A stretch of DNA of 60,275 nucleotides, filler included, from Sphacelaria rigidula (Eukaryota), in NCBI GenBank assembly GCA_964200075.2. It is 7 parts of 7 records of this genome, joined end to end, with 100 filler letters (N's around TTAATTAATTAA, not from the genome) between each part and the next. Parts side by side here need not be neighbours in the genome. Positions count along the whole stretch, not along the records: positions 25,880 to 34,403 come from CAXNAA020010885.1; 6 more parts are not named here. One strand, 5' to 3'. Positions 1 through 60,275 of this stretch are shown in pieces (within the stretch, counting starts at the first letter, position 1; each line of letters begins with the position of its first letter). The notes under the pieces were generated by a model. It was not told the origin of the DNA. It saw only the letters and a program-made list of their open reading frames with translations, and did no database searches. The translations under genes were made by a program, and so were the position numbers.

Positions 1-504
1 CGGACCAGGCTTGCACTCAAACCACCAAGAGCGAAGCGCCGTGATGTGTTTCGCAAGTCGCATGAAGGGTGAGCTACATACTTCCAAGATCGTTCGGCCC
101 GAAGCGTACTGATTGTCTTCCGCATGGATGTCAGTCACGAAGTACAGACTGCCTCGAGGGGCGGGGGGCGCATAATCCATACCGGCAGTAACTTTTTTCG
201 TTTGTCATCATGTGACGAATGTCTTGTAGAGATGAAAACGTCAGGATTCCGCATCAACCGTCTTCCGGGGAAAGGGTGTTTTGTATGACCGCCAAAGAAA
301 AGTGTGTCTTGTGGTTCATACAAGTGAGTTCGAAATGAATTCATTTCCCTACACATAATTTATTCCTCGTCCCACGAGACCGTTACTTGGAACATGACCA
401 TGGTTCGTCACACTGCTCCTCCACCTTCCGTACTCCTTATTCTGTGAGAGGGGAGCGTAGCGTGTGTGGGGGGGCGGGGCGGGGGAGGGCAGGGGCGAGA
501 GAAG

Positions 505-630
505 GAAAAAGTGAGTACTCATGTTTCTGCATGCCGTAGTAATAAGACCATTGACCTCGCATCCCCACAAAGCCGCAACGGAGCACGCCCCGGGTTTTCG
601 TCGGGCCAGGCTCGCGATCAGGAGGGAAGC
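505..630 (+). repeat. Copy of a dispersed repeat family (core GTACTCATGATC..GACCATTGACCTCGCATCCCTACAAAGC)
   Basis: Similar sequence at 2165-2300 (+), 8475-8527 (+), 34504-34560 (-) and 43128-43205 (-). A downstream part of the same family is at 1-105 and 1972-2073. Confidence 0.75.
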
Positions 631-1088
631 GGGGAAATGTCACAACTGGAGTTGTTGCAGGCATGATATTTCGGAGCAGTTTCACACCCTGGATAATGAC
701 AGTAGATTATATTGTAAAAAATGTACTGCGTCCAGTATGAAGCCTATTGTATATTGCAATAGGCGCAATAGTCGATACTGTACGCAGTACACTTTTCGAA
801 TGTGTATTCTTTTGTCCAGGGTATTCCGTTTTTCGTATCTGCCCTGTTTTTCCTGCCACTCGTATAGTTGTTCTTCCTTTGGGAGAGTTCTGTGCGTTCG
901 TATCACCTCGGGCACTTCGAGGACCAACGCCCGGATGGATGGGGTGACTCGTGTACAGAGTCGAACTGGGGGACACTGAACGGAGGTTTGCTCGGCGAGA
1001 ATGATTTGTCATCCAGGCTCGAGACGACATGGTTGGGGGTTACCCCCGCCTTTGTGCCTACCCGCACAACGGGCCATCTTTTTTCGAG

Positions 1089-1829
1089 GCGGCGGTGTGG
1101 TGGAGCGCACTCGAAAGCGCTGTACGAAACTATAAAGGGAGAAGTGCACGGTAAAGGTCCCTACCTGTCTCTTGGAGACGAAAAAAAACGACCTCGGGCA
1201 CTGTCGGTACGTGTGATCTTGTGTGACGACCGCTAGATTCGTGTTCGTGGTGGATAACCAATGTATAATGCAGTGTTGAGACTGATGAATCAATCGATCT
1301 GTTGTTCTGGTCAACCCTCGTCGTGTGGATCACGTTGTCGACATTATTTTTTTCACGGTGCTGGAATGGCGAGCCCACGTCTGTAACCACGGGTTGGAAA
1401 GATGGGACTTCTGTGCGGAAATGATGATGATGATAATAATAATAACACAAGCGATGATGATGATGATAATAGTGATGATGAGAAATTCGAAATGAGAATA
1501 AAAGAAGAACGATAACAATACTTTATTTCCCATTTTCCGGTCCGGCGTAAAAAAACATGACGCGTTGCAAATGCAACGCTATGGAATGGAACGGAATACA
1601 AGAGCACGAGCGACAGTTGAAGTACGCTAAGTGGCGCACGTACCAGTCGTCACACCTGCTGGAGAACGTCAAGCACGAGTTCCTCGATTCGGAGGGGCAG
1701 GTGGACGACCACTACCTCGTTGAAAAGGCGAGGAAGATGGAGAAGAAGCTTCTTTTTGTTTTGTATGGAACAAATGAAAAAGGATGGCCTCACTTCTCTC
1801 GCTTGCTTACAACGCTGTCTCCCTTTTTG

Positions 1830-1862
<33 letters not shown>

Positions 1863-4800
1863 GTATATTGGTGACGTTGTCCCACCTCGGTTATACAAGA
1901 TACAAGGGTGAGAGGTATTTGAATAGTGGAACAAACTTCCCTCCCTATGCTGCACTCGTTTCAGTTATAAAAGGACCAGGCTCGTACTCAAACAACCAAG
2001 CGCGAAGCACCGTGATTTGTTCGGCGAGTCGCATGAAGAGGGAGCTGCATCCTGCTAATACTGTTCGGCCCGANNNNNNNNNNGAGTTGCTTTATTGTCT
2101 GGCATCGCCACTTCCCGAGACAGCCACGGCGTATACACTGCCTCATGGGTGCGTCACCTAATGCTGGGGGGGGGTGTACTCATGATCTCGCATGCCATGG
2201 TCATATGACCGTTAACCTCGCATTCCTACAAAGCCGGGACGGAGCACACCGGGTTTTCGCCGGACCAGACTCGTAATCAATCACCAAGCGTGAAGCGCCT
2301 TCTGGTATCGCCGCTTTCAGAGACAGTCACGGGTTTTTCAGAGACAGTCACGGGTTAAGCACTAGCTCATGGGTGTTTCATCACTCAAACATGACGTAGT
2401 ATGATCATTCCCTTTGCGCGGAATCGAGGTTCTCCCACCCCGCACAATATGTTCTAGCTCGATCACCGCCATGGCTACCGCCAAAAAAACGTCTGATGCG
2501 GAGAAGGGAGAGGGGCGAGGGTAACGTGCCACCCTATTGACGATAATTTACAGCAGTTGAAGGGGCACAATAGCTACAAAATAGGTATATTTATTTTCTA
2601 AGCTCCTTTATTTTATTTCATTTGGAGTATTTATTTTGTGTCATGTCTGTGTGAACCGTTTCTCGGTCCGGTTTTTATTTTGTATTTTTTCTTTTACCCT
2701 AGCTTGGGGTGTACTCATTTGCTACTTGCCTTGGTCGTTTGACCATTGAGCACGCATCCCTTTCGGGACGGAGCACCGTTCGTACGCCCATTAGAGACAC
2801 TCCAACATTTAGATGCGGGGAGAGGGAGGAGATAGTTGATGGTTGAGATCCACTCGTGGGGAAGATGCTCCGAGTCACAGTTTCAGACCCGCCCGTCACT
2901 CACAACCGCACAGAACAAGGAGCTGGGACGAGGCACGTACGGACGGGTGATCCAGGCCACGCACAGGGGCACAGGTCGGAAGTTCGCATGCAAGGTGGTT
3001 AACGTTACCCGGTTGGAGCCGCGACAGGTGTCCAAGCTGTACTCGGAAGTGTCTGTATTGAGAGAACTCGATCACCCCCATATTGTGCGCATGCGAGAGG
3101 TCTTCTATTCCAAGGTAAGAAGCCGATGTATATGATGGCCCATCACATTCGGATCTTGAACGGCTGATGGTTCCCCGTGCCGTAGGCGCCGATTCGGAGG
3201 TGTGTGTACCACTTGGTCGATTGACTGTCGGAAGATTATAGGAATATATATTATTTCGGACCAACGTCGACCCCAATCCTAACCGCAGCCTAAGCCGTAC
3301 CGAGAACCCTCGGGCGAGGGGGTTGCAAAGTGTTCCCTAGGCAAAGGGTGGTGATGGCAGACCTCAAATCGGCGCCTGCAGCACCGATTTTGACGAAAAC
3401 GCGTTCTGCGCACGCCAGGAGCACTGGGGGTTGTCAGCGCCGTGAACGATTCGAATATCGGTGTTCAGACTCAAACCAAATACTAGAATTCCGGGAAAAG
3501 TCTAATCGACCAGGTGGTAATACTACTGCCGATTTGAGCTCTGCGAAGGCGAACTTTGCCGAGGGGAAGTAACCGACTCTATGCGCTTGTTCTTGTCTGA
3601 CCCTGAGTGGTATTGGTTTGTCTTTCTCGTAGGCTGGGGTCAGGAATTAGGGTTCGGCGAAACAAAAGAAGCATGTGTGATAATCATTGATATCGGCGAC
3701 CAACCAGCTTCCCGTACACGTACCTTAGTCGGTGCGAGTAGAGCTTGCGCAGTTCTCGTGGACGTTTTTTCTCGGAATGCTATCACTGGATTCGAGTGTG
3801 AAGACGGATGTTTGGATCTTTAGTCGGGACTGACAGGTTCACGTGCCCCTAGTTTGCGCAGAGAGCCGTACCTACGAGCTGGTCGTAAGACATGGTTGAC
3901 AGAGCGTTCTCGGAAACATGTGATTTTGAACCAACCCTGACCTTACTCTATAAACCCTAACCCTGACCTTATCCCCGACCAAGGCATACGAGAACCCTCG
4001 GGCAGGCGTCCAATCGACTCCGCAGATTTGAACAAAAATACGTTCTGGGCAACCTAGAAGCACATGGGCCTGTCGGCCCCTCCAAAGATCCGAATGTCGG
4101 TGCTCACCGTGAAATTATGTAATGAACGAAGTCAACCATGTTCCAGGACCAATGCGTGAGCTCTGCTGTGCGCAGAAGTCGTCTTCTTTTCAATCGCCGC
4201 CTGCCGCGTCGATTTGAGGTCTGCCACCGCCTACTCTGCCTACAGCGCCCTTTGCATCCCCCTTGCCTGAGGGTTTTCGGTATATTTTGTTGGGGTTAGG
4301 GTTGGGGTAATCGTTATTTCAAAATCACAAATATCCGAGAAATTTCCCCGGACATTGTGTGTGACGAGAGCGGAAAGCACGGCTTCTCTACGTCACGGTC
4401 TCTTTCTCGGGGACGAGGGTCAACAAAAATCGGACTGCTGCTGTGTGGCAACTTGTCCGAGGCGGCAATGGTTGACAGTCTCCCCCGACTGCTTGGAAGT
4501 CGGGGTGGGCGGTGTTTCTCTCGTTGTTATCTGTGGAATATTGCGGTGGAACAGACTACTTACTGACTGCCCTACCTCTCACCAGCAAGCAGTTCTGGTG
4601 AGCACATGCGCTTTGGTTGGATTAGACCAAGCCTGAAACTTCGCAAGTAAGTGAAAATTTGCAAGTGAGGGGTACGCAACCAACAGCGTCCCCCTTCGCG
4701 TCCCCCCCCCCTTCCGTCTATTCGTTTATTATTTTTGTCGAAGCGACACATATATATGATGATGGATCTCGCTACCGGAGGTGAGCTGTTCAGTCTCGTC

Positions 4801-7271
4801 ACCAAGAACCCCGGGGATTGCGCGACGGAGCTGGAGATCAGACGAATGCTCACCAACATGCTCAGCGCGGTAGGTGTAGTACTACTTGTATCTCCGACGG
4901 TTTTGTCATTTATTTTGATGAATTGTATACAATGCTGGTAATTTGCATCTGCCGTTAAATGGCACTGCTGTGTGTGTGTGTATGTGCTTCCCCTCCTTTT
5001 TCGTTCTGGTCACACTTTCAATACCTGTCGTTCCTCGGGACGAGACCGTGGTCCCCGGGGATTAACCCATCTATCTCTCCCCAAGTGCACGCTTTTTATT
5101 TGGTCCGGCGGATTGGATCATGGCCATCAACACTCCTGCACCGCCTCGGCTCTCGTGGACAAAGTCGGCCAAGCTACTTGTTGCTTCTCCGCGGTGTTTA
5201 TGTACTACATCTCGGACGGATTCATCAACTTGCGGCGGTGCAATACGATCGGCATAGTCTCTCATGCTTAATTTTTTGAGTGATTTTTCTCGCTGTGTAT
5301 GTGTAAGTTTTTGTGCACAGATTCGAATGAGAAATCTCGAAGATTGCGTCAGCTTCGCATTATTTGATTGCTTCTCTTTCGTCCGGGGATCGAATTTTGA
5401 GTAATGATCGCCCTCATGGCCTGAGGTACAGCAACTTCATGTATACTGCCGACTTGATCGGTTAGACGGCCGTATTTTAGGGCAGATTTGTGTTGCCACC
5501 GGAGCTGTACCCGGCGTTTTTCCAGATTGCCCAGGTAAACTTGTTCAGCAGGACTTGCACCTGACGATCGCTCTTGATATTGGGGGTTGCCTTTTGTGCT
5601 TTGTATTTTATTCTGATATATGCTGCACTTCGAATATATATATATATATATAAGTGGCTTTGCACACATGGCAGCGCATTTTTTCCCCCCAGCAGGACTG
5701 GTAAAAGATGTACCTGGGGTTCCTTCTTGGTCTCTCCCCTTGCCTTGCGTTCGTCTGTCTTTTGTGTGACTGTGATGGTGTGTACTTTATTTGTTGTTTT
5801 TGTTTTCTTTCCCTTTTACTCTATTCTCTCTATTTTCGTTTTATTGTATCTCCCTTGTCGAGCTCAGGTTGAGCGAACGCTCTCTGGTTTTTATTGATCA
5901 CGCTGGGTAACGTGTATCTAATGACTCTCTCCATCGAAGTCATGTGGTGGAGGCCGACCATTTCTAGTATTATTTTTTTGCCTTGTTTGTGTCTTTGTCT
6001 TTCCTTTTCTTTTCTTTGTCTACTCTCTCTATTTTAGCTTTCTGTTTTTTCAGTTTTCTATTCAAAGCTAGAGGGTCAGATGAAAGTGCGACAAACAATC
6101 AAGCAATCGAACAATAAATTCAAAAAATAATAATAAGCATGTGTTTTCGATTTTTTTTATCTCGAGTATGCCTCACATGTCATTGCGGCCTAACCTCTTG
6201 TGATTAGTTAAAGTACGACAATCAGTCAATCAATCTTGTGGGTAATGACCAATGCTAACACTTTCTATATTTCCCCCTCCCCCCAAAAAACAAAACATCC
6301 CAAAAGTGTCACGAAAAAATGGCCATACAGCGACTGATGTTCGGGTTCAGGCTGCATGAAGCGCCTCATATGGTATAGATTGGCGAGAACGAGCCCAAGT
6401 GTGGGAATCCCCAGCTGCTCGTTGTGCTCGGCTTTTTCTATGTCGATTTACGTGAAGGCATCACTTCCCCAAATCAGGCACTTTTGGGGGGGTCTATCGT
6501 AGCAAGTGTGTAAAGGACGGCAACGAATCAATCAATCTTGTGGGTAAGGACCAAGGTTGGATTACCAAGTAGGTTCGTGTGCGACAATCAATACATCAAT
6601 GCATCTGAGCTGGCGGTGGAGGCAGAGGAGGTTGTACTGGAAGGTACCGCATGCGTCCCTTCCCCACTAGGCGGCCACAAGTGAGAAAATTTGGGATGCG
6701 TGTTGCCAGTATGAAATGGCCCGTCTCACGAATCGCATAAGGCAAACAAAACATATTGCGACCTATGGGTATACCGGAGACCAAATCCAGGTGGTGATCA
6801 CGAAATCTGTCTCTTTTGCTGGCCTGTTTTGACTTCTTTTTTTCATCATTTTTCCGCACATCAGCCAAATCTCTCGAACCCGTCGTCACCGACGTAGACT
6901 CGCCTTTCCAGGACCGTCAGTATACTATTTCTTGAATTCAATGGGAACGCTTATTGAACGGGTACGGTTTATTCTGGAACTCCAAAACAAAACAATTCAA
7001 GAAATAAGAGAGAGAGAAAGAGAGGCGTGAAGAGAACAGAAGAGAAAATCAGATATATTGAAAAAAAACTCAATTTTTTGTTATGTTTTTTAGGTGGGCT
7101 ACATGCACAGGCACGGGATAGTCCACCGAGACCTGAAGCTGGAGAATTGGCTCATGCAGACCCCCGGAGATACGACTGCGATCAAGCTCATCGACTTCGG
7201 CTTGTCGAAGCATTTTGTCCAAGACAAGCACATGCAGCAGGCTGTCGGCTCCACCTACTACGTAGCCCCAG
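1089..7271 (+). CDS. Ca2+/calmodulin-dependent (CDPK/CaMK-like) Ser/Thr protein kinase, multi-exon, partial (3' exons lie beyond the contig end at 8527)
   Basis: Exons with consistent phases: 2914-3114 ([38 protein letters not shown]), 4744-4869 ([16 protein letters not shown]) and 7094-7271 ([28 protein letters not shown]). Tentative upstream exons are 1089-1150 and 1603-1727 (..VDDHYLVEK). Kinase subdomains I-VIII are present. Confidence 0.9.
1832..1861. repeat. (GT)n microsatellite
   Basis: Perfect GT dinucleotide run inside a kinase intron. Confidence 0.95.
3250..4352. mobile_element. Cluster of MITE-family copies in a kinase intron (same family as 22213-22510)
   Basis: 3270-3540 and 3900-4120 match the reverse complement of 22230-22500 (GAGAACCCTCGGGC, ACCTCAAATCGGCGCC, AAAACGCGTTCTGCGCA). 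4160-4350 matches in forward orientation. Confidence 0.65.
4995..5450 (-). mobile_element. tRNA-derived SINE-like repeat (same family as 23425-23720)
   Basis: The reverse complement of 5030-5085 (GATGGGTTAATCCCCGGGGACCACGGTCTCGTCCCGAGGA) matches 23638-23678. A degenerate B-box lies near 5385-5397. Confidence 0.5.
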
Positions 7272-8527
7272 GTGAATCATGACAATACGTAGATTTACAA
7301 CACTTGGATTTACCATAGGTTCGGCCACTCACTATATATATAAAAAATATCATCCCAAAAGGCGCTTTCTGATAATCGACCAAGATCCACTTCTTACGTC
7401 ATCAGAAAACGCGTTTTTTTCAGGGTCCTGCTAGTTACACGTTCAGATATCAATTTGTATGTCGAAAGTTAAGCTAGGCTAGTAAGACGGTGGGTGACCA
7501 CGTGGGAAGCCCTGATTTGACTTGACTTTTGAACAGAGCTCCCCGCGTGGTCCTCATCCCCCACCATAGTATTAGCCTGGCTTAATTTTTGATGTGAAAC
7601 GTGAAATGTGTAACGTGTAGGACCACTGGTTTTCTGGTCGAGCTTTTTTCCAGTCATATTTCTCGATAGCCCAAAGTTATCAGAAAATCTAATTTTCTGA
7701 TACCTTCGGGCTATCGAGAAATGTTGTTTCAAAAAGCGTTTGAACTTCCACCGCTTACCAACTCTACAGCCCTTTACAACCCGTAACAGCACCCATGCTG
7801 GTTTCGCAGCCATCACTTCTGCTACTGGTGCTGCTCGCTGGTACCCAGCCTTTTACGTCCTCGTCTTCCTCCGCCGGTAGAGTGGTGGCCCTTTACCCCA
7901 TGAGATGAGCAAAGGGCGGGGGTCGATGACGAGTACAGTCTCTCTGTAGTCCGTACGTACAGTCAGTATTTGTAGGGCAGTTGAGCTCTGTGCATGCATC
8001 CTGCTGCCAACAACAGTCGCAATGCAATGCAGTACAGACTGTCCATGCACCCTGTACTGTTGTCGGTGCTGTCCGTGCAGTACACTACCACCTTGCGGCC
8101 AAAAGCATAACTATCAGGTCTAGAGTCAGAGAGTACAGCAAGGCGGTGCGCTTGTTAATCGTATTACGTCATGCAGCCCACCATGTATCGCTCAGTCGAT
8201 GTATTACAGTAGTACGGTACGGACCGTACACCACGACACAACAGCAGAGCGCTGGCTCTCTCGCGCGCGCTCCCCAGGATTTGAAAGTTACGACCACAAG
8301 CCTGGAAGAAAACGATAAACACTGCTTTTTTTATTTTGCAACATGTCTATCACATAAGAAGGGGTGCTTCATGAAAATCTGCTGCGAAGTATGTTGTATA
8401 AAAAACGGCTTTTTTCAAGTGTTTTTTTTTTATACATGGGAAGTGGCTTTACACCGTTTCTTCCTCTTGTTTTTTTGTGTGTGGGGGAGGAGGAGGGGGG
8501 GTGTACTCATGACCACGCATGCCATAG

Positions 8528-8627
8528 NNNNNNNNNNNNNNNNNNNNNNNNNNNNNNNNNNNNNNNNNNNNTTAATTAATTAANNNNNNNNNNNNNNNNN
8601 NNNNNNNNNNNNNNNNNNNNNNNNNNN
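8528..8627. other. Artificial contig-joining linker N44-TTAATTAATTAA-N44
   Basis: Identical 100-bp spacers also at 17155-17254, 25780-25879, 34404-34503, 43028-43127 and 51652-51751. The 12-mer has stop codons in all six frames. Confidence 0.98.
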
Positions 8628-9523
8628 CTCATGGAAAATGTTATGCGAAAACCCCCCGAAAAGATGCCATCCGCAGAAAATGCTTGACTGAGGTCTGTGC
8701 AGTACAGGAGGAAAACGCGATCTCGATCGTTATCGTGAAGAACTGTTCACGTATTCATATATCTGATTATTGGCCGTTTCGTTGCGGAAGAGCCGGAAAA
8801 CTGTTTTTATTGGACCAAAAACGGTCAATATCACCCTCCGGATAAACGGGGTATCTAGTCCGTATCGCCCCAAAAACACGAACTTGGGCACTGCAGTTTG
8901 AGCGCCGCCTACGCTTTCCCCTTAATCTACCGGCGCTAGCACTGTCAAGTAGTAATGAAGAATAATACTCGAGAAAAACTCAGGAACTACAACAACTACG
9001 AATTCTGAAAACTTTTGATTCTGACTACTGTAGTGCTAGTACGTGCGAATGCGACGGCAGTACATCCGACGATCTGGCGCCGTGGCGGTGGCATTTTCTC
9101 CTGTACCGTATTACTGTAACACGTGTAGGTCTTACAGTAACATGCCGTATACGAGTAGGTATGATGAAGCGGCGGCATTGTAATGATTCGACAGTACAAT
9201 AGCCTCTATGCTCTCATCGTGGGGTCTACCTTCATGGCAAGGCAATGTGAACCAACCCGACGAGATCGTGTGCTGTGGCTGCCGTCAAAGCCATGCGCAA
9301 GATGGTCAACGAACTACTGACTTTAGCTTGATCAAAACTAGATGTTTGCAGCCTCTTGCGTTGTCCGGCAGTTGTTCTCGGCAGCTTCCGTTGTCAGCGA
9401 ACCCCATAACAAGAACGAAGTTACGACTCGGTAGACACAACCGATGGAACACCAAAGACGAAGTATTGAAGAAATATGCTCCGTTCCGCATCTCTCACTG
9501 CCCACGAACCATAACATCGCCAG

Positions 9524-12500
9524 GCGGCCGCCAAGGCGTTGAAGAAGCTATTGAAGCAAAAGAAAAAGTCCGCAGCTGCCGCCGCCGCTGCCTCCGATGC
9601 CGCAGCCCCCGCCGAAGGAAGGCCCAGAACTCGGTCCATGGATCTTGCGGAGACCACCAACTCGCGACCGCGCACGCGCTCGATGGATTCAGCCGAGGGC
9701 GTCAGTTCACCTGCGGATAAAAGTAGCAAGAAAGACAAAAGCGACAAGAAAAAGAAAAAGAAACGGAAGGTGGAAGGAGATAATGCTGCTGCGGCGGTAG
9801 GTGCTGACGACGGAACCTCGCCGAAAAAATCGAAAAAAATGAAGACGGCTGACGGTACTCCGGCGGCGGAATCCGGTACGGCAGCGGCGGATGCTGCTGC
9901 CAAGGCTAGTTCCAACCTCACGGCCGAGGCCTTTTGCGCCGAGCACAAGATCCTTGTCAAATCCGAAGACGAGAACTTCTCTTGTCCTGTTCCGATGAGC
10001 ACGTTCGACTCCACACCGTTCGGCGGGCCAATCCGTGGTGCCCTCAAGTCAGCCGGTTACCCCGCACCCACACCCACCCAGGCTCAATCTTGGCCGATTG
10101 CCCTGAGCGGACGCGACATCATTTCGGTAGCGAGGACGGGGTCCGGGAAGACGCTCGGATTTTTGCTCCCCGCATTTCACGCTCTCCTGAATGCACCCGG
10201 CGGCAGGAAGCCGAAGTACGGTGCGGGACCGTCCATCGTGGTGCTGGCGCCTACACGCGAGTTGGCATGCCAGATAAACGAGGAGGCTACCAAGTTCGGC
10301 AAGTCTTCGGGTATACTCAGCACGACTGTGTATGGTGAGTTTGTCGTTTGTTTGACACTTGGCACTTCCTTTCTCGCGAGCGTCACGCCCGCGTATATTA
10401 AGGATTACCACCTCATGTGACCGTCCCGCCGTGGGACCCCGTACGCCGGTTCAGTGTAGTCACTCCGAAAGACGACGGCGGACACGACTTGTGGCAAGTG
10501 CTCTTCACTAGACCGTGGTGGAGCATTTCATGATTCTGAAGCACCCACTCTACTGTATATATATCTGGCGCATTGTCTTGAGTTGCCCGAGTCTTTCTTC
10601 GTCTCGTGTAGCTGCAATGCCGAATTTGTTGACATTGCGGCATGCTGGCACATCTCGCAGAGAGAGGGATTTTGGTATCTAGTGTTATCTTCGTACACTT
10701 AGCTGCGTGGTGGTTGTGACCGGAAATGTCTCGGACATCGAACTTTTGTTTCCACCAAATTGCACCGTTAAAGTATTTTCGCAGCTAGTTACCCTCTCAA
10801 CGCATTCACACAAATGTACTTTCGTGACTGGTACCGTTTCTCCTGTGCGTTGTGTGTTTCCCAACGGTAGGCGGTGCCCCCAAATATCCCCAGATCAAGA
10901 AGATCGAAAGTGGCGTGCAGGTGGTAATCGCAACCCCCGGACGTCTGAACGACATCATGCAAATGGGAAAGATCAACATGTCCAACGTTATGACGCTTGC
11001 GCTGGACGAGGCTGATAGGATGCTGGACATGGGCTTCGAGCCTCAGATCCGCACCATCATCGACGCCATGCCCACGAAGCGCCAGACGCTCTTCTTCACG
11101 GCTACCTGGCCGAAGGAAGTGCAGAAGCTCGCGAGGGACTTTGTGCAGAATCCCGTGCATATCACGGTTGGAGACGCTGGAAAGCTGAATGCCAACAAGA
11201 GCATCAAGCAGCACATTCAGGTTAGCTCTTGTATGTTCCGAGTACGTTCTGTGGCGATGCGTGGGTGATGCAAAACCGACGTGATGGCAATGGGGCAGTG
11301 GAGATGTTTCGTGATGGGATGCTGATTCGCTGTTCATCTTGTGCAAAAGACGATGCCATGTGCTTTGGAGTTCGACCTTTCCTCCTGACGAAGACTGGAT
11401 TGCAAAAAGTGGTATTTTCATCGAAGAATATATGTTAGCTGTCTTCTCTCACGTTTTCCTCGTGCGTTGGAGGATCGAAATGCAGCTGCTGTGCATGCCC
11501 GGGTACTCTCGACGTTGTGAAAGCGCTCAAGTATACAGGGTGCTGGCCACATGCGTGTTGTCCTTGAATAGTGCAGTGGATCATCCCCTGTGCTCTTGAC
11601 AATTTTGGGCGTACTTTGTGCGTGTGCAGATGGTCGACGAGAGGGATAAAGGAGACAAACTCTGGGAACTGCTCGGACAGCTGCACCAAAACCCACCCAA
11701 GGCTGACCATGAAAAAACGGTAAGTCACCATTCCCATCACGCGGCACTTCACAGCAAAAGCTTGCACACACTAGACACGGCATTCGAACCACTTTAGTTC
11801 CATTAGAAGGTGTCCCTGTTTCTCCTTGTGCAGTTTTTCTCTGGGCGCGCTTTTACGGGTGGTATCCCTCTGTTTTCTTTTCACTCTAGGCGAAATTCTC
11901 CCGCGTTTTTGCCCGTCAAGTCTTGCATCATGTGCTGTTTTCGAAGATTGGTGTTTGGATGAAGCTTGCGAAAACTTCCTTTGAGAGCTCCGGTGGGGAG
12001 CGCTATCCCGCCGGCCGGTGTGGGCGACGGAATGATACTATTATCTAGGAAATACAGTAATTGATTGCCTGCGAGTACATCCGCGATCGTCTAGGCCACG
12101 GTTATGAGATTTCCAAGTTCTACATGTTAAAAAACAGCCCAGCCCAATTAGTGAAACCTTCCGTTTTTCTTGAGGGACTGCTGATACCTTGGCGAAGATA
12201 TTTTTCCATTTCCTCCTTGAGCACGCGCTGGGGTTATCATCTACCGTCAGAGCCTGTTGGATACCAATGGCGATGCCCTTGAACACGTGGGAGGCATCGG
12301 TAGTATGTGTTCACTTCGCCCTACTACTTCCATGACTCCTCCCACCCCCCCATCCGGTCTCTCGGGAACAGTATCAACGCGTCCTCTTCCCTAATATTCT
12401 CAGCGGGGAAGAGGGTGTTATCCGACGTGTCAGATATTTCTGAGCGGACAACAATGAATCTAAAGACGCGACCGGTGCCGATAAAAAGACTACATCCTTC

Positions 12501-15500
12501 CCAAAAGTAGTATTACCTTCTGTTTTCCTGACGGGGACTCCAGACACCCCTGGGAAGATGTTTTTCCATCCCCTCCTCAAGTAAGCGCCGGGATAATGTA
12601 CTGTTGGGACCTTTTGAATACGAATGACGTAAATGCGATGTCCGTGTTGCCGGGTATGATAACGTGTCTTGAATAATCCGATTTGGTGAAATATATCGAA
12701 TGTAAGATCGTCATTTTACATCGAAAATCATTGAAAATCAGGGTTGATATCGCAAACGGCACGTCGTAGTCGGCGCCGCCACGAAATTTTCAGCAGGAAC
12801 AACATTTTTTTTTCGATTTGAATTAGAACTGAGTCCGCGAGACTTTGACTTTCACGATCTCGAAAGTACCCGTGGGGCAGTGTATATACCCGCAATGGTG
12901 AGTTGCGTCATTTACCATCTCGACAAACTTCTTCTGCCGCTGTTCCAATGCTGATTATTACCGGTTGCTTCATTTGTGGCGATAACGTGTCGGCGGTTTT
13001 CACTCTTTTCAGATCGTATTCTCGTCGAAAAAGCGAATGTGCGACAGGATCGCGCAGCAAGCGTGGGACCGCGGCTTCGCGGTGGAGTCTCTGCACGGCG
13101 ACCGCGAGCAGTGGGAGCGGACAAAGGTACGCACCATATCGCACCTTTACAGCACTGCTGATGTCTATGGCAGTGTTGTGTCTCACTTGTTTGACCCCCC
13201 AATGGGCACACCAAAATATTGACATTCCGAAGACGACCCCGCGCCGGCGAACACGGCGCATGACAGGTGATGGACCAGTACCGTTCAGGAGAGGTGCGGC
13301 TCTTAGTAGCGACCGACGTTGCCGCCAGGGGTCTGGACGTAAAAGATATCGCGTACGTCATCAACTACGACTTCCCTGTTGACGGCGTCGAGGTGAGACT
13401 ATCTTACTGTTGTTAGTATGCCATGGGTGCATCCTGTTTTATTATCACTTTTTCGGAGGCCATAGTGTCGTCTGAAATCTACAGTCGAGATGTACATGCG
13501 AGCGACGGATGTTTGAAGGGGCCATCGTGGCCGAACGCAACCATGTGCGTTGGAGGGCTTTTCAAGCGATGTTTACGCCACAGAACTAGCTCGCCAGTGA
13601 GAGACATAAAATTTGGCCACGGCATGATGGCCTTATACCCGCTTTGAGCTGTTTCTTTTCTTCATTTGGGGAAAAGATCGGCAAGCTTTTGCTCGTTGTT
13701 CTTGTTACGATTAACAGTACTGACACTCACGGTGACGGTAACGGTGACAGGATGCCTCTTGCGCTGTCATCGGGTTGTTGCTGTGGGGGTCCAGAGATCA
13801 TGAACCTGCGCACCGTCGCCCCGTCGGTTGCATCTATTCAGCTGTTTCTTACACTCTAATCGAGATGTTCCGTATCTGCAGTTTCGACACCACGCACACC
13901 CGGAATATTTTTTCACGCCCAAATTTGGCTGGGGAGGATTTCGAGTACTCCAAATCCATGTATTGATAGTTGAGCTTTCAGGCGTGGTCAGACTTCCGAT
14001 AATGACGTTGGTTTACATGATGACGGTAGCTTCTCGGAGTCGTAGCACGGACTTGGACTGTTTGCGAAACGTTCGAGCCACTTGACCGTGATTCAGAAAA
14101 ATCGGGATGGTGTGGTGATTAAAAAGACCAGTGAGGCAGGAGAGTTAATTTTTTATTTCATGGAGACCGCGCCGCACTCCCATGGGGGGGGTGTAGGAAA
14201 AAATCAGCTCACCAAACCACTTGTTCATGCACGTTGGGATAATCCGGCAGTCAACGAGCGGCTGCAGAGGTGTTGATAATGCTTGAATTGTTGTTTTTGC
14301 ACATATTTTCTTGTTCAAGAGGCCGATTCTTATGGCAAACAAGGGTAAATATCTGAAAATGTGTCTCTCTGGAGCTTCTGCGCCGTTGTACGCCCTCACA
14401 GAGAGCTGGGCGGACTTTGACACCTTGCAATACCTTGCAAAATTCGTTGGGACGGTTCTCAACGTTTTTTTCCCTGGTGGCACCAATTTATTGTTGCTCA
14501 AACTTTCATCTTCCTCGGAGACCAGTAAAGTGCAGAACAAGTCCGGAACTTGGGCTCGACAGATCTCTGAGAGAAATGAGCAGTCTCGGGCAAAAATGGA
14601 AGATTAAGGATCAAATTGCGGCCATCGGAAAAACGCACAGGTATACAGGAACCATCTCAACGAGTACCGCGAGGTATTGCAAGGCGTCAAAATCCGCCGA
14701 GCTCTCTTTCAGGGCGTGAGACGACGCAGAAGCTCCGAAAAAGTAGTTTTTCAGATTTGTATCTTGTCTATGCCATAAGAAACGGCTTGAGTCCAAAAAA
14801 TGAGGGAGCAGTGGCACCAGAACTGATATATAACCCGCCCCTTGTTGTGATATATATCGAGCTCCAGTTTTGAGTCAATTTCATGGTATGTTTTTCTAGC
14901 CGAACATGTTCTTATCTTTGTTGCTATTAAGGGAGTTTTGAGTGTATTATAATGGTTACTTTGTCACGACAGCTCATGTTGAAGGCGTGTGAGTATCTTT
15001 TTGCCCCTCGTTTCACCGTGCCGACATTGTCGTGCGGAAGTTGCCATATAAACTACCAGGCCTTGAAGTAGGCGCTGATCGGTACGGCAATTCAGCTGCC
15101 ATGAAACCCACTACCCGAAACGGACAACAACGTGATCCCTGTGGACAAGGTCCAACACACCTCGAACCCTCATCAATCTTGACTCCCATCCACTGCATTG
15201 TCGCCGTGCCCCGAAAATGTAAACTGAAATCCCCGAATCACCCCAACCCGAACCCAAACTGCAACAGAATTACATTCACCGTATCGGCCGGACCGCGCGC
15301 GGAAACGCGAGCGGAAGCGCGTATACGTTCTTTACAAGCGCCGATTCGAAATTTGCTGGAAAGCTGTGCGGCGTTCTCAAGGGCGCGAATCAAGACGTGC
15401 CCCCCGAGTTGCAAAAGTTGGATCGCGGCGGCGGCGGGGGCAGAGGAGGGCGAAGTCTTGGATGGGGGGGTAGAGGGGGCGGTGGCCGTGGCCGCGGGGG

Positions 15501-15549
15501 AGGAAGAGGACGCGGAGGGGGCGGACGCGGGCGCGGCCGGAAATGGTGA
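9524..15549 (+). CDS. DEAD-box ATP-dependent RNA helicase, DDX5/DDX17/DBP2-like, with Lys-rich N-terminus and RGG-rich C-terminus
   Basis: Exons with matching phases: 9524-10334, 10871-11220, 11630-11719, 13013-13126, 13267-13392 and 15268-15549 (TGA). Motifs: Q ([10 protein letters not shown]), [39 protein letters not shown] and HRIGRTAR. The first (ATG) exon upstream of 9524 was not resolved. Confidence 0.95.
14300..14805. mobile_element. Non-autonomous foldback/MITE with long imperfect terminal inverted repeats, in a helicase intron
   Basis: The left arm (~14300-14470; GGAGCTTCTGCG..GAGAGCTGGGCGGACTTTGACACCTTGCAATACCT) is the reverse complement of the right arm (~14640-14805). A related copy is at ~17820-18200. 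Confidence 0.7.
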
Positions 15550-17299
15550 TTTCGCGGAAGTCGTCGTCTGATATTCACACGTTAAAGGCTGACGTTGGAC
15601 TTCAACTCGGTGGTTGTTGAGGGACGGTGAAAGTGTTGCCGACTGTCGATTGGGGTTGGCTGCGTACAGGGTTGGGGGATGTTTTTTTCAGGGTCGTTGC
15701 GATCGCTGCATTCTGTTCCCCCTCTGCATGCCTCTATCTTCGCTCATGTTTTTCAACAGTTTTGCGATGTACGGTACAGCGAAAGAGCAGCAGTCATGTG
15801 GATGGTGGCAAGCTGAGCGTTCATCAACAGGTTCAGAGTTTGTTGTTTAAAATTTTGCCATGCCGCTGTTAAGAAGCGTGTGCCACGTCAAGAGGTTGTA
15901 GTTGTTGCAAGAGAATAAACGTAGCAACCGTTGGCAACCATCGTAAACAACGCGTGCCCTTGGTACTGTGATGAATAGCTATATTTGTTCGTAGCGTGTA
16001 ACGGAGTGTACTCACAATCAAAATTGGGCAGCGTGGCATTTTGTGGATGTCCGGTATCGGCTGTGACGTCATGGCGTACATCCTTCGTATGTGTCCTGTG
16101 CTGAGCTTTTTCATATTGTCATGACAGGCGTGCTACTTGTATGCTTTGAGCAGCAGGCCGGAGTCGGCACGCCAGCCGCACCGCTGCAGTGTGGGATGCT
16201 CCTGGTGCTGAACTGTATTGCCTGCGTGTATGTAGAGTCGTGTCGTGTACGCAACCAACTCGAGGTGTGGGACGTACTATTGATATTAATATGGTCACTT
16301 CTCTTTGATTCGTTGTACCGTACGTGTGTCAGGGCGTGCATTGTACTACTCTCCTCTGGCTTGTTCATGCAAGTGGAGCAAGATATCGCCCGTGGGCTGG
16401 GAGTGTTACCGCGACGAGTGCATCTGTTTGCACAACACTGCTCCGCTGTTTTACAACATGAACTTTTGGTGTGTATGTGGAGGATGAAAAAAGTGGAGGA
16501 ATCGACAAGATGGGTTTATACCGTGGGTTTAGGGGTAGTATGGGGACAGCACACTTTTCGGTGCGGGGAACAGCGCTGCACGCGGGCTGGACACGTCTAA
16601 AAGCCCTGACCTCAACCCTCAACCATCTCCAAAGTTTTGCAATAAGTACAAGTGTCTGATGAAGATCAGCACACTAATATAGTTACACCTGCTGGTCCAA
16701 CTCTTTGTTGTTACGCTATTTCAACAACTGGAGAAGGGAACCTTTCGCCTCCGAAGTACAAAAAACGGGAGACCCCAAAGGATGGTGCTGTTGACTTGAG
16801 GCCACGCATGACATGCAATACCTTCGAATAGTACGTACACTTCTGCGCATCCTTGTCGTACATGATGGCATCATTAGTTTCAGGTGAAGGTGAAGGTATT
16901 CGATACCCAGATGATGGCGTAGGATCCCGATCGAAACAACGGTATTGGGTGAGCGTCCAAGCGGTGTTTATTTTTGCTTCGTACACTGCACTACACTGCT
17001 GCTGCTGATGTAACGTTGGCAGGGTCGGGTGCTTGTGTTGCTGGTATGTCACTGGAACAAACTAGTCGTGATCAATTGTCGCTGTGTGTTGTTGTGTGTG
17101 TGTTGTCATCCCATTTATTCTGGGAACCAGTCTACACCTTTCGGTGTATGTGGGNNNNNNNNNNNNNNNNNNNNNNNNNNNNNNNNNNNNNNNNNNNNTT
17201 AATTAATTAANNNNNNNNNNNNNNNNNNNNNNNNNNNNNNNNNNNNNNNNNNNNACCATCAGAAGGTTACGAGGTTACCAACTGAGCCACCGGGGCGAC

Positions 17300-17807
17300 C
17301 GGTTCAGTAGAGTACGGTTTTCTGTATACCCGGGGTATTTTCCTGGGTATTCACGATACCCGACACTTTCATATCGGCACCCGACAGCTTTGTAAACTCT
17401 GTAAGACTTTCATACCCTGATCCGATAGTTCTGTGAGTTCTGTAAGCCTCCCGTACCGTTACCGGGGGCACGGGTATGTTATTGATGAGATATCCGTTTG
17501 CGAGTACGGTTTTCCGTGCAGTCTCGATACCCTGCACAACAGTTTCCGTGAGTTTTGTACGCCTCCCATACCCTTACCCGACAGTTCTGTGAGTTTTGTA
17601 CATATTGTATGCCCGTACTCGGAGCACGGGTATGCCCTTCAAGAAATACCTGATTGCCGGTACGGTTTTTTGTAAGCCTCCCATACCGCACCCGACAGGT
17701 TTGCGATTTCTGTAAAACTTTCATACCGGTACCCAATATTTCTGTAAGTTCTGTAAGGAAACCCATACCCTGCAAAACGTACACGTACCCTACAGAACAC
17801 AACCTTG
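17300..17807 (+). mobile_element. MITE-like element with internal tandem CCCGACAGTTCTGTGAGTTCTGTAAG repeats
   Basis: Ends in CGTACCCTACAGAACACAACCTTG, the reverse complement of the start of the related copy at 48131 (CAAGGCTGTGTTTTGTAGGGTACG). Confidence 0.7.
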
Positions 17808-19837
17808 CATATTTCACACCCGAAAAAAGAGCCAGGCGGAGTTTGACTCCTTGGAATGACTTCCGCTACTGGTTGAGAAGTAAGTGTCAAGGATTTATCC
17901 GCGTTCCCGATGGCATCAGTATTTTTCTCGTCAAACACGTATGTTTGTCCAAGAACGGTCAAGAACGGTCAAATCTTGAAAAAATTGCCATTTTTCTCTG
18001 GAGTCGACCGTCTCTGGGGAAAATGTTTTTGTGGCCACCAGAAAACGCCAAGACGTCCTGGAACCACCTCAACGAGTAGAGCAAGTAATTCCAAGGTGGC
18101 AAACTCCGCCTAGCTCTCTTCCAGGGCGTGAAGCGACCAAGAACCAAAAAAAGCATTTTTACAGGACTTTTTTGTTTGTCTGCCATGAAGAGCGGCCTCA
18201 AGGACTTTTTACTATGGTGAAGACCATTTCTTCACTAGAACGTCCCCACCTTGGGAAAGAAACAAACATGGTCCAGGCATTTTGGTTTGTAGTACAGGCT
18301 TGTTCACGCTTGTCATCCCAAAAGTGTGTCATCAGCAGATACCTTTCGCAATACGGTCGCATACATGATATCATACTGACCGCCATGGATAGCTGAAGAG
18401 GGTGACATAGCCAAATTTGTGTTGAAGGCCATAGTGGTGGTGCTAAGGGCGAAAAAGTACCTCGACCAATCAGCGCCATTTAAATTGTCCGGAATCGAAA
18501 ATACGAATTCCAAGCCCAATATCCAGCCAATCTCCACATGTTTCAAATCGTAGTAACCGCCATCAGCTCGGGAATCTAAAGGGCAGAATATGTTCGAAAA
18601 TGCTCACTACGGTTCCAATGATAGCCGAAACCGTGGTGTTTCGGTGACGTGGACTTTTGGCTTCGTCTGATTTCCACTGATGATACGCAGGAGAGACCCA
18701 GGGAGCCTCGTGACAATTTCCCTTATATTTGTAAAAAAACTCAGATCGATTTCAAACTTGGCAGTGTCGTAGGTATCGGTGCGTCAAATAGAAAAATTGT
18801 ATTCTTGACATACTTCCAAGTTTCTCCGTTCTCTGCTGGCTTCCGGGGGTCCCAGTGTGAAGACCCCCGAAAGGCGGTAGAGAAAGACGTGTCACGGGGT
18901 AGTCCCACGAAGCATATCTACAAATATTGGTTGAGAAACTCGAAAACCTCATGCACGTTTTCTCGCCTTAACGTTGAATGCACCCAAAAAAGGCGTTTTG
19001 ACACTAAAACGAAGTAGTTAGGAGTTTAGTCGTTTCATGCCCTCGTCATCGCACAAACGTGCAAAGCTTCGCGCTGTTTTCAGGAGTAAGATTCTGAAAC
19101 TTTGCATATATCTGCTATGGGTCATTGCGCAACTTTCGATGGACGTGGGTTTTCTACTTCTTGACCTTTTTACCGCTTGTGGGGGATCCGACGCGTTCCA
19201 AGTTTCCCCCACAATCCTGGGACCCCCCAAAAACGATGAAAAATGAAGAAGAAAAAAAAAGTCGACCTTCGACATTCGCGTACTGGCCCATAGCGGATTT
19301 GTGCAAAATTTTAATGTCTAACTCCTAAGAACGGCGTGAAGTTTTGCGGATGAGTGTAGGTTAATAAGCGCGAACCAGCCCGTATACCGTTGCGATCCTC
19401 CACAATTTCAACGCACAACTCCAGTGACTGAGCTTACACACTGAGTTGAAGACAAAACAGAAAATCCAGATTTCACCAAAACGTTCCCAACTGATGAAAA
19501 AGACGAAAATTCTCGTGAAGCTGATTTGTTTTATTTTGTTTTGCCCTACTTATTCCATGTACCAAATTTTAGAGCGCAAGTCGCAAAATTTAGGATAGAA
19601 TCCCAGATTCAATGCTTGTGCCATCCACACTCGTAAAGTCACCCTCACGCATTACGCAGTCTCTCCGCACTTGAAAGGAGGGATGTTTTACTAGGCACTC
19701 TGTGCAAACTCCACCCCAATCATTGACTTCCCCACACCAGCACCCTACAATACTGTATGAAGGCTCACCAAGCCAATCGCATCACTTGAAAAACGTCTTC
19801 GGCTCGCAACATCTCGTTGTGCACTATGCGGGCGAAG

Positions 19838-22800
19838 GTAATCGGTGTTGGAGGCGGGGGCAGCAACGCCGTCAAGCGGATGATGGAGTCGGAGATCGAG
19901 GGCGTGGATTTCTGGTCTCTCAACACCGATGTGCAGGCGCTTGGTAAGGTCTACGGAGCCCGCACCATGACCATCGGGAACACTATCACGCGCGGGCTGG
20001 GCGCAGGGGGAGTTCCCGACATTGGAAGGCGTGCTGCTGATGAGAGCCGCCAGCAGATCGCGGATATTGTGGTGGGGACGGATCTTGTCTTTGTCACGGC
20101 TGGCATGGGCGGCGGGACAGGTAAATCCCCGAGAGGGCGTTTTGAATGATCGGCTAACTCGGACACGACCGACCCCGCAACCGGGTGAAGGGGAAAGACA
20201 GGATCGATGGCGCACCGGTTGTGTGAAAGAACAAATATGACAAAACCGGCCCGCCGACCAGGTCGATGTCAAACAAAACCGACCCGGCAAGCAGATCGAA
20301 AAAAGCAGAGCCCTGGCGGTGGTGACGTGTTTTTCGCCACGCACGCTCTTTTCTTCATGGATATTGTATTTCTTGGTAAGCCTCTCCCTCCCCCCGAACA
20401 TGACCGTTGTCTTACTTGTCTTTCGGGGATCAACCCATCTCTTCTCCGACAACACACATGCGCATGTTCACCCTTTGACCGCCGGAGGTGGATCATTTGT
20501 GGAACTGGGATCACTTCTACTTGAAAATGATGCCGATTCCATAAACGGACCACCTGCGGCGGTCAAGGGGTTTAAAATGCAGATAGCTTGGAAGTGATGT
20601 AGGTTTCGTCCTCAATAGTGTTCAGGAATTGAACAAGTTCGTCAAAATGGTCGAATCCCCGCATATCTCGAGTTTAGACCCGAACATGAAAGTGTGGAAG
20701 AGCCATGGACCTTTGCTATTTTCGATGTCGCACGTAGACGTGGGTTTTGGTATCAGATGTTGCAGTACCCACGGAAGAGGACCATGACAGGTAAATGGTG
20801 AACTTTTGGGATATGACTGTTCCGTGTACAAATATACGTGAAACCGCTGCATCTGGTCGAAGTCGTCGTTTCCCACTGAATCAGTACGAGTAACCCGAAG
20901 TCTGGCTGCGACAGCGGTCTTGCGTTCATCGTTGCTCACCATCCAGCAGATCGGTGTATCGTAGGTGTGCTCGTAGATCTCGAACAAGGTTTCCTTGACG
21001 CTTTTTCCCGCTTGCTTGTATTGTCTCAGCGGCAGTTTTTACGGAAGATAAGAAGGGTTGAAGGGTTGGTTTTGTGCTTGTTACGCGGGCGTCTATTTCT
21101 CCTGTTACTGCTGGAACATAATACAAACATTGCGGAGTGCAGTAGTTTCTCTTGGTATAATATATATAGCGTGTACTATAACAGCGCCAACCCTCTCCGA
21201 GCTGATCGCTGCAAATTACAGCTATTAAACGTTGGCATGCGGCAGAGTGCCATGTATCGTCGCGGTACCAAACACTGGCTTCGTTGGAAAGTGTCGTTCT
21301 AGATATCTCTTTGAATGGATTTTTTTGTGAGACAACGCCGCCGTCCTCCCTAAAATGGATGATGACCAAACAGGGACCTGTGCGCGGGGTGCTTTTCATC
21401 GTACGTTGAGGTGGTGATCAAATTGCATTTGCGCGCATTGAGTGGACGCCAAACAACGTTTGGCAGCAACACTTGTGTCGGGTAGTCCGGCATGTTTTCG
21501 ATACTAATCGTTTATCGCAAAATTTCGACAATTTTCATCGTAAGGAATTGAAGAATGAAGATGGCAAGCACATATGGGTTGATATCCCGGTGTATAATGG
21601 CGATATGAAATCAAAGAGACGGAAAAATCAAAGTTTGATATATTACTCATCACGCTTTTTTTATTTCGTCTCTGAGATATTTTGCTTTCAGTGGGTACGA
21701 TTTTCTACTTTTTTCTTCGGTTGTACTCACTCCAAAATCTGGTAGGATTCGCCATCTACTCGGTCGTACTGATGTTGGCAAAGATAGAACCGCCTCTGTC
21801 CGCAGCTACGCGGTGGCTGTTGCGATAGTTGACGATCTACGGTACAATACACTACAGTATAGAAGGTGCTCACAACTCTTGCCGGGCACGTTGTGTTTGA
21901 TCGGATGCGATGAGCTTTGTTCACTGACTTGCGTTCACATGTGTGTTGTGTTGTGCTGTGCTGTGTTGTATGTGGTTGCAAGCGGAACAAGTGTGGAGGA
22001 GGGTGATCATGATAGCTTCAAAACAGGAAAACGACCGTTTTTTGCTGTAGCTCTCATACTTTTTCTGTTTTTTTACTCTAGTGGCTTATTTGCATGTGGG
22101 GATTCTTTGCCATCTTTGCTGGACAAGATATCACCCACCCCCGTGGCCCTTCAGTGTGCTTCAGCCACTGTCATGTGCAGAGGCACGCCGTAGGATAAAG
22201 GCAGTATAGTTGATCACTTGGGAGGGTGAGAAATTTCTCCGATAGTTCGACTTGATTTTAGTGCGGACAGTGAAATCCGGATCTTTAATGGGGCTATGCT
22301 CCAAGCGTGCTTCTAGCTTGCGCAGAACGCGTTTTTGTCGAAATCGGCGCCGATTTGAGGTCCGGCAACGCACCCTTCACCAAGGTAACACTTTCCACCC
22401 CCTCACCCGAGGGTTCTCGGTGTGCCTTCGTTGGGGTTAGGGTTAGTGCTAGTGTTATAGCTTGTTCGAAGTTATTAATTTCTGAGAAATTTCTCACCCT
22501 CCCAAGTGATGAACTAACCTTGATGAAGGTGGCGTTGGGGCGCGCGCGATAATCGAAGTTTGTCATGCTCCATGAAGAAATGCAACATCCCTACCCGCGG
22601 CCAGCCAAAACGCCAACTTTTCTCGTCCTTGTTTTTGTTTCGTCACGTGTACAAAGTGCAACAGCAGTAGGTGCATGAGGTATCATCACGGACCATTCAG
22701 CATAGCGCTTAAAAATTGCCATCTAGATGTGCCACACGGCCCCCTTCCAGCAGTACACACCGAGCATCGTGTCCAACGGAAAGCCTGTGTTCAACCGTCT

Positions 22801-25697
22801 GCGCCATCTTTATCCTAACATGTCTATTATCTACACGTTGTAGAGCAAGTTGATTCAATATTCTCGCCCAATGGTTGAATAACGCCAGTGCAACATATGT
22901 TGTTCAACACACGCGGCGGTTTTTACCGTTCAAACAGGGTCTGGCGCCGCTCCAGTGGTGGCCGAGGTAGCGAAAGAAGCCGGAGCTTTGACGGTCGGAG
23001 TGGTGACTAAGCCTTTCAGCTTCGAGGGGCGCAGACGAATGGCACAGGCTAACCAGGTGAAACGCCATTCCGGATCCTTGTCGCTCGTGTGTGGCAAATA
23101 CTCGATCACATTAAATAGCAATTTCGTACTTCTGGCTCGCTCCTTGGCGTAGACCAACCAGACGGATGACCCTTCCGGTTGCCCTTGATACCGCCCTGGT
23201 GCACGGTCACTTGAGTCAGAAGGTTGAAGCTTCGAATCCTGATGAAGGCAGTCTTCCCCCGACACAAGCTGGAACAATGTGCACTATATCCCATACATGC
23301 CATACGATCGTGGAATTTGTGATATTTTTTATTGCTCCTTGGCCCAGACCAGCGAGGTCGATGGTGCTCCCCAGGCTGTTGGTGCTGCCACGTCCTGGTA
23401 GTATTGCTGGTACACCTTGCCGCCGCGCTTTGGTGATGTGATAGTTCGACTGTCGCCATTAGGGCGGAGAGAATGAGGGTTCGATTCCCGATGTAGTGTA
23501 TCTTCTTCGTAATATGTGGTTCCCACTGTGAAAAGCGTGAGAACGTGAGTAAACGAAGTAGTCGTCTGAGTTCGTTTGACGTGAGTTGACGCCTGATCTA
23601 ATCCGCGTGACCGAAATGCAAGGCGTGTACTGGGGAAAGATGGGTTGATCCGTTGAGACCACGGACTCGTCCCGAGGAGGAGGGGGGATCAAAGTGCGAC
23701 AAATGAAGAAAATGAAATGATGATAATTGTAAAAAATAACCAATGGCTGCTTAGGATAGAGGGTTGCAGCTTAGGATGCCATGAGACGCAATCTGAGATC
23801 AAGTATACTGTCGAGCACGTTACATACTTGTCGCGGGTTGTGGCGGCCATTGACATTTTGTTTTCTCTAAGGAGTCTAGGCAGCAAACCACAGTATGCGT
23901 GACATCGCAATAGCAAAGATTTCTGGAGAGAATGAATTGTATTGAAACCGTAGGCGAATAGAACGAAAATATATCCCTTTTTTTCACTCAATGGGAGTCA
24001 ATTCCCTTGAGTGTGCGAGGATGTTCTTCAACTATTACTCTAGCTAGTGACAAGCTCAATGCGGATAGATGAAGCGCTGGTTATTTTGTTGTTGTTGTTT
24101 CGTCTGCACTCCAGGCGATTGCGGCGCTTGAGCAAGCAGTGGACACGCTGATCGTCGTCAACAACGACCAACTGCTCAAGATCATCCCCTCAGACACACC
24201 AGTAGAGCACGCCTTCAAGGTGGCGGATGACGTTCTCCGGCAGGTAACATCACTTTTTGTGCCTTTCACCTCCCTCGTCAGCGTCATGTCACCTCTAGCC
24301 CGTCAATAAAATTATCTCATGACTCGTGCTCTGTGGCTGATAGCTCCGTCGGCACGAAAGGTTTGTTCAACGTTTGCCATTGCCCTCGAAAAATTCACTG
24401 TGACCATAGTATTGATGGCATAATGGTAGAGGGAATGCGTGTGCTACTGCAAACGTTCAACGTGTCTGAGAAATGAAGATTCCGAAGAAGGTTTCACAGC
24501 CTGCAAAAGGCTGATGGAAGGTCGTGCGAAAAATAGCACACCGCTTTCACGAGTTAGTCGAAAACCGACGGTTGGAACATCCTTTTTCTAGTACTGACGC
24601 TACGATCCGGATCTTTAGTGTCGCTGACGTTTTAGGGTCCTGTCATCGTGCGCAGGGCGCATTTTTCAGAGATTAGCACCGCCTCAGGTGCCGATCTGTA
24701 GTGCTGGGGTACTAGCGCAGCCAGCCCACTTTACTGGATCCTGCCAGTACCTTGTGTCCGCGACGCAATAATAGGATTTTCCGTTGAACAGTGAGGCGTT
24801 GTAGTGCAATGTACGTGAAGGAAAGTGCTGGCAGTACTGGCTGCTTTTTTTCTCTGGTACCAATACACCGACAATACCAGTACCAGTAGTATTGCCAGTG
24901 TGTGCTGGTCCATTACCCAGCCCTACCGATCTGGGCTTCGCCGACGCATGCTTTGCCTAGGACGCCCTCTCTACGCTCTTTGCCGGAGAGTCCTCAGCAT
25001 GCCTAGAGTTGAGGTGTTCGACGAATCCAGTGTGTAAAGCATGCGTGTTGAACGAGATCCTCGGGCGAACCGGACTCGAAAAAGCACATGTTTTGACCTA
25101 CTCCTTTCGCCGAAGCCTGGTTCCTGGGAGCGGTTGTTAGTTGACATGAAGATGCGATTGGGTGTCACACCGGTTTCGTGGGTGGTGGCGTTCAATTTCG
25201 AAAATACAAATGCATGTACTGTAGACGGGTGGAGACGACACCCCCGATAACACGGGCACATTGCCGTTACGTGTCTGTACACGTCTGGACGCCCCTTCCA
25301 CATTGGCGACATTGGGTGGATTCGAAATGACCCGCGCGAGTCACGGGGGATTGGGTGGACACCCCGTTTTCAGTACTGATACCTACCGAGAGTCTCGCGG
25401 GGGCGCGTGTGTGTGATACGAAGAGACCCTTTCAAAGTGAGAAGAACGGTAACGAGGGTAGCCGCCGCTTGCTTTGCATATAAAGGTGTAAATTTTACGC
25501 ATACAGGCACGAGCGTTGCCTTTTGTTGACGGTCTCATCCTCTCGTCGATGCCATCCTTTCGCCCTTGATGGCCATGATTTCGGCGTGACCGTGGATGAT
25601 GGACAAAATACGGTGGGCGTTGTGGTTAGGGTGTCGTGGGGATCTCGGACATCATCGTCAAGCCTGGACTCATCAATGTCGACTTCGCCGATGTCAG
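19838..25697 (+). CDS. ftsZ: FtsZ tubulin-like GTPase, nuclear-encoded and probably plastid-division type, partial
   Basis: Exons with consistent phases: ~19838-20120 ([43 protein letters not shown]), 22938-23056 ([22 protein letters not shown]), 24115-24243 ([21 protein letters not shown]) and 25630-25697 ([22 protein letters not shown]). N-terminal targeting exons and the C-terminus are not in this contig. Confidence 0.97.
22213..22510. mobile_element. MITE with a perfect 27-bp terminal inverted repeat, in an ftsZ intron
   Basis: ATCACTTGGGAGGGTGAGAAATTTCTC (22213-22239) pairs with GAGAAATTTCTCACCCTCCCAAGTGAT (22484-22510). There is a possible 3-bp TGA target duplication. Confidence 0.85.
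23425..23720 (+). mobile_element. tRNA-derived SINE-like repeat in an ftsZ intron
   Basis: Pol III B-box GGTTCGATTCC at 23478-23488. The body is shared with the minus-strand copy at ~5000-5450, and it ends in an AAATGA-type simple-repeat tail. Confidence 0.55.
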
Positions 25698-25879
25698 GTG
25701 TGCGCAAATGATATACTTCCTCTGGGGCGAAATATAAGCTCGTTTGGAAAAGCGCAAAATATAAGCTCGATTTACTAACNNNNNNNNNNNNNNNNNNNNN
25801 NNNNNNNNNNNNNNNNNNNNNNNTTAATTAATTAANNNNNNNNNNNNNNNNNNNNNNNNNNNNNNNNNNNNNNNNNNNN

Positions 25880-28800
25880 AGTTCGCAAGTTGGGTTGCCC
25901 ACTTGAGCCTCAATTCAGAGTTAAACCTCAATTCTCACAATTTGCTGTTAACGGCAGAAAGTCTCCATCTCGTACGAGACATCTTGTGATCCCTGCCATG
26001 ATTTGGCCGTCTCTCTCTGACACACCGAATTGTTGAGGGGTATTGGTGGCGGCGTACTCGATCTTGATTCCAGAGTCCTTGCATTAGGTGCGGAACTCCT
26101 TCCCGGGATTCTCTCCTTCTTTGTCGCATCGGATAATTTCAATGCGGTAGCCCCCGGCAGCCGCCACTTGCATGTTGTAGGCGTGAAGGGCTTCCATTGT
26201 CTCGGTCTTGTGGCGGAGCAGGAATACCTCCTTCATTCTTGAGTAACCATCGGTGATCTTGCACACAAAGAAGAATGTGCCTCCTTTCGACCTCGCAGGT
26301 GGCTGGATCGGCCCCATGTTGTCGATGTATACCATCTGTCCTGGTCGAGACAGCTCGCGAGTGGTCTTCTTCGGATGAGAAGTTTGCTTGTGCTTGGCGA
26401 TCTCGCATATGTCGTAGGGTGATGGTTTGTCCTGGTATTCGACGCCGGTGCCTTTTTGCCGGCGCAAGATGTCCATGCTGCGCTGATTGAAGTGTCCAAG
26501 TCTCCGGTGCCAAATGTCTGCGCTTACCGCGAGAGAATACGCCGCACTGGGTTTGTTGACCGGCGTTCTGGTCTCGGGTCTTCCAAAGGCGCTCGGTCCG
26601 GCCTCCTTCCTCGGTGGCTTGGAGGGGGGGCATGACTACCACGCGTAGCTCCGTGTGTAGCCGGTTGACCATGACCATGCGACAATGGAGTCGAGGGTTC
26701 GATTCTCCGTCGGTGGCTTGGAGACGGATGTCGCAGGTGTGATGTTTTCCTCGAAGCCGACGTCCGGTATGCACATCCCTTGGTCTCGCGGATCCTGTGT
26801 GAGAGGTACGACTACGCCATGCATTGTGAGGTGTGGAGTGTCCTCTTCGACGACGAATCTAAGCCCCTTCTTCAGAAGCGATGTGGGCGAGAGGATGTTG
26901 GGTCCCAGACCTGGAACGATGAGGCCCTGTATTCGCACTGGCAGTTGATGCCCATTGTCGTCCTTGATTGTGCAGTGTAAGATCTCTGTCGCCGTTCCTT
27001 TCAGTTGATCCTGACCCGCTACTTCGATAATCTTCGGCGTGGAACGCTCCTTGTAATTGTGGATGTGTCTCCTCGAGATGAGTCTGTCATCGAACATGGT
27101 CTCTGATGCGCCCGAGTCTACCAGAAATGGCGTTCTTGTGGCGCTCGCTATGAAGTTCCATCCTCTATTCGGAGAGCATGTAGCGAACATGAAGCCGCCG
27201 TCGAAGTCGTCCTCTTCGCGGGTGAAGTCAATAGCTGCCTTCTCGTTGCTCGTTTCTTTGCTTGTCGAAAATGATGCGCAGTGAGCGCAGTGCGAGCATG
27301 CCGAGAATGCCTTGCTTGCTTCCTTCGTCTCTTCGGGTCGCTTTGCTCCTTACTTGCAGCATTCTTCGTCCGAGTGAGTCGTGGTGTTGTGGATGGCGCA
27401 CCACTTTGTCGCTCCAGCGGGCTTCGTTTTCTTCTTCCCTTTGGGCTTGAACCTGGGACAGTTCCCCCTGATTTGCCCGGTTTCGATGCAGTCGTGACAG
27501 ACCACTTCAGACACCGCAGTAGTCATTGCAAATCCTCGACCGGTAATTCGACCGTTCGAGCCTTTGCGTGATTGCGCGTCCATAAAAATGTTGCGCAATG
27601 TCAATTGCATTTGTAGCATGTCGCACGTGGGGTCGCGAAACACCACCATCTTGACGGCGTTGTACTCGTCGGAGAAGCCTTGCACGCAGATGTCCTTGAA
27701 TCGACGATCGGAGATAGTTTCCTCCATTTTCTCGATCTGTGGGCGAAGAAGATGTTTCTGGTTGAAGTAGTCGTCCGGGTTCTCACCAATGTTCATAGGG
27801 GAGTTCTCCAGCTCCGACATCTTTGCTCGAATCACCTCATCGGTCACTCTGTCGTAGTTGCTGCAGAGCTCGTTGAAGGCTGCCTGTCAGTCGCCGCTGA
27901 TCCCGCTGTCATCTTCATGTTTGTGTACCGACAAGGCGGCCGGTAGTTCGACGAGTAGAAACAGGATGGCGTAGAGATCTTCGTTCGACCTTGTGTATGT
28001 CTCAACAGCTTCGGTGTCACTTGGATCTAGCTTCCTTTCGTCCTTGAGGAGTGGCAAAATGTCCCTCCGTGTTACTCCCAAGACAACGCACAGCTTCTTC
28101 ATCCAGTTCTTGAATTCAGCCGGATCCTTTCCGTCGAACTTCTCGAGCCCTCTGATAACGTTGCTCAGGTTGGTGGAGCTATCGGCTCCGACAGCTATGC
28201 CGCCTCCGGAATTTCTTGAAGCCTCAGTCATTGTTCGCTTCCAGCAAAGACTTCGCGATCCTCGTCTCCTGTTTTGCTGTGTAGATCTAACTCTTGCTGC
28301 AGGAGTGTGATTGCTCGCGGTAAAGTATGTACCCGAGGCTTCCCGACCCCGCTCCTGCTAGTGATATAGAGGACTCCGGTTGTAGGTCGTCTTCCCGATC
28401 CCGCTCCCGCTAACGATGTAGAGGACTCCGGTTGTTGATCGTCTTTTCCCGACCCCGCTCCTGCTAACGATGTAGAGGACTTCGGTTGTTGATCGTCTTT
28501 TCCACTGCTGTGTAGATACACCAGTAGTCGTGTTTCCTTCTGCCGCAGAAGAACTTGCTCGAAGTGTAAGAAACTCGAGGCCTTCCCACGCGACGCAAAC
28601 TTGCTGATGGCTCACCGCAGCTGCACCCAGTACTGCCGCAGTAGTGATGTGTGTATACCAAAGGTGAATTCTCAGCACCCTGGTGTAGATGACCAAATTT
28701 GCGCGCTTACTTTTGTTGCCGTTGACCGCTGACGGCGCCGCAATCTCCGAAGATCTTCGAGACCAAAGTTTTTTCGTGTCCACGGACCAATCTTGATATG

Positions 28801-29168
28801 CAGCGAGAAGGCTTGTCTTCACCTCCCCGTGATGTCCGCAGCTCGTGATGTACGCGGTTAAGCGAGGCTCATAACCTGAGAGTGTAAAGCGTCCTGCAGC
28901 TGCAGCGGTGCCTTGCTGCGTGTGCTTTGTAGACTGAGTAGCCTACCGCGGAGGATTACGCTCGGGCCACGGTTTGATCCGTCAGAGAATTTGACTGAAG
29001 GAATATTGATGTTTATTATTGACTGACTCCCGAAGTCAAGTTTTCGCTGATGGTGATAAAAGAAGAGAAGTAGTAGAGGAGTGGGCGAGCACCAAGTGTG
29101 GGAGCCTATCGATCAGCTAATGAACGTCCAGAACTTCCACACGTCTAGAATACTCGCGGGATATTACA
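25880..29168 (-). mobile_element. Ty1/Copia LTR retrotransposon (5' LTR, PBS, gag, protease, integrase), decayed and cut by the contig start
   Basis: Read on the minus strand: LTR ~29168 to 28877, ending CA and followed by PBS GGTTATGAGCC (28876-28866). Gag 28231-27350 (LEKFDGKD..FKNW, zinc-knuckle remnants). Protease FLVDSGAS at ~27120. WHRRLGH and integrase (VYIDNMGP, ITDGYSR, IRCDKEGE) at 26520-25900. Several frameshifts. Confidence 0.92.
28340..28505. repeat. Three imperfect ~55-bp tandem repeats in the Copia 5' leader
   Basis: Unit CCCGACCCCGCTCCTGCTAACGATGTAGAGGACTCCGGTTGTTGATCGTCTTTT repeated with variants. Confidence 0.85.
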
Positions 29169-30102
29169 ACCGATAACGATGCTTCGGGGATTCGACCCTC
29201 GTAGTCTAAGATCAAAGCAATCGCTCAGTTGAGGGAACCATAGAAGGTAGAGGAGCTAAGATCGTTTCTGGGTATGCCTGGATATCTTAGGCGGTACATA
29301 AAGGTATACAGTAACATGGCGGCGCCACTCACAGGCTTGCTGAGAGACAAGCGATCGCCACCAAGCGGGCGAGGGGGGTGGCAATTCCGTAGGGGCCTCA
29401 GCAGCGACAAGCATTCGTGAACTTGAAGGATGCGCTGATGACGTATCCGATCTTGGTATACCCGGATTGGAATGAGCGATTCGTTCTACACTCCGACGCC
29501 TCGCAGTACGCGGCGGGGGCCGCCCTGGCCCAGGAAGCAGATGAGCGGGAATGGATCATTGAGTATGCTAGTCATAGATGGTCTCGAACGGACGAAGAGA
29601 GGTCGGCGTCAGAGAGAGAGAAGTCGTGGCTGTTTTGTGGTCAGTAGAGCGGTTTAGATCGTATCTATGGGGGCGGGAGTCCACGCTTGTCACGGATTGT
29701 AATGCGTTGACGTGGCTATTTCGCAGTCAACACTTGTCACCTAAGTTCCACCGGTGGGTGCTGAGGTTGATAGAGTATGATATGGTTCTCAAGTGGAGAG
29801 CTGGGCACGAACACCAGCTGCCGGACGCCTTGTCCCGGCTGCAAGGAAACCAACCCCGGGGAACCGCCATTGACGCGTCATTCCCTGACGACAAGACAGA
29901 AGCCGGACCCGGCAGAGAGGGAGGACCGCAAGGACCTAAACTGGACGGGATGCTGCTGAAGGAACTGGAGACCGAGTACCCGGAAGAGACCGCAGACGTC
30001 ATGGCGTTAGCGTTGGAAAAAGTCAGCGCACTGTATACTCCGCAAACCGAAGACGAATCCACCAATGACGCCGAGCGCCCCATGCCAGGACCGATGAAGT
30101 GA

Positions 30103-31010
30103 CGACCCCTCGCTTTGGTTGTCCATTGCGGAGGCGGAGGGAGTATTCTGGCCGCTGAAGAGTTCTTGGAGGTGGTGGCAGCCACCGATGCAGACTGGAA
30201 AGCGTTGGACTGCGTTAGAGTAGACGAAGTTGGAAAGGAAGTCAAGCTGGTACGTACAAGTTCAGGGCGCCGCTCCTTCCACAATTTGGTGGAAGAGGTG
30301 CAACCAGAAGTAATGGTAGGAGATACGAGTAGAGTTACTTCCACTGAGCGAGGTGCGGCGGAGCCGGAATACGCCGACGCTATCAAAGAGTTGGTCGAGT
30401 CTTTCCTTTCCTCAGTCTCGGTGACAACTCTGATCTTGGGGAGTACCGCTGTAATGCTGAGCTCTTCGGGTTGGAAGGAGCACGTCGCTCCGTTGTTGAA
30501 CGGAGCTGGTAGCTTCACCGAGCAAGCTTCAGTCCCCGCCGTGCAGGTGGGAGCCCCGTATCGAAAGAAACGGACCTATGTGATCGCTTTGAAGGCTGGT
30601 CATCAGGGACAGGGGCCGTTGCGAGCGTGGAAGCAGCGAGTGGAAGCGCACACCGTGGCTTGCCCCACGTTGGGTTAGCTGTATGGGCGGACCGGCACCT
30701 ACTTCCTGGAGCCGACGGGACAGGGCAAGGCTATTCACGATTTCAAGGATCCGATGCCCAGGTTATCGCGTTCCCGGCTGACGAAGAGTAAAGTCAGGCG
30801 TGAGGAATTCAAATCCCACAAGGCGGACGCGGGGGGATGGGAGAAAGCCGTCGAGCTGGAGAGAGACGATTTCGTAAGAGTCGCGACTAACCTCGACCGC
30901 TACGAGACACCACCCACGGTGAACAACGACGCCATGCTGGAGATCGGGGCTAATTTCTTCCACCCGTGGATGATGAAGGCGGTTTTATCAAGCCTGGAAG
31001 CGGAAGGTTT
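30103..31010 (+). pseudogene. DNA cytosine-5 methyltransferase-like domain embedded in frame in the Gypsy pol
   Basis: Same frame as RNase H, with stops at 30100 and 30676. Motif I/II-like LVVHCGGGGSILAA..VVAATDADWKA, motif VIII-like AVQVGAPYRKKRTYVIA and motif IX/X-like ELERDDFVRV..MLEIGANFFHPWMMKAV occur in canonical order. The PC and ENV catalytic motifs are not recognisable. Confidence 0.75.
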
Positions 31011-32569
31011 GTTGAGCCTGACTCAGATTTGCAGCGAGGATGTAGATTTGAGCGCGATCGCAGCGACGTGGCCTGGTGAGGAAGCAGAGTCATCAGAAAC
31101 TTGGGGAGCCGCTGTAACGCGCTCGTCGGTCCCCGAGGCGGAGACTAAGTCAGACCAAGATCCTGGTGGGGGGGGGAGGCTTCAACTGAGGAGCCACTGG
31201 TACCAGGCAAGGGCAACCCTAGGATCGTTCTCGAGCAGACGAGAGCGATCTTGATGGATGGACCGCGACTCGTCCTACTACAAGAGCGGGATTCCCGGCT
31301 TGGACCCATCAAGGAGAGGTTAAAAGAGGAACATATAGATGAACGGACCAATAAGGAGCAGGATGCGTACGTTCTAGATGAGGATAATCTTCTATGGTAT
31401 ACCTCACCTAGGGCGCCGGCTAAGCTAGCTATTCCCCGCAGTCTAGTGCCAGGCTTGGTGGCATTGGTGCACACTACGCACGGGCACGCCGGAGTAATGA
31501 GGACAACAGCAGTGATCAACGCACGTTACGAATGGCCAGGTCTTTTCACCGATACTCGCAGATACGTGCTGTCTTGTGGGTGTCGCCGTCGCAAGCGCAC
31601 TAACAGTCACACAATAGCGACGCGACCTGCCCGATTCTTGCGGGCATGGGAGGTGCTAGAAATGGACATATCAGACATGAAGAAGGTTTCCATTTCGGGT
31701 TATAGGTACTTGTTGGTTGTTGTGGATCGAGCGACCAAGTTTCTCTTTGCCTTTCCGCTGGCTGCCAAGACCACTGAACCCGTAGCCAAATGTCTGTCGA
31801 ACCTCTTCTTGACGTTCGGAGTCCCTATTTCCTTAGAAGTGACCCCGGGGGGGAGTTCACTTCAGAGGTGGTAGGCCATGTGTGCCAGTGGATGAAGGTG
31901 AAGCTGGATCATGGTCCAGCAGAGCACCCTCGCGGTCAGGGCGCAGTGGAAAGGTACGGTGAACGGTTGCACGACGTTTTCGCCGAGGTATGTAAGCAGT
32001 GGCCGGACAGGTGGGATGAGCACGTGGATCCCCCTGTATGGATTCACCGTACCACTCCCGAACCAACATTGCCTGATAACCCGACACCATTCAAGCTGCT
32101 TTTTGGGCGCGAGCCGCGCACCCAAATCGATGCTGTGTCACCGGAAGCGGGGTCTCCACCTTTGAGTAACACGATGGAACAACAGCGACATAATCTAAAG
32201 GAGGTTCACGAGCTATTAACCTAGCGCCATAAGCGAAGGGAGGAGGTAAGACCAGCTATAAATGCCGAGATGACTCGCCAGTCGGCAGGATCGCGAGCTC
32301 AGGTAGGGGATTTGATGTTGGCCAAGGAGTCGGACAACTCCCCTCTAAACAAAGGTGTGCCGGCCAAACTGGTACACGAGTTGTAGACTGAACCGTGGAC
32401 GGTGCGACAGGTGGTGATACCAGGTCTCAGCCTCAAGGTCAACATGCTAGGGCGTAAAGTACGAGAAGAGACGGTGTCCGCGGCCAACGTGAAGATATTT
32501 TATGTGCGCCCAGAACAGCTGCGGCATTCATTTCCAGACAAGTACTCTCAGTGAGCTTGAGGAGTCGAC

Positions 32570-33067
32570 TTGGGGTTGGCTGAGGACATTGCGTCCGTCC
32601 CACAACTGCATACGTTGACGGACAGGAAAGTGGTACTAGGCTCAGGGGCGTCGTGGGAATGGGAAAATCGGGGGTTATTTCACGATGGGGCCGAGTCGTA
32701 CTGGCTGTCAGAGGAGGAAGTTTTGGATAGTTTCACTGCGTTGCAGTTAGACGTGTTTCATGCGTTGTGGGAGCTATATCACCCACAGACCAAACCGCGC
32801 CCATCTGTCACACCATCTCGAGCAGAAAGAGACTCGATTGCTCGGGATGAAGCGTTGCGGCAGATTATCCGAGGGACCAAACTCTGTAAACACTTTTCAA
32901 ACCACCAAGGTGAGCGACAGGAATTCGAAGGGGTGGTTTTCGATTTCCGTCAACCATATTACCGCATCAAGTATGACGATGGAGATTGGGTAGAGATGAC
33001 ACAACTACAGGTGCGAAAATGCTCGGTTGATGGAGGAGATACCAGAACAGTGCCTGGGTCAAGATAA
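32570..33067 (+). pseudogene. C-terminal pol extension with a chromodomain-like segment and a Tudor-like domain
   Basis: In frame with integrase across stop codons. TLTDRKVV..WEWENRGLFHDGAESYWLSEEEVL is chromo-like. GTKLCKHF..FEGVVFDFRQPYYRIKYDDGDWVEMT fits the Tudor YxDGDxE signature. Confidence 0.65.
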
Positions 33068-33859
33068 ACGTAGAGGGAGACCTCTTCTGCACGGTGTTTA
33101 AATTCCCTACGTGGTCTAACCCGGCAGAGCGGTCAACAAAGCGGGAAACTCTTCCGGACGGGATGGAATCGTTTTGCACGATGTTTAAATTCCCTACGTG
33201 GTCTAACTCGGCAGAACGGTTACCAAGATCGACGGCTACACGAAACCAACGTCAAGTACTCGAGGACGAGGAACCTGGTAACGCGGCGATCCATCGTCGA
33301 ACCCCGCTCAGTCCCAGGGTTTGTCAACCCTAGGTCTGAGAGGGGGTGTTATGGATCGCGGTATGCATGGAGGAAGGGCAGTACAATGATGGGCCCGTTT
33401 TTTTGGTGGAAATGTCCCGGAGGACTGACTGCGAGATCTGGCAATGTGCCGCAGTCAGAGGTGAGGATGTTGGAGCCCGTTGCAGACGGTTACATAAACA
33501 TGCTTCGTTACATCCGACTTGAACTCGATTCTTCAGCATCGATGATGGTCGGCACCCTGGTTTTTCAATCGTTTTTGGAACGAGCTCAAAACCACCATTG
33601 AAAAAGAGGAACTGAATCGGTCCTGAAGCTGTGATCAAGATAACCTGACGTTCAACGTTGCTCTGTTCTGCGTTGGACTTTCCACTCGTGCGGTGCGTTT
33701 ACTGGTTGGTCAGCGGATACACGGTGAGTGAGTAAGGATAAAATCATTATGAGGGGTGGATCTAGATGATGTAAGTCGACACAATAATAGAATATGCGAA
33801 TGAGTGAACAAACAGTATGATGTGCAACCTGGAGACCTTATGCCCAGGGGGGGCGATTA

Positions 33860-34361
33860 TGTTGTGAAATGAGGAATGATGTCTGAGCGTGTATAGAAAA
33901 ACGAAGATTCGGTGCTGGTGTGACTGACTTCATTCAGGGAATCGTTGGTTGCACGGGAGAAACACGCAACGTTGACCACAATCCTGCACAACCCATTATG
34001 TTTGAAACATAGATGCGTGCATGTGATGCCCATCTAGTCAAGTCGACCTGCGTCGTGTCAAGTCAGTGCATCAAAACAGCATTATCCGCTGCATACGATT
34101 CAGGCTGACTTTAGAAGAAGACCAGAGACACGTCTGGGAAGCAGTCTCGGAGATGGCGTAGATGCTTCTTGTATTATCGGAGAACAGGCTTGTCGCTGCT
34201 GCGCTGCTTGAAATAGGCTCTTAAAAGACACCCAAAGCGTGAGGGCCAACAGTCGGATACCAAGCATAGCAGGGTATGACACACGAAGCCTAGTCAGCTG
34301 GATAATGACCAATAAACCCGGAACAGTTATACGGGTGGCCACTGGGGTGCCTGCAACCTCA
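33860..34361 (+). repeat. Putative 3' LTR of the Gypsy element
   Basis: Starts with TG immediately after the polypurine tract at 33846-33856. The right end is approximate (..GCAACCTCA), and no partner LTR is present in the window. Confidence 0.6.
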
Positions 34362-35496
34362 AATTTGGACGTTACAGACCTTGTGCAAGGTCTGTAACGT
34401 CCANNNNNNNNNNNNNNNNNNNNNNNNNNNNNNNNNNNNNNNNNNNNTTAATTAATTAANNNNNNNNNNNNNNNNNNNNNNNNNNNNNNNNNNNNNNNNN
34501 NNNCAGCTTTGTAGGGGTGCGAGGTCACTGGTCTGATGCGTATGGCATCATGACCAGGAGTCCCCCCCCCCCCCCCCCCCCCTCCTTTCTTTAAAAAAAA
34601 TAACCCTTCAAAGACAGGGAAAAAAGCCCAGAAAACCAGAGAAAAACAGGTTGTTTGGCCATTTCCCGAGTATAGATGAAAATATCGATACAGACGTTTC
34701 TTCGTCGAGTGAGCAAAAAAACGTATCGAACTTTGAACTTTTTGTTCCGTTCGATTTCCAACGCTGCTGCTAAATGGTACATGATGGTTCGGTCATCAAG
34801 CGGCGAAGCCACGAGCCAAAAAGCCCCCCCCCACAAGGCAGAGGGGACCCCGCCGGAGGCGCCGCCGGAGGGGCCCACTGGAGGAGCTGTGCGGGAGGCA
34901 TGTTTATACACGATTTGGCTTCAGTAGAGCAAAAAAATACGTGTGTGTGCTGTATGTACCATACGCAGCCGGGAACGACCTATCTATAGAGCCGGTGACG
35001 GTAAATATTGGTTTGAGAACATTATCCAAAATTTTGATGCAACAATCACCATTATAACCATTATGATGATACTGACCAGTTATAACTGGCACCGTTTCCG
35101 AGCTCCATCTATTGCAATTATTGTTGTAATGGTCCTATAATTTATTCAGCACATTTTTTGTCTAATAATGCATCTGTTGACCATATAATATTTTGTCCAA
35201 GGTGCGGATTGATTTAATGCACCTGGCGTTGCATAACACCTGGCTGGTTTACAAGTTTTTTACGTTCACCGCGGGGGAAAACCCTATATTCCCGAGAATT
35301 AGCACAGAAAAGTAACTCTATAAAAACTTTGAAGAAAAACGTTTTGGTAGAAGAGCCTGAAGTGTAGCTTCTGTACCTTCCGAGAAATAACGAGTTGGGA
35401 AAAACTTGTCACCCCCTCAGGGGGTGTTATTCCCCATCACCTACGGTACTACCGCATCGAGCATCCAGCAACAATTGAACACCTGTTGACTACAAG

Positions 35497-38400
35497 ATGA
35501 GAGCGAGGGAAGTTCTCGATGCTTTGGACAGGGTGGCACTGTTTCGCACACAGGCAAGGCGCGGACGCATTGAGGAGATTGGAGAGGACCTTGATAGCGC
35601 GCTGTCTTTGCTTAACCTTCAAAGTCAGTCGCCGCGGCAGCAGCAGGCAACCTGTAAAACGGCTGGTACGATAACGGGTGGTGAGATATTGTACCGCATT
35701 TTTCGTCGGTGTGTCAACACCGTGTGTAACGCGCTGATTTCTAAGCGTGTGCGCAGCTAACATGGACAAGGTAGAGTAGGGCACATTCCAGTAGCCCTCC
35801 AGCCCACTTTACTACCTTTACTTCGGTATGTCCATCTTCGCAAGCACCTCGACGTAGTTCAGTCCAGTCTATTCCAGTACGTCGTGGAAAATCTCACTTA
35901 TCAACCGGCACCAACACCGCACGTATCCTTGTGCTGTTCTGTTGTGGCAGGCCAGACCGAATCTCGGTAGGAGGTGTCTGCACGAATTATGATCAAAATG
36001 TTCATTATCTTCCAGCTCTTCTTTGCCATATGTGTGTTCGCTACGTTCTCTGTGCTTTCGAGGTTCCCCCCATGTGTCCTCAGATCCAAAAGCCACGTCA
36101 CGAGCAGGTGCACAGTACATGTCTCGAAACTGTTTCATCCTGATGTGCACGATGATGGTGATGGGTTGCACAACCTGCGGCACTGGACTACACTGCTGCA
36201 ATGCTATGGTGTAGCGTACTGTTGCACTGAACTACAGTTGCTGCTGGTCACACATGGAGGATGGACTACTGTACTGTACGGGACTGCACCATACTGTGCG
36301 GTGCTGTTCCACGCTGTACTGCACTTTGCTGTGTTGTACTGCTCTGTAACGTACAGTAGTTTTTCTCGACCACCCCTAGAGGCGAGGCGGGACCTGCATG
36401 TATTACCACATGAGCGATGGATCTTATCAACCTTTTGTCTTGCTAGATTTGGCTCATTTCGAGAGGCAAATACGTTGTCGATGGCACTGCTATACTATCA
36501 CACTAGGTGTCCAGATTATCAAGGTCAGCTGTTGCAGATAGCCATGTGTTACAGCGGTAGAACGAAAGAGCCAATTTTCGTGTCCCACTCCTCCCGGCGG
36601 CGGCACCACGCCTGACACGTACATATCCTACAGGTACTGTGAGCGTTGCGCAAAACGTCGATCGCGTGGTCCTAGACTGGTCTACCGGAGTAATTGTCAA
36701 GCTTTCGGGTGGTCTTTTGGGACAGCTGTCATCCACCGCAAGAACAAACAGCACATCCGATAGTGGACTGGCAGACCGCCCTCCTCTCCTCGCCACCAAA
36801 GGAGGAAACAGAAACAGCAGCAAGGCAAGCTCTCGGCCGGCAGCAGCAGACCCAACCGGCAACAGCAATCGAGCATCGAATCATGACGGTCTTGGCGGCG
36901 GGGATGTTAGTGACAGCAACAAAGTCGCTGATCACGAGCAACAGAAACTCGACCAGCGCAAGCTTCACAATCAGAACGCGCAGCGATGGCTGTCGGATGC
37001 GCGGACGTGGCAAGCATTTGTGCTGTCGCTGACCGGGTGCGCCGCGACCGATCCCGCCGGCACCCAGCTGCCTCAGAGCGCCGGTGTGGCCATCCTTCGA
37101 GCAGCAGTTTTCACCGTACGACAAGGCCGACATAACAGCAGCAGCCGTGGTGGTGGTGATGATGATGATGGTGATAATCGTAGTGATAAAGTCTTGAGTT
37201 GGGAAAGCAACGACGGTGGGGAGGACCACCGGAGAATCAACGATGGCCAAGAAAAAGTTGCCACAATCGATGGTCATACCTCCCAGTTATCAGTGGCAGC
37301 TAAGAAAGAAATGTCGTCGAGCGAGTGGGCATTCCTGGCGATTTGCGCACTCTGTTCTGGCGTCGCGGCGGTAGCATCAGCACGCCGGCATTTGGAGAAA
37401 CGTGGGTGGACTTCCGTGCAGAAGCCCCACGACAGTAGTAACAGTGTCCTCGTGAACACTGCATTACTTCGGAGAAAGCGAGCGACGCCACCGCCGCCAT
37501 TGACCGTTGCTACCACAGCGACCGGGAGCGGTGCGCCTGCGGTGTCGGCAAGGCTTGGTTTCGTGGAGAGACTTCTTGATGGGCGAGATAGCGGTGGTGG
37601 CGGCGAGGAACATGGAGGTCGGGAAGGTCGGGCACTGTTGAGGTCGTCGCTTGACGCTTTCGCCACCTTCTTGGAGGACGTGATCCGCGAGCATGGGCTA
37701 TTTGGTGGTGGTGGTGGTGGCGACCGGAACCTTGATGATACATCTAGGGGCTTGGTAAATGATGCGCTCACTCATCTACTACGCTTTCAAGTCCGGTTGC
37801 AAGGGAACCAGCCCAACAGGCGCAAGGTACAAGTACATGATCAGCGGGGGCGTGTGTGTGCGCCGCCGTAAAGTCTGGTTCGAAAGGTGCAACGTTCGTG
37901 CGAGGTATTTTGTCAGACGGGTGTAGTGTGCTGCAGCTGTTGTACCGCACAGGAACTCTGGTTGTTCTGTAGCTCAACGAAAGAAACGAAGTTGAAAGTG
38001 ACGTTCGTGGTTGTGGAAATATACATGGAGTAGGCCGGCGCTGCCCGGGTCCTTTGGCGACTCTGCATCATCAAGTGGTACCTGAAGGTTTGAACCAGCG
38101 TTTCAGTGTATCAGAATGCCTCACCAAAATTGGATCGCTTTCTCGACATGCCTAGTCGGGTTCTGTGTCGGTACTTTCCAGCCGTGTCGAGACATCTAAT
38201 GAAAGAGCAACGCCCGACTGAGTACTCTTACATAATCTTTGACCACCCTTGATTCCAGGTGTTCTCCTCGTGCTGTTCGAAGCTGATGGGCCCTTTGTTC
38301 GACACTTTGCGTGATGCCGAAACGGGACCGTCGGTCAGCCCTTCACTCGCGTCCGCTGCAGTGGCCCTCATTTGGGACGCGCTTTTCCACGAAGAGCACC

Positions 38401-41400
38401 TAGAGGGATACCGAGAGGCGTTCACCGCTGCGGAAGCTGCAGCCGCCGCCGCCTCTTCCTCCACCGCTGCTGCCGCCACCGCATCGGTTGAACCTGCTAC
38501 TTTGCCGGCAACCGGATCGACCGAAACCGGCTCAAAAAAGCGCAGACGCAAACGCAACAGGAGCGGTGATGGTGCAAATGAAACCAGTAATCTCAGTGCT
38601 AGTATTGGTGAGAGTGGCAGTGGTGCTGCACGTAGCGGTGCTGCGCCTCAACGCGCGTGCTACCAACAGCAGCTCCTAGACGAGATGGCCAAGCTCGTAG
38701 GAAGGGGAGGGATGGAAATGTCGGAGCACGCCGCGAAGATGATAACGCCGGGGCGTCTTGGTGCGATGATGGGCGCGCCTATTCTACTGGAGGGCTTTAT
38801 CGTGCGCCTGACGGACCAGATGCAGAATGGTAAAAGTGCGGATATTCACCAGGCCGCGAGCAGTGGTGTGGCAGCTGCGGCGTCTGGTGGAGGGCGCGGT
38901 GGCTCCGCTATTGGTGGGAAACGACCCCGGTCTTCAGCTGGGGTTTCAATTCATGCAGCGGGTGGCGGCGGTGGCGGCGGTGGCGGTGGAGGCTCTAACC
39001 TTTCACGGGCGTCTCTGATGTTCAAGATGTGGACTTCTCTGACACGAGCTCTATCTCCGCTGTGCTTCGATGGGAGTAAGGACGATATGCTGTCGGGGCG
39101 CGAGGGAATCACGTCGAGCCTTGTCCCGTTCTTACGGTCGACTAACGCTATGCTGCACTCTCTCGTGGCGCACGACGTGTACCGCGTCAACGAAGACTGG
39201 GGCGGCCGGGAGTTTAAGCAACTGGAGGCGTTTGCTGCTACACTTTTTTCTCTCGCCGACAGCGTCCACCCGGCGGCCCTTGCCGCAGCCCCTGCCGCCG
39301 TAGCTTCGGAGGCAAGTAACAGTCCTCGTGATGATGCTGTTGTTGCCGAAGCGCCACGGCAATTCTTGAAGGCATTTCATGCGCTGCTGAGGATGAACCA
39401 TAACATCCTCCATGACAAGCTGCGTAAGTTGTTTCGCATGGCCTTCGAGTGGAGCGCCGCCGCCGTACCAGCCGTGGGTCGGGCGGCCGCCGCCGCAGGC
39501 GTCGCAGCCGCCAACGATGCTGCTGACCATGGAAGTGCTGCGCAAAGGCCGGAGGAACCTTTGCGGCCGTTGGCCGTCGCCCTCGTAGTCAGTCTGGTAG
39601 ACACGTACGGCCGATTGCGGCAGATGGATCACCTGGTCCATGCCCTGTTCGGGGCCATCAGTGACAGTCCGATGGCGACGGCCGGTATGCTGAGGGGCGA
39701 AGAGTGCACGTCGGCGCTCGGACGGTGAGTGCATACGATGACTATAATAGTTTCACGTGTTGTTGCATACGGGTATCCGTGTAATGGTGTGGCAGTGAGC
39801 TTGTGAGCAGCATCGCTCGTGAGATCATCTCCTGCTCGTTCTTCGTGAGTTGCGTAGCGAGTTGAGAGGGAGTCAGTGGCCCATTTTTTCCCCTTCCACG
39901 CTGGGCTACCGATGGCAACATTTCCTCCTGTCTATTGCCCCACGAGCGGTCGACTTCGAGGAAGGAAACACACAAGAGGCGTCAATCGCTCTCATATGCT
40001 TCGTGTGGTTTTCCTTATCTGGCTAAGCTCATGTCTCGATTTCATTCACTACCCAATCCACTCTCCGCACACACACTTGAGAGACTATTTTCATTCAGGA
40101 CCCTCTCCTCAGCTTTTCCCGTCCTCTGCCCTCGTCACCCGCCCGCGCTGTTCCACCTCTCCAACGCAGCGCATTCCAACGACTACCGGAGGGACAGATC
40201 GAATCCATGTGGCATGTCTTCGCCGTTCATCTGCGCGCGGGATGGGTGTCTGCCGCGACGACCTCGGTAAACGCGAAGGAAGTGGTTGTGGACAAAGGTG
40301 TGGGGGCCCAGGAAGAGGTCGATGTGAGCGACACCGGCGGCAGTCGAGAGACAAGGTTGTTGGCGAGGGAGTTGGACGGCGAAATTTTTGTTCTGTTCTT
40401 GCGGAACTTGCACGTGACGAGCAGCGTCGCAGGCGGCGTCGGGGAGTTGTGCTCAAGACTAGCGGAGGAGGTGCGGAAACTGACCTCTTTCTTGTTTTGG
40501 AGGGTCCACGCGGATGAAACATGCATGTAGCCATATATGCACGACCGAAGTGCAACACTACTGTCATCGAAGTCGCTACATGCACATCTTTGGTTCGACG
40601 TAGGGCTCCAAGACTTGATACCGGGAAGAATCGGACAACCCCCCCCTGCCACCCTCTCAAGTTCACGTTATTTAACCGGGACGCTCGTGTGGTTCCGCTC
40701 CCCCACCATACTCTTGCCCGTCCACAGAGTCTTAAGAGCTTTTCTGCGGTGCTGCATCATTCGGAAGCTGCGTGTGTAGTCCACGCCCCGCAGTCACCCT
40801 CGTGTGCTGGCGAGAAGAAGAAGAAGAAGAGGAAAAAAGAAAAGGCAGGGGAAGAGCGGGTGGAGTCATCGGGGTCTCGAGAAGGAGGGGGAAGTGACGT
40901 TGGTCTTACCATTGAGGCTATGCTGGCGTTGAGGCCAGCACTCGACATCCACGGCTGGCTGCTGGATCTCGATACACGGTAAATAAAGAAAGATCGACAG
41001 TGACGGGGCGGGAAACAGAGAGGGACAGATGGACAGATAGAGAAGGGATCAGGATGTATTGGCACGAGAGAAAATTCGAGACATTGGGAAGGCAAGAGCA
41101 GAGATTATGAGATGCGGGTGTCCTCTGTGTGTTTCAATTGTTATGTTATTGCGACCGCTACCACCATTCATCGGTCCAACGGCATTGCACAATTGTACGT
41201 ACACGTTTTGTCCTGTATATCTTCATGTTGTTCGCGGTCGTGGACACAAGACAACCTTTACTCAAGGTGATGACGAACTCTTGAATTGAAAAATTCCGAA
41301 GTTTTCCCCTCGTAACGCCCACCTTTTACCCCGTTGCAAATCTCCGTCGCCCCCACTGTGCTCCCACCTTCAAACACCTATTTATCCCTCGACGCCTTTC

Positions 41401-42662
41401 TCTAATGACGGGATCAGCTGTCGCTTTTGGTCTGCAATCCTGGACTCCCAAGATGGACCGGTACCATATCTCCCGGAGTCGATCCCAATAGCCGCCACAA
41501 CCGCCGCCGACATCAGCGACCAAGCAACCGTCGACACGACGTCGGAACCCCCCGTCTCGTCGACCACCGGAGCGGTTTCAGAGGGAGCGTTGCCGCGAAT
41601 CATGAAGATCGCAACCGCCCTGCTTACCTGTAGCGGGGGCAGCGACAGCAGGGGCGCCAGCGCTAGCGGCGGCGGGCATCATACTCCAGCGTCTGATGGA
41701 GGACAGGACGCTGCTCGGGCTAGACTCGCGCAAACCTTGCAGCAGGTCGCCATCCACCGCGTCCAGCAAATTCATGCTCGTCTTAACGGCGTGGAGGCAC
41801 TGGAGAAGCATGGGTCGAAGGCGGCGGTGAGTGGGAGTGAGGAGCAGCGTGGGGACGAAGGGGGCGAAGAAGGGCGTTTGGAGAGTGAGGCTCGCGGATT
41901 GGTCGCGTTTGCGTGCACCAGTGCGATAGGGTCGAGTACCGGCGGAGGGCGGGGGGCGGAGGGAGAGGGGAGCTGCCCCAGTGGGGCGTGGGGGGATGAG
42001 GACGATGAGGCTAAGCGCAGCGCGAGCTGGAGAATGATGATGCCGTATCTGCCGGTGTGGGTTGGTTTCGCGGAAGACGAACAGGTGTGACGGTCGAGCG
42101 CTTTGGACGGTTTCCTGGGTGGGGGAGGGGTTGCTACAGTATGTCATTTTGAAACTTGGCTGCATCTTGAAAGGAGGCAGCGTACTATTTGAGTCGAACA
42201 AAAAAAAAACTTGCGTAGATGTATGCGCCCATCGATTGTTTTATTTCAGGAAGGGAATCGAATCACGTATTCGGACGAGTCTGTGCTTCCGTGCCGTACA
42301 TATATATCTATGTATATATGGGGGTAGAGTTTTTTTTCGGACATTGCGACTCGAAATGTAGTTTTTGTTGTCACCCCACTTGTATCCATGTGAACTGCAT
42401 GCGCCCCATAAGTATGATCAACCGCAAACCGTTGTTGTTGATGAATCTCCGTCCTGCGAGTACGTCCGCACGTTTCCACGCTGGCGTCACACGTTCACGC
42501 CTGCTGCTGCCCGGCGTTACCTTCAGGTGGCGCGTTTTGTTGAAGCTCTATTCTCGAGGTGCGCGGCAGATGTTCTGGCCGGCCGGAGCGAAGAGGATAG
42601 CGCGCCGCTTAGACTGCTGTCGGATGCGTCGTTCTACGAGATGGAAGCGATAGCGGAGCGCG
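35497..42662 (+). CDS. URB2: Large multi-exon helical-repeat protein, URB2/NPA2-like nucleolar ribosome biogenesis factor, 3' truncated by the contig end
   Basis: Exons with consistent phases: 35497-35708 and 35878-35966 (both tentative), 36634-37826, 38259-39724, 40170-40470, 40728-40978, 41418-42084 and 42527-42662. The segments VDRVVLDW, LVDTYGRLRQMDHL, RLPEGQIESMW and LLSDASFYEM resemble conserved URB2 blocks as I recall them. The C-terminal Urb2 domain is not in the contig. Confidence 0.6.
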
Positions 42663-43378
42663 GTGCGTGAGAACATGCCGCACGTGTCGTTTTTGCGTGA
42701 TACTCGTTCGCCTCCTTGTTTTATTTCTCATGTTTTTTCGTTGAAAACAAACTGCCTCTACTTTTTTTCGTTCTCGATATATATTTTTTTCTTTTTTCCC
42801 CCGAAACTGGGAAGAAAAAGAGAAGAAAAAGAGAAGAAAAAAGAGACAACGTATATTGTGGAGACATGCAGACATGAAACAAAAACAAGAGATACAAGAT
42901 ACGACGCCAACGGGGTATATCGGGGCTTTCCCCCCCCCCCCCCCCCCCGGGCGGGGGGGGGGGGAGGGGGGCCAAGCTGGGGGCCCCCCCCTGGGTTTTT
43001 TTTTTTTTTTTTTTACGATACTGAAAANNNNNNNNNNNNNNNNNNNNNNNNNNNNNNNNNNNNNNNNNNNNTTAATTAATTAANNNNNNNNNNNNNNNNN
43101 NNNNNNNNNNNNNNNNNNNNNNNNNNNTTTGTAGGGATGCGAGGTCAATGGTCTGATGACTATGGCAGGCATGATCATGAGTACACCCCCCCCATACACA
43201 CACAGGCATGGCTGCAGCAGTCACCGTGCAGTCGTCAGTGTAGACAGTCGGTTATTACATTTTATTTTTCTCAATATAACCGGCGTTCTCGACACCAAGC
43301 TTTTATGCATTAGTGACTTATCAGCATTTATGTATGTTTCCCCTTTCCTTCGCGCGCTTGTGTACTGCTGCGCCTCAG

Positions 43379-43867
43379 AGGAAAACTGGAGCCACACTTC
43401 TATGAGGGGCGGTTACCGGAGGAACTCGTGGCGCGCGCGAAGAAGACGCAGCACAAGTGGGGGTACGTAAAAGCACCCGTACAAGTTGCCACAGGTGTAT
43501 ATTTCAAAATCATGCTAAGTAGTCGGACATCCGGCGTGGGTGGCAAGTGGTACCCCACAGCCATGTGGGAGGTTAGTTGCAGCGCACAGCCAGGACTCCC
43601 AGTCGACGTCATGGATGGCGAGATTTTTCTTACGCCGTCAGGACGTATTTTCGTCTTCTTCAATGATTGGCGGTGGTAAGCCATACTTTCAAAAGTAGGC
43701 GTTTTTCCTCCATGATATTGCAGGTCGTGATCCACCACACCCGGGCACCGGCAAAACCATGCCGCCGGGGTTTTTCGTTGGCCTTCGGCGTCCCTGTGGC
43801 CATGCTGCATAAGGTACCCCGGCTCCCAAGATCTGTACCGTGCTCATGTCGTCCTCCTACCGTCTGA

Positions 43868-43907
<40 letters not shown>

Positions 43908-46900
43908 CTCCTCCTTGTTTTGCTGTTTTTTTTGTTCTTGTCCGCGATCGCCAACGTAAGATTCATGAAGAACTTGACGGACCGGGATCACATGCAACTG
44001 GCCACGGCGAACGACTCTGTTCACGCCAGCACCGAAAAGGTACATGGAGTATTTAATTTATATTTCGGGGCTCAGTAAACGGGTTGTATTTTTCATTCTC
44101 TTCATCCATTTTCATCCAGATTTCATCATAAAATGGATGAAAATAGGTGAAAATAGGTGAAAATGAGTGAATAAAAAGCACGTTAATTTCGGGCCCTTAG
44201 ATACGAGCCGGTCGCCCCAATGGTTCAGTTGGTAACGTCGAAACCTTTTAACGGTTGGGACGTGGAGTCGAATCCCGGTGAAGTCACACGATCCAGATTT
44301 TTTTCTCACATCATTCCCAACAGGGGAAAGCGACTATGTCGTGGGTACACAAAATTGACTTCATGATCGACGAGGTGAAGGGATCACTGAATCCTTCTCG
44401 AGGTGAAAAAAAACAAACGAGGCGAGTACCACAGAAGGAAGGTAGAATGCAACGGCAAAATAACAAAAGAAATTAAACTCCTGTGTTGATCTTTCTCCTG
44501 TGTGACTCCGGCTGATGCGTCCACATGTACCGAAAGGTGTAGACTGGCGTCCAGAATAGGTGGGATGACAACGCACAGCCCATGTAATTACGAGAACAGG
44601 TGCGGGTCCGGCCTGACTGGATCAGCCTACATGAAAACTACGTCGTGGTCGGCACGTGTTGATAGCTTTAGATCCCGGGTTTTCTGTGCCTGTTTAGGTC
44701 CGCTTCTTGGGAAATTTTGTTCTGGCGCGTCCCACAAGAATGCCGGCGCTATTTAAAAAACTTCGATGTCATCATCCGGCAGCGGTTAGGTATCCATTGG
44801 GGGGAGGTTTTTTAATGGATCCGCCACAAACGTGCGAGAACGACGCAGTAGGTTGACCTACATGAAGTATCCCTGTACCAAGTATTAGATCCATAATGAG
44901 TACGGCATATCTCTTGCGGTACGAACCGCTTTTGTGAGCATAAGGCTTGAGGGTAGGGGCAGTCTCTGAATATAGAATGTCGACCTAAGGATATGATAAT
45001 GGACACACCCAAACCCTCGTATAGGTTCACCTTTTTCCATAGGTACACCTGCTGTAAGACACTCGGTCAATCACGGAATTGTGCTTGTGAGTCGACGGCG
45101 ACAATTCGAACCTGTAGACCCGCTCCTTCCCCCCGTTAACGCCATTGGCGTGTGCTGTTGATGATGACGGCATAAATGCGTGACACATGAACACACGGCA
45201 CAGGTGAAGGGCGTGACAAGCAATGTTCCCGTTGCTGCAGTCGGGTCAGTTCCGGCAGTTGAGGGAAGTAAAAGCTCCATGACGGGGATGATGCCACCGC
45301 CACCGAGGGGCAGCAAACGATCGGGAGATAGCCGTCGAGGCGATGGTGGTGCCGAGTATGGTGACGAGAGCGGCGGCAGCGACAGGAGGACGGAGAGAAA
45401 GCGGCAGCGCAAGGGGGAAAGGGATAGGCACGCGGTTGTGCTGGATGAGATCGCGCCAAAGGAGACGGGTAGACAAGCAATTGTGGTGAGTGCTCACCTG
45501 CTTTTTCCTTTACGATTCTCGATTATCACTCAAGCGCGCCGGGGCTGCTTTCGAGGACCACCTCGGTAGAATCCGCGCCGCGGGGACCACCTTCTGCTTG
45601 GCTTTTGCTCAAGTCTGGTCAGAATTCAATGATAAACGTTGATTTTGTCAAGGGCCACCAGGAAACACCCGTGGGGACAGCAACGGCACGCCTTCGAATG
45701 TCAAATCACACGCGCACACGCCGTCGCTCGCCCTCCAAAACTGAATGGATATCTGTCCAACAACGAATGATGTGTGTAGATGGGCAAGGGCTCGCGCTGG
45801 AGCTAAGGAGCGTGAGTGGTGGGTGTCTATGCATGCTTCTCGGGGGCTCGGCGTGTCGTGTCGTGTGTTCACGTGTCCGGTCCGTTCTGAACCATTACAG
45901 GGATGTTGGTTGGACCAACAGCCATATCGATTGATTGGTTGATTCATTGGTTGATTGTCGCACTTTAACTGTCCCCACAGGAATCCAGCCGTGGTAACAT
46001 GATCGACGTACCCAAGACAAGACAAGACTGAAACACTCGCTGAAAAAAAAGAAGAAAGAGAAAAAATCGAAAAAAACGACATAACGAGAACCGCTGCATT
46101 TTTCGAACCTGTGTCCAGATATGGCATGGATCTGGACATTGATTTTTTTTCTAGACTCGAAGTGGCCGTTGTGGGCACAAAAATGTCCGCAAATGGGGTT
46201 CTAGAAAACTTGTTTTCTGCCCCGTTGAGACACGGCCGTATTTCAGTGAGACACGGCCATATTTTTGTAAAACACGATCTTAACTCCATTTTCACGGGAT
46301 TTGGTGCCTGTAGACACCGGTCACAATTTAGGACGGTCCCTTTTCTTTTCGTGTTTTTTTCAGGAATAGGAAAGACAACACAAATACGTCAGGTCAAAAG
46401 GTGGGTACGCTTTTCACTGAATGACCACATCTAGATGCGGGACACGGCAGAATCGGAGGCGCACATCGGGGTAGCAACAAACAGTGCACAGATCGGCTCA
46501 TGATTGGACATTGCCCAGATGCGGCAGGCACACTCACCGCAAAACCGAAAGCCAAGCATGTGTCACATCACCCACGTGAACCACGAGTGATGAGTTCGCC
46601 ACTATTTCTAGGGTAACTTGCACCGACGCTTCCCTGGACACCACATACTGGCAGGATAAGCGGCGAGCGGTAGGCGCTCAAACACACGCCGCCGCAAAGG
46701 AACGCGAGGATGCGGCCGACGGTTTGGACTTGAGCGAGTCTGCCACCATGGGCGGCGGTGACAGTTACCAAGAGATGCTCGCTCGTACCAAGAACAACAA
46801 GCAACGTCGACAGACAGCCAAGGAGGTGTGCTAGTTACGTCCTTGTTTTCCTCAGCGGAAAGTTCGGCGCAGTTTGCCACATTGTACTACTGTCTGTAGA

Positions 46901-47257
46901 CAGCACATACGGAACCACGACATGAGAGAGGCACTTAGCAATGACCTGGCGCACAGGCAAGTCCGTCAACGAGAGTATAGGTCGACGCCGGACTGTGGCG
47001 GATTCAGCGTTTATAGATACTCGGGAGCTGAGTGGCCTATTTGCATTGATATCTTTCTGAGGAGTCAGCTATGATGTTGATACTCGCGCTCTCCAACGGT
47101 CGTGGCTTGTTTTCTATCTCACATGCCCCCTCAACAGGAAAAGCTCATGGGCCTGGCGGCGAAAGAAGAGGAGAAACGGGCCGCTTTTTTAGCGCAGATG
47201 GGCTTGAATCTGAAGGCGGGTCAGAAAATCACCATACAACCGCGCCGTGACGGATGA
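43379..47257 (+). CDS. SCI1-like (style cell-cycle inhibitor 1 family) nuclear protein, 3' portion
   Basis: Exons with consistent phases: 43379-43462 (GKLEPHFYEG..TQHKWG), 43961-44039 (FMKNLTDRD..), 45204-45485 (..VVLDEIAPKETGRQAIV), 46655-46825 (DKRRAVG..MGGGDSYQEM) and 47138-47257 (..AFLAQMGL..QPRRDG*). The family assignment is from recalled motifs. Confidence 0.65.
44211..44420 (+). mobile_element. tRNA-derived SINE-like element (or tRNA pseudogene) in an intron
   Basis: A-box TGGTTCAGTTGG (44221-44232), B-box GAGTCGAATCC (44265-44275) and a CTTTTAA anticodon-loop-like segment. The stems pair poorly, and a non-tRNA body with an A-rich stretch follows. Confidence 0.55.
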
Positions 47258-48130
47258 AACTTGACCTGTCGCATTAGTGGTAGCTTGTCTCTTGTCTTCG
47301 CGTTGTTTTGGTGGACCGGAATGCACAGAGCACCTCAAATGTTAGCACGGTCTCTGGCATAGCGAAATAGTAGCACTTGGATAGCGCGATTTGCTAAAGG
47401 CTTGTGAGGATTGGAGCGGCGGTGCGGGAGGGGCTGGTGAAGACTGCAGCAGACTTATTAAAATGTACTCGACATTTCAGCTTGATGTATATTATGCACG
47501 TTTTGCTATCTTTCAATATCCTGCACATGCGTGATCCATAAATACTATTGGGTGGTACCATCATTATTGCTTCAGGCGGTAGGTACGAGTACTGGCTACG
47601 GGGATTGCCGCGCCAGCCCGTGCTGTGCTCGTGACAAGTGAAAATAGGCGGAAGCCACCAAAGGTGAAGCATTTAATAATGCTTCGACTGCCCATGCTAT
47701 GTGTGTCGAGTCCTTGTCCGCTGACCGTCCCCCCACTTTTCGGAAGATGGTCTATCGTACGTGTGCGGACGGACGCTATATGAACATGGGGTTATTGTAA
47801 CGAGCTGCACGAGAGTAAGTCAAGAGGAATGTTCTCCCCTTCCACATATAGTTTGTTTTAGTGTGTGGTGGAATCCTCGTGCATCCATAACTACACGTAA
47901 TGCTGGCGCGCCGCTGCTGCTTTTGTTGTGCGGCGACTGGGACTGGCTGCTGGTCATGACAAGTGCACAAAGAGTCATGCCACGATTCACATGCGCGGCA
48001 ACGGCCTCCGTGTAGGTTTTGCCCCTCCGCAACCACGACCTCCTGTCCACTACATGAGCCCCTACACTAGTGAGAAGGAAACAAAATGTTTAGACCGTAC
48101 GCCATCGAGCGGGTTTGGAGACGAAATCTG

Positions 48131-48725
48131 CAAGGCTGTGTTTTGTAGGGTACGGTTTTCTGTGCTCCCGGGGTATTTTCCCGCGTGTATTTACCGTACC
48201 CGACAGTTCTGTGACTCCTGTAAGACTCTTATACTAGTCCCTGACAAATCTGGAATCTCTGCAAGACTTTCATATTCTTACCCGATAGTTGCTGTGAGTT
48301 CTGCAAGCCTCTCGTACCGTTACCGGGGGCACGGGTACGCTCTTGACAATAAACCCGGTTGTGGGTACGATTTTCTGTGCAACCTCCATACCCCCTACCC
48401 GACAGTTTCTGTGAGTTCTGGAAGCCTCCTACGGTATACCCTCACCCGACAGTTCTGTGAGTTCTGTACAGAATGTTCACACGTACCTGGAGCGCGGGTA
48501 TGCTCTTATAAAAATACCAAACTTCCGGTACGATTTTTCTGTAAGCCCCCTATACCGTACCCGACAAGTTCTGTAATTCCTGTAAGACTTTCATCCGGTT
48601 CCCGTACACGACAGTTCTGTGAGCTCTGTAAGCCTCCCATACCCCTACCCGGGGTTAGGGCATACCGTCGTAGATATACCCGATTGCAGGTACGAACACA
48701 GATATATACCTTGCGGAGGTATGGA
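48131..48725 (+). mobile_element. MITE-like element, same family as 17300-17807
   Basis: Starts CAAGGCTGTGTTTTGTAGGGTACGGTTTTCTGT and has repeated CCCGACAGTTCTGTGAGTTCTG units. A short additional fragment lies at 49366-49470. Confidence 0.7.
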
Positions 48726-49964
48726 TACAGGCTTAATCCAAGCACAACCTCAAGACCTGAACACGTACCACCCATCGATCATCCCACACCAATACTTCTT
48801 TCAATACTGCACACCGACAATAATTCATGTTGGAAATTTCTTTAGTTTGGAATCTGACGGGATACCAGGTACTGCTGAGTGGAAACACAAAAAAACATGA
48901 CCAGCACTGCTGCAGACCGTCAGGATGGATCACCCCCAGACTCGAGTGGTGGCTCGAGCGGGGGCGGTTCATCTGCGCCACCAAGGGATCAAGTAGCAAG
49001 ACGCACATAATCGACGTTGATGATTTTGTCGTGGTTATCAAATCCCAGACCGTTGTCAATATGCACAGCAAAGAGTATGAGCTGCCACCGGGAGTCAAGG
49101 CCATCGACGATTTTATCATGCCGGAGGGCTTCCAGAGAGCGGGCAGCTATGAATGCTCCCATATGTACCTATATTATGTACTTTCTGGGAGTGTACGTGA
49201 AGCCAATTGATGTTGACGATCCCGTGCTCATGTACTACTGTGAGTGCTCGTGTAGTCTTTCTCTATCAACGCCGTGGAGCCGTTCAGGGTTTTCGTGGAC
49301 TGTCATATGTAGTTCGCCACTGACTGTATAGTGACGTAGGTCCCATCACAGGGGTGATGATAATACCAAGGTCGTCTTCTGTACGAGTAGGGTACGCTTT
49401 TCTGTAAACCCGGGGTATTTTCCAGTTTCCGGGTATTTACCGTGCCTTACTGTTGTTCTGTGACTGAGTAATGCTACGGTAGGGGTGCACGAATATGTTC
49501 TGACGTTAGAATTCTTAGGAGCCCTTTGTCTCCTCGAAAACACGACTACTTACGAAATATGCGAGAGTACGCCAGGATAACTATTCCAATGTGGATATCC
49601 CGAAGGAATTTCCAAACGGGGATGCCCCGACCCAGATCATTGTGCATCTTGGATCTTTAGGAGCCCCTGAATCACTGTTATGCCGCCGGATGGTATTTTT
49701 TCTAGTTCATGTGCAACAGGACGTGAAGGCCTCGTTGCAATCCTGTCGAGTTGTAACAGTTAATAGGTGGCGATGATTAGGAGTGTTCAACGGCGGCTTT
49801 GTCTTCAGTCGCCTCGGGAAATCTACTTGTGGTCAACAGGACGTGAATAATCTCGGATAATCTAGTGTAGTAACAAAAAAAGTACAAAATCTTCGAAATC
49901 CACAACGAGAGATACGAGCCCCACGCCACAGAGGAAGCCGTCCGCCCGTATCAGACACTGTACC

Positions 49965-50850
49965 ATGTCCAGCGCCGAAGTGTTTAGCTGGGGCGCATTG
50001 AGTACTCCCATTACGTCTTCGCCGGAGACCGGGGAAAAACAAACAGCTGTAAAGGAGGAGGTCGTCGCGCCCCTCGAAATCGCTCGGCGATTTCATGTGC
50101 ACCAGGTGTTCGCCGGGTTCGGAGCCGCCGCACTTGGGGGCGACAGACGCGTAGAATGGATACCGAAGCACAGTCGGCCCCTCCGCAGCGATAATGGTAG
50201 TAATGACTTTTCGCCTATATCAAACTTCATCGGAGTGAACAGCGTTGCTTTTGGGCAAGATCACGCACTTGTGTTACAAACAAGAATCCACGAAGATGAA
50301 AATGGGCCGAAGGGTGTTGGGAGTGGAACGACGACGTCTGTACTTGCGTACGGTTCGGGGCATCAAGGCGAGGTGAGTGGAAACTATATACTGCTCTCCC
50401 GCAGCTGGAATCTTCGTGAGTGTGAGTTGCCAACAACGCAGAATTTTGAAACTGCAGTTTTGACCACTCTCAACGGTTTCGAAGTGCTTAACTGCTACTG
50501 AATACCTCCCGACCGTGCAGCTCGGCCTTGGAGCTCATACCTTCGAGAGCAAGACTCCACGACAAATCCCAGCCTTGTCCTCGTATCGTGTCGTGCAAGT
50601 GGCATGCGGAGCGAAGCATTCTGCTGCAGTGACCTCACACGGCGACTTATTCACTTGGGGTCGAGGGATTGAAGGTCAATTGGGCCACTCCAGTCGGCAC
50701 CTACCGCCGGCACTCAACGAAGCGATATCCGGCCTGCAGCTAAAGCCGAAAGCAGTGCCGGCTTTCTTGGCGACAAAAAATCGCAGCCGTCCGGTTCATC
50801 ACGTAGCCTGCGGGCACAACTTTACCGTTGTTGTGACTCGGGTGGGCGAG
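49965..50850 (+). CDS. RCC1-repeat protein, 5' portion
   Basis: Exons 49965-50372 (MSSAEVFSWG..VAFGQDHALVL..AYGSGHQGE) and 50521-50850 (LGLG..VVQVACGAKHSAAVTSHGDLFTWGRGIEGQLG..VACGHNFTVVVTRVGE), joined by a GT-AG intron in phase 0. Confidence 0.9.
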
Positions 50851-53800
50851 GTGAGGCGCGTTTTTGTCATATTTTTTTCGTGAGGTGAGTCAAGGGCGCA
50901 CCAAAATTTTTCTTTGAGACCCTCACCCCCCCCCCCCCCCCGCGCCCCCCCCCCACAAAAACTCTTTTTTTTTCTAACAAAAAATTTTTTTTTTACTTTT
51001 NNNNNNNNNNGGGCCCCCTTTCGTGGCCACGCGCGGGGGGAGGCGGCCGAAAAATCCTTTTTTTTTTTCCAAAAGTAACATTGATTTTAAGCTTGTTGTT
51101 GATGGTTGGTCAGCAAGATAGCACCCATGCGTTGTCGGAACGACATATCGACAGCGATTAAACAAAGTATATCGTGCTTTCGGGCTGTTGTTGTTGGTTT
51201 TTGTCCTGTTTTGTCAATTGTTTGGTCGGTGTTGTCGATACTTTGTGTTTTTCGACATTAATTTGTCTAGAAATCCTCGCCACACAACGAACGCTACACC
51301 CAGCATGAGTTTAGCACGCCCGACCCAACTTGCAAGTAACTTGAGCCGACCCAAATAAAGTTCACCACGCCACAGACAATGAGATGATGATGGTTGCTGT
51401 AGACTACTAGTAGTACTTCATCCCCTTGCTCCCCGCCTCCGGCCTCAAGCTTGCCCCCCTCCCTTCTTGCCAAGTTCGGCCGTTGCAACAGTCGCTGCGT
51501 TCAGACGCGGAAACATTCCGGCGTTTCGTCGCAAAACAGTGTTTTCGTGAGATTGAGAGTAGATGATACGATTGAGAGTGGCTTTGATCATTCGCTTTAA
51601 ACAGCCAATCATCTATGTTGAGGATGGTGCTTTTGATTGAGGATGAGAACCNNNNNNNNNNNNNNNNNNNNNNNNNNNNNNNNNNNNNNNNNNNNTTAAT
51701 TAATTAANNNNNNNNNNNNNNNNNNNNNNNNNNNNNNNNNNNNNNNNNNNNTAAGGGGCTCGTAACAATTCTAACCTCAGAAATTATTTCTGTACCCCTA
51801 CCGTAGCATCACTCAATCGCAGGTTATGGGAGAGAAAGCGTCGTGTATTTTGAGACCACTGATCCCCAGGGTAACCCTGTGAGCATTAACAAAGCAAACA
51901 GAGATCAATAGGGGAGCCCAGGGATTTTCCCCGAGCCTAGGCAAGACTACTACATCGAGGAATATATAGCACAACCCAGTATAGTAAACGTATGTCATCA
52001 CAATGGTTTTCCCCTTGGGACGGGTCTGTAAAAGCAGGCGAGACCTGGAAGCCACGTTCCGCGTGTTCCAAGTACAGATGGTGCCTTATTTTCGGCAAGA
52101 GAGATATCACGATGTCCTTTTTACAGGAATACCAATCAGAGTTTTTATCGAGCTTGAGCCGGCACTGCGGCGGCAGTTCAGTAATATTGCAGTTGACATG
52201 GCTCAGAAAGGATGGGATATCATCATCGACAAAATCACAGTACCGCAGTTAGTGGAACACATTGCTGCCATGTATGGGAGCCCGAGTGAAGCATGGGATT
52301 ATTTGGCTCAGTACTATGGTGTATCCCTCACAGCACACAAGGCCCCCTTCGAGGTGGAACGACACACACTTGAGATGGGCCTGGATGAGTCCTCTTTCGT
52401 TTTCCTGAGCAAACCTATCTCATCAGGCACAAAAGCCAGGGTTTCGCTTTCACTTTGTCAGACTTAGATACAAACCGTCATCACGAGCGTCGACTTTCAT
52501 CCGACTTTGAGATTCAGCTAGACACGCTCCCTACGATGCCAGAGACTCTTGAAACTGCGCATGCGTAGTTGTCGAAGAGTAGGGCAGGATTGTCATTAAG
52601 TCGCGCTCCAGCTGCTGCAGCGCCCGGCGATTCCCACAGTGTCATATCGGTGGGACGGCGAAACAGTGAGGCGGGAGGGGGCAAAGAGCGAATCCACGAC
52701 GACAACAACCACCAGAACTCACTCAACTCCCATCATCGATACCACCAGCCGTATCACAACTCCCCCAACTCCCGCCAACACCACTGCGATTGTTGCTCTG
52801 GCCGTAGGGGGTGTAATACCCCGCACCATCATCACAACAATCACGATGATTCATCACGCAGATATGGGTCACGGTCGGGATAAGGGTCACGAGCACTTCA
52901 ACTCCTGTCATGACCGGCGTCAATCAAGGTATGGTGGACATGACGGAGATAGGGGTAGCAGTTACTCGTCTACATCATCACCACCGCGTCGAAACCGCGG
53001 ATCGAGACGACAATCTCATCGCGCACCGCATCACGGGAGATATCAACCCCTCTTCAATCGACACACACCCCCATGCCAATCCAGCACAACAGTATGATGA
53101 GGGTTATACCGATGGAGGTAACTTCGCCTTTAGTGACGTAAATGCTTTCGATGGCGCTGGATACGCCCATTACGCACAGCATCCGCCCTCGACACAACAG
53201 CTGCCACTGCAACCTCTGCACCAACCTAAATCATCCACAACATCATCAACAACACACATACCAACCTCCATTCAATTGTCATCCTACCCAACGTCAGCCA
53301 CCAGCCTACCATTACTACTACCCACAACAGCAACACCACCAGGCCGCAGCCCCCCCTACTACTTCAGCACGTTCTGCAGATGCGTCACAGCAGTCGGAGC
53401 ATCTATAGCTATGCATGGCGCGTTTCTTGTCGCCAGACGAGTTTCGTTTTCGGCTTGGTAATATTAAATTGCGTGGATATGTCTTGTTACATGGGCAGAA
53501 TTTATCGAGTACAAGTGTGATGGTAGAGAGGAGCGGATTCCATGCACTGGTGCTTCCAATCATGTCACCCGAAAAACGCGGAATGTTTTTTATTTACGAA
53601 CCCCTCCTCAAGGTATTGAGAACGTAATCATGGGTAGCATAATCACATTTCCGGTCAATGCAGTAGGTAGTCTGACATTAAGATTCCACATGCGATATTT
53701 TACACACATTTATCTGCTCCCTCCACAGATGTGTATGTACAGCTCATCGATGTGTACGTGGTAGAAGGTGCCAACACGAGCCTTTTCCCCCTCCACCACG

Positions 53801-54126
53801 TGCAGGAAAAACACGATACCATCGTAATTCGATTTTCCTGACATAAGGCCGTATTGTGGTCCCTCCAGTCGCAATCTCTTCATGCCCCCATAGCGAAGAG
53901 GATTTGTCTGCGTCTACAGAGCTTCATTCTTCGCTGGACACCCCCACATCGAGCAACGGAACTGAGCTTTCCCCCACTCCCGTAGAGTCTCGTTCCCCCA
54001 CGAGCGAAATTGATTCTTCCTCCACTGTGGAGGATCCTTCCCTTAGTAGCGAAGTTAAAAGTTGTCTTCATCTGTGGAGCTTCATTCTTCCCTGCACACC
54101 TTTACATCGGGTAGCGGAGGTGACTA

Positions 54127-54350
54127 TTTCTACTACCGTAGAGTCTCGTTCCCCTACCAGCTGAGGTGATTTTCTACGGCTATTGTAGAGTCTCGTTCCC
54201 CTACCAGCAGAAGTGATTTTTCTACGGCTACTGTCGAGTCTCGTTCCCCTACCAGCAGAAGTGATCTTTCTACGGCTACTGTCGAGTCTCGTTTCCCTAT
54301 CAGCATGAGCGATTTTTCTCTGGCTACGATAGAGTCTTGTTTACCTACGA
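54127..54350. repeat. 48-bp tandem repeat, about 4-5 copies
   Basis: Unit GAGTCTCGTTCCCCTACCAGCAGAAGTGATTTTTCTACGGCTACTGTC. Confidence 0.9.
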
Positions 54351-54739
54351 ACGAAGTTGATTTCTCTCTTCCTATGAAGCCTTTGAGGGTTGACACAACC
54401 TCAGCGTCACAAAGGGGTGTGTTGCACTGTTCCCCTAGTGTTGGCTTACACCATATTTCCGCCTCCCCGGGGTCTGTGTCCAGCTCGCTTCCACTACAAG
54501 CGTCATACCTGATCCCTCAGGTGTTAGTAGCTAGCCCGCTTCCTCGACAAGCCGTGTACCTTTTGTGCGAACTGTTCCGCGTATGCAGCTTCTGCAACCG
54601 CCGCCGATGCCGCTCGCCGGCAGGGGGGGTAATGAAGCTAGTACCGTCGTCGACCCGCCGGCATCCCCGCAGCTGCTGAATCACGCGGTAAAATCCGAGC
54701 CGCTACCGATGCCGCCGCTACCGTTGACGTTCCTGACAA

Positions 54740-55160
54740 TGCTGCCGTCGCCGCCAACAAATGATGCAATGATATCCGAGCCTCCGCAGCCACCGCCGAC
54801 AACCCCGAGTCCGATGCAATTGCTGCCGACTCCATCGATGCCGTCGCCGACGTCACTGCAGCAACTGTCGACATCACCGCAGCCACCGTCGACAGCCCCG
54901 AGTCCGATATAACTGCTGCTGACTTCATTGACACCGTCGCCGACATCACCGCAGCCATCGCCGACAACCTCGAGTCCGATACAACTGCTGCCGACTTCAT
55001 CGGCACCGTCGCCGACATCACCGCAACCACCGCCGATAAATTCGAGTCCGATGCAACTGCTGCCCACTTCAACGCCATCGTCACCGACAACACCGCAGCC
55101 GCTACTGCGTCCTCATACTCTGCCGACTTTATCGGTATCGTCGCCGACAACACCACAGCC
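54740..55160. repeat. 72-bp imperfect tandem repeat, about 4-5 copies
   Basis: Unit CCGTCGCCGACATCACCGCAGCCA..GAGTCCGATACAACTGCTGCCGACTTCATCGGCA. It produces Pro/Ser/Thr-rich ORFs. Confidence 0.85.
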
Positions 55161-57243
55161 CACTACCACCTACTTCGCCGACAACATCGCAGCCGCTACT
55201 GCTTTCTCATACATCGTTATCGTCGCCGACAATATCGCAGCCACTGCTGTTGCCGCAGACCTCATCGATACCATCGCCGATAACGTTGCCACTTCCAGCG
55301 AAGCAAAGGGTGATACTCAAGCCGCCGACACTGTCATTGGTATCACCTTGGGCGATTTCGCGACCGATACCATTGCCGCCGACTCTGCTAACATCACCGC
55401 CAATAGCACAACAGCAACCGCTGTCACTACCGCCGACTCTGTCGGCAACACCGTCTGAAGTGTGGTGTCATCGGTGCCGGGTGAATAGAGCACGGGGGCG
55501 GGAACGCACACTGACTCTGTCAGCAACACCGCAAACAGCACAGCGGCCGTTGTCGCTGCGGCTGCCACCGACTTTGTCGGCAACACCTTTTCACGCGTGG
55601 TGTCGTCGGTGTCGATGGAAAGGAGCAGGGAGGCACGTAGGCATTCCTATGCGATTGAGTATGGGCAGCCCTGGAAGCAGGGGGGCACCAGAATGGCACG
55701 GGAATACGGGGAGACAGATAAATCTGGATGGAGCACGGGGATGAAATCGACGCTTTTGACCAGAGGAGAAATGCAGGGGCAGGAAATAGATTCCGGAGAA
55801 TAGTATGCTTCGAACGTGGCCATTTCAAGTATTCGTTTGTTGACAGCTCCAGCTTAGCAGTAGATTCATGCTTTGCGGAATTTTGATTCCAAGTAAGGCT
55901 TTAGACCCATCGGTTTCGAATGAGGGCGCATTGATGCGAATACTGCCTGGCTGCAATGATTTTTTTTAATAATATGCCAGACTTGCAATAGTTAACAATT
56001 GACGTGCTTCACTAGGCATTCTTATCGGGGATCGTTCCGCGTAGAAGCAGCTGGCGCGGGTCAAAACGGTTGAACATTCAGGCTTGCGACTTTGATTTTA
56101 CGTAGGGAGTTCGGTCCGAGCCTTTTGAATTGTATCGTACTGCATCACCGTGTGGAGTTTTCATGCATGTGCTACCGGGTTTTCAGTTCGAATTTTGATC
56201 GTATTCACCTCGGTTTCTGATATCACTCGGATGCTGACATAGTTTGAAATATTTCTTCGTCTAAGTTTACTTTTTGGCGTGAATGCAAACGTTCGCAACC
56301 AAGCGCTATGGTCACGAAAAAACGTCAAGGGGTCGGGGGATTTGATGACGTGAACCCTTGATAGATAATAGCACGCAGCGAATTATTTTTGGTTGATTTG
56401 ATCAGTTGATCTTGGATCTTGGAATATACGTTTGTGTTGGTTTACGGTAGAAACGTGGCTTGAGACTTACAAGAAATATAATCCCGTCCATGGGAACGTG
56501 ATATGGAATCAGAGGGGTGTAGAATGTTCGAGGTACGACTTTCCAGACACATTTGGCCTTTTACGTTGCCGAGTCGTTTGAATTTCACAGTCATCATGTT
56601 ATGATCATATTTTGACTTTGGCGTGAGTAAGGGGTCGTGAGTTTATCCGTATGATGATAATCGACAAGGATCCGCGTCAGTCAGGGGGGCTATTCGAATA
56701 TGTCCCGACTGGATCCTCGTACATGTGTACTTGTACTGGTTTGCATACAACCTCGGGAAGATTGATTGCGGAATGAATTCAAGATACAGTACGAAAATGG
56801 ACCAAGCAGCAACGCGGGGTTGTAGCACGACTTCTGCACCGCATATGTCACGAGACGTCCTGACGTCGTCGCTTATGTTTGATCTGTATTTGGCATGGAC
56901 GTTTGCATAAGTAGCTCTGAAGGAGCGTACATTCGGTGGTGTGTGTGTAATTGGTGACGCAAGAGTATGGGAAAGATTAATACAAGAAGATAATACACTT
57001 TCCCCCTCCCAAGAATACCTTGTGTAAGAGGCTTTCAACTACCATTACATAGTTTTTTGTCCACATCTCACCCACGCACAAAAGTACTATAAACGCTCAT
57101 GTACATCAAGGAGACAGCCCTGAGTACTGACACCACACCGCATCAAAATTCGTAAACTTTTTCCCACACATTTTGAGGGTTCCTACAACGAACAACCGTA
57201 CCAAATTTACAGAATTGTGACGTCATATTGTTTTAGTGTCATT

Positions 57244-58741
57244 ATATACCCCCTGCAGGTTCACCTGCGGCTTCTCTACCGTACTTCAATAGAGTGTGAT
57301 ACGCTCTCCACACAGTTTGTTGCAATGTAGGTGTAGCTGTAGACGACAGAGAATATCTATCGAAAGGCATCGTATACCACAGTAGATTCTGGTAAGTATC
57401 TATCGATGTTCATTGGCGCCATCAACAGGTGTTGGTACGCAATCTATCAATCGCGATTGCCGTCATCACTAGATTTCGTACACGATATATTAATAGCCAT
57501 CGTCGTCGTCAATAGATTTGGCACACCGTCTGTCGATAGACATTGCCGTCATCAATATATTTCGGAAGCTATCGATCGATATATTCGGTCGGCGGTATTA
57601 GTTTCAGGTGTGAGGCCACAGTAGACTGCTGCCCAGGAAATAGTGTGGGAAAGCGGTCTATCGACAGATATTGCCGACCACAATGGAAAGAGAAGCTTGT
57701 CGATCGATAGCCATTACGGACGACATTAGTCACATCTGCTAGGCCGCTTCACCTATTGCCATAGCAATAGATGCTGTCTATTGTCCAGGGTGTGGTGGTT
57801 AACCGTTGATCAAGGCCTCCGCCAAGGTTGTGTGCTTTCCCGTCGTCTGTCCAACATATTTCTCGCGGCGGTGCTGACGGTGGCGCTCGACGGCTTCTCC
57901 ACATCATGAAGCGGTGGTGGAGGACTTCATCCGCATCGCTGAAAGGGGCGGGAAGACCAGGGACGAACTCAGGAAAGTGCTGTCGAACACAGGATTTTAC
58001 AAATTGGGGATAGATTTTTCATTGAGGATGATAACCCGAACAATTGAAATCTTCGTATCCGCACCAAAACTTCGAAATATAGGTCCACTTCTTCACCTAC
58101 TGGTAGCTATTGACTGCTGCTACCCGACATACAAATTTGGATCCTTGTAACCCACTGTTGAGACCCTCGGTGAAGAAACGACTTTGCACACCCTGGACAA
58201 TAGACGTCATCTATTGCGATAGCTGCAGTAGATTCCAATATTGCCGTCCGTAATGGCCATCGATCGGCAAGTTTCTCATTAGACTTCGAGTTACTGTCGT
58301 TGGTAATCTCTATCGATAGACCAGTTTCCCACACTTGTGTCTGGGCAGCAGTCTGTTGTGGCCCTACACCGAAACCTATTGCGGCCGACCAAATGCATCG
58401 ATCGATAGCTTTCCAAATTTATTGATGAAGGCGATACGATAGCTATCGATAGATAGACCGCGTGCCAAATCTATTGATGACGACGATGGCTACTGGCAAA
58501 TTGCATACCAAATCTATTGATGACGGCAATCGCTATTAATAGAGTGCGTATAAAACCCATGCATGGCGGCAATGAATATCAATAGATACGTACCAGAATC
58601 TACTGTTGTACACAATGCCTACCGATAGATATTCCCTGTCGTCTATTGCCACACCTACATCGCAACAAACTACGTATAGAGCATATTATACTCCGTTAAG
58701 GTACGGTAGATAAGCCGCAGGTGGACATGCAGTGGGTATAT
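57244..58741. mobile_element. Foldback/Mutator-like non-autonomous element with ~550-bp imperfect terminal inverted repeats
   Basis: The arm 57244-~57810 is the reverse complement of ~58170-58741 (ATATACCCCCTGCAGGTTCACCTGCGG pairs with CCGCAGGTGGACATGCAGTGGGTATAT; CAGTAGATTCTGGTA pairs with TACCAGAATCTACTG). The spacer is about 370 bp. Confidence 0.85.
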
Positions 58742-60275
58742 GCGGATACTGCTTGTGAATACATATATGACGCCACGTTCGTGCGATTTTGGAACGGTTA
58801 TATTTCGTATGAATCCGCAATATGCGCGGACAAAAGTTTACAACTGTTGTTGTTGGTGTGGTGTTGATACTTCTGGTTGTCCCTCTGATGGACATGAGCG
58901 CTTACAGTACTTTTGTGTGTGGGTGAGGTGTGCCTATACCCTAGACGAAAGACTATGTAATAGAACATTGGCGCTGCAATAGCCCCGAAAACTTGACTGT
59001 CAATGTTCACTGTCAGTCATAATCGACTGGCATCGAAGTCTATCGATAGCTATTGTAGGCGACAATAGATTCGGGACATGGAACAGAGTGTATCATTGCC
59101 GTGACAACGGAGGGGCCAACTTGTCTATCGATACACTTCACTTGTTGCAATAGGCTCTGAATTGCGGCCACCAATGTCTATTGCTAATGACAAAAGGATC
59201 TGCCACGCGGCCACCAATACATATTGTTGGTGACAATAGGATCTGACTTGCGCCCACCAATGTCTGTTGAGATTCACAGTATCATTTGAATCGCGGCCAC
59301 CAATGTCTACCGCTGGTCACAATGTAATCTGAATCGTGGCCACTAAAACCTGTTGTTGCTGACCATAAAGAAAGTAGCTGAATGGCATCGATCACAAGCG
59401 CTATGCATGCACATTTTTCGCTGAACGTTTCCACCTTATATATTCCACAGAAGCTATGGGCAGCTATCGCCTCAGATCGTTGCGTGTTCAAGTGTGAGGG
59501 GTATTGCCGTTGATGTCATGAGGCTTCTGCGGTGAGCAATATATTTTTCAAAACCTATCGTTGGCGTCACTGGCTATCGATAGATGCTCCCGAGAACAAT
59601 CGATCGTTGACGGCAATGCCCGTATTGATGGATTCCAAAACATGCATTGTTGGCGGCAGAGGCTACCGATAGACGGCTCACCAAATCAATTGATGGCGAT
59701 AATAGGTATTGATCGATGACTCACCTAATCTATTGATGACGGCAACGGTTATCGATAGATGGCTCACCACAACCTTTTGATTACGGCAACGGCTATCGAT
59801 ATATACAACCCAGAATCTATCGCGGTACACGATGCCCATCGATGGCGAGTGATCTCCATCTATTGTCATAGCCCTAGGCTATCGATTGACTATTGCAACA
59901 TCCGTTGTCCCTTGCAATACATATCAATAGATGTGTTGCACCATATATCGTGTTCAATAATATATATATATATATCGATACTTTTCCCCCCGTGTCTAAT
60001 GCTGAAGCGATGGACTATTTTTGTGTCCATTGTGTGCAATACTGGGGAATTTGGATGATCCGATCAGATCGCCGAAATCCCTCGAAATTTGCTTTTCGCC
60101 TAGGATCCCAAAATTTTGGTTATCGAAATCCAAATCTGTACGGCGTGTAGTACTTGTCAATAGCTACCAGCAAGTGAAAAAATATCATCATATTCTGAAG
60201 ATTTGGTGTGGATACTGTGACGCTAGCAGGTCTGCTAGTACTGCAGCGTCTAAATGCTGTTGAGGGACTCCCCAG

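Follow-up and report, generated by a model that had tools for sequence, protein, structure and literature searches.

Evidence for a C5-cytosine methyltransferase-fold domain between RNase H and integrase in a Ty3/Gypsy retrotransposon family of brown algae

Methyltransferase-bearing retrotransposons and the brown-algal background

Gypsy elements that carry a DNA methyltransferase (DNMT) are already known as a kind, with KnitGypsy-Dnmt3 and the EpiLTRs as described cases. KnitGypsy-Dnmt3, a multicopy element of Klebsormidium nitens, holds a C5-cytosine methyltransferase (C5-MTase) within its Gypsy Pol ORF; according to the available text, the enzyme is a clear Dnmt3 with its key catalytic residues kept and a Ka/Ks < 0.2, in a host with plant-like methylation (de Mendoza et al., 2018; PMC5890265). 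In Cymbomonas tetramitiformis and Euglena gracilis, EpiLTRs combine a DNA methyltransferase and a chromatin reader in an LTR Pol. Their DNMT is DNMT4-related and in Cymbomonas lies at the 3' end of pol; a chromodomain and a Dam-like adenine MTase accompany it, and the portion of the preprint available to us mentions no stramenopile EpiLTR (bioRxiv 10.64898/2026.05.21.726589). Retrotransposon-borne C5-MTases are also described in Symbiodinium, where SymbioLINE-Dnmt and SymbioDIRS-Dnmt3 were proposed to methylate their own cDNA; these belong to the LINE and DIRS classes, conserve the catalytic residues and were shown experimentally to carry out de novo CG methylation (PMC5890265). Across dinoflagellates, streptophytes, Cymbomonas and Euglena, the domains of such elements are easily recognised and the hosts methylate their DNA. 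Brown algae offer a different setting. An early loss of DNMT1 has been reported for the group. Ectocarpus is reported to be without cytosine methylation (PMC12477816), and 5-methylcytosine (5mC) in brown algae is described, in the available parts of the sources, as absent or very low (PMC12477816; PMC6916402; bioRxiv 10.1101/2024.02.19.579948).

Here we analyse a window of 60,275 nucleotides from Sphacelaria rigidula (GCA_964200075.2), made of seven joined 8.5-kb pieces, in which a C5-MTase-like domain had been predicted from the sequence. Our results make it very probable that the predicted insert is a C5-cytosine methyltransferase-fold domain, fixed between RNase H and integrase in the Pol of a retrotransposon family. 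An element of this type was not known to be described in brown algae, and no description was found in the literature searched. Compared with KnitGypsy-Dnmt3, the domain of this family lies far under Pfam detection, lacks several near-invariant residues and has a target-recognition lobe that resembles bacterial, Dnmt2 and DNMT1 enzymes. Compared with the EpiLTRs as described in the available text, it has one C5-type fold, located between RNase H and integrase, and its reader is Tudor-like. The likeness to stand-alone C5-MTases (Dcm-like 3lx6, M.HaeIII 1dct, M.HhaI and Dnmt2 6fdf) extends to the two-lobed fold over ~270 residues (Z 21-22) and to an identical motif order, whereas identity is only 9-14%, the domain forms part of a polyprotein, and AC stands for PC, LEC for ENV and P[STYW]x[KR]xR for PQxRxR. 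Brown algae thus probably show the same idea as the lineages above, in a group reported to have little or no 5mC. The finding is of interest because DNA methylation is considered scant or absent in most brown algae, and since the domain is so diverged, DNMT surveys based on Pfam and BLAST would miss it.

Layout of the element and of its relatives

The element falls wholly within the single piece 25880-34403 (CAXNAA020010885.1) and has the order reverse transcriptase, RNase H, integrase found in Ty3/Gypsy (Metaviridae) Pol (Table 1). The frame of position 29578 is open, stop to stop, over 29578-30099, 30103-30675 and 30679-31251. Only two codons interrupt it before its end at 31252, a TGA at 30100-30102 and a TAG at 30676-30678. 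The original prediction of a single frame over 29578-31254, interrupted by lone stop codons (30100 and 30676), was thus accurate, while the ORF starts that it gave, 30115 and 30754, lie further along in that frame; taken stop to stop, these ORFs begin at 30103 and 30679. Its estimate of ~300 extra residues holds for the domain itself, which comprises ~308 codons, and not for the whole interval from the end of DALSRL (29841) to the start of the zinc finger (31431), which spans ~530 codons and beyond the domain consists of linker. Pfam agreed with the predicted position between RNase H and integrase: RT_RNaseH was found upstream on 29578-30099 (E 1.6e-14), and Integrase_H2C2 and rve were found downstream on 31149-31871 in a different frame, the rve match (E 1.1e-4) scoring 22.9 bits against a cut-off of 32.6 bits. 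Since one tblastn HSP with relative P0076 spans 29647-30621 (37.8% identity, E 1e-63), the sequence is continuous across the junction of RNase H and the domain.

Table 1. Features of the element copy, in window positions.
Feature	Position	Strand	Basis
Gypsy reverse transcriptase/connection, C-terminal tail	29208..29351	+	tblastn P0014 residues 253-300, 39.6% identity
RNase H domain, ending ..DALSRL	29354..29841	+	Pfam RT_RNaseH; tblastn P0014 residues 302-389, P0051
Acidic linker, RNase H to methyltransferase-fold domain	29842..30102	+	translation; ends with in-frame TGA 30100-30102
Probable C5-cytosine methyltransferase-fold domain (catalytic and target-recognition lobes)	30103..31026	+	AlphaFold2 residues 1-308, Foldseek, VIA, hhalign, ESM Atlas
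Motif I, SAM-binding glycine loop, VVHCGGGGS	30118..30144	+	aligned under DNMT FxGxGG
Motif II acidic residue, Asp29 of P0002	30187..30189	+	family alignment
Motif IV catalytic Cys position; Ser in window copy (GDTSR)	30328..30330	+	GNACR/GDTSR under GFPCQ in merged alignment
Motif VI Glu position (ENV); Gly in window copy (LILGST)	30439..30441	+	LEC under ENV, hhalign and merged alignment
Motif VIII, PYRKKR (PQxRxR equivalent)	30556..30573	+	hhalign and merged alignment
Low-complexity linker, domain to integrase	31027..31430	+	frameshift between about 31173 and 31230
Integrase H2C2 zinc finger	31431..31595	+	Pfam Integrase_H2C2 E 2.4e-10
Integrase catalytic core	31650..32224	+	Pfam rve below cut-off; tblastn P0014 residues 811-1143, P0092
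Pol C-terminal extension	32225..33064	+	tblastn P0014 up to residue 1155

The window copy is dead. Its 5' side is cut off at the reverse transcriptase tail (29208), with a Copia-like element lying upstream on the minus strand. The RNase H region has a stop at 29390 and a frame change near 29617-29640; in the linker before the integrase, tblastn matches run with P0004 in frame 1 up to 31173 and with P0092 in frame 3 from 31230; the integrase core changes frame near 31784-31870; and four stops are listed for the C-terminal extension (32222, 32384, 32552 and 32558). To the 5' truncation and the in-frame stops are thus added at least three frame changes and the replacement of the catalytic Cys and Glu. 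In 24000-36000, no pair of direct repeats flanking the element was detected, the 5' part of the element being missing and its piece ending at 34403.

Public protein sets contained 83 homologous fragments (84 matches at E <= 1e-3, less one false positive), and no longer homologue was present among 7998 candidates. P0054, a bacterial HYR/CHU_C protein, was dropped from the homologues. When 30 proteins were looked up, the only named relatives were two fragments from Cladosiphon okamuranus, which supports the earlier suggestion of a probable brown-algal Gypsy lineage. Four relatives (P0014, P0070, P0051 and P0076) have RNase H and the domain within a single ORF, one (P0092) has the C-terminus of the domain and the integrase within a single ORF, and RVT_1 lies upstream of RNase H in P0014 and P0070. 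The window is collinear with P0014 over 29208-33013, at 29.6% identity in the domain versus 36.8% in the integrase and C-terminus. In four sequencing runs from two studies, the domain stretch was covered by 304 to 910 contigs per run; both in-frame stops of the main frame are private to the window copy, and most other copies have a sense codon there. A metagenome scan with P0020 and a viral scan with P0025 confirmed no related DNA locus. The profile used in the HMMER representative search kept 244 positions and lost most of the motif IV-VIII zone; therefore, that search was unable to reach true DNMTs.

Fold, sequence affinity and catalytic residues

The proposed check by structure prediction returned a C5-MTase fold. 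With an 86-sequence family alignment, AlphaFold2 produced a model of mean pLDDT 72.7 and pTM 0.71 (pLDDT < 50 beyond residue 309), in which a Rossmann-like catalytic domain and a target-recognition domain form the two-lobed fold, as a prediction and not a solved structure. No row of this alignment was a canonical DNMT (0/86), and PF00145 was matched at E <= 0.1 by only 3 of the 86 rows, none of which reached the cut-off. Since AlphaFold2 on six close sequences only gave a pLDDT of 38.7 and no usable fold, the fold call depends on a single model whose alignment is shallow and has 6-14 rows across the motif IV-VI zone. All 45 matches listed by Foldseek against the PDB (ranks 1-49, with gaps) were C5-MTases, among them Dnmt2, M.HaeIII, M.HhaI, MET1, DNMT1 and DIM-2; the top match was 6fdf_C (E 2.2e-10, 344 columns), and ranks 1-8 were Dnmt2 chains. 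Likewise, the 50 entries listed by VIA-align were all C5-MTases (Z 18.9-22.2, about 260-280 residues aligned), the best having Z 22.2 and an rmsd of 3.3 over 274 residues and covering about residues 1-310 of the model. Bacterial, Dnmt2, DNMT1 and DIM-2 structures tied within about 2 Z units in VIA-align, the top viral structural match was a phage DNA MTase, and DNMT3 chains were absent from the Foldseek and VIA matches listed. Given the tie, these structural scores do not favour the bacterial or viral origin that had been suggested for the domain over the other candidates.

A sequence-based relationship was visible when families were compared as profiles. In hhalign, 87 family domain rows aligned with Dcm and seven phage DNMTs from motif I to motif VIII (Prob 87, P 4.1e-6, 173 columns), and controls gave P 0.39 with the DNMT alignment reversed and P 0.42-1 across ten column shuffles. 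Against Dcm alone the match was in the correct register and weak (P 0.032), and the C-terminal half alone was not significant (P 0.83). The hmmscan that had been suggested with PF00145 (DNA_methylase; gathering cut-off 22 bits) did not recover the window copy, and all relatives remained below the cut-off: P0024 scored 19.4 bits, P0076 17.6, P0025 14.5 and P0036 11.9, and two more cluster members scored 17.2 and 13.7. The sub-threshold matches in relatives all fell within one zone of the profile (104-189), and 13 of 17 relatives had no PF00145 match at all in one scan. Neither half of the window domain matched any Pfam family at E <= 1. Against PDB sequences, phmmer with the window protein P0002 gave no match at E <= 10, and a family profile (294 positions kept) found no DNMT and a single irrelevant match (E 1.9). 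In the ESM Atlas, PF00145 clusters made up 30 of 30 neighbours of P0014 residues 425-790 and 28 of 30 neighbours of window positions 30103-30675, each with a score of 0.94, the two queries sharing 24% identity. Fold, profile-profile comparison and language-model neighbours therefore support assigning the insert to the C5-cytosine methyltransferase superfamily, as originally predicted, and the sub-threshold PF00145 matches agree.

Every motif string that had been quoted from the window was found in the translation, and a profile-guided merge with true DNMTs put each one in the column of the motif for which it was named. Motifs I, II, III, IV, VI and VIII, a TL-containing target-recognition segment and IX/X-like segments are collinear, so that the claim of canonical order was sound. 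The best-kept residues of the family are the S-adenosylmethionine (SAM)-binding loop and the motif II Asp: the Gly columns of motif I are occupied by G in 23-27 of 28-29 members, and motif II has Asp in 25 of 29 and Glu in 3 of 29. Motif IV has Cys in 9/17 members and the preceding Pro in none (0/18). At motif VI, Glu occurs in 16 of 20 and both Asn and Val in 0 of 20, the window copy reading Gly-Ser-Thr. Motif VIII has Pro in 16/17, basic residues at its two Arg positions in 16/19 and 15/19, and Gln in 0/17; the motif X Asn is present in just 9 of 48 members. The family consensus thus keeps the Cys, Glu, Arg and SAM-binding motifs but is without the Pro in PC, the NV in ENV and the Gln in QxRxR. 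In the sub-lineage of the window, the Cys is missing from both sequences that cover it (P0002 and P0003), yet this sub-lineage is highly repeated. Since its nucleophile is replaced, the domain of this sub-lineage would be at most a SAM- or nucleic-acid-binding module.

Possible activity, alternative explanations and the Tudor-like C-terminus

Two doubts concern the identity of the insert. Its resemblance to DNMTs could be fortuitous, with motifs over-read in a linker domain that is unrelated or of a common Rossmann-like kind, and the window copy indeed matches nothing in Pfam or among PDB sequences. However, the structural similarity (Z 22) covers both lobes with C5-MTases only among the matches listed, hhalign gave P 4e-6 against control values of at least 0.39, and PF00145 neighbours were returned for both queries at 24% mutual identity; moreover, the resemblance goes beyond chance because 83 homologues and hundreds of contigs per run carry the stretch. 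We consider this explanation very improbable. Slightly less credible still, in our estimate, is that a host or foreign methyltransferase fragment became nested in a single copy, or that the assembly or gene model is chimeric. The window is a composite of joined pieces and the copy is broken, but the element lies in one piece, independent ORFs from other sources contain the junctions of the domain with RNase H and with integrase, the P0076 HSP spans the upstream junction, and contigs in the hundreds cover the domain in four runs. These results, with the 83 homologues, contradict the one-off insert that had been raised as a possibility and show a domain that is a constant part of the family Pol.

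The function of the domain is a separate matter. The domain is translated inside the Pol polyprotein, with RNase H before it and integrase after it, and we judge the chances to be about evenly balanced that, where the lineage is Cys-bearing and the element works, it binds SAM and methylates cytosine, the likeliest substrate being the element's own new cDNA, or its RNA or tRNA primer. A competitor for this mechanism, which we rate at somewhat below an even chance, is that the domain descends from a C5-methyltransferase and methylates in no lineage, serving in Pol as a spacing module or as one that binds nucleic acid or SAM, for example to hold cDNA or to help target choice. No member has a Pro at PC, Asn-Val at ENV or Gln at QxRxR; the Cys is lost in 8/17 members, the window's own abundant sub-lineage among them; and no member passes the Pfam cut-off. 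The CpG observed/expected ratio lies between 0.95 and 1.08, both for the element and for each of the seven pieces that make up the window, and therefore there is no sign of CpG methylation decay; such ratios near 1 suit a pseudoenzyme, as do hosts reported, in the parts of the sources available, to have no or very little 5mC (PMC12477816; PMC6916402; bioRxiv 10.1101/2024.02.19.579948). On the other hand, the SAM-binding loop and motif II Asp are precisely what is best kept, the consensus retains Cys in motif IV, Glu in motif VI and basic residues in motif VIII, and individual losses are to be expected because many of the sequences are decayed copies. It is also conceivable, though quite unlikely, that the domain acts in the manner of Dnmt2 on the tRNA primer or the genomic RNA of the element and not on DNA. 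The Dnmt2 chains that lead the Foldseek ranking favour such an RNA methyltransferase, which would suit hosts reported to be without DNA 5mC and would leave CpG content untouched, but the VIA-align tie of Dnmt2 with bacterial DNA MTases, DNMT1 and DIM-2 (~2 Z units) and a phage DNA MTase as top viral match do not single out an RNA enzyme.

Returning to methylation by the Cys-bearing lineages, the broader proposition that they encode a working, extremely diverged cytosine-5 methyltransferase missed by standard DNMT surveys, with the consequences that follow, is one we regard as unlikely. If true, it would be the sole C5-MTase besides DNMT2 in most brown algae, could act jointly with the Tudor-like reader to mark freshly made cDNA or chromatin close by, and might be an overlooked origin of the low-level, mostly non-CG 5mC reported in kelps. 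Activity would reopen the matter of which enzyme deposits the residual 5mC of kelps and would offer a testable example of a transposon with its own epigenetic writer and reader. Inactivity would make the family a clean case of a methyltransferase fold retained as a non-catalytic Pol module.

The reader in such a pairing may be a Tudor-like domain at the C-terminus of Pol, which would read histone marks for integration; a brown-algal Ty3/Gypsy lineage with a terminal domain of this kind would then be the family at hand. A Gypsy lineage with a Tudor domain, Gypsy-10_Ec32, is described in Ectocarpus (Genome Biol 2025; PMC12477816), and the present family is likewise a brown-algal Gypsy, with weak Tudor-like matches in the window and its Cladosiphon relative at the place of that C-terminal domain. 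The main text and Fig. 1 legend of that paper list EN, RT, INT, RH, ZnK, AP and DDE for Gypsy-10_Ec32 and leave a cytosine methyltransferase unmentioned. We infer, from likeness of description and not from sequence comparison, that the window family may be the Gypsy-10_Ec32 lineage; if so, the published description gains one domain. Searched against PDB sequences, the Tudor-like region gave nothing meaningful. In Pfam, positions 32876-32998 of the window matched PTM_DIR17_Tudor weakly (E 3.2e-4; 20.9 bits against a cut-off of 27.2), and the same profile matched the corresponding place in the C-terminus of P0014 (E 0.0085).

Pol layout and decay of the window copy

The entire Gypsy fragment lies within one piece of the window, 25880-34403. 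With ORFs defined between stops, the frame starting at 29578 is open up to 31251, its sole breaks being TGA at 30100-30102 and TAG at 30676-30678. The original prediction was right about this frame and its stops, and every motif string that it quoted was found in the window translation; its ORF starts needed a small correction, and the distance from the end of RNase H (29841) to the integrase zinc finger (31431) is ~530 codons rather than the ~300 it had proposed.

Features located in the window
Feature	Position	Strand	Detail
DEAD-box helicase, host exons	9515-11265	+	over two ORFs
Tubulin GTPase domain, host exon	19790-20146	+	
RCC1 repeats, host exon	50464-50880	+	
Copia-like fragment	26084-28942	-	gag, protease-like region, gag_pre-integrase (E 1.4e-7)
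RT-type RNase H, end part	within 29578-30099	+	Pfam E 1.6e-14
Integrase H2C2 zinc finger	in 31149-31871, other frame	+	Pfam E 2.4e-10
Integrase core rve, weak	in 31149-31871, other frame	+	Pfam 22.9 bits, below cut-off
Two 55-base direct repeats	33085-33226	+	89% identity, 87 bases apart
Long open frame	36561-37868	+	436 codons
Long open frame	38253-39725	+	491 codons
Identical 100-base linkers	8528-8627, 17155-17254, 25780-25879, 34404-34503, 43028-43127, 51652-51751		44 N, TTAATTAATTAA, 44 N

The window holds a dead copy of the Gypsy family, with seven in-frame stops and frame changes near 29620, at 31173-31230, and at 31784-31870. Ser stands at the position of the motif IV Cys and Gly at that of the motif VI Glu; P0003, the closest relative spanning the catalytic sites, likewise lacks the Cys. 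The 5' edge of the element is at 29208, inside RT, where it adjoins the Copia-like element of opposite strand, probably a nested insertion. The Copia-like fragment also contains three tandem 54-base repeats (28340-28499), and the direct repeats just 3' of the Pol end may be part of a 3' untranslated region or LTR.

Family membership and identity of the insert

Word-seeded searches returned five fragments with 53-77% identity, and an exhaustive HMMER search returned 84 proteins at E <= 1e-3. One of these, the bacterial surface protein P0054, was excluded; the remainder are nearly all short ORFs on short contigs. A single ORF carries RNase H immediately upstream of the insert in the homologues P0014, P0070, P0051, and P0076, and in P0092 one ORF runs from the end of the insert through a linker into the zinc finger and core of the integrase. 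The gene models P0014 and P0070 come from Cladosiphon okamuranus, a brown alga. Collinearity between the window and P0014 extends from 29208, in the RT tail, as far as the C-terminus at 33013. The two share 44% identity in RNase H, 29.6% in the insert (311 residues), and 36.8% across the integrase plus C-terminal part; a spacer free of constraint would no longer align at such a distance. In four sequencing runs from two studies (one label being "algae metagenome"), 304 to 910 contigs per run matched the 3.9-kb stretch at a likeness of at least 80%. Since these contigs cover not only RT and integrase but also the insert, and both in-frame stop positions are sense codons in most other copies, the insert is a fixed component of Pol across an abundant family. 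A nested, one-off insert was ruled out by the ORFs joining it to its flanks and by the hundreds of contigs per run. In each of the four runs, summed contig depth over the first half of the domain (29982-30497) was several-fold below that over its second half and over the integrase, and individual contigs leave out 29824-30678 or 30659-31509; part of the domain may be absent from some copies, or this region may diverge faster.

The family alignment has the pattern GCGGGG, then D-x-DW, ECxRxN, PE-h-h-h-G-[ND]-A-C-R-R, L-h-L-E-C, and VG-h-P-x-x-[KR]-x-R-x-F-V-V, which is no more than hinted at in the decayed window copy. Four independent kinds of evidence tie it to C5-cytosine methyltransferases. 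When 87 family domain rows were compared by hhalign with a template built from E. coli Dcm plus seven DNMTs of phages, 173 columns aligned from motif I to VIII in the correct register (Prob 87, P 4.1e-6); the reversed template gave P 0.39, ten column shuffles gave P 0.42-1, and the C-terminal half alone was not significant (P 0.83). Pfam DNA_methylase (PF00145) gave sub-cut-off matches, always in profile zone 104-189, in four relatives (19.4, 17.6, 14.5, and 11.9 bits) and no match in 13 of the 17 scanned. The language-model neighbours of P0014 residues 425-790 were all PF00145 clusters (30/30, score 0.94), as were 28/30 for the window ORF 30103-30675 (score 0.94). AlphaFold2, given the window protein with an 86-row family alignment from which canonical DNMTs were absent, returned a model (pLDDT 72.7, pTM 0.71) whose listed PDB matches were all C5-MTases. 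The best by Foldseek was S. pombe Dnmt2 (E 2.2e-10, 344 columns), and VIA-align gave Z 22.2 against a Dcm-like enzyme and Z 21.9 against M.HaeIII over ~270 residues (model residues 1-308, both lobes). A profile-guided merge also aligned IX/X-like segments and a target-recognition segment containing TL, a dipeptide conserved in C5-MTases. With only six close relatives, the AlphaFold2 model was unusable (pLDDT 38.7), and phmmer with the window protein found nothing among PDB sequences. A PF00145 scan, suggested earlier as a check, fails on the window copy, since neither half of its insert had any Pfam match at E <= 1. Taken together, the profile, neighbour, and modelling results support the proposed assignment of the insert to the C5-cytosine methyltransferase fold.

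Catalytic potential of the domain

Conservation in the family is highest in the SAM-binding loop and at the motif II Asp, and the consensus retains the Cys (9/17), the Glu (16/20), and the motif VIII basic residues, counts that sample largely decayed copies. Overall, there is a near-even chance that the domain of Cys-bearing lineages would act as a cytosine methyltransferase on cDNA or RNA of the element. That the domain is instead a non-catalytic binding module, to which we assign an only slightly lower probability, is at odds with this retention but would accord with several other observations. No member has the Pro of PC, the Asn-Val of ENV, or the Gln of QxRxR, and only 9 of 48 have the motif X Asn; all these residues are near-invariant in active enzymes. 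A Cys-less sub-lineage is, moreover, abundant in the contigs. CpG observed/expected was 0.98-1.08 in each of the seven pieces and 0.95-1.05 in both retroelements, and the window sample has no sign of methylation-driven CpG loss. Brown algae except Discosporangium are reported to be without DNMT1 and to have nil or very little 5mC (PMC12477816; PMC6916402; bioRxiv 10.1101/2024.02.19.579948). The rest of the probability falls to other readings.

Known systems and other features of the window

Among the VIA-align matches listed, bacterial, Dnmt2, DNMT1, DIM-2, DNMT5, and plant CMT structures all scored Z 18.9-22.2; of the viral models a phage enzyme was best, followed by giant-virus enzymes. These scores do not favour the bacterial or viral origin suggested earlier over the other candidates. 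Retrotransposons with a DNMT are a known kind, described as SymbioLINE-Dnmt, SymbioDIRS-Dnmt3, and KnitGypsy-Dnmt3 (PMC5890265) and as the EpiLTRs of Cymbomonas and Euglena, which carry a DNMT plus a chromodomain (bioRxiv 10.64898/2026.05.21.726589); the evidence supports the brown-algal domain as a variant of this kind, present in the window as a dead copy. Full-text searches of the literature, covering main texts, yielded no brown-algal or stramenopile retrotransposon with a C5-MTase-like domain, in line with the earlier remark that such a Gypsy was not known to be described. Gypsy-10_Ec32 is a Tudor-bearing Gypsy of Ectocarpus with a homologue in Tribonema (PMC12477816); in contrast to the C5-MTase fold of the window family, a cytosine methyltransferase goes unmentioned in the text and Fig. 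1 legend of that paper. A weak Tudor-like match occupies the same C-terminal place in the window and P0014, and both probably belong to the Gypsy-10_Ec32 lineage, likened through this match to the published description only.

The linkers recur every 8624-8627 bases, and the window therefore consists of seven pieces of ~8524 bases with six-frame stop spacers between them, across which neighbourhood is not to be assumed. The host gene exons show that it is eukaryotic nuclear DNA. Neither long open frame had a Pfam match; the piece containing them is the most GC-rich (GC 0.55-0.59).
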